Assembly: GCA_963743775.1 (NCBI GenBank)
Contig: CAVURA010000008.1
Location: 517,152 to 581,151 of the forward strand
DNA length: 64,000 nucleotides
Reading direction: 5' to 3'
DNA from: an uncultured Bacteroidales bacterium
GTDB taxonomy: Bacteria; Bacteroidota; Bacteroidia; Bacteroidales; VadinHA17
The notes beneath the pieces are model-generated. The model did not search any database, was not told the origin of the DNA, and saw only the letters and a program-made list of their open reading frames with translations. Positions 1 through 64,000 of this stretch are shown here, in pieces. Numbering within the stretch: position 1 is the stretch's first letter; every line of letters begins with the position of its first letter. The translations under genes and the position numbers were made by a program.

Positions 1-257
1 CTGACAGCAGCCTGCTCATAATCGGTCATGTTAATAAGGAGCATCTGTTTACCCTCTTCCGTCGAAACGGAGAAGGAGCCATCGTTCGCTGTTGTTCCCA
101 GCTCCCTGCCGGAGGCATCGGTTATTACTGCACCTGCTATTGGGGTTCTGTTACTTCTGTCGATTATCATGCCTTTGACCTTACCCTGCTGAGCACTCAT
201 GGTGCTACAGGCGAAAAAAGACAGTAACAATAAATAGATCAATCGTTTATTTTTCAT
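1..257 (-). CDS. N-terminal fragment of a CarboxypepD_reg-like domain protein, possibly a TonB-dependent receptor (SusC-like) N-terminus. It continues beyond the window.
   Basis: I translated the reverse strand from the ATG at 257-255: MKNKRLIYLLLLSFFACSTMSAQQGKVKGMIIDRSNRTPIAGAVITDASGRELGTTANDGSFSV... A signal peptide is followed by the G-x-V-x-D...P-I-x-G-A-x-V...T-D-x-x-G-x-F pattern of carboxypeptidase-regulatory-like domains. The frame stays open to position 1. Confidence 0.55.
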   Translation of the reverse strand, partial: MKNKRLIYLLLLSFFACSTMSAQQGKVKGMIIDRSNRTPIAGAVITDASGRELGTTANDGSFSVSTEEGKQMLLINMTDYEQAAV

Positions 258-383
258 GGGTTAGTCGGAAAATTGTCAAGAAAGATAAGGTTTTTGGTGA
301 AGAAGACAAAAGACAAATGATATAAGTCGAAAATCGAAAGTCGAAGAGCAAAAGTGTTAACTTTGGCGGAAGAATTTTGAATA

Positions 384-1436
384 ATGATTCACAGGCTTAC
401 CTTTATTATAATCCTGTTTTCACTTGGTTGTCTTACTGAAGCCCAGCAGTCAGTAAGAGCAGGGGTTATTGCTTTTTATAATCTGGAAAACCTGTTTGAC
501 ACGATTGATACTCCTGATGTACTTGATGAGGAGTTCACTCCTGAGGGTCCGAATAAGTGGACCGGATCGAAGTATCAGGAAAAGATTGACAACATGGCGC
601 TGGTTATTTCGCGCATCGGTGAGGATGATGGCTGGAAGGGCGGGCCGGCAGTGCTGGGCGTTTCCGAGATAGAGAACCGTGAAGTGCTCGAAGACCTCGC
701 TGCCCACCCTCTGCTTAAAGAATCCAATTACCAGATCATTCATTACGACTCACCTGATCTCAGAGGCGTCGACGTTGCACTTTTGTATCGTCCCAGGTTC
801 TTCAGGGTGACCGCATCAGGCAGCTGTGAGCTTGACCTTGCCGATGAGAACGGTGAGAGAATTTATACGCGGGATCAGCTTGTTGTGTCAGGTATTTTTG
901 ATGGGGAGCCGATGCACTTCATCGTATGTCACTGGCCTTCACGGTCGGGCGGTGAAGTCACCACCCGTCCACGGCGCAATGCCGCCGCTGCCCTGTCACG
1001 CAGGCTCACAGACAGCCTCATGACAGTTGATCCGCTGGCCAGGGTTTATGTCATGGGAGATCTCAATGATGATCCTACGGACGAGAGTCTACGCAAGTAT
1101 CTCAGGGCCTCGGGTGATCCTGACAGGATGGAGGAGGGGGAGCTCTATAACACTATGTTCCCGCTTTACAGGAAAGGCATAGGATCACTCTATTACCGTG
1201 ACGGGGTCAACCTTTTTGATCAGATCATTATCACTCAGTCGTTGCTTGGCAAAGACTATTCATCCTATAAATTCCTTGTTGCAAGAGTATTCAACGCACC
1301 ATTCCTGGTACAGAAAGACGGACAGTATAAAGGGTATCCCCTGAGGTCGTTTGTGGGAACGGTGTGGCAGGGAGGCTTCAGCGATCACTTCCCGGTTTAT
1401 GTGGTGATCGTCAGAAACGACTATCCGAAGAATTAA
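384..1436 (+). CDS. Secreted endonuclease/exonuclease/phosphatase (EEP) family protein
   Basis: 350-aa ORF with a signal peptide (MIHRLTFIIILFSLGCLTEAQ). It has an N-terminal FYNLENLFD motif, GDLNDDP, and the C-terminal SDHFPV motif typical of the EEP fold. Confidence 0.8.
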   Translation: MIHRLTFIIILFSLGCLTEAQQSVRAGVIAFYNLENLFDTIDTPDVLDEEFTPEGPNKWTGSKYQEKIDNMALVISRIGEDDGWKGGPAVLGVSEIENREVLEDLAAHPLLKESNYQIIHYDSPDLRGVDVALLYRPRFFRVTASGSCELDLADENGERIYTRDQLVVSGIFDGEPMHFIVCHWPSRSGGEVTTRPRRNAAAALSRRLTDSLMTVDPLARVYVMGDLNDDPTDESLRKYLRASGDPDRMEEGELYNTMFPLYRKGIGSLYYRDGVNLFDQIIITQSLLGKDYSSYKFLVARVFNAPFLVQKDGQYKGYPLRSFVGTVWQGGFSDHFPVYVVIVRNDYPKN

Positions 1437-1444
1437 TCATCTTT

Positions 1445-2362
1445 TCAGGGGAGGATCCTGATGCTGACGGGCCTGTGGTCTGACAGAACATCTTCGTAAT
1501 CGGGGTAGCAGGGACTGGCTTTTATCACCATTGCAGTGTCGATATGAGACGCCAGTTCATTTGTAACCAGTATGTGGTCTATATGACTGGGCCATGATGG
1601 ATATGACCACCAGAGAGCGCTCCCTTCGGCAATTGTCATGTCTGCAAAGGCGTAGTTTACACTGTCATTGATAAAGTTAAGGAAGGGATTCTCACCGGCA
1701 GCGGCTGATGTGATTTCGTCGTTATAATCGCCGAGCATTACCACGGCGTCATCCGGTCTCTCCCTGTCAAGGTATTCCTTCAGCTGTTCCGAGGCTGAGG
1801 TACGGCTGCTTTCGTTGTCGGAGCCGCTGCAGCATTTGAGGTGAAGGTTAATGAGGTATAGCTCAGTATCGGAGGGAATATGCCTTACCTTAATCTCGAA
1901 AGGAGGTCTGGGGAAAGCCCATGAGTCCTGAGAAAACAGAAGCTGTGCTGATTGGAGATACACCTCAGTCTCACTGTACTTGAAGAGGTATGCGAGGTTC
2001 CAGTTATCATTGTCAATAGGGTAGAAGCTGCCCGACCAGCCTGGCATCAGTTTTATAAGGCGGTTGAAGTCGGCTTCGGATGCCACCTCCTGCAGGGCCA
2101 CGATATCAGGATCAATGGTCTTTATAAGAGCTGCCAGCGCGGTGACACTTGTATAACCTGCCTTGGGAAATCCTTCAACGTTAAAGGTGACAATGTCAAG
2201 TGTTGATGACGTGCCGGGAATGACACATGCTGAGAAGAGACTAGTATCATCCGGTGACGGCGGAACAGGCACCTTGCGGCAGGATCCGGTGCCACAGACG
2301 AATGCTATTATTATTAAGGGCAGAAAAAGTCTGTTTGTTATTTTTGGCAGCATAGGGTGCAA
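1445..2362 (-). CDS. EEP family lipoprotein (putative nuclease/phosphatase)
   Basis: 305-aa ORF with a lipoprotein-like signal (IIAFVCGTGSC). Motifs: TFNVEGF, LQEV, GDYND and C-terminal LSDHRPV. It is convergent with the other EEP gene. Confidence 0.8.
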   Translation of the reverse strand: MHPMLPKITNRLFLPLIIIAFVCGTGSCRKVPVPPSPDDTSLFSACVIPGTSSTLDIVTFNVEGFPKAGYTSVTALAALIKTIDPDIVALQEVASEADFNRLIKLMPGWSGSFYPIDNDNWNLAYLFKYSETEVYLQSAQLLFSQDSWAFPRPPFEIKVRHIPSDTELYLINLHLKCCSGSDNESSRTSASEQLKEYLDRERPDDAVVMLGDYNDEITSAAAGENPFLNFINDSVNYAFADMTIAEGSALWWSYPSWPSHIDHILVTNELASHIDTAMVIKASPCYPDYEDVLSDHRPVSIRILP

Positions 2363-2435
2363 AGGTCATAAATTTTACGGCAATTGACAATAGGCAATCG
2401 GGCAGAATGACAGCAAGACAGAAAGACCGCATGAC

Positions 2436-2465
2436 AAAAACGCCCGACGAAAGGCCGGGCGTTTT
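2436..2465 (-). terminator. Rho-independent terminator downstream of the 837-aa T9SS cargo gene. The A-run/T-run flanks give it a bidirectional look.
   Basis: aaaaaCGCCCG-acgaaaggc-CGGGCGtttt: a 6-bp GC stem (2441-2446 / 2456-2461) flanked by an A-run and a T-run. It lies 24 nt past the stop at 2489. Confidence 0.55.
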
Positions 2466-2488
2466 CAGGTAAGGTGAGATTCAGGTGG

Positions 2489-5002
2489 TTATTCTTTTAC
2501 AAATCTTTTCATCACTGCTCCCTGCGGTGTGGTAAATTTGATGAAGTAAACGCCGCGGACCAGCTGGCTGACAGATATCACTTTCAGGTCCTCACCTTCA
2601 CAAATCACAGTGATAAGCTTGTTGCCCGTCACATCAAAGATCTCAATGCATTTGACGTCTTCAATACCTGTAGCCGTGACCTCCGAGTGTGCGGGAACGG
2701 GATAGATCCTGTACTGACCAGCTAATGCATCTGAGACACCTGTCGACAATGAGACTGTCACGGTATATACCGCTGTCGAACCATCCTCTGCTGTTACAGT
2801 GTAGGTGACAGGATTGGTGAAATCCTTAGCTGTACCGGATGCCGGATCAACAGTTGATTTTTCAGAAACCGTAATTGTCGGAACCAGTGATGTCCGGGCT
2901 GTGCTGGCGGGAACTGTCAGAGCAATTGTCTTAGATGCTTCGTTGATCGTCCCGGTTACAGCAGGAGTCAATCCGTTAAAAGCAAAGGCTGTAATGGCTT
3001 TGTTGGAACTGAGAAGGTAAAAACCAGATGTATTCATTGGATAAACCTGGGCAGTCGTATTATAGAACCCGGCAAGAGCGGTAAGATGCATCATAGCTGT
3101 CGGTATGACTGTACCAACAACATTGCCATCGCCTGATTTAAATGTTCTGAGACCTACAGTACTTGTTCCGTCGGTGACATTGTAGTTAGTCGATTCGGCA
3201 AAAGTCGCTGTCCCGTTACCCTCAGTAATAGTTACCGTTTTAAGTTTAATAACCATCGACTCATATTTCAGGAAATCTGTCAGGTACTGTGCAACAGTCA
3301 GTTCAGGTATCGTAACCGTATTGCCGCCCGACTTGACCGTAACAGTAGCCACAGTCGGAACAATCTCCATGACACCTCCATAAAATGCTATTTTCCCTTC
3401 AAGTCCCTCGATCTTGTCACCTGCTGCAACGACCGTTGTAAGTACTCCTGATGCATCGTCAATAAGCAGGCCTGCATTGGCATCCTGGATATATTTCTGG
3501 TTCCGGTTGGCTGGCCTCAGGAAAGTGACTGTTGCTTCACCGGATAGTTTAACTACGTCCTTATCCGCGAATCTTGTTCTCAGGTCCGTGATTGTCGTAG
3601 CAACACCTATTACTGTAAATGCTCCGCTTTCAGAGCTGACTGCGGCATTCGATTTGTCGGAGACCCGTATCTTGTATTCCACCCCGTAAGGAGCGTCAGC
3701 GGGAACGGTGATATCAGCTTTTCCTGCTGCAGCAGGGGTGGTTGCCACAAATGAGCTCCATGAATAAGTGCCAGCGTTGGGCGACCAGACCTCTATGAAA
3801 ATATCTGTGATGTTGGCCGATGTCCACGTTATTGATGTGGCGTCGCCGGCATGGAATGTTTCTCCTCCGACGGGACCTGTTATAGTAACTGTGCCGGCAG
3901 TAGAGGCCAGGGTAGTGAATGTCACGCCTGAGGCAGTGGACTCATTTCCCTTTGCATCTTCAACTGAACCTACAGCCAGGTAATAGACCTGGGAGTTGAG
4001 GAGCGCTGATGAAGGGGTAACGGTAATGACTTTCTTTTCGGCGTCAATCGTTGCAGTGAAGGGAACATTTTCGCCGGCAGCATCTGTCTTCCTGAAGGAG
4101 ACCAGTGTTGCCAGGTCAGCGTCAGCGAGTACTGATCCGTCTGTTTTCAGGACAGCTTTGTCAAATGTTATCGTCGGTTTAACATCCGGGGTCACGTCCA
4201 CGGCTGCATTGGTAGGGACGAAGGTGGCGACCGGTGCAGTTACATCGACAGGGAGGGGGTCGGTCACAGCTTCGGCCCAGGTTTTTCCGATTCTGATACC
4301 GTCAATAACGACATTCTGGTTTCCGCTGAACTGACGCAGGGCAATCGAGCCAGGCTCAATTTCAGATTGAGTCGCATCGGTCAATGGTCCTATTGTCGGA
4401 GTTCCCGGTTCAGTGGCCGGAACAGCTCCTGATATGATATGGAGGCTGACAATATTATTGACTGGACCATCAACAATCTCATATTTCAGAACAAATAAAT
4501 ATGTTGAATTGTAGGTATACGACCCTGATGTCACAGGTGTTGCCGTGTTAGAGCCCACCGATAACCCAAAATTAAACGGATCAGCTGCGCCTACCAAAAA
4601 TAATTTTCCCCTGAATGTGGTCCCGATCGGATTACCTCCCAGGTGCATAAAATAACCTTCGGCTGAAGCAATTACTTTCACCGTAAAGGCTGCATAGACA
4701 GTACCTGAAGTCTGAGCAGTGAATGTCTTATGAACATCCTCTCCGGTGTTGTCAATTTGTGCTGCCCCGCCAATATCAGACAGCGGATAGCCTGTGAATG
4801 TTAATCCTGGAACAACCACATCAACAGGCTGCGTTCCAGATCCGGAATGGGCCGTCCAGCCGACATTTGTGAGCAAGGTTCCTGCTGTGTAGTCAAAGTT
4901 TTCAATCAGCAGCGCCTGTGAGTAACTGTCCTGCAGCGAGAGAGCAGAGAAGAGAGTTACAAACAGCAAAGCGTTCAGGAGTAGAGATCTCTTCATAAGC
5001 AT
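2489..5002 (-). CDS. Large secreted multidomain protein with a T9SS C-terminal sorting domain (T9SS cargo)
   Basis: 837 aa with a signal peptide MLMKRSLLLNALLFVTLFSALSLQ. An internal Ig-like (SbsA/Big_5-like) segment begins VDVTAPVATFVPTNAA...YYLAVGSVEDAKGNES. The last ~75 aa (YRIYPVPAHSEV...RGVYFIKFTTPQGAVMKRFVKE) fit the type A T9SS CTD pattern. Confidence 0.8.
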   Translation of the reverse strand: MLMKRSLLLNALLFVTLFSALSLQDSYSQALLIENFDYTAGTLLTNVGWTAHSGSGTQPVDVVVPGLTFTGYPLSDIGGAAQIDNTGEDVHKTFTAQTSGTVYAAFTVKVIASAEGYFMHLGGNPIGTTFRGKLFLVGAADPFNFGLSVGSNTATPVTSGSYTYNSTYLFVLKYEIVDGPVNNIVSLHIISGAVPATEPGTPTIGPLTDATQSEIEPGSIALRQFSGNQNVVIDGIRIGKTWAEAVTDPLPVDVTAPVATFVPTNAAVDVTPDVKPTITFDKAVLKTDGSVLADADLATLVSFRKTDAAGENVPFTATIDAEKKVITVTPSSALLNSQVYYLAVGSVEDAKGNESTASGVTFTTLASTAGTVTITGPVGGETFHAGDATSITWTSANITDIFIEVWSPNAGTYSWSSFVATTPAAAGKADITVPADAPYGVEYKIRVSDKSNAAVSSESGAFTVIGVATTITDLRTRFADKDVVKLSGEATVTFLRPANRNQKYIQDANAGLLIDDASGVLTTVVAAGDKIEGLEGKIAFYGGVMEIVPTVATVTVKSGGNTVTIPELTVAQYLTDFLKYESMVIKLKTVTITEGNGTATFAESTNYNVTDGTSTVGLRTFKSGDGNVVGTVIPTAMMHLTALAGFYNTTAQVYPMNTSGFYLLSSNKAITAFAFNGLTPAVTGTINEASKTIALTVPASTARTSLVPTITVSEKSTVDPASGTAKDFTNPVTYTVTAEDGSTAVYTVTVSLSTGVSDALAGQYRIYPVPAHSEVTATGIEDVKCIEIFDVTGNKLITVICEGEDLKVISVSQLVRGVYFIKFTTPQGAVMKRFVKE

Positions 5003-5232
5003 GCATCTTCAAATTTTTATTTCAATAAAAATCAAGAGTCTAAATTTATGAAAAGAGAATTAAAGTTGCAGACAATTTTGAGGCAATTGTTCAAATCACG
5101 ATAACTTTATTAAAATTTGACCCCTCCGGCGGCTGAAATAAGCGGCATAGGATTGTTCAGAAAAGCAACAACTTTGTTGGGGGAAGTGAAATTACAAAAT
5201 AGCGCAGAGCCCGCCTGGCAGCACGCACTGTT

Positions 5233-5613
5233 TTATTCCTTTGTAAACCGCTTGATTGATGTTGATCCGGGAGTGATGAACCTTATGAAGTATATGCCGC
5301 GCGGGAGCTGGCTCACGGGAATCCTTAAATGATCCTGATTGTCACAGGTTTCGGAAATGTGCTTGTTACCCATTACATCAAAGATCTCTATCCTGGTGAC
5401 ATTGACAATATTGTCTATGAAAAGATCAGATATTACAGGCACAGGATAGAGTTTAATCTTCTGGGCAACACTTAATGTAATTGAATCAGGAGTAACGGTA
5501 CCGCCATCTTTTGATAATTCTGGCAGAGGTGTCTGGCCTGAGGCAACGCCAGTGGCAAGTATTGCTGCCGTGATGAGAATTACAAGATTTGACAGGGGTA
5601 GAAGTCTCTTCAT
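5233..5613 (-). CDS. Very small T9SS CTD-containing protein (signal peptide, ~25-30 aa, then CTD)
   Basis: 126 aa with signal peptide MKRLLPLSNLVILITAAILATGVASGQ. The C-terminal 75 aa (KLYPVPVISDL...RGIYFIRFITPGSTSIKRFTKE) align closely with the CTD of the neighbouring 837-aa protein. Confidence 0.65.
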   Translation of the reverse strand: MKRLLPLSNLVILITAAILATGVASGQTPLPELSKDGGTVTPDSITLSVAQKIKLYPVPVISDLFIDNIVNVTRIEIFDVMGNKHISETCDNQDHLRIPVSQLPRGIYFIRFITPGSTSIKRFTKE

Positions 5614-5924
5614 AAGCTACTGTTCTCTTTATTTATTATTACCAAAATCACCGCAGGGCATAAATTTAATAATACAAAGCTTATGTTAAACTCAAATCTT
5701 TGTTCAAAAGTTTCATTTTTAACTGAGTTATTCACAATGACTGATTCATTTAACCAATCACGCATTAAATACCAAGCAAAGCATCTGCCGGCCTATATAC
5801 ACTGTAGGGTCAGTATGTGAGCCTGTCAGGTATCTGAATCATCATAATTCTTGCATCTGCCTAAAACATGCATTTTGTCACAGGTAAGATCTGACAAAAA
5901 AATTATCTTAGCCGCCGCTTTAAA

Positions 5925-8048
5925 ATGAATCATAAACAATTAAAAAACAATAGCGTGAAAAAAATCATTATCATCCTGATTGCTGCAGTTGCTGCGGTTG
6001 TTTCATGTACTTCAGAGAAAAAAGGAACGGAAAATCCATTCTTCACTGAGTGGCAGACACCTTTCGGAGTGCCTCCTTTTGACCAGATACATAATAAGGA
6101 TTACATGCCTGCAGTTGACTCAGCCATCACCCTGGCCAAAAATGAGATAGCAGCCATTACCGCCTCCACTGAGGCCCCGACATTCGCAAATACAATCGCA
6201 GCATTCGATCGCAGTGGTCAGTTGCTGAATAAAGTGGCGTACGTTTTTTACGCACAGGCCGGCGCCAACACCAATGACAGCATTAAAGCAACCGAGATGG
6301 AGCTCGCTCCGAAAATGTCAGCCTACAGCGATGAGGTGCTGCTCAATGCAGAACTCTTCAGGAGGATCAGGACAGTGTATGAAAACAGGGCAAACGAAAA
6401 ACTTAACGACGAGGAGCTCTACCTTCTTGAGAACCTTTACAAGAGCTTCGTCCGCAATGGTGCTCTTCTGAACCCGGCAGACCAGGAGACACTGAAGAAA
6501 TTCAACCAGGACATTTCAGTGCTTGCAGTAAAATTTAATCAGAATGTACTTTCCGAGACAAACGGTTTCAAACTTATCATAGATAATGAAGCCGACCTGG
6601 CCGGACTACCTGAGAGTGTAATTGCCAATGCTGCAGAGATGGCCAGCGCTGACAGCCTCGAAGGCAAGTGGGTCTTTACCACCCAGAAACCCAGCATGAT
6701 ACCCTTCCTGCAGTATGCTGACAATCGCGATCTCCGCAAAAAACTGTACGACGCATACCTTAACCGCGGCAACAACGGAAACGAGTATGACAACAACCAG
6801 GTTCTTGCTGACCTTGTCAGCCTGAGGGCTGACAGGGCAAAACTTCTGGGATATAAGACTCATGCCCATATAAATCTTGAAAACAGGATGGCCAAGACAC
6901 CGGAGAATGTCTTCGCCCTTTTGAACGGGTTGTTCAGCAGGTCGCAGAAGGTCGCCATCCGTGAGCGTGACGAAATGCAGAAGATCGTTGACAGTGAAGG
7001 CGGCAAATTCAAACTTGAGCCTCAGGACTGGTGGTATTACGCAGAGAAACTGCGCAAGGCAAAATATGATCTTGATGAAAATGAGCTGAGACCTTATTTC
7101 AGCCTCGACAACGTGCGCGACGGCGCCTTCACCGTTGCAAACAAACTTTACGGAATTACCTTCACCCGTCTCGAAAACATGCCTCTACCTCATCCTGATG
7201 CACAGGCTTTCGAGGTGAAGGAAGCCGACGGAAGTCACCTCGGTGTCCTCTACATGGACTTCTTCCCGAGGGAGAGCAAAAGCCAGGGTGCATGGTGCGG
7301 CGGTTACCGTGATCACAGGGTGCTCGACGGCAAAGAGATAACTCCGGTAGTGACCATAGTGGGTAACTTTACCCCGCCGGCACCGGATGAGCCCGCACTG
7401 CTGAGCATGGATGACGTGAGCACACTTTTCCACGAGTTCGGTCATGGGCTTCAGGGTCTGTTCTCTGCCAATACCTATGGAAGCACATACACCGCGCAAG
7501 ACATTGTCGAACTTCCTTCACAGATTATGGAGCATTGGGCCACCCAGCCGGAGGTCCTTAAAATGTACGCCAAACATTATAAAACCGGAGAAGTCATTCC
7601 CGACGAGCTCGTTGAGAAAATAAAAAACAGCAGCTACTTTAACGTTGGATTTGACAATGTGGAGATCATGGCCGCATCACTGCTCGATATGGCTTATTAT
7701 TCCCTCGAAGCTCCGGCAGTCGTTGACGTACAGAAATTTGAAAAGGAGACAATGAAGAAATTAGGCCTCATCCCGGAAATAGAACCAAGATACCGCAGCA
7801 CATACTTCCTTCACATAATTGACGGGTATGACGCAGGCTATTATGTCTATACCTGGGCTGCAGTGCTCGATAATGACGCCTTTGAAGCATTCAGGGAAAA
7901 CGGAATATTTGATCAGGCCACAGCAACATCATTCAGGACCAACATTCTTGAAAAGATGGGCATCATGGACGCTGAACAGCAGTACCTCAATTTCCGTGGC
8001 CGTGAACCGCAGATAGAACCGATGCTGAGAAACAGGGGACTGAATTAA
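5925..8048 (+). CDS. dcp: M3 family zinc metallopeptidase (peptidyl-dipeptidase Dcp-like), lipoprotein
   Basis: 707 aa with a lipobox-like N-terminus (AAVAAVVSCTSE), the HEFGHGLQ zinc motif, and an overall M3A layout. Confidence 0.85.
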   Translation: MNHKQLKNNSVKKIIIILIAAVAAVVSCTSEKKGTENPFFTEWQTPFGVPPFDQIHNKDYMPAVDSAITLAKNEIAAITASTEAPTFANTIAAFDRSGQLLNKVAYVFYAQAGANTNDSIKATEMELAPKMSAYSDEVLLNAELFRRIRTVYENRANEKLNDEELYLLENLYKSFVRNGALLNPADQETLKKFNQDISVLAVKFNQNVLSETNGFKLIIDNEADLAGLPESVIANAAEMASADSLEGKWVFTTQKPSMIPFLQYADNRDLRKKLYDAYLNRGNNGNEYDNNQVLADLVSLRADRAKLLGYKTHAHINLENRMAKTPENVFALLNGLFSRSQKVAIRERDEMQKIVDSEGGKFKLEPQDWWYYAEKLRKAKYDLDENELRPYFSLDNVRDGAFTVANKLYGITFTRLENMPLPHPDAQAFEVKEADGSHLGVLYMDFFPRESKSQGAWCGGYRDHRVLDGKEITPVVTIVGNFTPPAPDEPALLSMDDVSTLFHEFGHGLQGLFSANTYGSTYTAQDIVELPSQIMEHWATQPEVLKMYAKHYKTGEVIPDELVEKIKNSSYFNVGFDNVEIMAASLLDMAYYSLEAPAVVDVQKFEKETMKKLGLIPEIEPRYRSTYFLHIIDGYDAGYYVYTWAAVLDNDAFEAFRENGIFDQATATSFRTNILEKMGIMDAEQQYLNFRGREPQIEPMLRNRGLN

Positions 8049-8088
8049 GGAAAAAGGTTCATGGCCGTTAATTAATATCTTTACGGCT

Positions 8089-9143
8089 GTGAAAGAAAAA
8101 GCCAACATCATCCCCCTGGCAGGCCTGGATCTCACGAAAACGGAGGACCTGCTGGCGCGTACTGACATTGAACGCCGTTACGCCCGTCGCATCCTGTACT
8201 GGATATACAAAAAGGGTATAAGGGCATTCAGTGAAATCAACGACATTCCCAGGGCGGTGTTGTCATTGCTTTCAGAAAGCTTCAGCACAGGTCTCAGTGA
8301 ACCTGTATCGACAGTAGCTTCCGCAGACGGTAGCGTAAAGTATCTTTTCAGCACGGATAATGCTCTTCTTCACGAAGCAGTATACCTACCTGACGGCAGG
8401 CGCGAAACGGTATGTATTTCAGTTCAGTCAGGATGCCGCATGGGTTGCAGCTTCTGTGCAACAGGACAGAACGGATGGAGAGGTAACCTTACAGCCGGTG
8501 AAATTGTCAACCAGGTTGTCAGTCTGCCGCATAAGGTGACTCATGTGGTGCTTATGGGAATGGGTGAACCTGGCGATAATATTGACGAAGTAATAAAGGC
8601 ATTAAGGGTGCTCACCGCTGAGTGGGGAATGGCAATAGGAAAGAGGAGGGTAACCGTTTCAACTGTTGGCATTACGCCTGCGGTAAAAAGACTCCTTGAT
8701 GAAACTGAATGCAACATCACCCTCAGCCTTTATTCTCCTTTCCTGAAGAGAGACTGGAGGCAATATCGGCGGAGAACGCATGGCCTTTCAAAGAAACACT
8801 GGACCTGATGAAGACAACCATGACAGGCTGCGACAGGCGTTTTACTGTCGCTTACGTTATGATTAAAGGGAAAAATGACACGGATAAGCATCTTGAGGAA
8901 TTAAAAAGGTTACTTTCGGGAACAGGCATCAGAGTCAATCTTCTTCCTTATCACAACACGGGAACAGACGATGACAGGAGCGCTGACAGTGCGACAATGA
9001 TGAGATTTAAACATCATCTGGTAACCTCCGGGGTCGGTGCTTCAGTGCGTAAATCCAGAGGTCTGGATATTGAGGCTGCATGCGGCATGCTGGCAGCGGG
9101 CATTAGAGCAGGGGGCAGTATGCAGAACAACAAGAAAGAATAA
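8089..9143 (+). pseudogene. rlmN: 23S rRNA (adenine2503-C2)-methyltransferase RlmN (radical SAM), split by one frame break near 8739-8741
   Basis: Two overlapping ORFs (8089-8808 and 8709-9143) together give a ~351-aa RlmN. Motifs: CRMGCSFCATG (CxxxCxxC), MGMGEP, and C-terminal GLDIEAACGML. Restoring one T in the cc-ttt-cc run gives the continuous LSLYSPFPEERLEAI. The start codon is GTG at 8089. Confidence 0.85.
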
Positions 9144-9161
9144 ACAGATAAACGAACAGAT

Positions 9162-10826
9162 ATGAGAAAACCGTCATTATTACCCCTTGTTGCAATGATA
9201 CTTATTTGCAGTTGTTCAGGAAAGAATCCGGAAATGAAAAACAGTTACAACATTATCCCTGCACCTGCTGAGCTGATAATGCTTAAGGGTGCGTTCACGG
9301 TTGATGATAAAACCGCCATGGTGGTTTCCCCGCTGACAGGTGAGACAGCCCTTGCGGCCCGGTTCCTGGCTGATATGTTAATTAAGAGCGCAATGATCAC
9401 TCTTCCTGTCAGCGATAATTCGAAAGCAGGAAGCAACAGTATATTCATGATTATTGACACAGCCCTTACAACCGGCCCGGAGGGTTATGTTCTTGAGGTC
9501 ACGAAGAAAAAAATAGAACTCAGGTCGACCACAGCAGAAGGGCTGTTTCACGGTGTACAGACCATCAGGCAGCTTCTTCCTCCGCAGGTAGAGGTGTCAG
9601 GTGGGCTAACCGGAGAGATAAGACCTGTGGTGCCGGCCTGCGTGATCACCGATGAGCCCAGATTCAGATACCGGGGCATGCATCTCGATGTGTCCCGCCA
9701 TATCTTTCCCGTGGAAGAAATAAAGAAATATATTGACGTACTCGCCCTGCACAAGTTCAATACGTTCCACTGGCATCTGACCGATGATCAGGGTTGGAGG
9801 ATTGAAATAAAGAAATATCCCAATCTCATGACCGTTGGATCACAACGCAAGGAAACTCTTGTCGGGCACGGTGGCAGACCCCCGTTTGTTTATGACGGCA
9901 TACCTCACGGAGGCTACTTTACACAGGAAGAAATCAGGGAGATTGTGAAGTACGCATCAGACCGCTTCATCACCATTATCCCCGAGATTGAAATGCCCGG
10001 TCATGCAATGGCCGCACTGGCATCATACCCTGTACTGGGCTGCACCGGCAAACCTGTGGATGTTATGACACGGTGGGGCGTATTTGATGATGTCTTCTGC
10101 GCGGGCAAGGACACCACCTTTGCTTTTCTTGAGGATGTAATTGATGAAGTTGTGGAATTGTTCCCGTCAGAGTATATACATATAGGAGGTGATGAATGCC
10201 CGAAGGTGCGCTGGGAGAAATGTCCCGCATGCCAGAAGAGAATGAAGGATGAGGACCTGAAGGATGAAAATGAGCTGCAGAGCTATTTTGTGACCAGGAT
10301 GGAAAAATACATCAATTCAAAAGGGAGAAAGATTATAGGCTGGGATGAGATACTTGAAGGAGGGCTGGCCCCGGAGGCAACAGTAATGTCATGGCGTGGA
10401 ATAAAAGGAGGGATCGAGGCAGCCAGGATGGGGCATGATGTGATTATGACTCCCAGCACACATCTGTACCTGGATTATTATCAGAGCGAACCTGAAGGCG
10501 AGCCTCTGGGAATAGGAGGCTACTTACCGCTTGAATGGGTTTACTCGTACGAGCCCCTGCCTGATGAACTGAAACCGGAGGAACAAAAATATGTCCTTGG
10601 CCTGCAGGGTAACATCTGGACCGAATACATCTCCACCCCGGAGCATCTTGAATATATGGCATTCCCGAGAGCCTTTGCCATAGCTGAGACAGGGTGGACA
10701 CCCGCCATGAAGAAGGACTTCGAGGATTTCCTTGCAAGGTTCACGGCCCAGAAAGAGAGGTATGATCTGATGAATGTAAATTACTTCAGGGGTGAGTACC
10801 GGAATATCCGGGGAAGGACAGAATAG
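9162..10826 (+). CDS. Beta-N-acetylhexosaminidase (GH20), lipoprotein
   Basis: 554 aa with a lipobox (LICSCSG), the FRYRGMHLDVSRH and HWHLTDDQGWR motifs, and IHIGGDECP. Confidence 0.9.
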   Translation: MRKPSLLPLVAMILICSCSGKNPEMKNSYNIIPAPAELIMLKGAFTVDDKTAMVVSPLTGETALAARFLADMLIKSAMITLPVSDNSKAGSNSIFMIIDTALTTGPEGYVLEVTKKKIELRSTTAEGLFHGVQTIRQLLPPQVEVSGGLTGEIRPVVPACVITDEPRFRYRGMHLDVSRHIFPVEEIKKYIDVLALHKFNTFHWHLTDDQGWRIEIKKYPNLMTVGSQRKETLVGHGGRPPFVYDGIPHGGYFTQEEIREIVKYASDRFITIIPEIEMPGHAMAALASYPVLGCTGKPVDVMTRWGVFDDVFCAGKDTTFAFLEDVIDEVVELFPSEYIHIGGDECPKVRWEKCPACQKRMKDEDLKDENELQSYFVTRMEKYINSKGRKIIGWDEILEGGLAPEATVMSWRGIKGGIEAARMGHDVIMTPSTHLYLDYYQSEPEGEPLGIGGYLPLEWVYSYEPLPDELKPEEQKYVLGLQGNIWTEYISTPEHLEYMAFPRAFAIAETGWTPAMKKDFEDFLARFTAQKERYDLMNVNYFRGEYRNIRGRTE

Positions 10827-10834
10827 CCAGGAAT

Positions 10835-11365
10835 TTATTTTGCGGGGTTCAGCATCTGAAGCATATATTCGGTGACGAACCTTCCGTCAGTCCTTACCCA
10901 TTCTTTTTTTTCGGCACTGCGGACAAAACCGTGGCGCAGGAAGAGGTTCATGCTTTCTTCATTGCCTTCGAGGATGTTACACCACAACTGATGCAGGTTG
11001 AGTGTCTCAAAGGCATATCTGATGATGCATTCCAGGGCTGCCGAACCGTAACCTTTTCTCCTGTCGTCCGGGTCAGCGATGAGTATGCCTACGCCAGCCC
11101 TCATGTGATAATGATCAAAATCGAAGAGGTCGATCGTCCCGACAGTCCTCTTTCCGGAAGTGACATCAATCATCAGCCTCAGCTGTCCTGTCTCAAAAAG
11201 ACTTTTATGTGAATTGGCAATATACCGCTTCAGTGTATATCTGGAATAGGGAACAAGCGTATTGCTCTGTTTCCAGTTTGCTTCCTCATTCTCCCAGGTG
11301 TAAAGGAGTTCAAGATCCTCAGGTTCAACTGCTCTCAGCCTGACAATGTCACTTTCGAGAATCAT
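10835..11365 (-). CDS. GNAT family N-acetyltransferase (RimJ/RimL-like)
   Basis: The domain starts at MILESDIVRLRAVEPEDLELLYTWENE, and the acetyl-CoA motif is RRKGYGSAALE. I chose the start at the ATG at 11365. The longer track ORF reaching 11518 would run through the 3' end of the upstream gene. Confidence 0.75.
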   Translation of the reverse strand: MILESDIVRLRAVEPEDLELLYTWENEEANWKQSNTLVPYSRYTLKRYIANSHKSLFETGQLRLMIDVTSGKRTVGTIDLFDFDHYHMRAGVGILIADPDDRRKGYGSAALECIIRYAFETLNLHQLWCNILEGNEESMNLFLRHGFVRSAEKKEWVRTDGRFVTEYMLQMLNPAK

Positions 11366-12995
11366 TTCTGTATACTTTCTTGACGAAGATATCGTTTGGA
11401 TAGCCCAGCCTGAGTAACCTGGCAACTTCTTCATATGCTTTGGGCTTCGTGTCAAAACGCCCGGTGACATAACGGTAGAACTTGTCCTGGCGGTTAAAGA
11501 ACACGGCAATATCCGCATATTGAAAGTATGCCGGATCGACAGGGTTATAGAGTGCCATTACCTGGACAGTATAATAGAGAACTTCCGGGTCAACCTCCTC
11601 ATCGGTATCTCGCACATCTTTTATAATCAGGTTCATAATGAGCGAGGATGAATCTGTGAGGGTTATATAAGGCAGGTCTTTAAGATCAAAGCTGATAGTC
11701 ACGGTGTCTCTCGGCTCTTCAGAAGGTTGATTGAAGGAAACGAGCGTTATTTCCTTCTTTTTATAGGCAGTAAGGATTGAATAGTACCCGAATTTGCCGT
11801 TGTCAAAAGGCTCAAACCCAAGATCGTCATCGGTGGTGCTGATGGGATATCCTATGTTGACAGGTGTACCCCATACGCCTGCTGCAGATGTTGATTTAAA
11901 AATGTCATAGCCTCCGATTGATCCGTGACCTTCGGAGCTGAAGGTGAGTGTAAGTCCGTCCTGAGAAATAAACGGAGTCTCCTCATTATAAGGGGTGTTG
12001 ACTATGTTCCCGAGGTTTGCCGGCACGCCCCAGTCGCCTGTCTGGTCTCTTTCAGATACCCAGAGATCAAGCTCCCCAAGTCCGCCCAGGCGGTTGGAGG
12101 TAAAATACAGTTTCTTTCCGTCCGATGATATGGCGGCGTGAGATTCGTAGTACTTTGTATTTATGTTTTTGTTGAGGCTGACGATGTCAGACCATTTTCC
12201 GTTTTTGAATGTCGTTACATAAATATTGCCATCGTAATTGTCATTCTTGAACAGGTACAGTTCTGTTCCGTCGCTGTTAAGAGATGTTGTATAACAATCA
12301 GGTCCCATTGCAGCCTGGGAAGTGATATCGACGGGTGTGCCCCAGCTGTCGCCATCCTTCCTGGTGACGTAGACGACGGACTCCAGTCCGCGGCGTTCTG
12401 TGTAGGCCATTGTGCTGCCGTCATAGCTCACCACCGGCCTGTCATTGACAGAGCCCTGGTTTATGTACTCTTTCAGGGGTGTGATCAGCACATCAACGGG
12501 TGCCTTCATCTGTACCGAAGCAAGATTGCATGCCTGGATCTGCTGGTTGATGAACTCCTGGTTCCTCATCTCACCGGTTTCGGAAACAAGGTTTTTAAAA
12601 AACCGGTAAGTGTTCAGGGCGCTGTCGAGATGGTTTGTTATCCTGTAGGCGTTGGCAAGCGAAAAGTACGCATCAAGCGGAGCCCTCTTCTCTTTGAGTA
12701 GGCCGGTTTTGGAGCTGTAACTGGTATTTTTTACAGCATCTTCAAGGAAAGGAATTGCTTTTGGTTTCTCATCGAAGATATTCAGATAACAGTTGCCGAT
12801 CTTGTACTTGATGTTTGCATTGCCTGGCTTAATGTCATTAAGTATCAGGTAGAGAGGGTTGGCAAGTTCAAATTCGCCGTAGAGATAATGCGATTCAGCC
12901 TCCAGCCATATCGCTTTTACCTGACTTTTCTTCTGGGCGCTGAGCGGCACAATTGCAAGCAGTCCTGCACAAAAAACTATTCCCCTTATTCCCAT
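11349..12995 (-). CDS. TPR + PD40/WD40-like beta-propeller protein with a SPOR-like C-terminal domain (paralog 1 of 3)
   Basis: 548 aa with a signal peptide and an N-terminal TPR-like block (KIGNCYLN...APLDAYFSLANAYRI). The repeated PD40-type motifs are INT.YYESHAAISSDGKKLYFTSNR and YNEETPFISQDG. The C-terminal YYTVQVMAL...YRYVTGRFDTKPKAYEEVARL resembles SPOR. Confidence 0.75.
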   Translation of the reverse strand: MGIRGIVFCAGLLAIVPLSAQKKSQVKAIWLEAESHYLYGEFELANPLYLILNDIKPGNANIKYKIGNCYLNIFDEKPKAIPFLEDAVKNTSYSSKTGLLKEKRAPLDAYFSLANAYRITNHLDSALNTYRFFKNLVSETGEMRNQEFINQQIQACNLASVQMKAPVDVLITPLKEYINQGSVNDRPVVSYDGSTMAYTERRGLESVVYVTRKDGDSWGTPVDITSQAAMGPDCYTTSLNSDGTELYLFKNDNYDGNIYVTTFKNGKWSDIVSLNKNINTKYYESHAAISSDGKKLYFTSNRLGGLGELDLWVSERDQTGDWGVPANLGNIVNTPYNEETPFISQDGLTLTFSSEGHGSIGGYDIFKSTSAAGVWGTPVNIGYPISTTDDDLGFEPFDNGKFGYYSILTAYKKKEITLVSFNQPSEEPRDTVTISFDLKDLPYITLTDSSSLIMNLIIKDVRDTDEEVDPEVLYYTVQVMALYNPVDPAYFQYADIAVFFNRQDKFYRYVTGRFDTKPKAYEEVARLLRLGYPNDIFVKKVYRNDSRK

Positions 12996-13062
12996 TTTTC
13001 TTTTTTACTACAACATTATTTCTTCCCGGTCATCATCATACAATGACCTTCCCTTGCCAGTA

Positions 13063-14343
13063 TCATTTGAACCTGATGTGGTAAATGTCCAGTTTTCCTG
13101 CTCCGTTGTCCCTGTGCGCCATTGAGATAAAACCTCCCTTGCCGCCATCTGTTGGGCAGAAAAAGATGTTATCGTCAGGGGTGTTGACAGGATAGCCGAG
13201 GTTCTTAGGTTTGCTCCAGAGACCGTTACTCTGCAATTCGCTTCTGAAGATGTCATAACCGCCCATGTTATAATGACCCTGTGAGGCGAAGAAGAGCATG
13301 GTGCCCTTATTGATGAGGAAAGGCCTGTCATCGTTGAACGGGGTATTTATCTCCGGCCCCATGTTCAAAGGCTGGCCCCATTCGCCATCGGGCATCAGCT
13401 TCGACAGGTAAAGGTCAAGGCCTCCGAAGCCACCCGGCCTGTCGCTGGAAAAAATCATGGTGGAGCCGTCATCGGTTATGAAACCGTGCGCTTCCCAGTA
13501 TTTTGTATTTATCTCTTTCTTTAGCTTGCGTGCAACATCCCAGCGTTCTCCGTTGTATGTGCTGATCCAGATATCACTGTTGATGTTGTCATCCTTTGAC
13601 AGAAGCATACGGTCACCGGCGGCTGAGAGCCATGAGACATAATGATCACCGTCGGACTGCAGTTCAGGCGTGATATTTACAGGCTGTGACCATTCATTTT
13701 TTACCAGTCGTGAGACCATAATGGCATCATAAAACTTCATGGATGTCATATATGCGAGCGACTTTCCGTCAGCCGAAACCACAGGGGAGAAGTTATCGTT
13801 GCCGTCATTGATCATTTCTCCCAGTGATTCAACAGAGAATTTTACAGGGTCAGACATAATCGCCGGTGCGTTGTTGCAGGCCGCGATCTGCTGATCGACA
13901 TACAGTATATTTTCTATGTCGGTCGCCATCAGGGTCGCCCTGTATCTGCCATAAGCCTCCTTGGCTTTTTCAAACATGTAATTGATTCTGTAAGCATCGC
14001 CAAGGAAGAAAAGTGCTTCGTATGGCGCATCAACCTGTCTCAGTGAACCCTCACGGTATTTGGCCGAGATTTTCTGAGAAGCTTTCTCCAGGTACTCAAT
14101 TGCCAGGTTCTTGCTGTCTTCAATGTTGAGATAGCATAATCCAATGCGGAAGGCAATGCTCGCATTATCCGGCATGGAAGTATAGATCCCCTGGTAATAA
14201 GGCAGCGCATCAGCATAGTCTCCTCTCATGAGGAAGTACTCTGCATCATAAAAAGCTTCCTGCAGTCTGGTGTTGTCCTGTGGTTTTGCAGTAATGCCAA
14301 GCCCCAGCAGGAACAACAAAACAGTTAATCTCTTGATTTTCAT
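13063..14343 (-). CDS. TPR + PD40/WD40-like beta-propeller protein (paralog 2 of 3, no extra C-terminal module)
   Basis: 426 aa, collinear with its neighbours: FRIGLCYLN...APYEALFFLGDAYRI; INTKYWEAHGFITDDGSTMIFSSDR; GGYDIFRS; LGYPVNTPDDN. Confidence 0.75.
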   Translation of the reverse strand: MKIKRLTVLLFLLGLGITAKPQDNTRLQEAFYDAEYFLMRGDYADALPYYQGIYTSMPDNASIAFRIGLCYLNIEDSKNLAIEYLEKASQKISAKYREGSLRQVDAPYEALFFLGDAYRINYMFEKAKEAYGRYRATLMATDIENILYVDQQIAACNNAPAIMSDPVKFSVESLGEMINDGNDNFSPVVSADGKSLAYMTSMKFYDAIMVSRLVKNEWSQPVNITPELQSDGDHYVSWLSAAGDRMLLSKDDNINSDIWISTYNGERWDVARKLKKEINTKYWEAHGFITDDGSTMIFSSDRPGGFGGLDLYLSKLMPDGEWGQPLNMGPEINTPFNDDRPFLINKGTMLFFASQGHYNMGGYDIFRSELQSNGLWSKPKNLGYPVNTPDDNIFFCPTDGGKGGFISMAHRDNGAGKLDIYHIRFK

Positions 14344-14350
14344 ATCGGTA

Positions 14351-16465
14351 TTATGCTTTATCAGTTTCTTCTTTTTTCTTCTTTCTCCTTCTCCGGAGGA
14401 TAAGGAAAATAATAATCGGTACCAGGAGCAACAACCACCAGAGGCAGCTGCATCCTTCGCCCCGGTCGCTCTCCGGCGTCACTTCATCACCGGCCATTGG
14501 AGGTGCCGCGGTCGTTGTATCAGCCTTGACGGTACCCTTGTCTGCCACAGTGGTTTCAACAGCTGCCTCTGAGGGCGGTCGCACCGGCAATTCCTTATAA
14601 AGAGGCTTTTGTGCATGAGGACGGCCGGTGCGGGTCACCAATACAGCCGCCGAAGCTGTGTTGCCGAAGCGGTCAGTAAGGTCGAAGGTAATCCTGCTGT
14701 CGCCACGGGATGGCACAAAACTGTAAGTGAAGGTCGTGTCATTCATGCGGTGCTGCTCTGCTATCAGGTTTGAGTCAGGCATCACGACAGTTATATTCAG
14801 TGTCGACATGGTCTCAACCATCAGCGCGATAGGTACAGGGTCAGCGGAAGTGACGGTTATGACACTATCACCGGACAGTTTCAGGTAAGCTGTCACATCT
14901 TTATTGTAAAGGGTTACCGGATCAATGCTCACTGTGTCACCCTTGTGGGTCAACGGCATCTCATAAGTCTGGGACATAGTCAGAGCACCGTCTGAAGTAA
15001 ATGTGAACCGGTAAGATCCCTGAGGGAGCCAGAAAGAGTACAGTCCGGTGACTGGATTGGTAATAGCAGATATCACTCTTTTCGTGTCAGCATTGTTTAT
15101 AGCGGTGACCTCGATTGTCTGCAGATACTCGCTCAGCAGGTTGCTGATGACTGCTCTTCCTGTTATGAAAAAGTTACGCGGATTAAGGTCTGAATAGATA
15201 TCATAAGTGAGAATATCCATCTTTCCCTGACCCTCAGGGGTAAATCTGGACAGGTAGCCCCGGTTGCCTTTTCCCACCGGCATGAAAAAGAGATCATCAT
15301 CGGTAGTGTTGACAGGATATCCAATATTGACAGGGGCACCCCATTCACCTTTCTCGTCAAGATCAGATCTGAATATGTCGTAACCACCCATGTTATAATG
15401 ACCTCGGGAGCTAAAGAAGAGAGTCCGGTCGTTGTTGGCCAGGAATGGTGTTTCCTCATTATATTCCGTGTTGATGACAGACCCCAGGTTCTTTGCCGGT
15501 CCCCAATCGCCTGTGCTGTCGCGCTCAGAGACAAAGATGTCAAGACCGCCAATGCTTTCCTTCCTGTTGCTTGTGAAAAAGATTCTCCTGCCGTCCTGTG
15601 TCAGCGTTGCATGGGACTCCCAGTATTTTGTGTTTATGTTACTGTTCAGCTTTTCAACATCACTCCACTTTTCGCCCGACAGTCTGCTCTGATAGATGTT
15701 CCCGTCGAACCTGTCAATCCTGTAAAGCAGCAGCGTTTTTCCATCACCCGTAAGCGAAGATGTATAATAATCCTGGTCAATGCCCAGCTCAGGAGTAAGG
15801 TTAACAGGATTGGACCATTGCCCGTTTACTTTAGTAGACCAGAAGACGGCATCATAAAACTGCAGTTCACGGGTGAAGAGCATCGACTGCTCATCTGAGG
15901 AGATCACGGGGTTAAACTCGGAGAAACGCTGGTTTATACGGTCACCGAGGTTCTTCTCAATGACATAAACAGGCTTCTTCATCATCTCACGTGCATTGTA
16001 GCACTCTTTAATCTGGAACCTTACAAGGTTTGTATCGTAGACCTCAGGATCAACATTTTGAATGACCTGTTTGTAGGTCTCAATAGCCTTGTCAAGGTCG
16101 TTGCTGATACGGTATGCATTTGCCAGGAAATAGAGTGCGTCATACGGAGCCCCTGTCTCACGGAATTTGCCTGGCCGGTATTCCGGGTTAATATTCCGGG
16201 CTGCAGTCTCAAGGAATGAAATTGATTTGTCCTTTTCGCCGGGCGTATTCAGATAACATTGCCCTATCCTGAAATAGTAATTATAATTTTCAGGGTAAAA
16301 CTGCAGCAGGTTAAGGTATTTGGGAAGTGCTTCAGCGTAATCTTCGAACAGTATATCACCTTCAGCAGAGACGAACATCTCCCGGAATTCGCTCTTTGTC
16401 TGACCCTGAAGAGGCACTACGCACATAAAAGCCAGCGCATACAGGAGATATTTAGCTCTTCTCAT
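14351..16465 (-). CDS. TPR + PD40/WD40-like beta-propeller protein with a beta-sandwich extension and a C-terminal TM anchor (paralog 3 of 3)
   Basis: 704 aa with the same N-terminal 420-aa architecture: FRIGQCYLN...APYDALYFLANAYRI; INTKYWESHATLTQDGRRIFFTSNR; GGYDIFRS; IGYPVNTTDDD. A CarboxypepD_reg-like stretch follows (FFITGRAVISN...GLYSFWLPQGSYRFTF). The C-terminus is a hydrophobic helix plus polybasic tail, WWLLLLVPIIIFLILRRRRKKKKEE. Confidence 0.75.
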   Translation of the reverse strand: MRRAKYLLYALAFMCVVPLQGQTKSEFREMFVSAEGDILFEDYAEALPKYLNLLQFYPENYNYYFRIGQCYLNTPGEKDKSISFLETAARNINPEYRPGKFRETGAPYDALYFLANAYRISNDLDKAIETYKQVIQNVDPEVYDTNLVRFQIKECYNAREMMKKPVYVIEKNLGDRINQRFSEFNPVISSDEQSMLFTRELQFYDAVFWSTKVNGQWSNPVNLTPELGIDQDYYTSSLTGDGKTLLLYRIDRFDGNIYQSRLSGEKWSDVEKLNSNINTKYWESHATLTQDGRRIFFTSNRKESIGGLDIFVSERDSTGDWGPAKNLGSVINTEYNEETPFLANNDRTLFFSSRGHYNMGGYDIFRSDLDEKGEWGAPVNIGYPVNTTDDDLFFMPVGKGNRGYLSRFTPEGQGKMDILTYDIYSDLNPRNFFITGRAVISNLLSEYLQTIEVTAINNADTKRVISAITNPVTGLYSFWLPQGSYRFTFTSDGALTMSQTYEMPLTHKGDTVSIDPVTLYNKDVTAYLKLSGDSVITVTSADPVPIALMVETMSTLNITVVMPDSNLIAEQHRMNDTTFTYSFVPSRGDSRITFDLTDRFGNTASAAVLVTRTGRPHAQKPLYKELPVRPPSEAAVETTVADKGTVKADTTTAAPPMAGDEVTPESDRGEGCSCLWWLLLLVPIIIFLILRRRRKKKKEETDKA

Positions 16466-16553
16466 TCAGGTGGTATGTTTTCATAAAGAGACTAATATAA
16501 GCGAAATATTGTAGAAAGATGATATACAACACATCCCTTTTTAACAACAAGGC

Positions 16554-17414
16554 TTACTTTTTAATTAACCGCCTGATCCGAAGGGAGATTAATGCGCCTG
16601 ATTCAATGAGTTTTACGGTTGCCCTTACCGGCAGGTGCCATCCTGGGTTCAGGTGCTTCAGTGCAAATATATTCATCGCACCGTAAAAGTGCCTGATCGA
16701 GCTCGCTTCGTCCTGCCTGGCACTTTTACCCTTATAATGAGTTATCTGGACATCAGGGAGATAGTAGTTGAAATAACCTGCTTTTCTGATCCGCCAGCAG
16801 AGGTCTATGTCTTCCCCGTACATGAAAAAATCGGTGTCAAACAGACCGGCCCTGTCCAGCGCATCGCGCCGTATGAGCATGAATGCACCTGTAAGTATGT
16901 CAGCTTTGCATCTCTCATTTTCAGGCAGATGTCCTAAATAATAGGCATTGAAGAAGCTTGAGCGGTGGAAAAGTTTACCCATGCCAGTGAACCTGAACAG
17001 TGAGGTAAGAGGGGATGGGAAACCCCGTTTTGATTCAGGCAGGAAGAGCCCGTTGCCGTTGACCATCCTTGCACCTGCAGCGCCTGCTTCAGGATGCCTG
17101 CGCATGAACACCAGCGCTGTGGTGATGGCATCAGGTTCAACAACGGTGTCAGGATTTAGGATCAGGATGTAACTGCCCGCAGAAGCCAGTATGCCCCTAT
17201 TGCATGCTGCCGCGTAACCTTCATTCTTCTCTGAGACAATGAGTTTGATTCTTTTAAACTCATTCCGCACCATCTCTGCCGAACCGTCAGAGGAGCTGTT
17301 GTCAACGACTATTATTTCGTGGGAAGTCCCTTCCGCTGCTGAAATCAATGAAATGAGCGCCTGTCGCAAATAGGCGGAGACATTAAATGATACGATTATA
17401 ACCGAGAGTTCCAT
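16554..17414 (-). CDS. Glycosyltransferase family 2
   Basis: 286 aa. Motifs: LSVIIVSFN, VVDNSSSDGS, and FMYGEDIDLCWR, typical of GT2 rhamnosyltransferase-like enzymes. Confidence 0.8.
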   Translation of the reverse strand: MELSVIIVSFNVSAYLRQALISLISAAEGTSHEIIVVDNSSSDGSAEMVRNEFKRIKLIVSEKNEGYAAACNRGILASAGSYILILNPDTVVEPDAITTALVFMRRHPEAGAAGARMVNGNGLFLPESKRGFPSPLTSLFRFTGMGKLFHRSSFFNAYYLGHLPENERCKADILTGAFMLIRRDALDRAGLFDTDFFMYGEDIDLCWRIRKAGYFNYYLPDVQITHYKGKSARQDEASSIRHFYGAMNIFALKHLNPGWHLPVRATVKLIESGALISLRIRRLIKK

Positions 17415-17419
17415 CTGTA

Positions 17420-18634
17420 TCAGAGGGTTGCCATCTCCTCCCTGATCGCATCGGCGAGCCTGCTCACACCCTTGCAGGTATCTTCAGGACCGGCATAGGA
17501 AAAATTGAGGCGCATGGTGTTCTGTCCTTCGTTATTACAGTAGAAGACCGATCCGCAGACGAAAGCCACATTCTTTTTAATTGCTCTCTCGAGCAGCTTC
17601 GCAGCATCCATCGACGGGGGCAGGGTGACAAACAGGAAGAGCCCTCCTTCAGGCTCGGTCCATTTGACTCCCTCAGGCATGAACTCACGGAAGCACCTGA
17701 GCATATGATCACGCCGCTCACGGTACAGCGCTACAGTTTTCTTCAGGTTGACGTCAAGCAGTCCCTTTTCCATGTACCTGGCGGTGATCTTCTGCACAAA
17801 GGAAGGGGAACACAGGTCAGCGGATTGTTTGGCAGTGATAATTTTATCAATCAGGTCGGGATGGCCTATCACCCACGCAAGACGGAATCCGGGAGCAAGG
17901 ATTTTGGAGAAGGTACTCAGAGTAATGACCCTGCCTGAGGTGTCAAGTGATGCCATCAGCGGCTGGGGCGTGCCCTCAAAGCGTACATCACGGTAGGGGC
18001 TGTCTTCGACAATGAGAAAGTCGTACCTCTCTGCCATCCGTATTATCTCAAGACGTCGTGAACGGGGCATTGTCACACCGGTAGGATTCTGAAAGTCAGG
18101 GATTACATAAAGGAATTTTATTATGCTCCCTTCCGCTTTCAGCTTTATGACAGCCTTTTCAAGAAGATCAGGACGCATGCCATGATCGTCAAGAGGAATG
18201 CCTTTCAACCGGGCCCCGTAAACGCTAAAAGCATTCAATCCTCCCAGGTAAGAGGGTAAGCCGCATATAACAACGTCACCGGGATTAATAAAGATCTTTC
18301 CGGCGAGATCAAGAGCCTGCTGTGAACCTGTCGTGATAACAATATTATTCAGTGCCAGGCTGAGGCCATCCTTTTTATGACGCTCCGCCAGCAAAGATCT
18401 GAGCTTGTTGTCACCATCGGTGGTACCGTATTGCAGCGCTGCAGGTCCATCCTGTTCAAGGACTTCGGAAGTGATTTTTTTTATGTCGTCTATCGGAAAT
18501 GAATCCGGCGAGGGCAGTCCGCCGGCAAAGGAAATCATCTCAGGCTTCTGTGTCAGCTTGAGGATTTCACGTATTGCCGATTTCTTCATCTGTTGCGATG
18601 AGACCGAAAAGAACCTGTCAAATGTCTCTGCCAT
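17420..18634 (-). CDS. PLP-dependent aminotransferase, class I/II (2-aminoadipate/aromatic aminotransferase-like)
   Basis: 404 aa. Motifs: ISFAGGLP, YGTTDG, and STFSKILAPGFRLAW (the PLP lysine context). Confidence 0.8.
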   Translation of the reverse strand: MAETFDRFFSVSSQQMKKSAIREILKLTQKPEMISFAGGLPSPDSFPIDDIKKITSEVLEQDGPAALQYGTTDGDNKLRSLLAERHKKDGLSLALNNIVITTGSQQALDLAGKIFINPGDVVICGLPSYLGGLNAFSVYGARLKGIPLDDHGMRPDLLEKAVIKLKAEGSIIKFLYVIPDFQNPTGVTMPRSRRLEIIRMAERYDFLIVEDSPYRDVRFEGTPQPLMASLDTSGRVITLSTFSKILAPGFRLAWVIGHPDLIDKIITAKQSADLCSPSFVQKITARYMEKGLLDVNLKKTVALYRERRDHMLRCFREFMPEGVKWTEPEGGLFLFVTLPPSMDAAKLLERAIKKNVAFVCGSVFYCNNEGQNTMRLNFSYAGPEDTCKGVSRLADAIREEMATL

Positions 18635-18713
18635 GAGCTCCTTATTTTTATCAAAATAAGCAATATTTTCCTAATTAAAAAATGATAATAAAGATTAAAC
18701 GGACTGTCGTAGC

Positions 18714-19337
18714 TCATCCCTGGGACGGGAGTGAGAAAAGCCGGCGGTTGACGATCGACTGACCAAGGGTGATCTCATCGGTGTATTCGAGTACATCTCC
18801 TATCGCCACACCCCTGGCCAATGTGGAAATACGAATATTGTATTGCGAGAGTCGTTTAAAAATGTAGAAGTTGGTGGTGTCGCCTTCCATGGTGGTGCTG
18901 AGAGCAAGAATTATCTCCGTGGCATATCCTTCACGCACTTTTTCCTCCAGCCTGTTAATAGTGAGGTCGGAGGGCCCGATACCGTCTATGGGTGATATGA
19001 TACCGCCAAGGACATGATACAGCCCCTTGAATTGTCTTGTATTCTCGACAGCCATCACATCCTGCACGTTCTCCACAACGCATATCAGTGACCTGTCTCT
19101 CTCAGGATCACTGCATATATCACAGACCGGGGTGTCGCTTATGCCATGGCAGATGCTGCAGTAACATACATCCTCCCGCAGCCGCGTGATGGTCTCACCA
19201 AACCGTCTCACCTCAGCCCTGTCACGCCTTAGCAGGTGCATGACCAGCCTGAAGGCAGTCTTGCGGCCTATGCCCGGAAGGGAAGAAAACTCATCCACCG
19301 CTTCCTCAAGGAGTTTTGAGGTAAATTTTGTTGGCAT
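18714..19337 (-). CDS. recR: Recombination protein RecR
   Basis: [31 protein letters not shown] (HhH), a C4 zinc finger [16 protein letters not shown], and a Toprim segment. I chose the start at the ATG at 19337. A TAnnTTTG box lies 16 nt upstream of it and would fall inside the longer track ORF. Confidence 0.9.
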
Positions 19338-19352
19338 ACAAATGCTTTGAGG

Positions 19353-19360
19353 CAAAAATA
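19353..19360 (-). promoter_or_regulatory. Candidate Bacteroidota -7 promoter box (TAnnTTTG) for recR
   Basis: The plus strand reads caaaaata, which is TATTTTTG on the minus strand, 16 nt upstream of the recR ATG. Confidence 0.35.
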
Positions 19361-19445
19361 GTTCAATTATTTCCCGGAATCCTGACAGGGGTATAATTTT
19401 TATCTGCAATCTTTTTATTATCCTTGCATTCATGTTTTCCGGGAA

Positions 19446-20915
19446 ATGACACCAGCACTCATACTATCTATTTTTCTCGTCTATACCGCTGTGCTTTTTG
19501 CAGTGACATGGGTCACAGCACGCAAGGCAAACAACCAGTCATTCTATATCGGAAACAAGGTCTCTCCCTGGTACGTGGTAGCTTACGGAATGATAGGCGC
19601 TTCGCTGTCCGGCGTGACCTTCATGTCTGTCCCGGGCTGGGTGGGGGAGACACAGTTCAGTTATATGATGGTTGTCTTCGGATATTTCTTCGGGTATGCG
19701 GTGATTGCCCTTGTTCTCCTGCCGCTCTACTACAGGCTTAAGCTGACCTCCATCTACAGCTACCTCGAGCAGCGTTTCGGTTTCTGGTCATACAAGACCG
19801 GGGCAGGCTTCTTCATTCTGTCAAGGGTGCTCGGAGCCTCCCTGCGAATGTTCCTGGTAATATACGTGCTGCAGATATTCGTCTTTGATGCATGGAATGT
19901 CCCCTTCTGGGTCAATGTGTTGATCTTCATTATCCTCATAATACTGTATACCCTGAAGGGAGGCATCAGGACCATAATATGGACTGACACTCTTCAGACA
20001 ACATTCATGCTCCTTGCCGTAATTCTTTCAGTGGTCTATATCAGCAGGGAACTTGGAGCGCCGATCTTCAAACTGGCACGTGAGGTAAGTGACAGTGACA
20101 TTTCACGAATGATCATCACCGACTGGCACCATCCGCGGTTCTTCATCAAACAGTTCTTCAGCGGCATGTTCATTACAATAACCATGACCGGGCTCGACCA
20201 GGAGATGATGCAGAAGAACCTCAGCATCCGCAATCTGAAGGACGCTCAGAAGAACATGTTTACATTCAGCACCATAAACGTATTTGTTGTATTTCTCTTC
20301 CTTATACTCGGTGCTTTTCTTCTGCTCTTTGCACGGCAGAAAGGTGTATCCGTTGCAATGTCCGATGATCTCTTTCCCACAATAGCCCTCAACTACCTGG
20401 GCCCTGCTGCAGGCGTTATATTTCTTGTCGGACTCATTTCGGCGGCTTTTCCCAGTGCCGACGGCGCTCTTACATCGCTCACAACTTCCTTCAGCATAGA
20501 TTTCCTCGGACTGGAGAAAAGGAAAGACATTGACGATAATAAGAAAACCAGGATAAGGTACATTGTACATTTATCATTTGCAGTAATATTCTTCATCTGC
20601 ATACTCGTTTTCAGACAGATGAATGACAGGGCTATAATAGACAAACTCTTTACTATAGCGGGTTATACATACGGACCGCTATTGGGGCTGTTTACGTTTG
20701 GTCTGTTTACCAGCAGGAAAGTTAATGACAGGCTGACGCCGTGGATTGCTATCTCATCACCCGTTGTCTGTTATGTCCTGAACCTCTACTCAGAGCAGCT
20801 GTTCAACGGTTATAAATTCGGATTTGAGATGCTGCTTGTAAATGGATTTCTGACATTCATGGGACTGCTGCTCTTCAGCAGGAAAAATGATCTAACGCCG
20901 TCCTCCGGAAAATGA
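19446..20915 (+). CDS. Sodium:solute symporter (SSF) family transporter
   Basis: 489 aa and strongly hydrophobic, with about 12-13 predicted TM segments. The N-terminal pattern [31 protein letters not shown] is typical of SSF. Confidence 0.8.
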
Positions 20916-21671
20916 TCCTGTGCCGGTTGCAGTGTTCGTTGTTTCCGAGCCCTCTGTACCCGTATCTCCTTCTTCATCCTCTTCTTCCTCACGTTTAGGC
21001 TTGATGATCACCTTTATTTTCTTGTAGGGGATTGAAAAAGATATATAGTACTCAGCTCCCGTTCTCATGCCCTTGGTGGCATCGCCGTAACCCGGCATCC
21101 ACATTGGTTTGAGGTCCTCGCCTGCGCCTGCGCTTATCAGCAGCCTCATATAGACATTCCATCCCATGGTGACACCTTTAAACAGCTCGGTCCGCACTCC
21201 CGGTGTGATCTCAAGAAAATGTCCCGTATAGCTGGCAAGAGGCATCGATGATTCGCCTTCTCCCCATGCATTTGTGTATTTAATGCCCGACGCTTCCTGG
21301 CTGTAAAAGCTGAGCCCGTACCTGAGGCCGATGCCGGCATAGTATTTGCCCCGTGCTGTTTTAGGCTTCATGAAGTTGTAGCCTGCGCCAATGACAAGGC
21401 TGGTACCCTGGCTGCTGTAATCGTAGTTGTACTCTACCGATGAAAATGAGGTGTACCTTAATCCCGCATCCAGGGAGAGGGCCTGATTTAGATCCAGGGA
21501 AGCAAGCACTCCGTAACTGCGTATGTCATTGTTCAATAAATGTAATATTGGTCCTGAGATATCAAATCCTGCCCGGATATGCAACGGAACCGTTACGGTG
21601 TCCTGTGACACCGCCCTGCTGCCAATAAGGAGAAAGAGACTAATAAAACAGATGCAGGTTCGTTTTGCCAT
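20892..21671 (-). CDS. Putative outer-membrane beta-barrel protein with an acidic/Thr-Gly-rich C-terminal tail
   Basis: 259 aa with a signal peptide (CICFISLFLLIGSRAVSQ). It has alternating hydrophobic beta-strand patterning and many aromatic-Gly turns. The tail is KPKREEEEDEEGDTGTEGSETTNTATGTG. I can assign no confident family. Confidence 0.5.
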   Translation of the reverse strand: MAKRTCICFISLFLLIGSRAVSQDTVTVPLHIRAGFDISGPILHLLNNDIRSYGVLASLDLNQALSLDAGLRYTSFSSVEYNYDYSSQGTSLVIGAGYNFMKPKTARGKYYAGIGLRYGLSFYSQEASGIKYTNAWGEGESSMPLASYTGHFLEITPGVRTELFKGVTMGWNVYMRLLISAGAGEDLKPMWMPGYGDATKGMRTGAEYYISFSIPYKKIKVIIKPKREEEEDEEGDTGTEGSETTNTATGTGSFSGGRR

Positions 21672-22107
21672 TCAGGTTCACGCTTTTGTTCTCAATAATG
21701 AGTGTGTCAATGATATTGTGTGTGGTACTGAGGTCTGTCAGCTCGCTCACGATTGTATATCCGCATTCATCAGAGACAAGGTGTGGATGACGGGTGTAAT
21801 TCATTACCGCAGTGTCTGTAATCCCGTCAAGAACGATATAAAATGTCGAGACGTCATTGCCGGGATCAAGAGGCAGGGAAAAGGATGAAACGGTCTTTGC
21901 ATTCACAAATTCAATTGTGTCAGTGGCAGTGATACCGGTTATAACTATACTGGTGGCCTTGACTGACACGCCCGTGCCGCTTTCAAGCAGCAGGGAGTTC
22001 ATCATCGGGTCCGTATTATCATAACATGCCTGCTCCCCGCATGATTCCAGAAGCAGAACCAGCGTCATAATCGCGCTGACAACAGATATGGACCTTACCC
22101 CTTTCAT
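21640..22107 (-). CDS. Hypothetical lipoprotein
   Basis: 155 aa with a lipobox-like LLLESC. It lies immediately downstream of alaS and overlaps the next gene by 32 nt. No recognisable catalytic motif. Confidence 0.5.
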   Translation of the reverse strand: MKGVRSISVVSAIMTLVLLLESCGEQACYDNTDPMMNSLLLESGTGVSVKATSIVITGITATDTIEFVNAKTVSSFSLPLDPGNDVSTFYIVLDGITDTAVMNYTRHPHLVSDECGYTIVSELTDLSTTHNIIDTLIIENKSVNLNGKTNLHLFY

Positions 22108-22116
22108 ACAGCTGCC

Positions 22117-24753
22117 TTAAAAAGCTCTCTTTACAAGTGAAACGGCCTTTTCGACGGCTTCGCTGAGGCCCTCCGGTCTTTTACCCCCGGCTGTCGCAAG
22201 GAAAGGTTGTCCTCCTCCTCCTCCGTTGATAAAGACTGACACGGACCTGATGATCTCAACCGCACTCAGGTCCGAAATCCTGATGATCTCTTCCCCCAGA
22301 CTGACCAGCAGCGATGCCTTGCCTTCGTTAGAAGATCCGATAATCACTGCACTGTTGCTGTCAGCCTGCCTGATCTGGTGGGCAATATTTTTAAGTGTTT
22401 CTGCCGGCATCTCTTCCAGAACACCTGAATAAATCTTACAGCTGCCCGCCGCAACTGCTTTGTTTTCAAGCTCAATGCGTGCAGCAGTGGCTGCAGTAAT
22501 CTGCATCCTTTCAATTGTATGTCTCAGTGAGCTGTTTTCTGTCATCAGTTTCGAGACATTGGAGGCGGGGTTCCCCGTGCTCCTCAGCATAATTGTAATC
22601 TCGTCTAGGGTTTTTAATTTCTCATTTACATATGACAGTGCCTGACGTCCTGTTACAGCTTCAATCCGTCTCACCCCGGCTGCCACGGCACCTTCTGAAA
22701 TGATCTTGAATAGGCCTATTACGGAGGTATTACTGACATGTGTGCCACCGCAGAGCTCCACTGAATCGCCGAATGTCACTACCCTGACCCTGTCACCGTA
22801 TTTTTCTCCGAAGAGGGCCATTGCCCCCATGGCCAGAGCCTCCTCCATCGGTGTGTCATCGTGCACTTCAGAGACAATGTTCTTCATGATCATTTCGTTG
22901 ACTTTCTGCTCCGCGGCTGCGATCTCCTCAGCGGTCACCTGCCTGAAGTGGCTGAAATCAAACCTTAGCTTCTCTGGTGTGACAAGAGATCCTTTTTGCT
23001 CAACATGCTTTCCAAGTACCTCTCGCAGTGCATGATGCATAAGATGAGTTGCCGTATGGTTATTAGCCGTCTGTTGTCTGGCTTTACCGTCGACAATGGC
23101 TGTAAATGGCTGCGATGGGTCTGATGGAACTCTTGCCGCCAGATGGATGACGAGGTTGTTTTCCTTTATTGTATCACTTATTATGATCTTTTCATTTCCT
23201 GCGGAGATAAACCCCTTATCTCCTGCCTGACCGCCGGACTCGGCATAAAAAGGTGTCCTGTCAAAAACAAGATGAACCAGTTCCGTTCCCCTGGCATTGA
23301 CTTTCCGGTACCTGGCGATGTGCACTGTATCTTCAGTGCGGTCATAACCAGTAAATACTGTTTTATCCACATCGGTAATCACAACCCAGTCCCCTGCCGT
23401 GACTGCAGCATCATCTCTTGACCTGCCTTTCTGGGCATTCAGTTCATTAGTGAACGCTTTCTCATCCAGGGTCATTTTGTTCTCCTTCAGTATAAGCTGT
23501 GTCAGGTCGACAGGAAAGCCGTAGGTGTCAAAGAGTTCGAATGCCTCCTTTCCGGGAAAAACACTCTGGCCTTCCTTTTTGAGTACTTCAACCCTGCGCT
23601 CGATCATCTTCAGTCCTTTACCGAGCGTTTTCAGGAATGCCTGTTCCTCTTCGAAGATGACCTTTGTAATAATCTCCTTCTGGGATGGCAGTTCCGGATA
23701 ATGTTTGCCCATTGACGTGATTAGAGCCGGGATCAGCTTGTAAATGAACGGTTCGGTCATCCCAAGGGAGGTATACCCGTATCTTACGGCCCGGCGCAGT
23801 ATTCTCCGGATAACATATCCGGCCTTGTTATTTGACGGCAGTTGACCATCTGCGATCGAAAAGGCCACTGTGCGCAGATGATCGGCTATGACTCGGTGAG
23901 CTATGTCCCAGGCTTCTTTTTCGCCGTATGGTTTATCAGTTACGGCCGCTGTGCTTGCAATCAGCGGCTGGAAGATATCAGTGTCGTAGTTCGATTTCCT
24001 GCCCTGTATCACCATGCAGAGCCGTTCGAACCCCATGCCCGTGTCGACGTGACGTTCCGGCAGCAACTCAAGTTCACCGCCAGCCTTGCGGTTATACTGG
24101 ATGAACACCAGGTTCCATATCTCTATTACATGAGGATGTCCTGTATTGACCAGCAGGTGACCAGGCTTTACGGACCGCTCGCTGTCAGATCTTATGTCGA
24201 TGTGTATCTCGGAGCAGGGGCCGCACGGACCTGTCTCACCCATCTCCCAGAAGTTGTCCTTCTTTGAGCCTTCAATAATACGGTTTTCAGGTTTTGAGAA
24301 ACATTTCATCCACTGTCCGGCAGCTTCATCATCGCGGGGCACATTTTCCTCAGGACTGCCCTCAAAGATCGTGGTGTAAATCCTGTCCTCGGGGATATGC
24401 AGACAGCCTGTAAGAAACTCCCAGGCCCAATCTATCGCTTCCTTCTTGAAGTAATCACCGAATGACCAGTTGCCCAGCATCTCGAACATGGTATGGTGAT
24501 ATGTATCAAGACCTACCTCCTCAAGATCATTATGCTTGCCGGACACACGCAGGCACTTCTGCGAATTAGCCACCCTTTTGTACTGCGCCGGCTGATTTCC
24601 AAGGAAGATATCCTTGAACTGGTTCATACCTGCATTGGTAAACATTAGCGTCGGGTCATTCTTGATCACCATCGGCGCCGAGGGTACGATTTTATGCTGT
24701 TTTGAACTGAAAAAATTCAGAAATTCCTCTCTGATCTCGGTGGCCTTCATCAT
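22117..24753 (-). CDS. alaS: Alanine--tRNA ligase
   Basis: 878 aa. Motifs: FTNAGMNQFK, the class II core, HTATHLMHHALREVLG, ELCGGTHV, and a C-terminal DHHA1-like GGGGGQPFLATAGG. Confidence 0.95.
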   Translation of the reverse strand: MMKATEIREEFLNFFSSKQHKIVPSAPMVIKNDPTLMFTNAGMNQFKDIFLGNQPAQYKRVANSQKCLRVSGKHNDLEEVGLDTYHHTMFEMLGNWSFGDYFKKEAIDWAWEFLTGCLHIPEDRIYTTIFEGSPEENVPRDDEAAGQWMKCFSKPENRIIEGSKKDNFWEMGETGPCGPCSEIHIDIRSDSERSVKPGHLLVNTGHPHVIEIWNLVFIQYNRKAGGELELLPERHVDTGMGFERLCMVIQGRKSNYDTDIFQPLIASTAAVTDKPYGEKEAWDIAHRVIADHLRTVAFSIADGQLPSNNKAGYVIRRILRRAVRYGYTSLGMTEPFIYKLIPALITSMGKHYPELPSQKEIITKVIFEEEQAFLKTLGKGLKMIERRVEVLKKEGQSVFPGKEAFELFDTYGFPVDLTQLILKENKMTLDEKAFTNELNAQKGRSRDDAAVTAGDWVVITDVDKTVFTGYDRTEDTVHIARYRKVNARGTELVHLVFDRTPFYAESGGQAGDKGFISAGNEKIIISDTIKENNLVIHLAARVPSDPSQPFTAIVDGKARQQTANNHTATHLMHHALREVLGKHVEQKGSLVTPEKLRFDFSHFRQVTAEEIAAAEQKVNEMIMKNIVSEVHDDTPMEEALAMGAMALFGEKYGDRVRVVTFGDSVELCGGTHVSNTSVIGLFKIISEGAVAAGVRRIEAVTGRQALSYVNEKLKTLDEITIMLRSTGNPASNVSKLMTENSSLRHTIERMQITAATAARIELENKAVAAGSCKIYSGVLEEMPAETLKNIAHQIRQADSNSAVIIGSSNEGKASLLVSLGEEIIRISDLSAVEIIRSVSVFINGGGGGQPFLATAGGKRPEGLSEAVEKAVSLVKRAF

Positions 24754-24814
24754 AACTCCTCACACAGTGTTAATTTCAATTAATTCCGGGCTGGTAAAAT
24801 TAATTCAAATATTC

Positions 24815-24822
24815 TACGTTTG
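24815..24822 (+). promoter_or_regulatory. Candidate -7 promoter box (TAnnTTTG) for the first M23 peptidase gene
   Basis: TACGTTTG lies 42 nt upstream of the start at 24864, in the divergent alaS/M23 intergenic region. Confidence 0.3.
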
Positions 24823-24863
24823 TTTAATGTCAATGGAAATAGTCTGAACTTTCTGTTATACTG

Positions 24864-25820
24864 ATGCTCAAGAGAAATAAATACATTTTTGATACATCTG
24901 ACCTTCGTTTTCTTCAGCATAAACGCAAGCTGGGTGAGAAACTCATTCGATTCTCGTTGTTTTTTGGGATATCAATCTTATTAACAGTTTGTTACAGTTT
25001 TATTTTCCATCGTCTCGTTGGATATCCGAGCCAGGAGAAACTGAAACAGAAAGTGGAAGAGATAAAACTGGATTACTCCCTCCTTGAACGGAAAATTGAT
25101 TATTCTTCAGCAGTCATTGCAGATATACGTTCCTCGGATAATTATACTTACCGTTCCATTCTTGACCTTCAGGAGATCCCTTCTGATATATCTGAAGGAG
25201 GAGCCGGGGGTACTTCCAGGTTTAGTGATCTGACGGGCTACGTCAATTCAGATATGATGATAGCCGTACGTTCAAAGTTTGAAAATCTCAGGACCGAGAC
25301 AAATATCCAATACAACTCACTTACCAGCCTCACCGAAGCTGCTGATGAATGGAAGGATATGTGGGCTCATTTGCCATATATCAGGCCTGTCAATGTCACA
25401 ATGAGACTTGGAGACGGGATGAAATTCAGGGAGCGCCACCCGGTACTGGGATCGCCCCGCTGGCATTTCGGCCAGGATTTCTGCTGCCCCATAGGAACGG
25501 AAGTGTATGCAACCGGTGCCGGAACCGTATATTATGCCGGCAACCAGAATGACGGTTACGGAATAAAAGTTGTGATTGACCATGGCTATGGTTATAGATC
25601 CATTTACGGTCATCTGAGCCAGGTTACTGTCAAGAGGGGACAGAAGGTCAAACGTGGTGACTTCATCGGGCTGTCTGGCACCACCGGTATCTCGTCAGGT
25701 CCGCACCTTCATTACCAGATCGAACTGTACGGCTCGCATGTGAATCCGCTCTTGTATTTTGAAGACAATCTCACGGAAAACGAGTATTTCGAAATGCTTG
25801 ATTACCTTACCAAAAGGTAA
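24864..25820 (+). CDS. M23 family metallopeptidase (membrane-anchored)
   Basis: 318 aa with an N-terminal TM segment, a coiled segment, and the motifs HFGQDF and GPHLHYQI. Confidence 0.85.
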   Translation: MLKRNKYIFDTSDLRFLQHKRKLGEKLIRFSLFFGISILLTVCYSFIFHRLVGYPSQEKLKQKVEEIKLDYSLLERKIDYSSAVIADIRSSDNYTYRSILDLQEIPSDISEGGAGGTSRFSDLTGYVNSDMMIAVRSKFENLRTETNIQYNSLTSLTEAADEWKDMWAHLPYIRPVNVTMRLGDGMKFRERHPVLGSPRWHFGQDFCCPIGTEVYATGAGTVYYAGNQNDGYGIKVVIDHGYGYRSIYGHLSQVTVKRGQKVKRGDFIGLSGTTGISSGPHLHYQIELYGSHVNPLLYFEDNLTENEYFEMLDYLTKR

Positions 25821-25883
25821 GAACCGGTAAAAATCCCTGTATTTCTTAGCTGAAAGTATTTTTGTATTTTGTCTATTATTTCT

Positions 25884-25891
25884 TATGTTTG
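25884..25891 (+). promoter_or_regulatory. Candidate -7 promoter box (TAnnTTTG) for the second M23 peptidase gene
   Basis: TATGTTTG lies 29 nt upstream of the ATG at 25920. A second match, TATTTTTG, is at 25857-25864. Confidence 0.35.
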
Positions 25892-25919
25892 CATGGCACT
25901 TAGTTTGCCTGCACAGCGG

Positions 25920-26891
25920 ATGCCAAAGACAAAGTATAAGTTTAACCACGAGACACTCAGCTTCGATAAAATGAGGCTGGGTATCAGGCAGCTTCTCCTG
26001 CGTCTCTTCGGTTATTTCATTGGCTCACTTTTTCTGGCAGGTCTTTACGGTTTCATCTTCGCCTTTGTCTTTGATTCACCCAAGGAGAAGACCCTCAAGC
26101 GTGAGATCGAACAGCTTACTCTTCAGTATGAGCTGATGAACAGGGAGATGGATAACGTTGAAAAGGTGCTCGGCCATCTCCAGGAGACTGATGACAACCT
26201 TTACCGGACTATTTTCGAAGCTGAACCCGTGCCATCATCATTTCGTGTGGGGGGTATCGGAGGGGTAAACCGTTATGAGGAGCTTCAGGGATTTACGAAT
26301 TCCCAGCTTATTGTTGAAACAGCCACAAGACTTGACAGGATCAGGAAGCAGATATATGTCCAGTCGCAGTCTTTTGATGAGCTGATTGCCTATGCAAAGG
26401 AGAAGGAGGAGATGCTGAGCAGCATACCGGCCATACAGCCCATCTCAAATGAAGACCTGAAACGTACTGCCGGAGGTTACGGATACAGGATACATCCCAT
26501 ATACAAGATCTCAAAGTTCCATGCCGGAATGGACTTCACCTCGCCAACCGGCACGGAGGTTTACGCCACCGGTAATGGCGTTGTCAGTACTGTCAAATCG
26601 GCCCGCCGGGAACTTGGGAATCATATCATCATTAACCACGGTTTCGGGTATGAGACCGTCTATGCTCACCTTGACCGCTTTAATGTAAAGGAAGGACAGA
26701 AGGTCAAGCGTGGCGATATCATCGGTTATGTAGGCAGTACAGGCCTCTCAACTGCGCCACACCTGCATTATGAGGTTAAAGTCAACGGCAATAACGTGGA
26801 CCCGGCACTCTATTTCTTCAATGATCTCACCCCTGGTGAATATGACCGCATGCTGGAGATCTCAAGCAAGAGCGGACAGTCGTTCGACTGA
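25920..26891 (+). CDS. M23 family metallopeptidase (paralog of the upstream gene)
   Basis: Same layout as the upstream gene: a TM segment, a coiled segment, HAGMDF, and APHLHYEV. I prefer the ATG at 25920 (MPKTKYKF...) to the TTG at 25869, because the -7 box lies between them. Confidence 0.85.
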   Translation: MPKTKYKFNHETLSFDKMRLGIRQLLLRLFGYFIGSLFLAGLYGFIFAFVFDSPKEKTLKREIEQLTLQYELMNREMDNVEKVLGHLQETDDNLYRTIFEAEPVPSSFRVGGIGGVNRYEELQGFTNSQLIVETATRLDRIRKQIYVQSQSFDELIAYAKEKEEMLSSIPAIQPISNEDLKRTAGGYGYRIHPIYKISKFHAGMDFTSPTGTEVYATGNGVVSTVKSARRELGNHIIINHGFGYETVYAHLDRFNVKEGQKVKRGDIIGYVGSTGLSTAPHLHYEVKVNGNNVDPALYFFNDLTPGEYDRMLEISSKSGQSFD

Positions 26892-26907
26892 TTAAGCACA
26901 GGAGTCT

Positions 26908-27246
26908 ATGCCATACAGGGAAAAAAAAGTTGACAAACTGTTTTATCAGATCGGAGAAGTGGCCGAAATGTTCTCTGAGCCTGTCTCTACAATCCGTTTC
27001 TGGGAGAAAGAGTTTGATGTGCTTAAGCCAAAAAAAAACAATAAGGGGAACAGGCTGTTCCTGGAAGAGGATTTAAAAAATCTGAGGCTGATTTACCATC
27101 TGCTGAGGGAAAGGGGCATGACCATTGAAGGTGCCAGGAAATATCTGAAGAACAACCGTGAAGATACCGATTATCGCCTCGAGATCGCTGACACGCTTCG
27201 CAACATAAGGGATATCCTCACCGGTATCAAAGACGAAATAAACTGA
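26908..27246 (+). CDS. MerR family transcriptional regulator
   Basis: 112 aa. The HTH is YQIGEVAEMFSEPVSTIRFWEKEF, followed by a coiled C-terminus. Confidence 0.8.
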   Translation: MPYREKKVDKLFYQIGEVAEMFSEPVSTIRFWEKEFDVLKPKKNNKGNRLFLEEDLKNLRLIYHLLRERGMTIEGARKYLKNNREDTDYRLEIADTLRNIRDILTGIKDEIN

Positions 27247-27250
27247 CAGT

Positions 27251-28352
27251 ATGGCGGCTACGCTGGGAGAATTCACTCACTGGCTTGAAGAACTTATTCC
27301 TCCTGCCTTTCAGGAACATTATGACAACAGCGGGCTGCAGGTCGGAGACCCGGAAGCTTTGACCGATTCTGTATTGCTTACTGTGGATGTCACCACTGAT
27401 GTAATTGCTGAGGCCAGGCAACACGGTTGCAACCTTATCATCTCTCATCATCCCCTCATCTTTACCCCGCTGAAACGTATTGCCGGCGGCAGTGAGACCG
27501 AGCGCTGTGTTGCTTCCGCTGTCAGAGCGGGCATTTCCATCTATTCAGCTCATACTAGCTTTGATAACGTTTCATGGGGTGTAAGTCATATACTCGCCGA
27601 AAAGATCGGACTGACGAAGATCAGGGTACTTGCTCCGCTGAAAGGCAAACTTTTGAAGATTATAACCTTTGTTCCCGTTTCCCATGCAGGCAGGGTCAGG
27701 GAGGCGCTCTTCGCTGCCGGTGCAGGTCATATTGGCAATTATGACCGCTGCAGCTTCAGCGTTTCAGGCGATGGGACGTACAGGGCAGGGGATGGAGCCA
27801 ATCCTTTTGCCGGACGGGTGGGAGAGGATCATTCCGAGCCGGAGATCAGGATGGAAGCTGTCGTGCCATCACATCTTTCCACCGCCTGCGTCAGGGCTCT
27901 TCTTGCGGCTCATCCTTATGAGGAGGCTGGCTTATGATATCATCGCCCTTGAAAATGAGTATCACGGCGCCGGCGCGGGCGCCATCGGCACTCTGCCCGT
28001 CGCGCTCACCGTGAACGCTCTGCTTGAGAGACTGAAGGAGCTTACCGGCATACCTGTAATACGTTACAGCGGCGACACCGCCCGCACTGTCAAAACCATT
28101 GCCGTGTGCGGAGGTTCAGGCTCCGACCTTATCAATGCTGCCGCCCGCGCCGGCGCCGATGCATTTGTCACCGGCGATATCAAATACCACGCTTTCATGC
28201 AGGCACCCGGTGACATGATCGTGGCCGATATCGGACACTATGAGAGTGAAAAATTTTCTTTAGAGCTCCTCTACGACCTGATTAACAAAAAATTTCCTAA
28301 ATTTGCACTCCGGTTTTCCGGGATAAAAACCAATCCGATTAATTATTATTAA
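27251..28352 (+). pseudogene. Nif3-like dinuclear metal centre protein (YqfO/GTP cyclohydrolase 1 type 2 family), split by one frame break near 27926-27929
   Basis: ORFs 27251-27937 and 27669-28352 join as ...AHPYEE-x-AYDIIALENEY... The motifs LIISHHPLIF and DIGHYESE are present, as is the PII-like insert typical of long Nif3. One extra nucleotide in gag-gag-GCTG-gct explains the split. Confidence 0.8.
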
Positions 28353-28449
28353 GGATGAAACCCGCATGTAAAACAGCACAAACATTTGTGAAGACTGTGT
28401 CTGACCATGTGAGTTCCAGCAGACGATTGAAAATTAAATAAATAAACTG

Positions 28450-29211
28450 ATGAAACAGACCAAAACCGCTGAACCTGAACTTACTATAGAAGAAAAACTC
28501 AGAGCACTCTTTTCATTGCAACTTGTTGATTCGGAGATCGACAAAATACGCACGCTCAGGGGCGAACTTCCTCTCGAGGTGCAGGACCTTGAGGATGAAG
28601 TGGAGGGGCTGGAGACAAGGATAAACAACCTTAAAAGTGAGGTCGCCGAACTTGAGAAATCAATCGTAAGCAAGACCAACGAGATTACAACTTCGCAGGG
28701 ACTCATCAAAAAATACGAGGAACAGCAGAATAATGTCCGTAATAACCGCGAATATGATTCTCTCTCCAAGGAAGTAGAGTTTCAGACACTTGAGATAGAG
28801 CTGTGCAATAAAAAGATTCGTGAGTTCACAGTACAGGTGGGAGAGAAAAAAGAGGTTATGGCCGAGGCTCAGGCAGCTCTCGATGAGAGAAAGCGCGACC
28901 TGGACGGTAAGAAAGGTGAGCTCGATGATATCACACGTGACACCCAGAAGGAAGAGGAGCAGCTGGATGAAAGATCGAAAGTACTGCAGACAAAAATTGA
29001 GGAGAGGCTGTTGACCGCCTACAAGCGTATACGCACCAATGCCCGTAACGGCCTCGCAGTCGTTTCTGTACAGAGGGATGCATGCGGAGGTTGTTTCAAC
29101 CAGATACCCCCCCAGAGGCAGCTTGACATCAGATCGAGGAAAAAAATCATCGTCTGCGAATATTGCGGACGTATCCTAGTCGACGACGAAATCGTCAACG
29201 AGAAAGCGTAA
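28450..29211 (+). CDS. Coiled-coil protein with a C-terminal C4 zinc ribbon (COG1579-type, the usual Nif3 neighbour)
   Basis: 253 aa with a long heptad-rich region, then CGGCFNQIPPQ...VCEYCGRILV. Confidence 0.7.
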   Translation: MKQTKTAEPELTIEEKLRALFSLQLVDSEIDKIRTLRGELPLEVQDLEDEVEGLETRINNLKSEVAELEKSIVSKTNEITTSQGLIKKYEEQQNNVRNNREYDSLSKEVEFQTLEIELCNKKIREFTVQVGEKKEVMAEAQAALDERKRDLDGKKGELDDITRDTQKEEEQLDERSKVLQTKIEERLLTAYKRIRTNARNGLAVVSVQRDACGGCFNQIPPQRQLDIRSRKKIIVCEYCGRILVDDEIVNEKA

Positions 29212-29234
29212 CGGGTTACATTGTATTTTATATG

Positions 29235-29275
29235 AGGGGCTGTCTCAAAAGCTGAAGACAGCCTCTTTTTATTTG
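29235..29275 (+). terminator. Rho-independent terminator
   Basis: GGCTGTCT (29238-29245), a 10-nt loop, AGACAGCC (29256-29263), then TCTTTTTATTT. It lies 24 nt after the stop at 29211. Confidence 0.6.
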
Positions 29276-29367
29276 ACTTTATCCGCACCCACCCTTGGGG
29301 AGGTCACTTTAAATATTCAATTCTCCGCAGGATAAATAAACTTTTAATACATCCTCTCCATGTTTTA

Positions 29368-29375
29368 TATATTTG
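29368..29375 (+). promoter_or_regulatory. Candidate -7 promoter box (TAnnTTTG) for hutU
   Basis: TATATTTG ends 23 nt upstream of the ATG at 29398. Confidence 0.35.
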
Positions 29376-29397
29376 TATCAGGTAGATTTCCTCAGAT

Positions 29398-31404
29398 ATG
29401 AACGACTTCAAGACCCAGATCCGCGAGGGTATTCCTCAACACCTTCCTGAACCCAGACTGTATGACCCCTCGGTCAATCATGCCCCGCGTCGCCGCGACA
29501 TTCTCACAACCGATGAGAAGAAGCTCGCCCTGCGCAATGCCCTGAGATATTTTCCTTCAAAACTGCACGGTGTCCTTGCTCCGGAATTTGCTGCCGAGCT
29601 GCGTGATTACGGACGCATTTACATGTACCGTTACAGGCCTTCTTACGAGATGAAGGCAAGACCGGTGAACGATTATCCGCATAAATCACTGCAGGCTGCT
29701 GCCATTATGCTTATGATAACCAATAACCTTGATCCGGCAGTGGCCCAGCACCCGCATGAGCTCATCACCTATGGAGGAAACGGTGCCGTCTTCCAGAACT
29801 GGGCACAGTACAGGCTCACCATGAAATACCTGTCGGAAATGAATGATGAGCAGACCCTGGTGATGTACTCAGGCCATCCCCTCGGCATTTTTCCATCGCA
29901 TTCGGAAGCCCCGAGGGCTGTGGTGACCAACGGAATGGTAATACCCAATTACTCTTCTCAGGATCACTGGGAGAAATTCAACGCCCTGGGTGTCTCCCAG
30001 TACGGGCAGATGACCGCCGGGTCATACATGTATATCGGCCCGCAGGGTATTGTCCACGGAACCTCTATCACCCTGCTCAATGCAGGTCGCAGACTTAAGC
30101 CATCGGGTGACAAGGACAGGCGCACCAGGCTTTTCATTTCATCAGGTCTTGGAGGCATGTCAGGCGCTCAGCCAAAAGCAGGCAACATTGCCGGAATGGT
30201 ATCGGTAATAGCCGAGGTAAACCCCAAGGCTATCAGAACACGTCATTCACAGGGATGGGTCGATGAGGTCTTCGATGATCTCGCCCGACTGGTACAGCGT
30301 GTCAGAAAGGCATGCGGGTCGGGAGAAGTGGTCTCCCTGGCTTATCAGGGAAATATCGTTGATCTGTGGGAGCGCTTTGCCGATGAGGAGTTATGGGCAG
30401 ATCTCGGTTCTGACCAGACCTCGCTCCATAACCCCTGGGCGGGCGGTTATTATCCTGCCGGTATCACATTTGACGAAGCCAATGAGATCATGACGGCCGA
30501 CCCTGACAGGTTCAGGGGCCTGGTGCAGGCTTCGCTGCGCCGCCAGGTTGAAACCATCAACAGGCACACGGCGCACGGCACCTATTTCTTCGATTACGGC
30601 AATGCTTTCCTGCTCGAGGCATCGCGGGCGGGAGCTGATATCTCCGACGGCAGGGGCGGTTTCCGCTACCCGTCATACGTTGAGGATATCATGGGACCTA
30701 TGTGTTTTGACTATGGCTTCGGTCCTTTCAGGTGGGTGTGCTGCTCGGGTGATCCTGCGGATCTGGCAACTACTGACACCCTCGCTGCTGACACCCTCGA
30801 AAAGCTGATGGAAGATTCTCCTGAAGATATTCATCTCCAGATGTCGGATAATATTCACTGGATACGTGAAGCTGCACGCAACAAGCTGGTGGTTGGATCG
30901 CAGGCCCGCATTCTTTATGCTGATGCCCGCGGCCGTACAATGATAGCCGGGGCTTTCAACGATGCCATCGCTTCCGGAAAAATAAGCGGACCGGTAGTTA
31001 TCGGCCGCGATCATCATGACGTCTCCGGCACCGATTCACCTTTCAGGGAGACATCCAATATCTATGACGGCTCACGCTTCACGGCTGACATGGCCGTTCA
31101 GAATGTTATCGGCGATGCATTCCGCGGTGCCACATGGGTCTCACTGCATAACGGCGGCGGTGTTGGTTGGGGAGAGGTGATCAACGGGGGCTTCGGAATG
31201 GTACTCGACGGTACTCCCGCAGCGGCAAGAAGAATAAAAACAATGCTATTCTGGGATGTCAATAACGGCATTGCACGCCGCAGCTGGGCAAGAAACACCG
31301 GCGCAGTCTCATCAATAACAAGGGAGATGGAACGCACACCGGGACTGGTGGTGACAATGCCGTCAATGGCTGACGACACCCTTATAGATTCGGTTATAGG
31401 TTAA
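29398..31404 (+). CDS. hutU: Urocanate hydratase (long form)
   Basis: 668 aa. Motifs: ITYGGNGAVFQNWAQY, SSGLGGMSGAQPKA (NAD-binding region), and SLHNGGGVGWGE. Confidence 0.9.
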   Translation: MNDFKTQIREGIPQHLPEPRLYDPSVNHAPRRRDILTTDEKKLALRNALRYFPSKLHGVLAPEFAAELRDYGRIYMYRYRPSYEMKARPVNDYPHKSLQAAAIMLMITNNLDPAVAQHPHELITYGGNGAVFQNWAQYRLTMKYLSEMNDEQTLVMYSGHPLGIFPSHSEAPRAVVTNGMVIPNYSSQDHWEKFNALGVSQYGQMTAGSYMYIGPQGIVHGTSITLLNAGRRLKPSGDKDRRTRLFISSGLGGMSGAQPKAGNIAGMVSVIAEVNPKAIRTRHSQGWVDEVFDDLARLVQRVRKACGSGEVVSLAYQGNIVDLWERFADEELWADLGSDQTSLHNPWAGGYYPAGITFDEANEIMTADPDRFRGLVQASLRRQVETINRHTAHGTYFFDYGNAFLLEASRAGADISDGRGGFRYPSYVEDIMGPMCFDYGFGPFRWVCCSGDPADLATTDTLAADTLEKLMEDSPEDIHLQMSDNIHWIREAARNKLVVGSQARILYADARGRTMIAGAFNDAIASGKISGPVVIGRDHHDVSGTDSPFRETSNIYDGSRFTADMAVQNVIGDAFRGATWVSLHNGGGVGWGEVINGGFGMVLDGTPAAARRIKTMLFWDVNNGIARRSWARNTGAVSSITREMERTPGLVVTMPSMADDTLIDSVIG

Positions 31405-31901
31405 AAATTGTCAGGGATACGGTCAGCGATGAGGCAGACAGCCATCGCTACAACCCCTTCGCCCCGGCCCGTAAAACCCATCTTCTCCGTGGTGGTTGCC
31501 TTGACTGAGATGGCATCCGGTAAAATTCCGGTAACACCTGCCATAGCCTTTCGCATGGCATTAATATAGGGAGCCAGCTTTGGCGTCTCAAGACAAACTG
31601 TGCTGTCGATATTTACTATCCTGTAGCCCTTATCGCTGATCATGTCAGCAGTCCTCTTCAGCAATATTTTGCTGTCGATACCTTTATATTCATCAGATGT
31701 GTCGGGGAACTGTGTTCCGATGTCATTCATCCCCGCAGCGCCGAGTAGCGCATCACAAATGGCGTGTATGAGCACGTCACCGTCCGAGTGAGCCACGCAT
31801 CCTTTGGGTGAGGCGATGTGCACACCGCCTAACCAAAGTTCACGACCATCCTCAAGGCGATGAAAATCAATACCCTGTCCAATCCTCTGATGAAGTGTCA
31901 T
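31401..31901 (-). CDS. ispF: 2-C-methyl-D-erythritol 2,4-cyclodiphosphate synthase
   Basis: 166 aa. Motifs: RIGQGIDFHRL, HSDGDVLIHAICDALLGA, and a C-terminal TTTEKMGFTGRGEG. Confidence 0.9.
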   Translation of the reverse strand: MTLHQRIGQGIDFHRLEDGRELWLGGVHIASPKGCVAHSDGDVLIHAICDALLGAAGMNDIGTQFPDTSDEYKGIDSKILLKRTADMISDKGYRIVNIDSTVCLETPKLAPYINAMRKAMAGVTGILPDAISVKATTTEKMGFTGRGEGVVAMAVCLIADRIPDNF

Positions 31902-31904
31902 CGA

Positions 31905-33065
31905 TTATTTTTTACTTACGTTCCGCAGTGAGTCAAACTCAAAGCCGAGAGAGAATCTAAGTGTGCGGGCCAGCGGATTGTTCTGAGTTATCGGTATAAG
32001 GTATGAAAAGTCGAGTGAGAAGACACTCAGCCTGAATCCCGCCCCTGCAGTGAAGTACTTCATATTGCCCTTGCAATCTGCCTGGTTGAAATAACCTGTC
32101 CTCAGGGCAAACTGCTGGTTATACCAGTACTCAATGCCGATTGATTCTGTTATTTCATGCATTTCCTCACCGAATCCGTTGGGGGCATCATAGAACGACT
32201 GGAAGATAGCCACCGGCACAGAGACGTTCGGATCCCTGCCTGCAACTATTTCCCCGTCTTCATAAACGGGAGGCGTTGGTACCAGCAGTTTGTTAATGTC
32301 AAAAGAGATTCCAATTGAGTTGTACCTGTCAAGGTCAACCATGAATGTGGTTCCCAGCCGCATATTCATGGGAATGAAATCAGGATCTTCGTCAGATGTG
32401 TAGCTCATCTTCGAACCAATGTTTGAAAAATTCATTCCGGCAGAAATTTTTCCTGTCTTCGAACCCAGCTTTAAAGCTGTTGTATAATAAGCGGATGCAT
32501 CAGCTGCATAAGAAGTACCTGCTTTGGTCTCCGTGCTGCCAACATATTGTCCTCCCGTGATATTTGAATAGATGAACCGCAGGGCTACACCTCCTGACCA
32601 GTGCTCGGAAAAAAGGCGGGAGTAAGCTACGTCAACGGAGAATTCGTTGGGATTATGTGTGCTCTGGTAGTTGCCGTAATCGTCAGTGAACTGTATTTCT
32701 CCCAGTGATGAGTACATCAGGCTGCTGGCAAGCACCTGCTTGCTGTCAATCCTGTAATAACCAGTCAGCAGTGCCAGGTTGATATCCGGCACAAGAGCCC
32801 TGAGCCACGGTGAATATGACATTGCGAAACCTCCGTTACCGTCAATAAATGCATATTTGGCCGGGTTCCAGTGCATGCTGTAAAGATCAGGTGATGTTGC
32901 AACACCGGCATCACCAATCGCACCGGCGCGGGAGTCAGGCGCGATGGTAAGAAACGGTACCACCGTCTGAATGACATTAAGAGGATGCTTGTCCTGTGCT
33001 GCAAGTGGCATCAGCAGTGCCGTTAAAAGAAATATAGTACTGAATATCAGCGCCTTGTTTTTCAT
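31905..33065 (-). CDS. porV: T9SS outer-membrane channel/shuttle protein PorV (LptO)
   Basis: 386 aa with a signal peptide. The hallmark N-terminal block is VVPFLTIAPDSRAGAIGDAGVATSPDLYSMHWNPAKYAF. The beta-barrel patterning ends in FSLGFEF. It lies directly downstream of porU, as in Flavobacterium johnsoniae. Confidence 0.8.
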   Translation of the reverse strand: MKNKALIFSTIFLLTALLMPLAAQDKHPLNVIQTVVPFLTIAPDSRAGAIGDAGVATSPDLYSMHWNPAKYAFIDGNGGFAMSYSPWLRALVPDINLALLTGYYRIDSKQVLASSLMYSSLGEIQFTDDYGNYQSTHNPNEFSVDVAYSRLFSEHWSGGVALRFIYSNITGGQYVGSTETKAGTSYAADASAYYTTALKLGSKTGKISAGMNFSNIGSKMSYTSDEDPDFIPMNMRLGTTFMVDLDRYNSIGISFDINKLLVPTPPVYEDGEIVAGRDPNVSVPVAIFQSFYDAPNGFGEEMHEITESIGIEYWYNQQFALRTGYFNQADCKGNMKYFTAGAGFRLSVFSLDFSYLIPITQNNPLARTLRFSLGFEFDSLRNVSKK

Positions 33066-33089
33066 GTTCCGTCAGAGTCATAATTTGTG

Positions 33090-33097
33090 CAAATATA
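33090..33097 (-). promoter_or_regulatory. Candidate -7 promoter box (TAnnTTTG) for porV
   Basis: The plus strand reads caaatata, which is TATATTTG on the minus strand, 25 nt upstream of the porV ATG. Confidence 0.3.
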
Positions 33098-33129
33098 TAA
33101 CAAAAAAAAGGCCGGGATATTGTGTCGTA

Positions 33130-36100
33130 TTACAAAATGATAATCCTTCCTGTTGCAGATGCCCTTTCTCCATCTGCCGTGACAGCTTCAGCACGCCACA
33201 GATACATTCCCCGCGCAAGCCTGCTGCCGTTTTCATTGCAGCCGTCCCATGGTATATCCGGAAGCGAATATCCGGTGCTGTAAAACTGTTCCCTGATGAT
33301 CCGCACTGTGCTGCCTCCGGTATTCAGGATTGTTAAAGTGACATCAATCTCTGTGTCAGGCCTGTTGTGCCCGGCGGTAAATGTTGCGGTTTCGGTAACT
33401 GGATTAGGGAAACAGAGAAGATCTGTTAGCCTGAAGACACCGCTTGTTTCAACAACAAACCTGAGGGTGGCAACTGAAGGGTTATTGACATTGTCCCAGG
33501 CCCTGAGTGAGACGGTATGTTCACCCTTTTCACTGATTACAAACGGGTAGGAGAGGCTCCCTGAAGTGTGCACCCCGATATCTGCACTGAACAACCCGTT
33601 CAATACCACTGCGTCCGGTCATATCATCATCGATCCATGCGATTATATCATGTCCGATGCCTGTTCCTGTGGCATTGACACCCGACTCATCACTGATAAG
33701 CGCAAGAAGCGAGGGTGCTGTGTCTGTGATCCCTCCTTCATTGAAGAGGGTGTCATTCATGATATAGCTTAATAACCGGACCTTCAGTGTCATTAATATT
33801 TATGTCTGAAAATCCTCCCACGACGATCTCAGAAAAACTGCCGTTAACATCCCCGTTGTCATCGTGGGCATAATAGGTTATAAAACCTTTCCCGAAGGAA
33901 TAATTTATATCCAGGGGCACAATGAATGAAAAGCTGAATTTTCCATCATTGACAGTTGTGGTACCTCTGAAGATCACATTACCTGTCACCGGGAAGCTCA
34001 TCGGCGACCCTCCGTCATTGGCAAGGGTGCTGACAGTGCTGACTTTATCGTAAACAACAGGCTCCACCACTCCGTTGAACCCATCCATACTGTTACCGGC
34101 ATTGTCTTCAATATGGCCGGTTATGGTTATCAGCGACAGACGCCTTAAGTGTATCCGTAGCGACCTCCACAGACACGCTGTTAATACTGTCAGTGACCAC
34201 CCGTCCCTGCACTGGCCATGCAATCCTCAGAGCCGGATCACCGAGCAAAAGGAAATTACGTTTGTTCATCCCGGTGCCCGAATTGATCTTGGCCAGCCTG
34301 ATGATGTCGCCCAGTTTCATCGATCTGCCGTCCGGTGCCGTTGAGAAAATATAGTCGTAGATCCTTCGGTTAAGCATATAGTTCGGTGCCGAGTAAACGA
34401 CTCTGGTCGTGCTCATCAGCCCGATGCCTCCGCCTTCAGGATTAAGCAGGACCATCTCTCCGGCTGAGGTCCTTGACGAGATGAGGCCCGTCGCCTGGTT
34501 TATCTCCACATCATCAAACCTCGAGAATTCACATGTGGCTGTGATGAACAGGGGTAACATGTTTTTGTTCTTCCACGAATTTATGTCATCGGTCCTTACC
34601 ACTCTCTCATGTGCAAGACCGGATTCATTTCCGTGGCCTACATAATTAAGTATCAGGCACCCTGCCGCTATCCTGTTATTGATGGCTTTCTCAGCATCAG
34701 GATATGAGTTTCCTGTTGCTGTTGTAACCTGGCGGAAGGCGTCGAGATAAATCTTCTCCGCTGTGAGAGGCGGAGCAGCCTCCTTTGCAGCTACGGTGAG
34801 GTTCTCGGCATCCATCATGTGAAGGTTGGCATCTTCATCATCGGCCACCATGCACAACACATTACGCCAGGAACCCATTGCTGAGTTATCAATGTAAGAG
34901 GAGATTTTGCGCACCATGATTCCTGCGGCAGCGGTGTCAGACGCAGGCAACCGCCCGATGCCGATATCGAGAAAACCGTCTGCCTCACCCTCACCGTCGT
35001 CAAGAAGACCGTAAAAGTCGTCTGATGTGAAGGAGAGAACCCCGACGTGAGAGTTGACCGATTGCCATGTTGGGATAAATGAGGTGTTCCCGGGGGGAGG
35101 AGTTTTATTTTCATAGGATCCGTCACCAAACAGGAGGAGGTACTTCAACGGGGAGCCACCTTCAGTTCCCCTGCTGTAGATCATCCTGATGAAATTCCTT
35201 ATTGCCGCGGCATCGGGTATCCCTCCCGAAAATTCATTATAGATCTGCCCCGGTGTCACTATTATTGAGCTTGTACCGTCATCCGCCTGGTGGATATTGG
35301 CAATTCGTTGTGCATACTCTCTGAATAGGGGGTGCGTAACAATAATCATATCTGCCGTACCGAGCGCATGGAGATCCTGGTTTGGTAACAGGCTCCTTGC
35401 TTATTGAAGGGCGCAGTGCCTGTGCAGTGGCGAAGGCAACAAACTTGCGGAGGCTGTCAGTGGCGGCGATGAATATTGTGCTGCCTGCAAGTGAGGTTGT
35501 CTCCAACATTTTTGGAGCAAAGGGATCGGTAACATCCCATACCTGCAGTCCCGAAGATCCTGAGACAGTGAAGCGGGTCACCCCTGCAGGCTCAACACTC
35601 CGGCTGTCACTTATAAACAGCTGTTTATCAGTGGATTTTAACAGTGATCTGGCGAAGAAATCAATATAATCTATATAACCTGTCGCTGCAAGGTTGCCGT
35701 TATTCCTGAAAGTGACTGTGAATGACGGTGCGGTGGAAGCCGGAAGGCACGAATCCTGCTTGAAGGCAATGTTGGCGTAAACACCGTTAAGATCTGTCAT
35801 ACTGACCGGTGGAACAGAGACCGTTTCCAACACAGTTGATCCCTGTTTGAGTATGAATGAGCTTTCAGTGTCAGAACGGCCCAATACCCTCAAATTGTAC
35901 CTTATCTGTTCAGCAGTGACGAGGTCTTTAAACGGTGGGTTTACAGCGTTTTCTGTCCCGGGGATGACCTGCTGGTACCATTCCCTGCCTGAACTGATCA
36001 GGTTCACCGTTTCCTTTTCGTGCCTCCACATGACATCGCCTGAAGATGAGACCATATTGTGGGGTTGTGAAGGTGCCGGTTCATTGGCGACATGTGCAGC

Positions 36101-36541
36101 CCCGCCTGGTACGGATGTGATGAAATACCAGGCAGTGTCTGAATAGAAATGTCTTCTGTATTCGTATTTGTCAGAGTTCCTGTCGTAGATCCACCTGTGT
36201 GTGCCCTCGGCATAAAAGAGCAGGTAGTCGCCGTCATTGAAAATCCCATCGCTTCCGGCCTCAGTCTTATAAGCAATCTTTTTAAGGTCGTCAGGGGCGC
36301 TGCCGTCGTTATAAAATGAGAGCTGACCTGTATTGTTTCCGTACAGCACTGCTGCTGAAGGGTCGGTGATGCCCATTTCCCTGATCTGTGAAAAGTCGAG
36401 GCGGTAAATACCCGCCTCAGTCACGGCAAGCCTGATCCATCTGCCCTGTTTCAGCAGTGATGAGTGCGCGTAATCCTGTCCCGCGGCATACAATACCGTA
36501 AGCAGGGCGAACACTGTGATCAGGAGCCTTTTTATTCTCAT
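33130..36541 (-). pseudogene. porU: T9SS sortase PorU (C25 gingipain-like peptidase), broken into five ORF fragments by four frame breaks
   Basis: The fragments 35279-36541, 34108-35349, 33753-34223, 33530-33793 and 33130-33609 are collinear with a ~1130-aa PorU. They cover the N-terminal SLLKQGRWIRLAVTEAGIYRLDF, the C25 core NQDLHALGTADMIIVTHPLF...YVGHGNE...ATCEFSRFD, then DTEGPVIKLY/MNDTLFNEGGIT, and a CTD-like end, CFPNPVTETATF...GMYLWRAEAV. The breaks are near 35381-35383 (A-run), 34131-34141, 33751 and 33605-33610. Confidence 0.8.
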
Positions 36542-36643
36542 AAGCGCAAAGATAGTTAAGAGGATTATCTTTACTCCCTGAAAGACGGGTACTCAGATAA
36601 AATATTAACGTCGCTGACCCGTTGATATTGCTGAAAACGAACC

Positions 36644-37609
36644 ATGAGCCTCAGAAACAGAGCCACCATACTGATGCTTGCTTTTTACTCTCTGACCATG
36701 AGCGGTCAGGACACCTGGTACGGCACTATGTCGGGAATGCATTTTATGTATAACCCGGCCTATACCGGTTCATCAGGTCTTCCGGTTATGAATATATCCT
36801 GCTACTCTTTCCTTCCGGGAAACAACTTTGCCCTCAGGTCAGGTTATGCCTCATTTGACACATATCTGCCGGGACTCCATGGCGGGGCAGGCCTGTGGCT
36901 TTCTGACGACATGCTCGGTGAAATAATAAATGAATTCAGGGCAGGAGCAACCTATGCATATCATCTGCAGGCCGGTAGGGACCTCTTTTTCAACGCAGGA
37001 CTGACAGCCTCCTTTGTGCACCGTGGGATAAACACTGGAGCGGTCATTCTTCCGGGTGACATTGATCCGTTCAACGGTTTTCAGGGAACGCATTCAGAGA
37101 ATATTACCGACGGTACCGTCACGGCTTTTGATATCGGCACCGGCGTTACCTTTGCAAAAGGGCCCTGGTACGGCGGGTTCTCCGTCATGCACCTGACACA
37201 ACCGTGGCTCAGTGATAATCATAATGAAAATGACAGGATCAGACGGCTTTACACTGTCAGCGCAGGAACCACTTTCAGTAACCGGAAGGAAGAATTCAGC
37301 CTCAACCCGTCAGCGACACTCCTTGTCCAGGCAGACAATGTGATCATTTATTTAGGAACAGAAGCTCTTTACCGAAGCCTGATGGGAGGAGTAGCCTTCT
37401 GGCATGCGGCCTCCGGGTTTACTGCGGCAGAGCCTTCGCTGGGATGGGATACGGGATCGGCAAAAATCATATTATCATATAGTTACGTGCTGTCAGGAGG
37501 TGATACCGCAATTAAAGGTACAGCGATTGTGAAGGCAGGATTGGCTATTTGTTTCAATAATGTTGAAAAAAGTAGAGCCATTCACATAATAAAGTTACCT
37601 GATTTGTAG
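36644..37609 (+). CDS. PorP/SprF family T9SS-associated outer-membrane protein
   Basis: 321 aa with a signal peptide and an N-terminal MHFMYNPAYTG resembling the PorP/SprF YMFN.L..NPAYAG motif. Beta-barrel patterning follows, and the gene sits among T9SS/gliding genes. Confidence 0.7.
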   Translation: MSLRNRATILMLAFYSLTMSGQDTWYGTMSGMHFMYNPAYTGSSGLPVMNISCYSFLPGNNFALRSGYASFDTYLPGLHGGAGLWLSDDMLGEIINEFRAGATYAYHLQAGRDLFFNAGLTASFVHRGINTGAVILPGDIDPFNGFQGTHSENITDGTVTAFDIGTGVTFAKGPWYGGFSVMHLTQPWLSDNHNENDRIRRLYTVSAGTTFSNRKEEFSLNPSATLLVQADNVIIYLGTEALYRSLMGGVAFWHAASGFTAAEPSLGWDTGSAKIILSYSYVLSGGDTAIKGTAIVKAGLAICFNNVEKSRAIHIIKLPDL

Positions 37610-37682
37610 TTATTTTGTTGCAGCGTTTTGTTTTTGAGTAATATATTGAATTGAAATTTAAACTAGTTAACATAATTTGACC

Positions 37683-39170
37683 ATGTATAAACTTAGAGCT
37701 TTACCGGTATTTATAGTTGTTGCGCTCTTTATGTTTTCTTGCAAGGGAGCACAGCAGGACAATGTGTCTCCGACTACAGGCTGGAGTTACCGGGATCCTA
37801 AATCGAGTGATGTGAATGACCTTGGCTATCCCATAGGGGAAGCATCAGAACAGGTCACCGGTCCCAACCTTGTACTCATTGAAGGTGGAACATTCACCAT
37901 GGGCCGGGTTGATCAGGATGTGATGTTCGAATGGAACAATACACCCCGCAGGGTCACAGTATCCTCATTCTACATGGATGAGACCGAGGTTACCAACCTC
38001 GATTACCGTGAATACCTTTTCTGGCTTAGACGAGTCTACAGTGATTATCCGGAAGTACACCGCCGCGCTCTCCCCGACACATTGGTATGGAGAAGTCCGC
38101 TTGCTTTCAACGAACCGTATGTTCAGTATTATTTCAGACACCCTTCATACAATACCTATCCGGTAGTGGGTATAAGCTGGCTGCAGGCCAATGACTATTG
38201 TGTATGGCGTACCGACAGGGTTAATGAGCAAATTCTTCTTGACAGCAAATGGCAGGAACCCAACGTTGAACAGTCCGGTGCCAATAACTTCAACACTGAA
38301 TCTTATTATGCTGCCCAATATGAAGGAGTACCCGGAGAAAGGGTTGATGAGCTTCACGCACGTGTACGCCAGGAGGATGGTATCCTTTTGCCGCGTTACC
38401 GGCTGCCGACTGAAGCAGAGTGGGAATTTGCTGCCTACGGTCTGAGGGGTAACACCTTCGAGGAAAGAATTTATGAAAGAGCTATTTATCCGTGGGACGG
38501 ACATAATGTACGTAACTCGGCACCCAAATACAGAGGTGAGTTTATGGCCAACTTTGTCCGCGGTCGCGGTGACATGATGGGCGTGGCAGGTAATCTGAAC
38601 GATGCCGGTAGCATTACAGTTGACGTAAGATCTTACTGGCCCAATGATTATGGCCTATATTGCATGGCAGGTAACGTCAATGAATGGACACAGGATGTAT
38701 ATCGTCCGCTCTCTTCAGAGGATGTCGATATGTTCAACCCGTTCAGAGGTAACGTATTCACTGATCTTCGCCGTGATGCAAACGGCCAGGTAGTTGAGAA
38801 AGACAGACTCGGCAGACTGCAGATTGATACTGTAAAGCCTGATGATGTAGCTAATAGGTTTAACTATCAGAAATCAGATTACAGGAACTACCTCGACGGT
38901 GATGTCGTCTCGAGCATCTCATCGAGCCTGGAATGGTCAGGTAACGCTGAACTGCCCCAGACAGAAAGAATGTATTCGCAGAATGAAACAGACAACGACT
39001 ATGTTACCCTTATTAATGATAAGGCAAGGGTAATAAAAGGCGGTTCATGGAAAGACAGGGCTTACTGGCTCAATCCTTCAACACGCCGTTATCTTGATCA
39101 GGAAGCATCACGCGATGACCTCGGATTCAGATGCGCAATGATCAGGGTGGGAAGTCCTGCCGGATTATAA
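37683..39170 (+). CDS. gldJ: Gliding motility lipoprotein GldJ (SUMF1/FGE-fold, non-catalytic family)
   Basis: Lipobox FSC. Motifs: LIEGGTFTMGR, WNNTPRRVTVSSFYMDETEVTN, LPTEAEWEFAA and IKGGSWKDRAYW. The porU-porV...gldJ-murF neighbourhood matches F. johnsoniae. Start chosen at the ATG at 37683. Confidence 0.75.
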   Translation: MYKLRALPVFIVVALFMFSCKGAQQDNVSPTTGWSYRDPKSSDVNDLGYPIGEASEQVTGPNLVLIEGGTFTMGRVDQDVMFEWNNTPRRVTVSSFYMDETEVTNLDYREYLFWLRRVYSDYPEVHRRALPDTLVWRSPLAFNEPYVQYYFRHPSYNTYPVVGISWLQANDYCVWRTDRVNEQILLDSKWQEPNVEQSGANNFNTESYYAAQYEGVPGERVDELHARVRQEDGILLPRYRLPTEAEWEFAAYGLRGNTFEERIYERAIYPWDGHNVRNSAPKYRGEFMANFVRGRGDMMGVAGNLNDAGSITVDVRSYWPNDYGLYCMAGNVNEWTQDVYRPLSSEDVDMFNPFRGNVFTDLRRDANGQVVEKDRLGRLQIDTVKPDDVANRFNYQKSDYRNYLDGDVVSSISSSLEWSGNAELPQTERMYSQNETDNDYVTLINDKARVIKGGSWKDRAYWLNPSTRRYLDQEASRDDLGFRCAMIRVGSPAGL

Positions 39171-39195
39171 TAATCTGATTTCAAAATGATAGCGG

Positions 39196-39228
39196 GCCTC
39201 ATTATGAATAATAATGAGGCTTGTTTTT
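39196..39228 (+). terminator. Hairpin plus T-tract between gldJ and murF (terminator or attenuator)
   Basis: GCCTCATTAT (39196-39205), loop gaata, ATAATGAGGC (39211-39220), then TTGTTTTT. The murF ATG follows only 9 nt later. Confidence 0.6.
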
Positions 39229-39236
39229 AGATAACT

Positions 39237-40532
39237 ATGGAACTGAACGAACTATATTCCCTGGTCCGCAATTCTGAAGGTATTGCAACAGATTCAAGAA
39301 CTGTCCGTGAGGGTCAGGTTTTCTTTGCCCTCAAAGGGCCTGCCCATGACGGTAACACTCATGCTGAAGCAGCTGTCCGTTCCGGCGCAACAGCAGCAGT
39401 TGTTGATGATCCTGCCCTCCAAGGAGAGAAATTAATTCTGGTGGATGATGTCCTTGTGACGCTCTCCCTGCTGGCAATGAGACACCGCAGGGGAATTACC
39501 GTTCCTGTCATTGCAATCACCGGATCAAACGGAAAGACAACTACAAAGGAGCTGATAACCGCCGTGCTGTCGAAGAAAAAAAGAGTGCACAGCACGACAG
39601 GCAACTTTAATAATCATATCGGAGTTCCTCTTACACTCCTCAGCTCGCCTCATGACATGGGCTATATGGTTGTTGAAATGGGAGCCAACCATAAGGGAGA
39701 AATAGCCGGCCTCTGCCAGATAGCCATGCCTACACACGGTATTATAACCAATATAGGCAGGGCACATATTGAGGGTTTCGGATCTTTTGAGGAAGTCAAG
39801 GCGGCCAAATCGGAGCTGTATCAATGGCTCAGCGGGAGCGGCGGCACAGTTGTCTATAATGATAATAACCGCATGCTGAAAGAGCTTGTTTCCAAAACGG
39901 TGCAAAACTCTGTTCCCTATTCGCGCCCGGCAGGCAGCAGACTGAAAGTTGAAATTGCAGAAACAGGCAGTATGTTCCTTGCCGTAAAAGTTTCATACGA
40001 AAAGCACGATTATGTTTTCAACACGAATCTTTTCGGGTCTTACAATATTGATAACGTGACGGCCGCCATTGCAACCGGTCTCTGCTTCGGTGTCCCTGTA
40101 AATGACATCACAGCTGCCATATCATCATACAAACCTGTCAACAACAGGTCTCAGGTGGTCGATACCGGAAGGAATGTACTTATCTGTGATTCTTACAATG
40201 CCAATCCGTCAAGCATGGAAATGGCGGTGGCCTCATTCGCTTCATTGAAGGCTGACAGGAAGATGGTGATCCTCGGAGATATGCTTGAACTCGGGTCAGA
40301 AAGTCAACCGGGTCATGCTGCTGTAATAGATCAGTTGAAGAAGCTCGGGGATGTTGAAATAGTCCTTATCGGTCCGCGCTTCCGTGAGGTTGCAGGTGAT
40401 ATCCGGGCACGCCTGTTCGGATCTTCCGATGAGATACGAGAATGGCTCAGCTCAAACCGCCCGGAGGGTTATACAATACTCGTTAAAGGTTCAAGGGGTA
40501 TGACGCTGGAAAAGATCTATCCTTTACTCTGA
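39237..40532 (+). CDS. murF: UDP-N-acetylmuramoyl-tripeptide--D-alanyl-D-alanine ligase
   Basis: 431 aa. Motifs: ITGSNGKTTTKE (P-loop), the Mur ligase middle domain, and C-terminal ILGDMLELG...LVKGSRGM. Confidence 0.9.
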   Translation: MELNELYSLVRNSEGIATDSRTVREGQVFFALKGPAHDGNTHAEAAVRSGATAAVVDDPALQGEKLILVDDVLVTLSLLAMRHRRGITVPVIAITGSNGKTTTKELITAVLSKKKRVHSTTGNFNNHIGVPLTLLSSPHDMGYMVVEMGANHKGEIAGLCQIAMPTHGIITNIGRAHIEGFGSFEEVKAAKSELYQWLSGSGGTVVYNDNNRMLKELVSKTVQNSVPYSRPAGSRLKVEIAETGSMFLAVKVSYEKHDYVFNTNLFGSYNIDNVTAAIATGLCFGVPVNDITAAISSYKPVNNRSQVVDTGRNVLICDSYNANPSSMEMAVASFASLKADRKMVILGDMLELGSESQPGHAAVIDQLKKLGDVEIVLIGPRFREVAGDIRARLFGSSDEIREWLSSNRPEGYTILVKGSRGMTLEKIYPLL

Positions 40533-41690
40533 TCTGCCAGTAAGGTTGATCACCACTATCTCAGGCCGTGTTCCTATACGCATCCGCGGGCCCCAGATCC
40601 CAAATCCCGACGAGACTATTGCATGTGTTTTGCCGAACATGGCATAACCATGATCCAGTTCGAACATTTTTGCAGTGATATAAGTCAGCGGCCAGATCTG
40701 ACCGTGATGTGTGTGGCCCGAAAGCGAAAGATCGACAGGTGTTGCTGCAAGATCCGACAGTCCGTATGGCTGGTGATCAAGCAGAATCACCGGCCTGGCA
40801 GGATCCGTCTTAGCCAGCAGGCTGTCAAGCGGTACACGGCCGTTCGTGGAGCCCTGATTGGCTGATCTGTCGAGCCTGCCGATTATCTGTACGCCGTCAG
40901 GGAGTGTCACTACCTCATCCTTAAGAACCCGGATGCCTTTGCTCTCTATATATGGGACAGTCTTTTTAATATCACCGATATACTCATGGTTTCCAGTTAT
41001 GGCGTACTTGCCGTATGGGAGGTAAGGCAGAGTGAGGTAGGAGAGAAGGTCTCCGCGCAGGACCGGCCCTATGCTTCCGTCAATCAGGTCACCCAGGAAA
41101 AGAACCAGGTCAGGCTTCTCATCCCTTATCATCTCTGACAGATGTCTCATGCTCCTCTTCCTGATTACGCTGCCGAGATGTATGTCTGACACGGCAACTA
41201 TCCGCAATGGTCCGTCACCGCCAATGAGGCTCTTGTCAATCGTGAGATCATACCTCTTTTTTATAGGACTTACAGCCGTTATAAATCCAACCACTATCAG
41301 GATTACAGTAGTGACAGTGATACCTGTAAAGAGCCAAAATCTTAGTTTTGGCATGCTGGCGTCGGGTACAAGGTGAAACGGTTTCTGAACCAGAAGGAGT
41401 ATATCCGCCAAAAACCAGATAAGGCAGCCGTAAAGCATGAAGGCCATCCAGAATCCGCCAATTACATTAAGGATATCGGTAAAAACACTCGTGAATTTGT
41501 ATTCAAGAATTTTACCGGCAATAAAGGCTGTGGCGAGGATCACAAATATTATAGTGTAGGTTGTGATATGGTATCCGGCTCCCGCAAGTGCACGCTGACC
41601 CTTAATGTACAGGTACAGGTTAACCAGGAAATAGACTGTTAAGACTATTATGAAGAAAATTGCCATTTGCTGCCCTCTCTTTAATGCCAC
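40524..41690 (-). CDS. Membrane-anchored metallophosphoesterase (calcineurin-like, YkuE-like)
   Basis: 388 aa with about 5 N-terminal TM helices. Motifs: VSDIHLG, GDLIDG, GNHEY, GHTHHG. Confidence 0.75.
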   Translation of the reverse strand: MALKRGQQMAIFFIIVLTVYFLVNLYLYIKGQRALAGAGYHITTYTIIFVILATAFIAGKILEYKFTSVFTDILNVIGGFWMAFMLYGCLIWFLADILLLVQKPFHLVPDASMPKLRFWLFTGITVTTVILIVVGFITAVSPIKKRYDLTIDKSLIGGDGPLRIVAVSDIHLGSVIRKRSMRHLSEMIRDEKPDLVLFLGDLIDGSIGPVLRGDLLSYLTLPYLPYGKYAITGNHEYIGDIKKTVPYIESKGIRVLKDEVVTLPDGVQIIGRLDRSANQGSTNGRVPLDSLLAKTDPARPVILLDHQPYGLSDLAATPVDLSLSGHTHHGQIWPLTYITAKMFELDHGYAMFGKTHAIVSSGFGIWGPRMRIGTRPEIVVINLTGRSE

Positions 41691-42706
41691 TTCAGATCCG
41701 TGAAATTTCGTTTACCACGTATATAATACTCAAAAACGACTGATTTGTTCATCAACGTATGAGGAGAATTATACATGTCAGGGTGAGGAGCAAGTGCCCT
41801 GAATGTTTTTATCGATGTACGTGCCTTGTGAAAATCCCTGTGTGCCCGCACCACAGCACCGAAGGCTGCTCGGCCGGACCGGAATAGAAGCATGACGGCA
41901 GCGGACCCGTCGAGCACCTGTCGCATGAATATGGTCCGGTGCAGATGCCTTGAGGGGAGGTTCTTTGCAAGCATCATGAGGCTGTTACGGAAATTATAGT
42001 ATATTTTGTCTGGTGAATCATAGCTCAGGGTTCCGCCGCCAACATGCCATATTACCGCCTCGGGTACATAACAGATGATGAAACCGGCATTCTGCATTCT
42101 CCAGCACAGATCGATCTCCTCCATGTGAAGAAAGAAGGCATCGTCAAAGCCGTCGCACTGGTCAAAGGCGGAAGCCCTCACCGCCATGCACGACCCTGAT
42201 GCCCAGAAGATCTCACGGTTATCGTTATACTGCCCCCGGTCTTCTTCAATGCTGTCGAAGAGACGCCCCCGGCAGAATGGGTAGCCATATCTGTCGATAA
42301 ACCCTCCGGCGGCACCGGCATATTCAAAAAACGAAGGCTTCTCAAATGCCCTGATCTTTGGCTGACATGCTCCCACACGCGGATGCATGTCCATAAAGGT
42401 CGTCAGCGTCTCAGACCATCCCTTTTCGACGCTCACGTCTGAGTTGAGGAGAATATAGTACTCTGCCTCGACCTCCCTGAGGGCTCTGTTGTAACCACCG
42501 GCATAGCCCCAGTTCCTTTCCAGTTTGATGACCCTGAGCCCGGGATGGTTGGCTGATAGCCAATCGACGGAATCGTCATCCGACCCGTTATCAGCAACAA
42601 TTACCTCAGTATCATTTGATACGGTATTGTCAATGACTCCGGGCAGGAATTTCTCGAGGAACTGCCGGCCGTTCCAGTTCAGGATGACAACAGCTGTCTT
42701 AATCAT
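41681..42706 (-). CDS. Glycosyltransferase family 2
   Basis: 341 aa. Motifs: AVVILNWNG, VADNGSDDDS, FLHMEEIDLCWR. It overlaps both neighbours (10 nt and 8 nt). Confidence 0.8.
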   Translation of the reverse strand: MIKTAVVILNWNGRQFLEKFLPGVIDNTVSNDTEVIVADNGSDDDSVDWLSANHPGLRVIKLERNWGYAGGYNRALREVEAEYYILLNSDVSVEKGWSETLTTFMDMHPRVGACQPKIRAFEKPSFFEYAGAAGGFIDRYGYPFCRGRLFDSIEEDRGQYNDNREIFWASGSCMAVRASAFDQCDGFDDAFFLHMEEIDLCWRMQNAGFIICYVPEAVIWHVGGGTLSYDSPDKIYYNFRNSLMMLAKNLPSRHLHRTIFMRQVLDGSAAVMLLFRSGRAAFGAVVRAHRDFHKARTSIKTFRALAPHPDMYNSPHTLMNKSVVFEYYIRGKRNFTDLKWH

Positions 42707-43583
42707 TTAAGAAAGGTTTTTTATATTTCCACCGCCGGTGAGACCACAGCCAGTAATCCGGTTTTTCCCTTATCACCGCCTCAAGCTTTTCTGCATACCG
42801 GGAAGTGACGAAACCGGGTGCCTCTTTCCCGGGTTGGTCTGTTATAAGCTCAAATGCAACCTCGTAATACCCTCGTTTTATTTTGGTAATATTCACAAAG
42901 ATCACCGGCATGTCATATTTTACGGCCAGTTTCTCTGCGCCTCTGAAGAAGCCTGTTTCCTGGTTGAGAAAAGTGGTCCAGTATGCATGCTCATCCGGCG
43001 GGGGCGTCTGGTCTGCAATGAAACCGGAAATAGTAAGGATCTTTTCATTCCTGAATTTTAACATATCCCTGAGAATGTTTTGCATTGGTGATGCCCATAC
43101 ACCGAATTTTGTTCTGAGGTTCAGGATAAAATGATCGAAATATTTGTTTGTCAATGGCTTATACGCCGTAAGTATTTTATATGGAATTGCCAGGGGCACC
43201 GCTGAAAACCACTCCCAGTTATTATAGTGACTAGTAAGTGCGATTAAGTTCTTTCCATCTTTGTACAGCCGGTCAACGCTGGACAGATCTCTGACGACTA
43301 ACCTTTGTGAAATCTGTTTTGGGCTCATATGTGTAGCCTTCAGTGTCTCGACTATCAGATCGCAAAGGTGTTTGTAAAATCCGCGTTCGATCTTTTTCCG
43401 TTCGGCTTCGCTCTTTTCCGGAAATGCATTTCTGAGATTTGCAGCTACCACCTTCCTGCGATAACCTGCCAGGTAATACAAAACAAGGTAGAACAGGTCC
43501 GAAAAGAGATAAAGTACCCGCAGGGGAAGCAGTGTAATGAGATAATTTATCCCGAAAAAGATATAGTAACCTATCGCTTTCAT
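42699..43583 (-). CDS. Lipid A biosynthesis (LpxL/HtrB-type) / lysophospholipid acyltransferase family protein
   Basis: 294 aa with an N-terminal TM segment. It has the SHYNNWEW motif (H-x4-E acyltransferase box) and the HtrB-like length and layout. Confidence 0.7.
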   Translation of the reverse strand: MKAIGYYIFFGINYLITLLPLRVLYLFSDLFYLVLYYLAGYRRKVVAANLRNAFPEKSEAERKKIERGFYKHLCDLIVETLKATHMSPKQISQRLVVRDLSSVDRLYKDGKNLIALTSHYNNWEWFSAVPLAIPYKILTAYKPLTNKYFDHFILNLRTKFGVWASPMQNILRDMLKFRNEKILTISGFIADQTPPPDEHAYWTTFLNQETGFFRGAEKLAVKYDMPVIFVNITKIKRGYYEVAFELITDQPGKEAPGFVTSRYAEKLEAVIREKPDYWLWSHRRWKYKKPFLND

Positions 43584-44887
43584 CAGATTCCTGTTTCAAT
43601 CAGCTCCCCTGTCATCGTGGCATCGTCACGCAGGGATAACAGTTTCACCCGCCTGACTGTTCCCGGAAGGTCCTTCCTGTAAGGTACCAGTGTCCTAATA
43701 TAGTTGCCTGTAAGTCCTGACAGCATGCCGTCGGCGCTTCGTTTTTCAAAAAGTACGTCATAAATATTGGCAGTGACAGACTGCATAAACTGAATGCGTT
43801 TCCTGCCTGAAAGCTTTATCAGTTGCCTGCTCCGGTGTTCCTTCTCAGAAGTTTTCACTTCCCCCGGCATGGTTGAGGCAGGGGTGCCCGGCCGGGGGGA
43901 AAAGGCAAACACATGAAGATATGAGAGAGGAAGGCTTTCCAGGAAACTGTAAGTCTCTTCAAAATCCTCAACGGTCTCACCGGGAAATCCCACAATCACA
44001 TCAGCTCCGATGGAAGCATCGGGAATAAGATTTCTGACCTTCATGACACGGTCACGGAATGTATCTCTGAGGTAACGCCGGCGCATGAGCCCGAGGATCT
44101 TGTCATTGCCGCTCTGCAGGGGCATGTGTATATGAGGCATCATAACAGCCTCAGAGTTTATCAGATCAATTATACTGTCTGTGAGAAGGTCGGGCTCAAT
44201 AGAAGAGAGCCTCAGCCGCTCCAACCCAACGATGTGCACCAGCGACGTAAGCAGGCTGTCAAGTGATTCGCCGGTGCTTTTTCCGAAGTCTCCAACATTG
44301 ACTCCGGTAAGAACTATCTCTTTAACGCCTGTGGCGACAATCTGTGTTGCCTCCTCAACTATCTCACTGATAAACGGGTTACGGCTCTTTCCTCTTGCCA
44401 GAGGCACGGTACAGTATGAACAACGGTAATCACACCCGTCCTGCACCTTCAGGAATGATCGTGTACGGTCACCCGCAGACCATGAGGAAATAAATCCTTC
44501 AGTGTCGATACTCTCACATGAATGAATCTCGGGCGCTGTTCCTTTACCGATTTTGTCTATGTAGGCTGCAATGTCAAATTTCTCATAGGTTCCCAGCACA
44601 AGGTCGACACCTTCAATAGAAGCCACCGCCTCAGGTTTCAGCTGTGCATAACAACCAACTACGGCAACAAACGCATCAGGATTTCTGTGGATTATCTTCC
44701 GGACTGCCTGACGGCATTTCCGGTCAGCTGTATCTGTAACGCTGCATGTGTTTATGATGAAAACATCGGCATCACTGTCAGGAGAAACTCTTTCATACCG
44801 CTCATCGGCAAATGATCGGGCAATGGTGGAGGTTTCCGCAAAATTAAGCTTGCATCCCAGCGTCTGAAACGCTACTTTCTTCTTCAA
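43583..44887 (-). CDS. mtaB: tRNA (t6A37) methylthiotransferase MtaB (radical SAM)
   Basis: 434 aa. Motifs: N-terminal FQTLGCKLNFAE and radical SAM CDYRCSYCTVP, followed by a TRAM-like C-terminus. The stop overlaps the next start (TGATG). Confidence 0.8.
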   Translation of the reverse strand: MKKKVAFQTLGCKLNFAETSTIARSFADERYERVSPDSDADVFIINTCSVTDTADRKCRQAVRKIIHRNPDAFVAVVGCYAQLKPEAVASIEGVDLVLGTYEKFDIAAYIDKIGKGTAPEIHSCESIDTEGFISSWSAGDRTRSFLKVQDGCDYRCSYCTVPLARGKSRNPFISEIVEEATQIVATGVKEIVLTGVNVGDFGKSTGESLDSLLTSLVHIVGLERLRLSSIEPDLLTDSIIDLINSEAVMMPHIHMPLQSGNDKILGLMRRRYLRDTFRDRVMKVRNLIPDASIGADVIVGFPGETVEDFEETYSFLESLPLSYLHVFAFSPRPGTPASTMPGEVKTSEKEHRSRQLIKLSGRKRIQFMQSVTANIYDVLFEKRSADGMLSGLTGNYIRTLVPYRKDLPGTVRRVKLLSLRDDATMTGELIETGI

Positions 44888-44934
44888 ATTTAGACTGTTA
44901 CTGTTCCGGCCGCTAAATTAGCAAAAAAGCCGGT

Positions 44935-46272
44935 CTAAAGCAGTCTGCTGGCCAGTTCTGCAAGAAAGCTTCTCTCACCCTTGACCAGATGGACATGAGT
45001 AAAAAGATCAAGTCCTTTCATTTTGTCAGAGAGGTAGCTCAGCCCGTTGGAGCCTGAGTCAAGATATGGGGAGTCTATCTGTTCAATGTCGCCGGTGAAT
45101 ATCATCTTTGTGCCTTCGCCCGCCCTGGTGATAATGGTTTTGACTTCGTGAGGGGTCAGGTTCTGTGCCTCGTCGACGATGAAGAAGATGTTTGAGAGGC
45201 TGCGTCCCCTGATGTATGCCAGGGGCGTGATAACGAGCTTTTCATCCTTGATCATATCATTGATTCGAATGAACTCCGGGCTCTGTGAACTGAAACGGTG
45301 TTTGATGACCGTCAGATTGTCAAAGAGAGGCTGCATATAAGGATCCATCTTTTCCTTCACATCCCCTGGAAGGAATCCCATGTCACGGTTTGCAAGCGGC
45401 ACAATGGGCCTTGCCAGAAAGATCTGCTTATACCTTTTATACTGATGGAGCGCAGCGGCCAGTGCAAGCAGTGTCTTACCAGTACCTGCCTTGCCGGTGA
45501 GCGAGACGAGTTGTACGTCGGGATTACACAGGGCATCAAGGGCAAAGGTCTGCTCTGCATTCCGCGGGTCGATGCCGTAAGTCGTTTGCTTCAGCACCCT
45601 GACAAGCATTTTGGTGACAGGATTGTAGTGAGCGAGTGCACTCGAATTGCTGTTGCGCAGAATGAAAAAATGATGACCGGGTTCCTGATCCTTAACTTTA
45701 AGCTCAGTTGCAGGTACACCCTCAGGCTGCTCATAAAGCTTGTTTATCAGACCGTGGTCAATATTTTCGATTGTCTTTATGCCCTTATATAGATCGTCAA
45801 GGTTGGCCACCTTGTCGTTTTGATAATCCTCTGCCAGTACGCCCAGCGACTTGGCCTTCATTCTCAGGTTGATATCCTTGGTGATCAGCACCACTACTTT
45901 GTCTTTGTTCTGCTGGGTGACAAAATCGGCAATAGCCAGGATACGGTGATCCGGTGTCCTCTCGGGAAAAGACTCCGATACGCGTTCAGAGAACTGTTTA
46001 CCTGTCTCAATATGAAGGGTGCCGAGGCTTTCACCCAGGGGTATGTTGCCGGTAAGCAACATGTCGCCCGATATCTTGTCAAGCTCACGGGTGAATTCGC
46101 GTGCATGAAAATTGATCATGTCATTACCGCGCTTGAACTTATCGAGCTCCTCAAGAACAACAATCGGGATGATTACATCATTCTCCTCGAAGTTGTAGAT
46201 GCATGTGTAATCATGCAGTAACACGTTGGTGTCCAGGATAAAAATCTTTTTTTGCTTTTTCTTTTTCGCCAT
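44935..46272 (-). CDS. PhoH-like ATPase with an N-terminal PIN domain (YlaK-like)
   Basis: The PIN domain is IFILDTNVLLHD...IPIVVLEELD and the Walker A is LTGKAGTGKT. The PhoH C-terminal motifs are FIVDEAQNLT and TGDIEQID. Start chosen at MAKKKKQKK (46272). Confidence 0.85.
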   Translation of the reverse strand: MAKKKKQKKIFILDTNVLLHDYTCIYNFEENDVIIPIVVLEELDKFKRGNDMINFHAREFTRELDKISGDMLLTGNIPLGESLGTLHIETGKQFSERVSESFPERTPDHRILAIADFVTQQNKDKVVVLITKDINLRMKAKSLGVLAEDYQNDKVANLDDLYKGIKTIENIDHGLINKLYEQPEGVPATELKVKDQEPGHHFFILRNSNSSALAHYNPVTKMLVRVLKQTTYGIDPRNAEQTFALDALCNPDVQLVSLTGKAGTGKTLLALAAALHQYKRYKQIFLARPIVPLANRDMGFLPGDVKEKMDPYMQPLFDNLTVIKHRFSSQSPEFIRINDMIKDEKLVITPLAYIRGRSLSNIFFIVDEAQNLTPHEVKTIITRAGEGTKMIFTGDIEQIDSPYLDSGSNGLSYLSDKMKGLDLFTHVHLVKGERSFLAELASRLL

Positions 46273-46400
46273 AACAGAATAGTTTTTAGTCGACAACAAT
46301 TCCGGCGCAACTGTCATCATGTGCACAAAGATAGCCGCTCACCCTGCTGTCAAAAGGCAGTTTTAGTAAATTTGCAAACAACGGACATAAGGTTATTAAC

Positions 46401-47692
46401 ATGACATACAAGGAAACCACGGATTATCTGTACAGTCTCCTGCCTGCCTATCACAGAATAGGAAAAGCAGCTTACAAGGGAGACCTGAACAATACGACAG
46501 AGCTCGACAGCTATTTCGGCCATCCGCATAAAAAGTTCCGTACCCTTCATGTGGCGGGCACCAACGGGAAGGGTTCCGTCTCTCACATGCTTGCATCAAT
46601 ATTGCAGGAAGCAGGATACCGGACAGGTCTGTATACATCGCCGCATCTCAGGGATTTCAGGGAACGGATAAGGCTGGACGGGGAGATGATCAGTGAGGAG
46701 GAGGTTATTTCTTTTGTTGAAAAACATGATGCTGATCATCAGAAGGATCGAACCTTCCTTCTTTGAGCTGACAGTGGCAATGGCTTTTGACTTCTTTGCC
46801 AGGATGGAAGCTGATGTCGTCGTTGTTGAGGTGGGTATGGGAGGAAGGCTTGATTCCACCAATATCATCACGCCTGAACTTTCCGTGATAACGAACATCG
46901 GGCATGATCACATGGAGTTTCTGGGCGATACGCTGGCGGCAGTTGCCGGAGAGAAAGCCGGCATCATAAAGGAGGGTGTGCCGGTGGTTATAGGTGAGAC
47001 ACAGCCTGAAACAGTGGATGTATTCGCGGCAAAAGCAGCTCAATTGAATGCTCTGGTGTCATATGCAGACCGGGAGTTCCTCTGCAGCCTTGGCAAAATG
47101 AATAATAGAAATGGTATCCGGGACTATATGCTGCAGGACCTCGTAGACCCGCATAACTACGCCGGGAACCACTCCGCTTGGCGGTCTTGCACAGCAGAAG
47201 AATATTCAGACTGTCGCTGCTTCTGTTAACATCATTTCGGTACCTTTTAATCTGACCCGTGATCATTTTGTAAATGGGGTAGCTAATGTCATCAACAACA
47301 CAGGACTGTTGGGGCGATGGCAGGTGCTTTCAGATTCTCCTCTCACTGTCTGCGACACGGGCCATAATCGTGAGGGGCTTGAATATGTCGTCAGACAGAT
47401 AAGTATAACACCCAAAAAGAAGCTTCACATGGTCATCGGCTTTGTGAACGACAAGGATCTGTCGCTGGTTCTGCCTCTTTTGCCGCGTGACGCCACATAT
47501 TATTTTACAAGGGCTTCAGTGCCCAGGGCGCTGGACGAGAAGGTGCTGAAAGCTGAGGCTGAGAAGTATGGAATATCAGGAAATAGCTACAAGACAGTGG
47601 CTGAGGCACTTGAGGCTGCCAGGACTTCTGCCGATACTGATGATATGATTTTTATCGGCGGATCAACTTTCGTTGTGGCGGAAGTTGTGTAG
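46401..47692 (+). pseudogene. folC: Folylpolyglutamate synthase/dihydrofolate synthase FolC, split by two frame breaks
   Basis: Three collinear frames: 46401-46766 (HVAGTNGKGSV P-loop), 46693-47229 (PSFFELTVAMAF...VEVGMGGRLDSTN...GHDHMEFLG), and a frame open from 47147 to 47692 (LGGLAQQKNIQT...CDTGHN...FIGGSTFVV). The first break is at the A5 run 46720-46724. The second lies within 47147-47175. Confidence 0.85.
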
Positions 47693-47867
47693 TCCGGACG
47701 TCCCTTCCAAAAAAAACTTGACTCGTATTCGGGTGAAATGTAAATTTGTTCTACTCAATAGATTATAGCATTATTATTAGACTTATGGAAAAACCCGAAA
47801 ATCCTCACAAGAGTAGGGAGTGTAAGCTGAAAAACTTAAGAGTAGGCACCTAAAAACCATTGTACCT

Positions 47868-48515
47868 ATGAAAAAAATCACATTTTTACTTGCAGCATTC
47901 TGTCTTATTGCTTCCAGTGCAATAGCACAACCAGCACAGTTGGCAAAAGGCAATATCATGCTAGGTGTCACATCGACTATGTCTTTGGGAGGTTGCTGGG
48001 GCTCAGACCTTGGGGGCTTCGGCTTTTCAACACACAAATACAACTATGGCACCACTACTGAAACAAGTTATAAAAAGACATCCTGGAATCTTCTGCCAAA
48101 GGCCGGATATTTTGTTATGGACAATCTCGTTGCTGGCCTTGAACTAATGGTAAGCGGTTATATGGAAAAAGATGTTGACGATGGTGACAAAGACGGTGAA
48201 TCGCAATTTGGCATCGGTCCATTTGTCAGATATTATTACCCCCTCAAAAAGGTGTATCCTTTTGCTGAGGTAGAAGCGATGTTTGGTTCATACAAGGAAA
48301 CATGGGCAGCGGATGTTTATAAAGAAGGCCTTGTTCTGTTTGGTGGTGGTATTGGAGTTGCTGTGCCGCTTGGGGACAAGATAACATTTGATGCAGTGGC
48401 CAGTTACTCTCATGTCTCATGGAAAGAAAAGGATGTGGTAGAGGGAGAGGCTTATACGTACATCTCAGGGGGTTTCGGAATAAAGCTGGGATTTTCCATA
48501 TACCTGCCGTTATAA
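47868..48515 (+). CDS. Small outer-membrane beta-barrel protein (OmpW/OmpA-beta-barrel-like)
   Basis: 215 aa with a signal peptide ending AIAQ. It has alternating hydrophobic strands and Gly-rich turns, and the C-terminus is GIKLGFSIYLPL. Confidence 0.6.
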   Translation: MKKITFLLAAFCLIASSAIAQPAQLAKGNIMLGVTSTMSLGGCWGSDLGGFGFSTHKYNYGTTTETSYKKTSWNLLPKAGYFVMDNLVAGLELMVSGYMEKDVDDGDKDGESQFGIGPFVRYYYPLKKVYPFAEVEAMFGSYKETWAADVYKEGLVLFGGGIGVAVPLGDKITFDAVASYSHVSWKEKDVVEGEAYTYISGGFGIKLGFSIYLPL

Positions 48516-48563
48516 TAACTACCCTCTCTCAGATTAATCTTACATATCACAGTTTTTATCAAG

Positions 48564-48602
48564 GTTCCGGATCTATCCTTAAGGTCCGGAACTGTTTTTT
48601 AT
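48564..48602 (+). terminator. Rho-independent terminator
   Basis: GTTCCGGA (48564-48571), a 13-nt loop, TCCGGAAC (48585-48592), then TGTTTTTTATT. Confidence 0.6.
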
Positions 48603-48800
48603 TGCAGGCATGGAGCAGGCTGGCGGTCCGCCGAATGACAGAGAGACAGTCCCACGAAACAAGGGGCATGCGGTGATTTTGAAAGACCGCACGAACGCAC
48701 GACAACATTACTTGCCGAACTTTCGCTTTCAGACTATAAGACTGTCAGATACTCAGACTTTCTGACTTTTTCCTTACCTTAATCCCAAAATTCCGATAAT

Positions 48801-50606
48801 ATGAAACTAAGAGTTGTACTTGCGATCTGTCTGCTGGTTCCCTGCCTGAGTATCAACGCCCAGGATAGCAAGAGACTGATTATCCTCCATACCAATGACT
48901 TCCACTCACACCTTCAGGGATATGCACCGGAATCGGCCTATACACCCCTGGCTATCGACGGTGACCCTACTGTGGGCGGGTTTGCAAGGATCGCAGGGAT
49001 AATTTCAGAAACAAAAACCGAAAATCCGAATTCGACCCTGGTGCTTGATGCAGGCGACTGCCTGATGGGAACTCTTTTTCAGGCCATTGAACCGGAAACA
49101 GGATTTCAGCTGCACCTCATGAAACAGGCAGGCTATGATGTTGTGGCCCTGGGTAACCATGACTTTGACTTCGGTCCTGAAAAATACGCAGCTATTGTCA
49201 GAAATGCAGTAAAGAAGGGAGAAATACCCGTTTTGCTGGCAGGTAATACTGTAACGGATCCCGCAAACCCTGCAGATGATTCATTCGAGGCTTTGATTAG
49301 TGACGGTCTGATAAAAAAGTATGTCATAACAGAGAAAGAAGGTCTTAAAATAGGGATTTTCTCACTGCTCGGAAAGGATGCGGATGAATCAGCTCCCTAT
49401 GCAACGCCGGTGACATTTGATGAGATCATCCCGGCAGCAAAAAAACTTGTTAAAGAGTTGAAGAATGAGGGCTGCGATGTAATTATCTGCCTGTCACACA
49501 GTGGCATTGAAAAGGATAAAAAAGGGGGCTGGACCGGTGAAGATGTGAAGCTTGCACAGAAAGTAAAAGGTATTGACCTGATCATCTCCGGTCACACACA
49601 TACCCTCCTTAAAGAGCCCCTGGTTGTGAACGGGGTACCGATCCTAGGGGTTGGTGATAACGGAAGATATGTCGGCCGGATTGAGCTACTTGCCGGTAGC
49701 GGCCGCGTGAAACTTGACAGATACGAAGCCATTCCCATGGACGATAAGATTCAATCCCGGAGTGATATACAAACAGCAATAGTTGCACAGCAGGAAAAGA
49801 TAAACGAAGAAATATTAAGCCCTCTGGGGATGACATATAATATGCCTGTGGCCATCGCTCCCTACACGATTATCTATGATGAATTCGGAGATGCAGCCGG
49901 AAGCAACCTCGGGGGACTTGTCGCTGATGCAATTTATTACTATTCAAACAGTGAGGGTCCGGGCACTGACATTGCCATTGTGGCCGCGGGTGTCCTCCGC
50001 GATCCGATCCAACCGGGAGTCCAGAGCGTTGCTGATATCTTCAGAGCGATGTCACTCGGCTCCGGAAACGATAAGGTGCCCGGTTATGCACTTTCACAGT
50101 TATGGTGCACCGGAAAAGAGCTTAAGAATATAGCTGAGATACTGATTTTTTTATCAGCATCGACACCGTCGAATTTTCCCTACTATTCCCATCTCCGCCT
50201 GGAATATGATCCGGACGGCGGACTTTTTAACAAGGTACGGAAAATAGAACTGACCGATCGCGAGGGAAATGTCACGGAAGTGAATACTTCAAAAAAAGAT
50301 ACTAAGCTTTATTCAATTGTGGCTAACTCATACCTGGTAGATAATCTCCCTTTAATAAAAAAGAAAACATTTGGATTGATAAGCGTTATACCAAAAGATA
50401 AAGAAGGAAATCCGGTAACAGATTTCGGGAAGGCCGTAGTCGATTTTAATACTTCAATGGCCGGTTTACAGGAGGGGAAGGAATGGCTGGCACTGGTGAA
50501 ATATATTCAACAGTTTGCTCCTGCTGAAACAGGAGGACTTCCTGTTATACCGCCATATTATAAGAATCCTGAACGGTCGCTTGTAAAAGTAAGCAGTGAA
50601 AAGTGA
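48801..50606 (+). CDS. Secreted bifunctional metallophosphatase/5'-nucleotidase (UshA-like)
   Basis: 601 aa with a signal peptide. Motifs: ILHTNDFHSHL, DAGD, GNHDFD and SGHTH, followed by a C-terminal 5'-nucleotidase substrate-binding-like region. Confidence 0.85.
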   Translation: MKLRVVLAICLLVPCLSINAQDSKRLIILHTNDFHSHLQGYAPESAYTPLAIDGDPTVGGFARIAGIISETKTENPNSTLVLDAGDCLMGTLFQAIEPETGFQLHLMKQAGYDVVALGNHDFDFGPEKYAAIVRNAVKKGEIPVLLAGNTVTDPANPADDSFEALISDGLIKKYVITEKEGLKIGIFSLLGKDADESAPYATPVTFDEIIPAAKKLVKELKNEGCDVIICLSHSGIEKDKKGGWTGEDVKLAQKVKGIDLIISGHTHTLLKEPLVVNGVPILGVGDNGRYVGRIELLAGSGRVKLDRYEAIPMDDKIQSRSDIQTAIVAQQEKINEEILSPLGMTYNMPVAIAPYTIIYDEFGDAAGSNLGGLVADAIYYYSNSEGPGTDIAIVAAGVLRDPIQPGVQSVADIFRAMSLGSGNDKVPGYALSQLWCTGKELKNIAEILIFLSASTPSNFPYYSHLRLEYDPDGGLFNKVRKIELTDREGNVTEVNTSKKDTKLYSIVANSYLVDNLPLIKKKTFGLISVIPKDKEGNPVTDFGKAVVDFNTSMAGLQEGKEWLALVKYIQQFAPAETGGLPVIPPYYKNPERSLVKVSSEK

Positions 50607-51421
50607 CCCGAACAAAACATACTTCTTTATTTATCTGTTTTTTCAACCTCAAATCGAGAACCGGCCTGAAGAGTCATTTTCACATAGTATTTATAACGCT
50701 TGGTCTTTCCCTGATCTCATTTCTGATGCCAGCCGCGGGAAGTGACTGCGGCAGCAAGACCATATACCATAGTTATATCAGTGGCGACATAGAGATGTGG
50801 AAAAGGGGTATGGCTGAACTGCAGGAGGCGTACGATAAAACGGCTGAACCATGCGTGCTGTTAACGCTCACGGAAGCGAGGTACGGTTATATTGGTTACC
50901 TGCTCGGAATAAATAACAAGACCGAAGCTGAGCCGCAGATTGAATCTTTTGAAACAGATATCGAACACCTTGCAGTTTTTCCGGAGTACAGGGCTGAGAC
51001 AGAGTCATTCAGAGTCGCCCTGCTCGGCTTCCACATGGGAATGAATCCGGTAAAAGCTATGACACTGGGACCTAAGGCACTTAAACAGCTTGAAAAGGCA
51101 GTCGCAGCAGACAGCACCTGCCCTGCAGTATGGATAGAAAAGGCCAATTCTGAAGCCAATATGCCTGCATTTGCAGGTGGATCAAAGGAAAAAGCTATTG
51201 CATCCTACATCGAAGCCCTGCGTTTGTTTGAGGCTGATCCGGCGCTGTCAGAATCAAATTGGAGATATCTGAATACTATTGTCCTTCTGGGCCAGACCCT
51301 TGAAAAGCTAGAGGACTATTCGGGAGCCCGTCAGGCTTACCTGAAAGCCCTGGAAAGGGAACCAGGCTTCCGGCGAGTCCGCGATGAGCTGCTGCCTGCA
51401 GTAGAAAGCAAACTGAAATAG
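50603..51421 (+). CDS. Hypothetical helical (TPR-like) protein with an N-terminal hydrophobic segment
   Basis: 272 aa. The GTG start overlaps the preceding stop (GTGA). The start must precede the hydrophobic segment HIVFITLGLSLISFLMPAAG. The C-terminal helices (YIEALRLFE...ARQAYLKALEREP) look TPR-like. No family assigned. Confidence 0.45.
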   Translation: MTRTKHTSLFICFFNLKSRTGLKSHFHIVFITLGLSLISFLMPAAGSDCGSKTIYHSYISGDIEMWKRGMAELQEAYDKTAEPCVLLTLTEARYGYIGYLLGINNKTEAEPQIESFETDIEHLAVFPEYRAETESFRVALLGFHMGMNPVKAMTLGPKALKQLEKAVAADSTCPAVWIEKANSEANMPAFAGGSKEKAIASYIEALRLFEADPALSESNWRYLNTIVLLGQTLEKLEDYSGARQAYLKALEREPGFRRVRDELLPAVESKLK

Positions 51422-51466
51422 GAGATTTTTATTTGCAGCTGCTTTTCACTGCTGTTTTTGACCTGT

Positions 51467-52207
51467 TTAAATGGTCTTCGCCTGATTGAAAGTATTGTTA
51501 TGGTCAAAAATACGTGCAAAGTGATTTTCGAGGTGTCTTCTCATGCCTTCCCGGAACTCATCGGGTGTGCCTCTTCTGAGTAGGGTTACCAGTTCTTTAT
51601 GTGATCTGTATTGATTCCGTTTTCCTTTTCTCTTCAGAAGGCCTGTATTATAAACTTGCTGGAAAGCCGGGAGTAACAAATTCTGAAGATTTTCCAGCGT
51701 ATTATTGCCGGTCATCCTGTAAAGCTTTCCATGGAATTTGATCTCATGATCAACATCGAAAAATATATTGTCGGAATGGTCAGGTTCAATTTTAACGATT
51801 TCTTCAAGCTCTTGAATATCAGCATCTGTCTTCCTTGAAAATATAAAATCTGCCATTCCGATTTCCAGAGCGAGGCGTATCTCAAATATATCCATCAGGG
51901 TCTTATTGCCGAGCATCGTGGGGATCAATGATTTGCCCAGAATAGCTGACAGGTCAGGACTTCTGATAATCGTTCCCCTATGCTTCCTTGACTCGATCAG
52001 ACCCATCGTCTTGAGCCTGTTGAGCGATTCCCTTATTACAGTCCGGCTGACACCCATGAATGTTGCCAGCTCTGTCTCTTTGGGTATAGAGTCACCGGGT
52101 CTCAGCTCTTTTTGGAGAAAAACCTCAATCAGCCGCTTCTCAACCTGATCTACAAGGCTGCTGACAGCTGTTTCTTTAAGCTCAAGTCTGTAGTCCTGGC
52201 TGTCCAT
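51467..52207 (-). CDS. GntR family transcriptional regulator, FadR subfamily (FCD domain)
   Basis: 246 aa. The winged HTH is LRPGDSIPKETELATFMGVSRTVIRESLNRLKTMGLIESRKHRGTII, followed by an all-helical C-terminal domain. Confidence 0.85.
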   Translation of the reverse strand: MDSQDYRLELKETAVSSLVDQVEKRLIEVFLQKELRPGDSIPKETELATFMGVSRTVIRESLNRLKTMGLIESRKHRGTIIRSPDLSAILGKSLIPTMLGNKTLMDIFEIRLALEIGMADFIFSRKTDADIQELEEIVKIEPDHSDNIFFDVDHEIKFHGKLYRMTGNNTLENLQNLLLPAFQQVYNTGLLKRKGKRNQYRSHKELVTLLRRGTPDEFREGMRRHLENHFARIFDHNNTFNQAKTI

Positions 52208-52313
52208 TATTCATTGCATTTAAATACATCTGCTCAAAAAGTAAAATTAAACCAATGTGACACACCCTGATTGTTTTTCCAGTTCTTTTTTGAAGCTTTG
52301 CATTTATAAGAGC

Positions 52314-52348
52314 TTTCTTATCACTGATACCTGGTCAGTGATAAGAAA
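52314..52348. promoter_or_regulatory. 14-bp perfect inverted repeat in the divergent GntR/operon intergenic region (candidate operator)
   Basis: TTTCTTATCACTGA (52314-52327), spacer tacctgg, TCAGTGATAAGAAA (52335-52348). The centre reads ACCTGGTCAG, reminiscent of FadR-type TGGT/ACCA half sites. Confidence 0.45.
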
Positions 52349-52551
52349 CCGTCTGTAGCGATGCCCGATCCGGCCGTAGCATCGGGTGGAAACAATCTTT
52401 TTTCTCCTTTGTTTAATAAGCCTGCACAATTGTTAATAGCATTTGCCCGTTATTAACATCAATTAGTTTGCCCCAAATCTTAAGTGTAAATTTTTTCAAT
52501 GCATTCAATTCCCTTATTTGGTTACAAGGAAATACACATATACTATTCCCT

Positions 52552-53766
52552 ATGCTAAGACGAGCTTGTTTTCTATTTGTGCTTCCTGCTGTTTTATTTT
52601 TCGGATCCGGTAAAACAGCGAAGGCTCAGGGCTGGACATTTACGGAAACCGTTTCGAATTCAGGACCAGGTCCATGTATCCCTTATCCACAACTTCCGCC
52701 GTTGGTTTATAATACCAAGGATGCCTGTGAGTACAACCGGTCGGCAGAGCTAAGCAATAACGGTGAAGACTGGTCAGCTTTTGGCGACGGGAGCTGTCTT
52801 TTGGTTATTACCTGTACTCCGTGCGTCGGGTCTGATATCGGTGGCCCCGGTACGTCAGGATCAGGCGGCAGCTCCATTTTGGGAGATCCGGGAGCCGTCA
52901 GTATTACCGGATTGCTGACAGGTAATGCCTTGTTTTCCGCGCACGACATAAAGGACATCGAGAATTGGGTCAACGATTACATGCAGAGGATGAAATCAAT
53001 GGGCATAACTGATGATGGAATGAACCTGCTTACTTCCGGCGATGTTCCACTAACTGGTAATGCCGGCTTTGATAAATTTTATACCGAGCAGATGATGCAG
53101 TTTAAGAAACCGGAGCAGGGAGGCACCGTTTACCTTAAGGAAGGCCAGGAAACAATTGATCCAAATGACCTGAAGGGTTCCGGGAAACAAAATACAGTTC
53201 CACAAAATACAACTGCCGGTCTGGGAACAGTTGTAGCGCTTTCTTCCGCCAATCAGTGGTACCATCTGGAGCCACTGTCAAACGGAGGCATACCTCCGGT
53301 GCCGGTAAGTAATAATGATCCCAATGCCCGTTATGAGCATCCAAGGATTGAGGCGGCAAGGGAGGCTGGCATAACGCTGGCCGGATGGCTGCCTGATGGC
53401 GCAGCGTATCCCGGAATCCTTGCGGTAAATATCTGGTCTGAGAATGCCAAAGCGATACAGGACATAAGAGACGGTAATGCTCCCCAGGATGCCTGGACAA
53501 GTATATCAAACGCCTATCAGAACTCGTTGACAGACATAACAAATCAGGCAATTGGTGATGTCCAGGGTAAGATATTTGATAAAACCCTGGAAATTATCAG
53601 TCCGGTCAAGGGATTCGCAGAACTGGCCTCAGGTGTTACTGATATAAACGATAAATGGCAGGATCTGGGCGGGAAGGTTGCCGGTGGTGAAGGTGACGGG
53701 ATTTTCGGAAATATCACAAAGGCTGCTGGGTGGCTGGGTCAGGCACCTTCTGGCAACGGACTTTAA
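52552..53766 (+). CDS. Operon gene A: secreted protein of unknown function, with a Cys-rich N-terminal region then a Gly/Asn/Gln-rich region
   Basis: Start chosen at the ATG at 52552, which gives the signal peptide MLRRACFLFVLPAVLFFGSGKTAKAQ. There are 6 Cys in the first ~100 mature residues. I recognise no motif. Confidence 0.55.
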   Translation: MLRRACFLFVLPAVLFFGSGKTAKAQGWTFTETVSNSGPGPCIPYPQLPPLVYNTKDACEYNRSAELSNNGEDWSAFGDGSCLLVITCTPCVGSDIGGPGTSGSGGSSILGDPGAVSITGLLTGNALFSAHDIKDIENWVNDYMQRMKSMGITDDGMNLLTSGDVPLTGNAGFDKFYTEQMMQFKKPEQGGTVYLKEGQETIDPNDLKGSGKQNTVPQNTTAGLGTVVALSSANQWYHLEPLSNGGIPPVPVSNNDPNARYEHPRIEAAREAGITLAGWLPDGAAYPGILAVNIWSENAKAIQDIRDGNAPQDAWTSISNAYQNSLTDITNQAIGDVQGKIFDKTLEIISPVKGFAELASGVTDINDKWQDLGGKVAGGEGDGIFGNITKAAGWLGQAPSGNGL

Positions 53767-53792
53767 ATCTAACAGACATAACAATTTATTGT

Positions 53793-54875
53793 ATGCAAAC
53801 TATAAAGCAAATACTGTGTTCAACTGCACTGCTGTCCTTCTCACTGTTATTGGCAGGAAGTCCGGGCAAGGATTCATTACGATTTGAAGTGCTGATGAAC
53901 AGCCAGATGCTGAAAACGATTAATCTCGAACCGGAATTCGTTAACTCAATGGATATAACTGCCGAACGTCATGTCCTGCTTTCCACAAAAGACCAGTTTT
54001 ATCTGCTGGGGTGGGGAGGAATTACTCCGCTTGGCAAATCTGTATCATCCGGATCAATCAGGTCTTTCGCTTTTTCCCCGGACAGCCTCCTGATGGTTGT
54101 CAAAAATGATGAGATCTGTTACTTCGATTCCAACAAGGAGCTCAGGAAGCTGTACAAACTTCCTGGAAAACAAATGGCAATAAGCGCAGGCAAAGATGTT
54201 ATGTATGTATATGATCAGAGCTCTAACGCATCAGGCAATATTGTTTATGTTATCACACCCGGCGGGAAGTACGCCGTGCTGCTTGAAGTATCATTGCCAG
54301 TAAACGCTCTGGAAGAACTGGACAGCTCCCTCATTCTTGCCAGCGGGAATAAGGTTTATAAGTTTGATCTGAAGACAAAGAATTATAAGGTGCTTTCATC
54401 CCTCTCGAAAGAAAAAACAATTATCTCCGTGACTTCTGATCCGTCCAGCGGAAGGATCTATTTTTCAACCGACAGAGCGATTTATGCTGTCAATGACACG
54501 AGTGCCATAACCGTATCAGAGGGTCTGGGAGGCATTCTGAAATTCTTCGATGACGGACTTGTTGTTTTTGATCCTGCTAAGAAATTCCTCCTGAGAATTA
54601 CCGGCATAGAAGAGGAATTGGGGAATGCACAACCATATAAACCCGAAGAAGCACAAAAACCGGATGACGGAGTTCTGAGGAACTCCAATATCATTGCACT
54701 TGCGAAATCCGAAATGTCGGATGCTCTCATTATTTCTATAATCAGTCGGTCAAGGACGGACTTCAATCTGAGTATCGACACGATGATTGATCTGTCGGTG
54801 AAGGGAGTGTCTTCCGAAGTGATAATGGCGATGAGACAGGCAATGAAGCAACAGACACTTGAACAGCAGAAGTAA
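53793..54875 (+). CDS. Operon gene B: secreted protein with a repeated beta-strand (propeller-like) body plus a ~55-aa C-terminal module shared with gene C
   Basis: The ATG at 53793 gives the signal peptide MQTIKQILCSTALLSFSLLLAGSPG. The body has short repeats (ICYFD, MYVYD, VYKFD, IYFST, IYAVN). The C-terminal module is LRNSNIIALAKSEMSDALIISIISRSRTDFNLSIDTMIDLSVKGVSSEVIMAM. Confidence 0.55.
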   Translation: MQTIKQILCSTALLSFSLLLAGSPGKDSLRFEVLMNSQMLKTINLEPEFVNSMDITAERHVLLSTKDQFYLLGWGGITPLGKSVSSGSIRSFAFSPDSLLMVVKNDEICYFDSNKELRKLYKLPGKQMAISAGKDVMYVYDQSSNASGNIVYVITPGGKYAVLLEVSLPVNALEELDSSLILASGNKVYKFDLKTKNYKVLSSLSKEKTIISVTSDPSSGRIYFSTDRAIYAVNDTSAITVSEGLGGILKFFDDGLVVFDPAKKFLLRITGIEEELGNAQPYKPEEAQKPDDGVLRNSNIIALAKSEMSDALIISIISRSRTDFNLSIDTMIDLSVKGVSSEVIMAMRQAMKQQTLEQQK

Positions 54876-54879
54876 TAAC

Positions 54880-56133
54880 ATGAAATCAATTATATCAATG
54901 AAAAAGCATATTTCTCTGATTTTGACCGGATTGTTTATCGCAGTCATGGTTAATGCACAGACACCTGAGACACTGACAAACAGTTCTGTGATAAAAATGT
55001 CAAAGGCAAACCTGTCAGATGAACTGATAACCGATATGATCCAGAACTCTCCGGTTAAGTTCGATTTAACCGAAAGTGCACTGAAAAAACTGGCCGGCGA
55101 AGGCGTCTCAACATCCGTAATTCAGTCTATGAAAAACACAGGAGGAGCATCTAAACCCCCGGCTGAGCAACCCGCCACTGCATCCGGAGAAAAGGCAACC
55201 CCGGCCTCCGGATCAAAAGAACCGGATGCCGTAGTATCCGAAACTGCATATACTCCTTCAGCGGTAAAAAAGACTGTGTCTGTCGAAGCCCTTAATTATG
55301 TTGCCCCTCTGACTGAACTGATCAAGTTCAATGAGACAAAGTTTAAAGGTCTCGAAACCACCATCATTGAATGGGATAAGCAGGTGAGAGACAATGTGGC
55401 TGATGTAAATAAGGTCAAGGGTCAGATGCTGCAGGTTGAGAATGAGCTTCGGCAAAAGAAAAATGCTGATACAAAAGCTTTCAGCTCTGATATTATTTCG
55501 CTGAAAGGAAAACTGGAAGCATACAGGAAAAATTACCGGCAGTCAAAAGACATTATGTTAAAGGACGGAGACAACATTGTGAAAGAGCTTGAGACACTAA
55601 AGAGCGATGTAATCCGTGATATCAGCAAAGCCTACTCTGACGCAGGTCAGCAGGTTGGTTCAGCTGATTCAGACCCGGCTTCAGGTGAGAATGCCGTTAC
55701 TGTGAATTACACTGTGAGAGAGATTAATAATAATGCTGCCGGATATATCGTGTTTCTGACTGAAATGCTTGCCTGGCATCAGAATGAAATCAGGGAGCTG
55801 AACACGGTAATCAACGATTGGAACCCGCGGGTCACAAAAATAATCCAGGATGATGCACTGCTGAAGGAACAGCTTGATCCTGTTGAACAAAAGCTCAAGG
55901 AGTTAAGCTCAAACTCAAAGCTTAATAAGGCCGAAATATCCACCCTCAAAAAGAAGGCTTCAGAAATTGAAAAATCCAGAAAACAGCTTGCAGATCAAAT
56001 GAAGGACGATGCAAAGGTTCTGGCTTCCTATCTGAAACAAATGAGCCAGAAAAATCAGGATGCCGTGGAAGAAAGGTTCACGGATATCATTGAGAACATA
56101 ACATATTCCTTCCAGGAAAAACTTAGTCTGTAA
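54880..56133 (+). CDS. Operon gene C: secreted protein with an N-terminal shared ~55-aa module, a Pro/Ala/Ser linker, and a long coiled-coil-like region
   Basis: The ATG at 54880 gives the signal peptide MKSIISMKKHISLILTGLFIAVMVNAQ. The module is LTNSSVIKMSKANLSDELITDMIQNSPVKFDLTESALKKLAGEGVSTSVIQSM and the linker is PPAEQPATASGEKATPASGSKEPD. About 280 aa rich in K/E/L/Q follow. Confidence 0.55.
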   Translation: MKSIISMKKHISLILTGLFIAVMVNAQTPETLTNSSVIKMSKANLSDELITDMIQNSPVKFDLTESALKKLAGEGVSTSVIQSMKNTGGASKPPAEQPATASGEKATPASGSKEPDAVVSETAYTPSAVKKTVSVEALNYVAPLTELIKFNETKFKGLETTIIEWDKQVRDNVADVNKVKGQMLQVENELRQKKNADTKAFSSDIISLKGKLEAYRKNYRQSKDIMLKDGDNIVKELETLKSDVIRDISKAYSDAGQQVGSADSDPASGENAVTVNYTVREINNNAAGYIVFLTEMLAWHQNEIRELNTVINDWNPRVTKIIQDDALLKEQLDPVEQKLKELSSNSKLNKAEISTLKKKASEIEKSRKQLADQMKDDAKVLASYLKQMSQKNQDAVEERFTDIIENITYSFQEKLSL

Positions 56134-56140
56134 GCTTCGT

Positions 56141-57389
56141 ATGATAAACAAGATAAGGATATTAAAAATTCCGGGAATGCTGAATAAAACCTGCATCTGC
56201 CTGGTCATGATGACTATTTTGTGGCCCGCTGCGATAACTTACGGCCATGAAATTGATGACAGAATACCTGAGAAACCGGAAAGAAACGGCCCTTCACTTG
56301 ATGCTGCAAGGGCATATATAATCTCTGAGGATTTCAACAAAGCTGTTTCCACATATGCAGTACTTCTTCAGAAAGATTCAGCCAGCACCTCTTTGAACGC
56401 AGAGTACGCCTATGCTCTGGCCCTGAATGGAATTTATGATGCAGCCCTTGCACGCCTCGATCGTGTATGGACCCCTAATTCCGGCAGCACCGACGTGAAT
56501 TTCTTTACTTCGCAGGTTTTTGCGCTTATGGGATATGACATGCTGGCAGTTGAGTTCGGTAATAAGATTGCTGCGGGAAGCACTCCGGCATGGATATCAT
56601 CAGCCGCACCCGGTTTCCTGAAGAATTACAGCGACCGGATGCCTGGAGACAACATGTCGGCAGATGGCGATGTTGTTGCGGATTTCAAGTCCGCAAACAG
56701 GCTTACGGCCCAGAATTATAATCTGATGTCTATTGCTATTTTTGAAGGAATTATCACCGCATACCCGGGTGAGTACCTTCCTTATGTAGGGTCAAGCATT
56801 GCACTTGAGAAAGCGGGCCTGAATGAAAAGTCGGCACAGACTATAGAACAGGCTCTTGCCATTCTGGGCGATAATACGGAACAGCAGGAAGCCAGACAGA
56901 TGCTGGAGACGACGGCTTGCCGACATCAAAGGCAAAACAACTGCGGCAGGAAAAAACAGCAGCACCAATCTTGTTGCGGCGGCAAAACCAGATGCAAAAG
57001 GGAGGCGTATGCTGGCTTATGCCGGCGGTATGTTCTCACCGTCATATCTGAGCCTGACAGGAAGAATCGGAACGTTCATATCGGGCGCCGGAAGTCTCTC
57101 TGCAGACCTTGGAGTCTCTTCAAGCGGAGGAAGTGCATCACTTAACCTTGGGGTAATGAATTTTTTCCGTCAGAAAATCTTCGCCGGCGGATACGGACTG
57201 GGTCTGGGATTTGGAGGAGGATCAACAACATTCAATATTAAAATTTCAGTGGGATTCAGCATAATGAATAAAGATAAGAATTCGAGCTGGGATATCTTTT
57301 TTGACGGTCAGCAACCTATTGGTTCTGAAGGATCTGCGACTGTGGTGGGCATGTCAATAGGACGAAGCGTTTATTTCGGTTCAAGATGA
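56141..57389 (+). pseudogene. Operon gene D: TPR-like N-terminal half fused to a Gly/Ser-rich beta-strand C-terminal half, with one frame break near 56905-56915
   Basis: ORFs 56141-57145 and 56856-57389 join as ...EQQEARQMLE/RRLADIKGKTTAAG... After the break the first frame becomes Arg/Cys-rich nonsense. The signal peptide is MLNKTCICLVMMTILWPAAITYG. The C-terminal half is MLAYAGGMFSPSYLSLTGRIG...GYGLGLGFGGGSTTFNIKISVGF. Confidence 0.5.
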
Positions 57390-58210
57390 TGAAACAGATG
57401 AAGAAATTATATACTGCAATAATTGTTCTGCTTATTGGTTCACAGGTAATCTTCGGGCAGGATAAGAACGCGAAGCTTGATTCGTTCAGATCAGATGTTC
57501 TGACAAAATACCAGGCATATTTTACCGTGGCAACCCTTGATGAATCAGGGCAACTCAGGCTGACAGCCTCGGAAAGCTACAGCAAACTGGCATCATCCGA
57601 TAAAAAGGATGTCATGAACATCATACTACGGTCATGGCAGGAATCTCTTGTGATTCTGCAGTTTGAGTCAAATCGGGAACTATGGGGATGGAACAGTGAA
57701 ACAAAGGATGGGCAGCTAATTGAGGTCTGGAATTTAAACCCTCAACCTCGCTCTGCTGAACCTCAGTCCATGCAGTCAGACATCGCTAAGCACCCGTGGT
57801 TCTTTTATATCGGTGGTGCGTCACAGATGGATTCTTTTAAAAACATAAACGGCGCTCTGAGCGCACGTCTTGGCTTCTTCCTCCTTCTTAACAAGCTCGA
57901 TCTGGCAGCATCTGTCACGGAACAGCTTTCGGGCAACATCGAGGATGAAAGCTCTTCATTGTCGACCAGTGTAGGCCTGGCAAGCAAATTCTACTTCCCC
58001 ATTCAGAAGCATAATATAAGTCCTAACCTGGGAGCGGAGCTTGCAGTGACAATCCCGTCGGAAGGTGAAATTTCATTTACCCCGTATTTTCTTGCAGGGG
58101 TAAGCTGGTATGTGGGCCCTGGCAGCCTCGATGTAGGGTTAAGGATAGGCAGCAGCTCGATGCTTATGTTCGGTTATACTTTAATCCCGAAATTTAAGTC
58201 CGGGAAATAG
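57386..58210 (+). CDS. Operon gene E: secreted protein of unknown function with a beta-strand-rich C-terminal half
   Basis: Its start overlaps the gene D stop (ATGA). The signal peptide is MMKQMKKLYTAIIVLLIGSQVIFGQ. The C-terminal half has alternating hydrophobic patterning (WFFYIGGASQ...LGFFLLLNK...LAGVSWYVGPGSLDVGLRIG). Confidence 0.55.
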   Translation: MMKQMKKLYTAIIVLLIGSQVIFGQDKNAKLDSFRSDVLTKYQAYFTVATLDESGQLRLTASESYSKLASSDKKDVMNIILRSWQESLVILQFESNRELWGWNSETKDGQLIEVWNLNPQPRSAEPQSMQSDIAKHPWFFYIGGASQMDSFKNINGALSARLGFFLLLNKLDLAASVTEQLSGNIEDESSSLSTSVGLASKFYFPIQKHNISPNLGAELAVTIPSEGEISFTPYFLAGVSWYVGPGSLDVGLRIGSSSMLMFGYTLIPKFKSGK

Positions 58211-58266
58211 AGTTCTTGGCGATTGATTAAGACGGCGCATTTGCCGTAATACCATAAGGAATTAAG

Positions 58267-58297
58267 AGGGCACCAGTAATGAGTGCCCTTTTGTCTT
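58267..58297 (+). terminator. Rho-independent terminator closing the five-gene operon
   Basis: AGGGCAC (58267-58273), a 9-nt loop, GTGCCCT (58283-58289), then TTTGTCTT. The outer attaaga/tcttaat arms can extend the stem. Confidence 0.55.
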
Positions 58298-58384
58298 AAT
58301 ATGCAGGTAGTTTATCTTTCTCACGAAAAAGGAGTTTCCGTATTGGATAGCTGAAATAAAATTGATTTCATCCGATTAGTAGCA

Positions 58385-58392
58385 TACCTTTG
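58385..58392 (+). promoter_or_regulatory. Candidate -7 promoter box (TAnnTTTG)
   Basis: TACCTTTG ends 22 nt upstream of the ATG at 58414. Confidence 0.3.
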
Positions 58393-58413
58393 ATATAAAC
58401 AAATATAAAAGCA

Positions 58414-58812
58414 ATGGGTACTTCAGTAAAGATCTTCCATTGGTTGCCACGGGTACTTTGTATACTGGCTATCCTCTTAATCAGCATGTTTGCACTTGAT
58501 TCTTTCTCACAGGAACGCACATTCTGGCAAAATCTCGGTGCCTTGCTAATGCATCTGATCCCATCATTTGTTTTGATAGCCCTGCTTATCATCGCATGGA
58601 AATGGGAGCTGATTGGGGGAATCACTTTTGCGACCATCGGTTTGGCAATAAGCCCCTTTATTTACAATCACAATTTTCATATGAACCATTCGGTTGGAAA
58701 GAGTCTCTTGGCTCTGCTTGTCGTGACCGTGCCTTTTATCATTGTGGGGATATTATTTATTGTGAGTCATTTTATGAAGAAGAAACAGGACAAAGCAGTA
58801 CTTGAACATTAA
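58414..58812 (+). CDS. Small integral membrane protein (about 4 TM helices), unknown function
   Basis: 132 aa with four hydrophobic stretches (VLCILAILLISMFAL, LIPSFVLIALLIIAW, IGGITFATIGLAI, LLALLVVTVPFIIVGILFIV). Confidence 0.55.
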   Translation: MGTSVKIFHWLPRVLCILAILLISMFALDSFSQERTFWQNLGALLMHLIPSFVLIALLIIAWKWELIGGITFATIGLAISPFIYNHNFHMNHSVGKSLLALLVVTVPFIIVGILFIVSHFMKKKQDKAVLEH

Positions 58813-58860
58813 GAATTTGGTAGCGTTGATATTATTAGTTCGAATCAAAAAAATAATCTC

Positions 58861-59580
58861 ATGAAGAATTTATTTGGTATAGGTCTGGTGACCTTTACAT
58901 TACTGTTGACGGGCAATGCATCCGGTCAGGGCTTTGTCGAAACGGTCGAAGGTTTCGCCTTTGACGCTTTATTCGGTAATGAGTGTGTTGTGAATCTTGC
59001 AACCGGAGAAGAGATCACCGGTAAGTTTTCAAGTGGCACATATGTTACAAACGGGCTAACAAAAATCACAGTTAAGCTTGAGAATGGTGAAAAGGTAAAA
59101 CTGGTCCCTGAACAAGTTGTTGCCATGCGGATAAAATCTTCAGATTTACTGAAGCTCTCCATGATTTCGGAAGCAGGCAGCTCGATAAAAGAACTGGCTA
59201 ATACGGACTTCAATGATATCGTAAACCGTGATTGGGTAGTGTTTGAAACGGCTATGACGCCTAAGAAAAATGATACATACAGGCTCCTGCAGTTGCTAAA
59301 TCCGGGATTTGACAGCAAGATCAAAGTCTTTGCGGAACCAAGTTCAAAGACTGGCGGACTCAATGTTGGTGGAATACAGGTTACCGGCGGCGAGGACAAA
59401 GCCTACCTCTTTGTCAAGGGAGGAGAGAAGGCTTTTAAGGTTAAGAAAGGCTCATATTCAGATAATTTCCAGGAGCTCTTCTCAGACTGTCCGGAGATGG
59501 TCACAGCTTTTCAGAGCGGCAAGATAAAGTGGGACGACGTTGCAGTGCATGTATTTGCTTATGATCAGGCATGCAAATGA
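58861..59580 (+). CDS. Secreted hypothetical protein
   Basis: 239 aa with signal peptide MKNLFGIGLVTFTLLLTGNASGQ. No recognisable motif. Confidence 0.5.
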   Translation: MKNLFGIGLVTFTLLLTGNASGQGFVETVEGFAFDALFGNECVVNLATGEEITGKFSSGTYVTNGLTKITVKLENGEKVKLVPEQVVAMRIKSSDLLKLSMISEAGSSIKELANTDFNDIVNRDWVVFETAMTPKKNDTYRLLQLLNPGFDSKIKVFAEPSSKTGGLNVGGIQVTGGEDKAYLFVKGGEKAFKVKKGSYSDNFQELFSDCPEMVTAFQSGKIKWDDVAVHVFAYDQACK

Positions 59581-59666
59581 AGTTGGGATTGACTAAAGTG
59601 CCTAAAGTTCATAGTTTTTCGCATAATGAAACGGATAACCTATACTCTTCATTATTGAAATATTAA

Positions 59667-60077
59667 TTGATCGGAACGCCGGTGAAAAAGACAGAAATCC
59701 CCCGAAATATTGATGAATACATTGCCGGTTGTCCTGAGCATGTACGGGGAAAATTGATGGAACTCCGGGCAGCAGTTAGGAAAGCAGCCCCGGGAGTTGA
59801 AGAAAAAATCAGCTACATGATGCCTGCTTTTGATCTTAATGGTATCCTGGTTTATTTTGCGGCGCAGACCAGACATATTGGCTTTTATCCGACATCCTCC
59901 GGGGTTACGGCTTTTAAGGATGAGATTGGAGATTATAAAAGTTCCAAAGGAGCAATTCAGTTTCCTATTGACCAGCCGCTTCCGCTTGATTTGATAGCCA
60001 GAATTGTAAAGTTCAGGGTCAGGGAAAATGCAGAACGTCATAAAATCGATAAAGAAGAAAGTGTTAGGTCATCATGA
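59667..60077 (+). CDS. DUF1801 (YdhG-like) domain protein
   Basis: IDEYIAGCPEHVRGKLMELRAAVRKAAPGVEEKISYMMPAF...IGFYP...KGAIQFPIDQPLP matches the YdhG/DUF1801 pattern. The start is uncertain: TTG at 59667 or GTG at 59682. Confidence 0.7.
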   Translation: MIGTPVKKTEIPRNIDEYIAGCPEHVRGKLMELRAAVRKAAPGVEEKISYMMPAFDLNGILVYFAAQTRHIGFYPTSSGVTAFKDEIGDYKSSKGAIQFPIDQPLPLDLIARIVKFRVRENAERHKIDKEESVRSS

Positions 60078-60305
60078 TCTTTAATTATTCGATCCTCTCC
60101 GAGGATCATTAAACAAATAGATGGTCGCAGATCATCAAATTATTGTGGGAAATTGACTTCATGAATCCCAAATTAAGATCGAAGATTATCGAATTATTGC
60201 CGACCATCAAATAAATCAATTAATTAATTGCCTTGTAATTAATTATAAATCAACGCGTTCAAAAATAAACTAAAAATATAGTCATTTTTTTGTAAAAATA
60301 GTTGC

Positions 60306-60325
60306 ATAACTATAAATATAGTCAT
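60306..60325. promoter_or_regulatory. Imperfect 20-bp palindrome with an ACTATA-aa-TATAGT core, a candidate BlaI-family operator
   Basis: ATAACTATAAATATAGTCAT abuts the -7 box. The half-site AAATATAGTCAT recurs as a 12-nt direct repeat at 60274-60285. Confidence 0.4.
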
Positions 60326-60332
60326 ATATTTG
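60325..60332 (+). promoter_or_regulatory. Candidate -7 promoter box (TAnnTTTG) for the blaI-like gene
   Basis: TATATTTG ends 27 nt upstream of the ATG at 60359. Confidence 0.35.
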
Positions 60333-60358
60333 CATTGAAGGATTGACACAATACAACA

Positions 60359-60739
60359 ATGAAGAACATGCAACTGACAAAGGCGGAGGAACAGGTGATG
60401 CAAATCCTGTGGGATATGGAAGAGGGTCTGGTTAAGGATATCCGTGACCGGTTCAATGACCCGAAACCAGCAAGAAACACTGTTTCTACAGTGGTGAGGA
60501 TACTTGAAAAGAAAGGATTTGTGGGACATAAATCGTACGGTAATGTCCACCTCTATTTTCCCCTGGTACCCAAGAGCGAATACTCCCGCAGCCAGCTTTT
60601 CGGACTGCTGGAGGGTTATTTCGATAACTCGTTCCCGGCTATGGCCTCATTCTTCGCACGTGAGAAGGATCTGACCGTCGCTGACCTGGAGGAACTGTTA
60701 TCTGAAACAAGGAAGGAGTTGTCAACTGCTAAAGGTTAG
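60359..60739 (+). CDS. BlaI/MecI/CopY family transcriptional repressor
   Basis: 126 aa. LTKAEEQVMQILW...ARNTVSTVVRILEKKGFV is a winged helix of the penicillinase-repressor family. A BlaR1-like gene follows directly. Confidence 0.85.
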   Translation: MKNMQLTKAEEQVMQILWDMEEGLVKDIRDRFNDPKPARNTVSTVVRILEKKGFVGHKSYGNVHLYFPLVPKSEYSRSQLFGLLEGYFDNSFPAMASFFAREKDLTVADLEELLSETRKELSTAKG

Positions 60740-60744
60740 GAAAG

Positions 60745-62397
60745 ATGGAAGGGCTAGCAATTTATCTGTTGAAATCTGTGATCTGGATCACAGGATTTGG
60801 TTTGGTCTATCTGCTTTTCCTGCAGAATGAGAGGTTCTTCTTAATTAACAGGATCTTCCTTGTGACGGGAATCATAAGTTCCTTGGTATTTCCTTTTGTG
60901 ACAGTCCGTTATGTAATTTCAGTGCCGGCAGTGCAGGCAGATATAATGGGGGCAGCTGTAACCGGTGGTGCCATGCACGAAGCAGGTTCCGGTGCCGGCA
61001 TTGGGAGCCTGGTTTTGGTAGGGCTATGGATTGCAGGTGCGCTATTTATAGGTGTACGGCAATTAGTCCGTACACTCACTGTCGCAAAAACCATTAATAA
61101 GTCCGAAAAGATTTCATCTTATCCGGTCAAACTTGTCAGTTCGTCTGATTATGACACTCCTTTTTCATTTTTCTCCTGCGTGGTTGTCAATCCTTCAATT
61201 AAAGACATTGAAGCAAGGGAGATTGTGAATCATGAAATTGTGCACGTCAGACAGATGCACTGGCTCGATCTTTTACTGTCAGGATTGCTTTGTACGGTTC
61301 AGTGGTTTAACCCGGTAGCCTGGATCTATTCCAGGTTAATCAGGCAGAACCATGAGTATCTTGCTGATGAGACGGCGCTGCAGCGCACATCTGATCCGGC
61401 AGTGTACAGGGCAGCTCTTTTGAACCAGATCGCTGGCTCACCTGTCATTGACCTGGGTAACTCATTCAATTATTCACTCAACAAAAAACGATTTAAAATG
61501 ATGAAGAATATTATCAGTTCACCTTACAGAAAACTCAGACTCCTGACAATACTGCCAGTGTTCGCATTGGTACTGTATGCGTTTTCAGAGCCCGAGTACA
61601 AGCTGGCAGACACCGGCAAGGGACAGGCTCCCCCTGATGCTGCCATTGCAACTCTGACAAAAGAGGTCAGGGGTACTGTCGTTCAGGAAGACGGAAAACC
61701 GCTTTCAGGAGCAGTTGTCATTGTTCAAGGCACGACAATGGGGACCTTGTCAGACGAGGAGGGACGGTTCACCCTTGAGAATGTCCCCGAGGATGCCACG
61801 CTTGTGATCTCATTTGTGGGATTTGAGTCGAAGGTCATGAAACCTTCATTCGGATCTGACATGAAGGTAAAGATGATGAGAAAGACATTTGTTACTGACA
61901 CAGCCAGGATTCCACCGCCGCCGCCGCCACCGCCACCGGGATCAAAACAAATGGCAGTCCCTCCGCCGCCACCTCCTCCGCCACCACCACCACCATCGAA
62001 GGCTACTGGAACCGGAGTTGCAGTCAGTGAAGCCGGGGGACAGAAAGTTGTCGAAGGAAAGTATGTCGCAATAGAGGAACTGCCTGAATTCCCGGGTGGA
62101 GAGGATGCTATGCTGGCATGGATCGGAGGCAACACTAAATATCCTGCTGAAGCAGTAAAAGAAAAAATATCCGGACTTGTACTGGTCAGCTTTACGGTAA
62201 GCAGCACCGGCAAGGTACAGAATGTGAAGGCCGTCAGAGGGGTCACTCCGGCCCTTGATGCCGAAGCAGTAAGGGTCATTAAGAGCATGCCTGACTGGAA
62301 ACCCGGGAGCCAGGGGGGCAAACCCATTGACGTTGAATTCACTGTTCCTGTTCAATTCAAACTGGATGGTAAAACATCCCTGAAAGTAACGAAGTAA
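60745..62397 (+). CDS. BlaR1-like M56 peptidase sensor fused to CarboxypepD_reg-like, polyproline and TonB C-terminal domains
   Basis: 550 aa with N-terminal TM helices and the M56 zinc motif HEIVHVRQMHW. Next come VRGTVVQEDGKPLSGAVVIVQGT...ISFVGFES, two proline runs, and a TonB_C-like end (ELPEFPGGEDAMLAWIGGNTKYPAEA...GLVLVSFTV...GKPIDVEFTVPVQF). Confidence 0.8.
   Translation: MEGLAIYLLKSVIWITGFGLVYLLFLQNERFFLINRIFLVTGIISSLVFPFVTVRYVISVPAVQADIMGAAVTGGAMHEAGSGAGIGSLVLVGLWIAGALFIGVRQLVRTLTVAKTINKSEKISSYPVKLVSSSDYDTPFSFFSCVVVNPSIKDIEAREIVNHEIVHVRQMHWLDLLLSGLLCTVQWFNPVAWIYSRLIRQNHEYLADETALQRTSDPAVYRAALLNQIAGSPVIDLGNSFNYSLNKKRFKMMKNIISSPYRKLRLLTILPVFALVLYAFSEPEYKLADTGKGQAPPDAAIATLTKEVRGTVVQEDGKPLSGAVVIVQGTTMGTLSDEEGRFTLENVPEDATLVISFVGFESKVMKPSFGSDMKVKMMRKTFVTDTARIPPPPPPPPPGSKQMAVPPPPPPPPPPPPSKATGTGVAVSEAGGQKVVEGKYVAIEELPEFPGGEDAMLAWIGGNTKYPAEAVKEKISGLVLVSFTVSSTGKVQNVKAVRGVTPALDAEAVRVIKSMPDWKPGSQGGKPIDVEFTVPVQFKLDGKTSLKVTK
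61912..61995 (+). repeat. Low-complexity CCN-rich DNA encoding two uninterrupted proline runs
   Basis: 61912-61938 holds nine consecutive CCN codons by my count. 61960-61995 holds twelve consecutive CCN codons. The two runs are separated by GSKQMAV. Confidence 0.9.
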
Positions 62398-62414
62398 TCC
62401 ATCACCATACAGTC

Positions 62415-62454
62415 AGCAGGGACATGCGAAAGTGCGTCCCTGCTTTCTTTTTTC
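62415..62454 (+). terminator. Rho-independent terminator
   Basis: AGCAGGGAC (62415-62423), a 12-nt partly paired loop, GTCCCTGCT (62436-62444), then TTCTTTTTT. Confidence 0.6.
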
Positions 62455-62500
62455 ATGTAGTTTTTAAATTAATGCTGCTGTTATTCCCATTTTATTACTG

Positions 62501-62508
62501 TATTTTTG
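62501..62508 (+). promoter_or_regulatory. Candidate -7 promoter box (TAnnTTTG)
   Basis: TATTTTTG lies 34 nt upstream of the ATG at 62543. Confidence 0.3.
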
Positions 62509-62542
62509 ATAGCAGTACTAATCACCCGTGCAGGGATTTTCA

Positions 62543-63646
62543 ATGATTTTGTTAAACAGCGGTATCGGAAATTACGTTTTCAGCAACGGTAAAAAATATT
62601 CATACTTCGGGGGTAATAATTACCTCGGCCTGGCCAACCATCCATCGGTAAGAGAGGCAGCCATAAAAGCTGTTGAAAAGTATGGTGTCAATTTCTCCGC
62701 CTCAAGGCATACGACAGGAACAGCAGACATCCATCTTGAACTTGAAAAGGCGCTTGCTGTTTTTAAGGGTAAAGAGGACGCGGTTGTCTTTGCTTCAGGA
62801 TACCAGGGTAACAGCATCCTGCTGGAATTACTGAAGGGCAGTTATTCAACAATCTTCATTGACCAGTCTGCCCATGCCAGTGTCATCGCCGCTATACCTG
62901 CCGATGTAGTCAAAGTGATGTATTATGACCATTGTGATGCCAGCCACCTGGAAAAATTACTCGATTATAACAAAGGCTCCGGCCCGCTGATCGTTACAGA
63001 TGGCATCTTTGCACTCACGGGTGAGATCGCACCCCTTGACCGGATATATGCGGTGGTGAAGAAACACAATGGCATCCTGGTCGTTGATGATGCTCATTCA
63101 ACAGGTGTTCTGGGCGCTTCAGGAAAGGGGACTCCTGAGTATTTCAACCTCCACGGGGAGGAAAAAATCTTCCAGACTGAGACGATGAGCAAGGCACTGG
63201 GAGGGTACGGCGGTTTTATCTCGGGATCAAAGGATCTTACTGAAATGATCAGGGAAAGATCAGCGACATACCAGGCTTCCACAGCCCTGCCGCCACCTAT
63301 AGCGGCTGCAGGTATTGCCTCCCTGAAAATCATACGCGAGCATCCTGAGTTGCGCTCCCAATTGCTTGACAAAGCAGGAAAGCTCAAAGAAGAAATAACA
63401 AGGTTGGGTTTTCAAACAACTCATTTTGATACTCCCATTGTACCAATAATTCTCGATGGACCGGAAAGCGCAAAAGGCCTTTCCTCTTATCTTGAGGAGA
63501 ATGGTGTTGTCGCTCCCTTCATGAACTATCCCGTCAGGCAGGAACTACATATGGTAAGAATTGCGGTATCCTTCAGTCACACTGATGACCAGATCGGGGT
63601 TTTGCTGGAACTGTTAAAAAAATGGAAAGAAAATGAAAAAAATTAA
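62543..63646 (+). CDS. PLP-dependent alpha-oxoamine synthase family protein (BioF/Kbl/serine palmitoyltransferase-like)
   Basis: Motifs: FGGNNYLGL, DDAHSTGVLG, and TMSKALGGYGG (PLP lysine). The start is ambiguous. I prefer the ATG at 62543 to the GTG at 62528 because of the upstream -7 box. Confidence 0.75.
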   Translation: MILLNSGIGNYVFSNGKKYSYFGGNNYLGLANHPSVREAAIKAVEKYGVNFSASRHTTGTADIHLELEKALAVFKGKEDAVVFASGYQGNSILLELLKGSYSTIFIDQSAHASVIAAIPADVVKVMYYDHCDASHLEKLLDYNKGSGPLIVTDGIFALTGEIAPLDRIYAVVKKHNGILVVDDAHSTGVLGASGKGTPEYFNLHGEEKIFQTETMSKALGGYGGFISGSKDLTEMIRERSATYQASTALPPPIAAAGIASLKIIREHPELRSQLLDKAGKLKEEITRLGFQTTHFDTPIVPIILDGPESAKGLSSYLEENGVVAPFMNYPVRQELHMVRIAVSFSHTDDQIGVLLELLKKWKENEKN

Positions 63647-64000
63647 AATTAAGAAGGTATTTATTGACGCGGTCAATGTGGACCTGGATGAGCCGTTCAA
63701 GATTGCCATCGGGACAAAGTACAATATCGAAAACGCAATAGTAACTGTTGTGCTTGATAACGGTATCGAAGGCTATGGCGAAGCTGCTCCCCTCGAACCT
63801 ATCAACGGTGAGAACCAGGCTACTGTGCTGGCTACACTCAACAGCTGCATCGACTTTATAAAAGGAAAGGAGATCACCGATTACCGTGCCATATCCAAAA
63901 CCCTCAGGGGCGTTTTCTGGGCACAGGTCACTGCCCGGTGTGCTGTTGAGATGGCGCTGATCGATGCTTATACCAAGGTTTTGAATATCCCTATGTATGA
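63633..64000 (+). CDS. N-terminal fragment of an enolase-superfamily enzyme (dipeptide epimerase / muconate-lactonizing family). It runs off the window end.
   Basis: This ORF is not in the supplied track. My translation from the ATG at 63633 reads MKKIKIKKVFIDAVNVDLDEPFKIAIGTKYNIENAIVTVVLDNGIEGYGEAAPLEPINGENQATVLATL...ARCAVEMALIDAY, the typical capping-domain pattern of L-Ala-D/L-Glu epimerases. It overlaps the previous gene by 14 nt. Confidence 0.7.
   Translation, partial: MKKIKIKKVFIDAVNVDLDEPFKIAIGTKYNIENAIVTVVLDNGIEGYGEAAPLEPINGENQATVLATLNSCIDFIKGKEITDYRAISKTLRGVFWAQVTARCAVEMALIDAYTKVLNIPMY

What the first reader, a model, noticed from the sequence alone, without database searches (positions are those of the whole stretch)
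33130..36541. T9SS sortase gene porU carries four frame breaks while the rest of the T9SS/gliding cluster and the T9SS cargo genes are intact
Seen: five collinear ORF fragments reconstruct a full-length PorU, from the N-terminal domain through the C25 peptidase core to a CTD-like end. The breaks are near 35381-35383 (acc-AAA-cc run), 34131-34141, 33751 and 33605-33610. Only the first sits at a homopolymer. Four of the nine frame breaks I can find in 64 kb fall in this 3.4-kb gene. The other five are spread over about 60 kb, so a uniform error rate would predict roughly 0.3 breaks here. Intact genes in the window include porV (directly downstream), porP/sprF, gldJ, and two genes with T9SS C-terminal sorting domains (2489-5002 and 5233-5613). 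Established: PorU removes the CTD from T9SS cargo and works together with PorV. Inference: either porU is a decaying pseudogene in this lineage, which implies altered cargo processing or a second porU copy elsewhere, or this locus is a locally low-quality or strain-heterogeneous part of the assembly.
Basis: partly seen in the sequence, partly recalled or inferred. Interest (0 to 1): 0.65.

Follow-up and report, generated by a model that had tools for sequence, protein, structure and literature searches.

The report
porU frame breaks are assembly errors
The four frameshifts that split the secretion-system gene porU are single extra bases, each a merge of two co-existing strain variants, so they are almost certainly consensus errors and the gene is intact in the organism.

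Summary
On the minus strand of 33130-36541, five collinear ORFs together make up a PorU, and all four breaks shift the frame the same way. The pseudogene reading is not supported. Short-read contigs from eight public sediment and wetland metagenomes (five studies) all lack exactly one base at each break. None carries the window's form. Deleting 35387, 34139, 33760 and 33613 gives one 1135-aa ORF. It matches the NCBIfam PorU model end to end. It is 95-99% identical to six intact 1135-aa proteins in other assemblies. dN/dS against relatives is about 0.10. At each break the window's sequence is the superposition of two natural alleles seen in the same samples (for example GCG-TTG plus GCT-CTG gives GCGTCTG). 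Random insertions show this signature 10% of the time, so four of four has P about 1e-4. The window holds ten private 1-nt indels, nine of them insertions, and all are contradicted by short reads. Others hit housekeeping-type genes (rlmN-like, Mur-ligase/FolC-like). The closest reference genomes are Nanopore-only Flye+Medaka MAGs, and some have their own porU breaks. porU collects four of ten because it is two to four times more strain-variable than its neighbours. Verdict: collapsed-strain consensus artefact, of low biological interest.

The parts
33130..36541 (-). porU, the type IX secretion sortase. It is split into five ORF fragments in the window. After removing four single bases it is one 1135-aa ORF.
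   Evidence: NF033707 T9SS_sortase PorU matches positions 2-1095 of 1095 at 1179 bits (cut-off 420). PF01364 Peptidase_C25 covers residues 398-773. The protein aligns at residues 25-1134 to P. gingivalis PorU, PDB 6za2.
35387..35388 (-). Break 1: one extra base in GT[T]A. Natural alleles are GTA (L001, L012) and GTT (L008). L019 has a shifted variant.
   Evidence: Contigs lack one base at 35387, 35390 or 35393.
34139..34141 (-). Break 2: the window reads GCGTCTG, a merge of alleles GCG-TTG (L001, L020, X1-X3) and GCT-CTG (L019, L008).
   Evidence: In X6 and X8 the depth is fully split between gaps at 34139 and 34141.
33760..33762 (-). Break 3: the window reads TATCATG, a merge of alleles TAT-CTG (L001) and TAC-ATG or TAT-ATG (L019, L008, L012).
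   Evidence: Two different single deletions reproduce L001 and L019 16-mers exactly.
33613..33619 (-). Break 4: the window reads ATGACCGGACGCA, a merge of alleles ATG-CCGGAC-GCA (L012, X1; L001 and L008 carry the near-identical CCGAAC form) and ATG-ACCGGA-GCA (L019, X2, X4).
   Evidence: The X4 contig over 33346-33697 is identical to the window except for this one base.
31905..33065 (-). porV, intact, directly downstream of porU.
   Evidence: NF033710 at 474.8 bits (cut-off 250) and PF19572. The identical protein is found on five JGI contigs.
36644..37609 (+). porP/sprF family gene, intact, divergent from porU.
   Evidence: PF11751 and TIGR03519.
37677..39170 (+). gldJ-like lipoprotein gene, intact.
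   Evidence: TIGR03524 at 430.6 bits, just under its 458.2 cut-off, and PF03781.
8743..8743 (.). Window-private 1-nt deletion that splits an rlmN-like radical-SAM gene (8089-9143). Same class of consensus error.
27930..27930 (.). Window-private 1-nt insertion that splits a NIF3/DUF34 gene (27251-28352). It lies inside a SNV-dense patch.
46735..47144 (.). Two window-private 1-nt insertions (46735 and 47142/47144) that split a Mur-ligase/FolC-like gene (46401-47692) into three ORFs.
   Evidence: Gap placement differs between X1 and X2, which is the two-allele signature.
56911..56913 (.). Window-private 1-nt insertion that splits a TPR protein gene (56141-57389).
   Evidence: The gap is at 56911 in X4 and at 56913 in X1.
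60038..60038 (.). Window-private 1-nt insertion in the 3' tail of the small ORF 59667-60077.

Best explanation
The organism is an uncultured freshwater-sediment Bacteroidales. It has an ordinary, intact porU-porV pair. PorU is a 1135-aa C25-type cysteine peptidase, the T9SS sortase that removes C-terminal sorting domains from cargo.

The four frame breaks are not in the organism's DNA. They are +1 consensus errors in a contig that collapses two or more co-existing strains. Where the strains differ by an SNV, by two adjacent SNVs, or by a compensated shift, reads of the two alleles align with offset gaps. The consensus then keeps a base from both alleles, so one base is added.

This accounts for three features. 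All porU breaks have the same sign. Nine of the ten private indels are insertions. None lies in a long homopolymer.

porU collects four of the ten because its within-population diversity is two to four times that of its neighbours, including a mosaic, recombinant-looking patch.

Shown here: the extra bases are absent from all short-read data; each break carries the allele-merge signature; the repaired ORF is intact and under selection; the same error class occurs elsewhere in the window and in related long-read MAGs. Inferred: the window itself comes from a Nanopore-only Flye+Medaka MAG.
For: (1): in eight runs from five studies, every contig crossing a break lacks exactly one base. In X6 and X8 the total depth is fully split between two gap placements, so two alleles co-occur in one sample. 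The X4 contig over 33346-33697 is 100% identical to the window apart from the extra base.

(2): JGI contig L001 is 98.8% identical over 6.46 kb and differs from the window by exactly four gaps, which are the four breaks. L019 and L020 behave the same way.

(3): removing four bases gives a 1135-aa ORF that matches the PorU model end to end. Six intact 1135-aa proteins at 95-99% identity exist.

(4): two different single-base deletions reproduce two different natural alleles at four of four breaks, with exact 16-mer matches for both alleles at breaks 3 and 4. Random insertions give this signature 10% of the time with the close relatives, so P is about 1e-4.

(5): dN/dS is 0.075-0.11 against nine relatives and 0.106 against the closest. 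The repaired frame has no internal stop.

(6): all ten window-private indels are contradicted by short-read contigs. Nine are +1 insertions (P = 0.02). They also hit rlmN-like and Mur-ligase/FolC-like genes.

(7): the nearest reference genomes are MFD MAGs, described as Nanopore-only, Flye-assembled and polished with one round of Medaka (PMC12313526). porU is broken only in long-read assemblies: once each in L011 and L012, at other positions, and four times in L018. It is never broken in short-read assemblies.

(8): porU divergence within the population is 1.8% against 0.4-0.7% for neighbours (L001), and 6.9% against 1.6% for porV (L019).

(9): a contig of 0.2-1 Mb carries the window's PorV protein, which fits a long-read source.
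Against: I could not see the raw reads of the sample the window was assembled from. No Nanopore run could be listed. Absence of the extra bases is therefore shown in related samples and assemblies, not in the source reads.

Logan contigs drop rare variants, so a minority frameshifted subpopulation cannot be excluded.

The k-mer test for the window's own form at break 2 rested on only two sampled words.

The source platform is inferred and not documented for this contig.

A test for SNV excess within 10-20 nt of the breaks was not significant. It is weak by design, because the gapped alignment absorbs the polymorphic site into the gap.
Confidence: 0.93

Rival explanations
1. porU is a true, recently inactivated pseudogene in the particular strain that the window represents. 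Four real 1-nt insertions are present, while sister strains in the same sediments keep an intact gene.
For: The frame breaks are in the deposited sequence. They are clustered beyond a uniform expectation. The source reads were not inspected.
Against: None of eight runs holds the window's form at any break, including X4, whose contigs are nearly all at least 99% identical to the window. Each inserted base recreates the alternative allele at a polymorphic site (P about 1e-4). dN/dS is 0.106 against the closest relative, with no stops or larger lesions. The same kind of indel breaks housekeeping-type genes elsewhere in the window. porV, porP, the gldJ-like gene and the T9SS cargo genes are intact.
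Confidence: 0.04
2. The extra bases are real but exist only in a minority subpopulation, that is, standing loss-of-function variants of porU. The assembler happened to pick them up.
For: Logan contigs drop rare variants, so absence from contigs does not prove absence at low frequency.
Against: Four independent rare variants would all have to be chosen by the consensus in one gene. Each would also have to mimic an allele merge. The same signature occurs in unrelated genes, at 47142/47144 and 56911/56913.
Confidence: 0.02
3. Programmed recoding: four +1 ribosomal frameshifts, or transcriptional slippage, restore a full-length PorU from the DNA as written.
For: All four breaks need a +1 shift.
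Against: Relatives at 95-99% identity encode the protein in a single frame, without the extra bases. The four sites share no motif and none is a slippery run. No independent DNA data set contains the shifted form.
Confidence: 0.005

Closest known systems
PorU (PG0026) of Porphyromonas gingivalis, T9SS sortase, PDB 6za2
   Same: The repaired protein aligns over residues 25-1134 to chain residues 29-1153 (E = 2e-130). It has the C25 peptidase core. The GHG histidine (H636 here) and the ITATC cysteine (C670 here) are both conserved. The gene lies directly upstream of porV, next to porP/sprF and a gldJ-like gene.
   Different: It is a distant orthologue from an uncultured sediment Bacteroidales. 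Nothing sets its function apart. As written in the window, the gene carries four artefactual +1 insertions.
Frameshift (indel) errors in Nanopore-only genome and MAG assemblies (Sereika et al. 2022, PMC9262707; MFD long-read MAGs, PMC12313526)
   Same: Single-base indels truncate genes in long, highly contiguous contigs. They are absent from short-read data. They also occur in sister MAGs L011, L012 and L018.
   Different: The classic description is of indels in homopolymers (PMC9262707). Here none of the porU breaks lies in a homopolymer of 3 or more bases. Nine of the ten indels are insertions, and each porU break sits at a strain-polymorphic site where it merges two alleles.
Genuine loss or decay of T9SS genes in host-restricted, genome-reduced Bacteroidota (from my general knowledge, not tested here)
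   Same: Such decay would also appear as a frameshifted secretion gene.
   Different: Here the frameshifts are not in independent DNA data, selection on the gene is strong (dN/dS about 0.10), and the rest of the T9SS and its cargo genes are intact.

Membership tests
PorU, T9SS sortase (NCBIfam NF033707 / Pfam Peptidase_C25) | Full-length match to the PorU equivalog model above its curated cut-off | tested here: met
   1179.1 bits against a cut-off of 420, model positions 2-1095 of 1095, using the ORF with four bases removed. PF01364 covers 1-374 of 374 with E = 6e-104.
PorU, T9SS sortase (NCBIfam NF033707 / Pfam Peptidase_C25) | Catalytic His and Cys of the C25/caspase-like fold conserved | tested here: met
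   YVGHG (H636) and ITATCEF (C670) align with YAGHG and ITATCDF of P. gingivalis PorU, 6za2. That the ITATC cysteine is the catalytic residue is from my knowledge of the literature, not from a tool result.
PorU, T9SS sortase (NCBIfam NF033707 / Pfam Peptidase_C25) | Genomic partnership with porV | tested here: met
   porV lies 64 nt downstream on the same strand (31905-33065). NF033710 scores 474.8 bits.
PorU, T9SS sortase (NCBIfam NF033707 / Pfam Peptidase_C25) | Single uninterrupted reading frame in the organism | tested here: met
   This is not met in the window as written. It is met in all short-read contigs and in the JGI, Logan and NCBI assemblies of the same population. The source reads were not inspected.
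PorU, T9SS sortase (NCBIfam NF033707 / Pfam Peptidase_C25) | C-terminal CTD-like Ig domain | tested here: inconclusive
   There is only a sub-threshold FlgD_ig hit (22.2 bits against a cut-off of 27) at residues 1060-1121. The PorU model does cover the C-terminus.
Decaying pseudogene | The disabling mutations are present in independent DNA data of the lineage | tested here: not met
   No contig in eight runs from five studies carries any of the four insertions. No run holds the sampled 31-mers spanning break 2 in the window's form (only two words).
Decaying pseudogene | Relaxed selection (dN/dS approaching 1), in-frame stops, larger deletions | tested here: not met
   dN/dS is 0.075-0.11 overall and no more than 0.36 in any fragment. 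The repaired frame has no internal stop, and the length is exactly 1135 aa as in relatives.
Programmed +1 frameshift | The shift site and the out-of-frame arrangement are conserved in relatives | tested here: not met
   All near-identical relatives are in frame at all four sites.
Collapsed-strain consensus error of a long-read metagenome assembly | The indel is absent from short-read data of the same population | tested here: met
   All ten window-private indels are absent.
Collapsed-strain consensus error of a long-read metagenome assembly | The indel sits at a site polymorphic between co-occurring strains, and the sequence is a merge of both alleles | tested here: met
   This holds at four of four porU breaks. 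The random-insertion control gives 10%, so P is about 1e-4. Both alleles are present in the same runs. The same pattern is seen at 47142/47144 and 56911/56913.
Collapsed-strain consensus error of a long-read metagenome assembly | The source assembly is long-read based without short-read polishing | not testable with these tools
   The window's record is not shown. The inference rests on three points. A 0.2-1 Mb contig carries its PorV. The closest GTDB genomes are MFD Nanopore MAGs (methods in PMC12313526). The best-matching runs are shallow Illumina runs from a single 2024 freshwater-sediment study.

The most novel reading that the evidence does not exclude
The frame breaks are artefacts, but what causes them may be real biology. 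porU may be a within-population hotspot of allelic diversity and recombination in these sediment Bacteroidales. Its divergence is two to four times that of flanking genes. It also contains a 48-codon mosaic patch that is L019-like (dS 0.06) inside an otherwise L001-like allele (dS 0.70 against L001 in that patch). This could reflect selection on a surface-exposed T9SS component, for example by phage or predators. The excess diversity is seen in short-read contigs, so it is real. That it is driven by selection rather than by neutral import of divergent DNA is speculation, because dN/dS stays at about 0.1.
Probability: 0.15. Interest if true: 0.35.

Novelty: not a real feature. Interest (0 to 1): 0.1.

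Why it matters
The biological finding is negative: there is no loss of the T9SS sortase in this lineage, and no altered cargo processing needs explaining.

The practical value is for annotation. Nanopore-only MAGs from strain-rich sediments can carry clusters of non-homopolymer +1 insertions at strain-polymorphic sites. A run of same-sign frameshifts in one variable gene then looks like a pseudogene. Pseudogene counts, T9SS presence or absence calls, and completeness estimates made from such MAGs will inherit this bias.

Two checks recognise the artefact. First, ask whether two different single-base deletions at the break reproduce two natural alleles. Second, ask whether all the breaks have the same sign.

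Tried and rejected
(1) I looked up the window's own 413-aa porU fragment in the assembly index to identify the source record. It is not on record.

(2) I searched for Nanopore runs that hold the region, so that source long reads could be laid on it. None was listed. An earlier attempt failed on query length.

(3) I ran a k-mer test for the window's own form of break 2. No run holds it, but only two sampled words were available, so this is weak support on its own.

(4) I tested for an excess of mismatches within 10 or 20 nt of the breaks in gapped alignments. It was not significant (P = 0.04-0.8). The gap absorbs the polymorphic site, so I replaced this with the two-allele deletion test and its random-insertion control.

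(5) I looked for a second PorU copy. There is none in the window. The rest of the source genome is not available, and the genome-contig scan did not return the source genome.

(6) I considered nanopore errors tied to homopolymers or methylation motifs. The ten indel contexts share no clear motif, so I did not pursue this.

(7) I considered that the haplotype switch around residues 928-975 might be an assembly chimera. This is rejected for its 3' boundary at break 4, because an X4 short-read contig is identical to the window across that boundary apart from the extra base. No identical contig spans the other boundary at break 3, so a consensus switch there is not excluded.
Full report
**What is in the sequence**

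On the minus strand of 33130-36541 there are five collinear ORFs of 420, 413, 156, 87 and 159 aa. A three-frame translation shows that they continue one another across four frame changes. tblastn of the reconstructed protein against the window returns exactly these five pieces and no other PorU-like sequence.

The frames step 1,0,2,1,0. Every break therefore needs the same correction: one base too many, or two too few.

- porV (31905-33065; NF033710, 474.8 bits)
- a porP/sprF gene (36644-37609)
- a gldJ-like gene (37677-39170; 430.6 bits, just under the 458.2 cut-off)
- murF
- two proteins with T9SS C-terminal sorting domains (2489-5002 and 5233-5613)

Two details need correcting. The first break is at GT[T]A (35387/35388), not in the AAA run. 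The other three sites are 34139-34141, 33760-33762 and 33613-33619.

**Independent DNA data**

The region is found in freshwater-sediment and wetland metagenomes. I laid the Logan short-read contigs of the four best runs, all from one study, on 33000-36700. Nextera adapter remnants show that these are Illumina libraries.

The only indel differences were one base left out at each of the four breaks. An X4 contig covering 33346-33697 is identical to the window apart from that single base.

Four more runs from four other studies, at 10-100x depth, gave the same result. At every break all of the depth lacks one base. In X6 and X8 that depth is split between two gap placements, 33614/33619, 33761/33763, 34139/34141 and 35387/35390, except at 33619 (break 4) and 35390 (break 1) in X8, where only one placement is seen. 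This split means that two alleles co-occur in the same sample. No contig in any of the eight runs supports the window's form.

**The repaired gene**

Deleting 35387, 34139, 33760 and 33613 gives a single 1135-aa ORF.
- It matches the NCBIfam PorU equivalog over positions 2-1095 of 1095, at 1179 bits against a cut-off of 420.
- It contains a complete Peptidase_C25 domain.
- It aligns at residues 25-1134 to P. gingivalis PorU (PDB 6za2), with the GHG histidine and the ITATC cysteine conserved.

The protein database holds intact proteins of exactly 1135 aa at 99, 98, 98, 98, 98 and 95% identity, from JGI, Logan and NCBI/ENA assemblies.

JGI contig L001 is 98.8% identical to the window over 6.46 kb. 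It differs by exactly four gaps, which are the four breaks. L019 and L020 encode a PorV identical to the window's and show the same gaps.

dN/dS of the repaired gene against nine relatives is 0.075-0.11, and 0.106 against the closest. There is no sign of decay other than the four extra bases.

**The error model for the whole window**

I laid the same four runs on all 64 kb. The window has ten private single-base indels:
- 8743 (one base missing)
- 27930
- the four in porU
- 46735
- 47142/47144
- 56911/56913
- 60038

Nine of the ten are insertions (two-sided P = 0.02).

The other broken genes are an rlmN-like radical-SAM gene, a NIF3 gene, a Mur-ligase/FolC-like gene (broken twice) and a TPR protein gene. 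It is not plausible that a free-living sediment bacterium carries frameshifts in all of these while sister populations at 99-100% identity carry none.

**Mechanism**

At each porU break the window is the superposition of two natural alleles.

| Break | Allele 1 | Allele 2 | Window |
|---|---|---|---|
| 1 | GTA | GTT | GTTA |
| 2 | GCG-TTG | GCT-CTG | GCGTCTG |
| 3 | TAT-CTG | TAC/TAT-ATG | TATCATG |
| 4 | ATG-CCGGAC-GCA | ATG-ACCGGA-GCA | ATGACCGGACGCA |

At breaks 3 and 4, two different single-base deletions each reproduce an observed 16-mer exactly. At break 2, one deletion does so exactly and the other matches an observed allele with one mismatch elsewhere in the 16-mer.

As a control, I made 5000 random single-base insertions in the repaired gene. 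They show this two-allele signature 10% of the time with the four close relatives. Four of four therefore has P of about 1e-4. With all nine relatives the figures are 37% and 0.018.

The same alternate-gap pattern appears at 47142/47144 and 56911/56913.

A consensus built from reads of two collapsed strains can align an SNV or a double SNV as two offset gaps. If it keeps both bases, it adds exactly one base. This explains the uniform sign and the lack of homopolymer context.

**Why porU**

Within the population, porU is two to four times more divergent than its neighbours:
- against L001: 1.8%, compared with 0.4-0.7% for the neighbours
- against L019: 6.9%, compared with 1.6% for porV
- against L020: 3.8%, compared with 1.1% for porV

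Against other species (L008, L012) porU is not exceptional.

The stretch between breaks 3 and 4 (residues 928-975) is L019-like (dS 0.06) but far from L001 (dS 0.70). The rest of the gene is L001-like. The X4 contig shows that the 3' boundary of this mosaic, at break 4, is natural. No identical short-read contig spans the other boundary at break 3.

More polymorphic sites give more opportunities for merge errors. That accounts for four of ten indels falling in 5.3% of the window (P = 1.3e-3 under uniformity). Short-read depth over porU is not unusually low. Depth in the source data is unknown.

**Likely source**

The closest species-representative genomes are 'MFD' MAGs with Flye-style contig names. 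The paper describing them reports Nanopore-only assemblies polished with one round of Medaka, with short reads used only for binning (PMC12313526).

Among the relatives, porU is broken only in long-read assemblies:
- L012 has its own +1 insertion in porU, and another in gldJ, at different positions.
- L011 has one break.
- L018, a Nanopore MAG from another project, has four breaks.
- All short-read assemblies are intact.

A contig of 0.2-1 Mb carries the window's PorV.

That the window itself comes from such an assembly is an inference. The record was not shown, and no Nanopore run could be listed. Frameshift errors in Nanopore consensus sequences are a known problem (PMC9262707). The non-homopolymer allele-merge form seen here is a particular variety of that problem.

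**Verdict**

The frame breaks exist in the deposited sequence, but almost certainly not in the organism. porU is an ordinary, intact T9SS sortase gene under purifying selection.

The pseudogene alternative is not.

The remaining uncertainty, about 5-7%, is only that the raw reads of the source sample were not examined. Biological interest is low. The useful lesson concerns annotation of long-read MAGs.

Noticed in passing
window 8743; 27930; 46735; 47142-47144; 56911-56913; 60038: There are six further window-private 1-nt indels, five insertions and one deletion. They split an rlmN-like gene, a NIF3/DUF34 gene, a Mur-ligase/FolC-like gene (twice) and a TPR protein gene, and alter the tail of a small ORF. 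All are contradicted by short-read contigs.
   Followed up: yes
window 33614-33760 (porU residues 928-975): This is a mosaic patch. It is nearly identical to the L019 allele (dS 0.06) but highly diverged from L001 (dS 0.70), while the rest of the gene is L001-like. A short-read contig (X4) confirms the junction at break 4 as natural, which suggests recombination between strain lineages inside porU.
   Followed up: partly
window 33130-36541 compared with its flanks: porU has two to four times the within-population nucleotide divergence of porV, porP and the gldJ-like gene. The PorV protein is identical on five JGI contigs whose porU alleles differ from the window by 2-7%.
   Followed up: partly
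L002/L012 (contig_42369 of MAG MFD05674.bin.2.111), equivalent to window 35307 and 38082: A sister long-read MAG has its own +1 insertions. One splits porU into 419 and 727 aa, and one truncates gldJ to 379 aa. Both are at positions different from the window's breaks.
   Followed up: yes
L018 3001-6413 (Salar de Ascotan sediment MAG, contig_1132_polypolish); L011 3001-6406: porU is in five pieces in an unrelated long-read MAG from another project, and in two pieces in another MFD MAG. Broken porU recurs in long-read MAGs.
   Followed up: partly
window 24123-24202: One X2 contig skips 78 nt (a multiple of three) inside the 878-aa ORF 22117-24753. This may be an in-frame length variant among strains.
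   Followed up: no
window 62530 and 63629: There are single-A insertions relative to the window in some runs only (X2 in part, X1). Other runs agree with the window. These look like true strain polymorphisms or short-read contig variants rather than window errors.
   Followed up: no
window 10835-12995, 13008-14343, 20892-22107: Pairs of long same-strand ORFs overlap in ways that look like frame breaks. Short-read contigs show no indel here, so these are probably genuine overlaps or spurious ORF extensions.
   Followed up: partly
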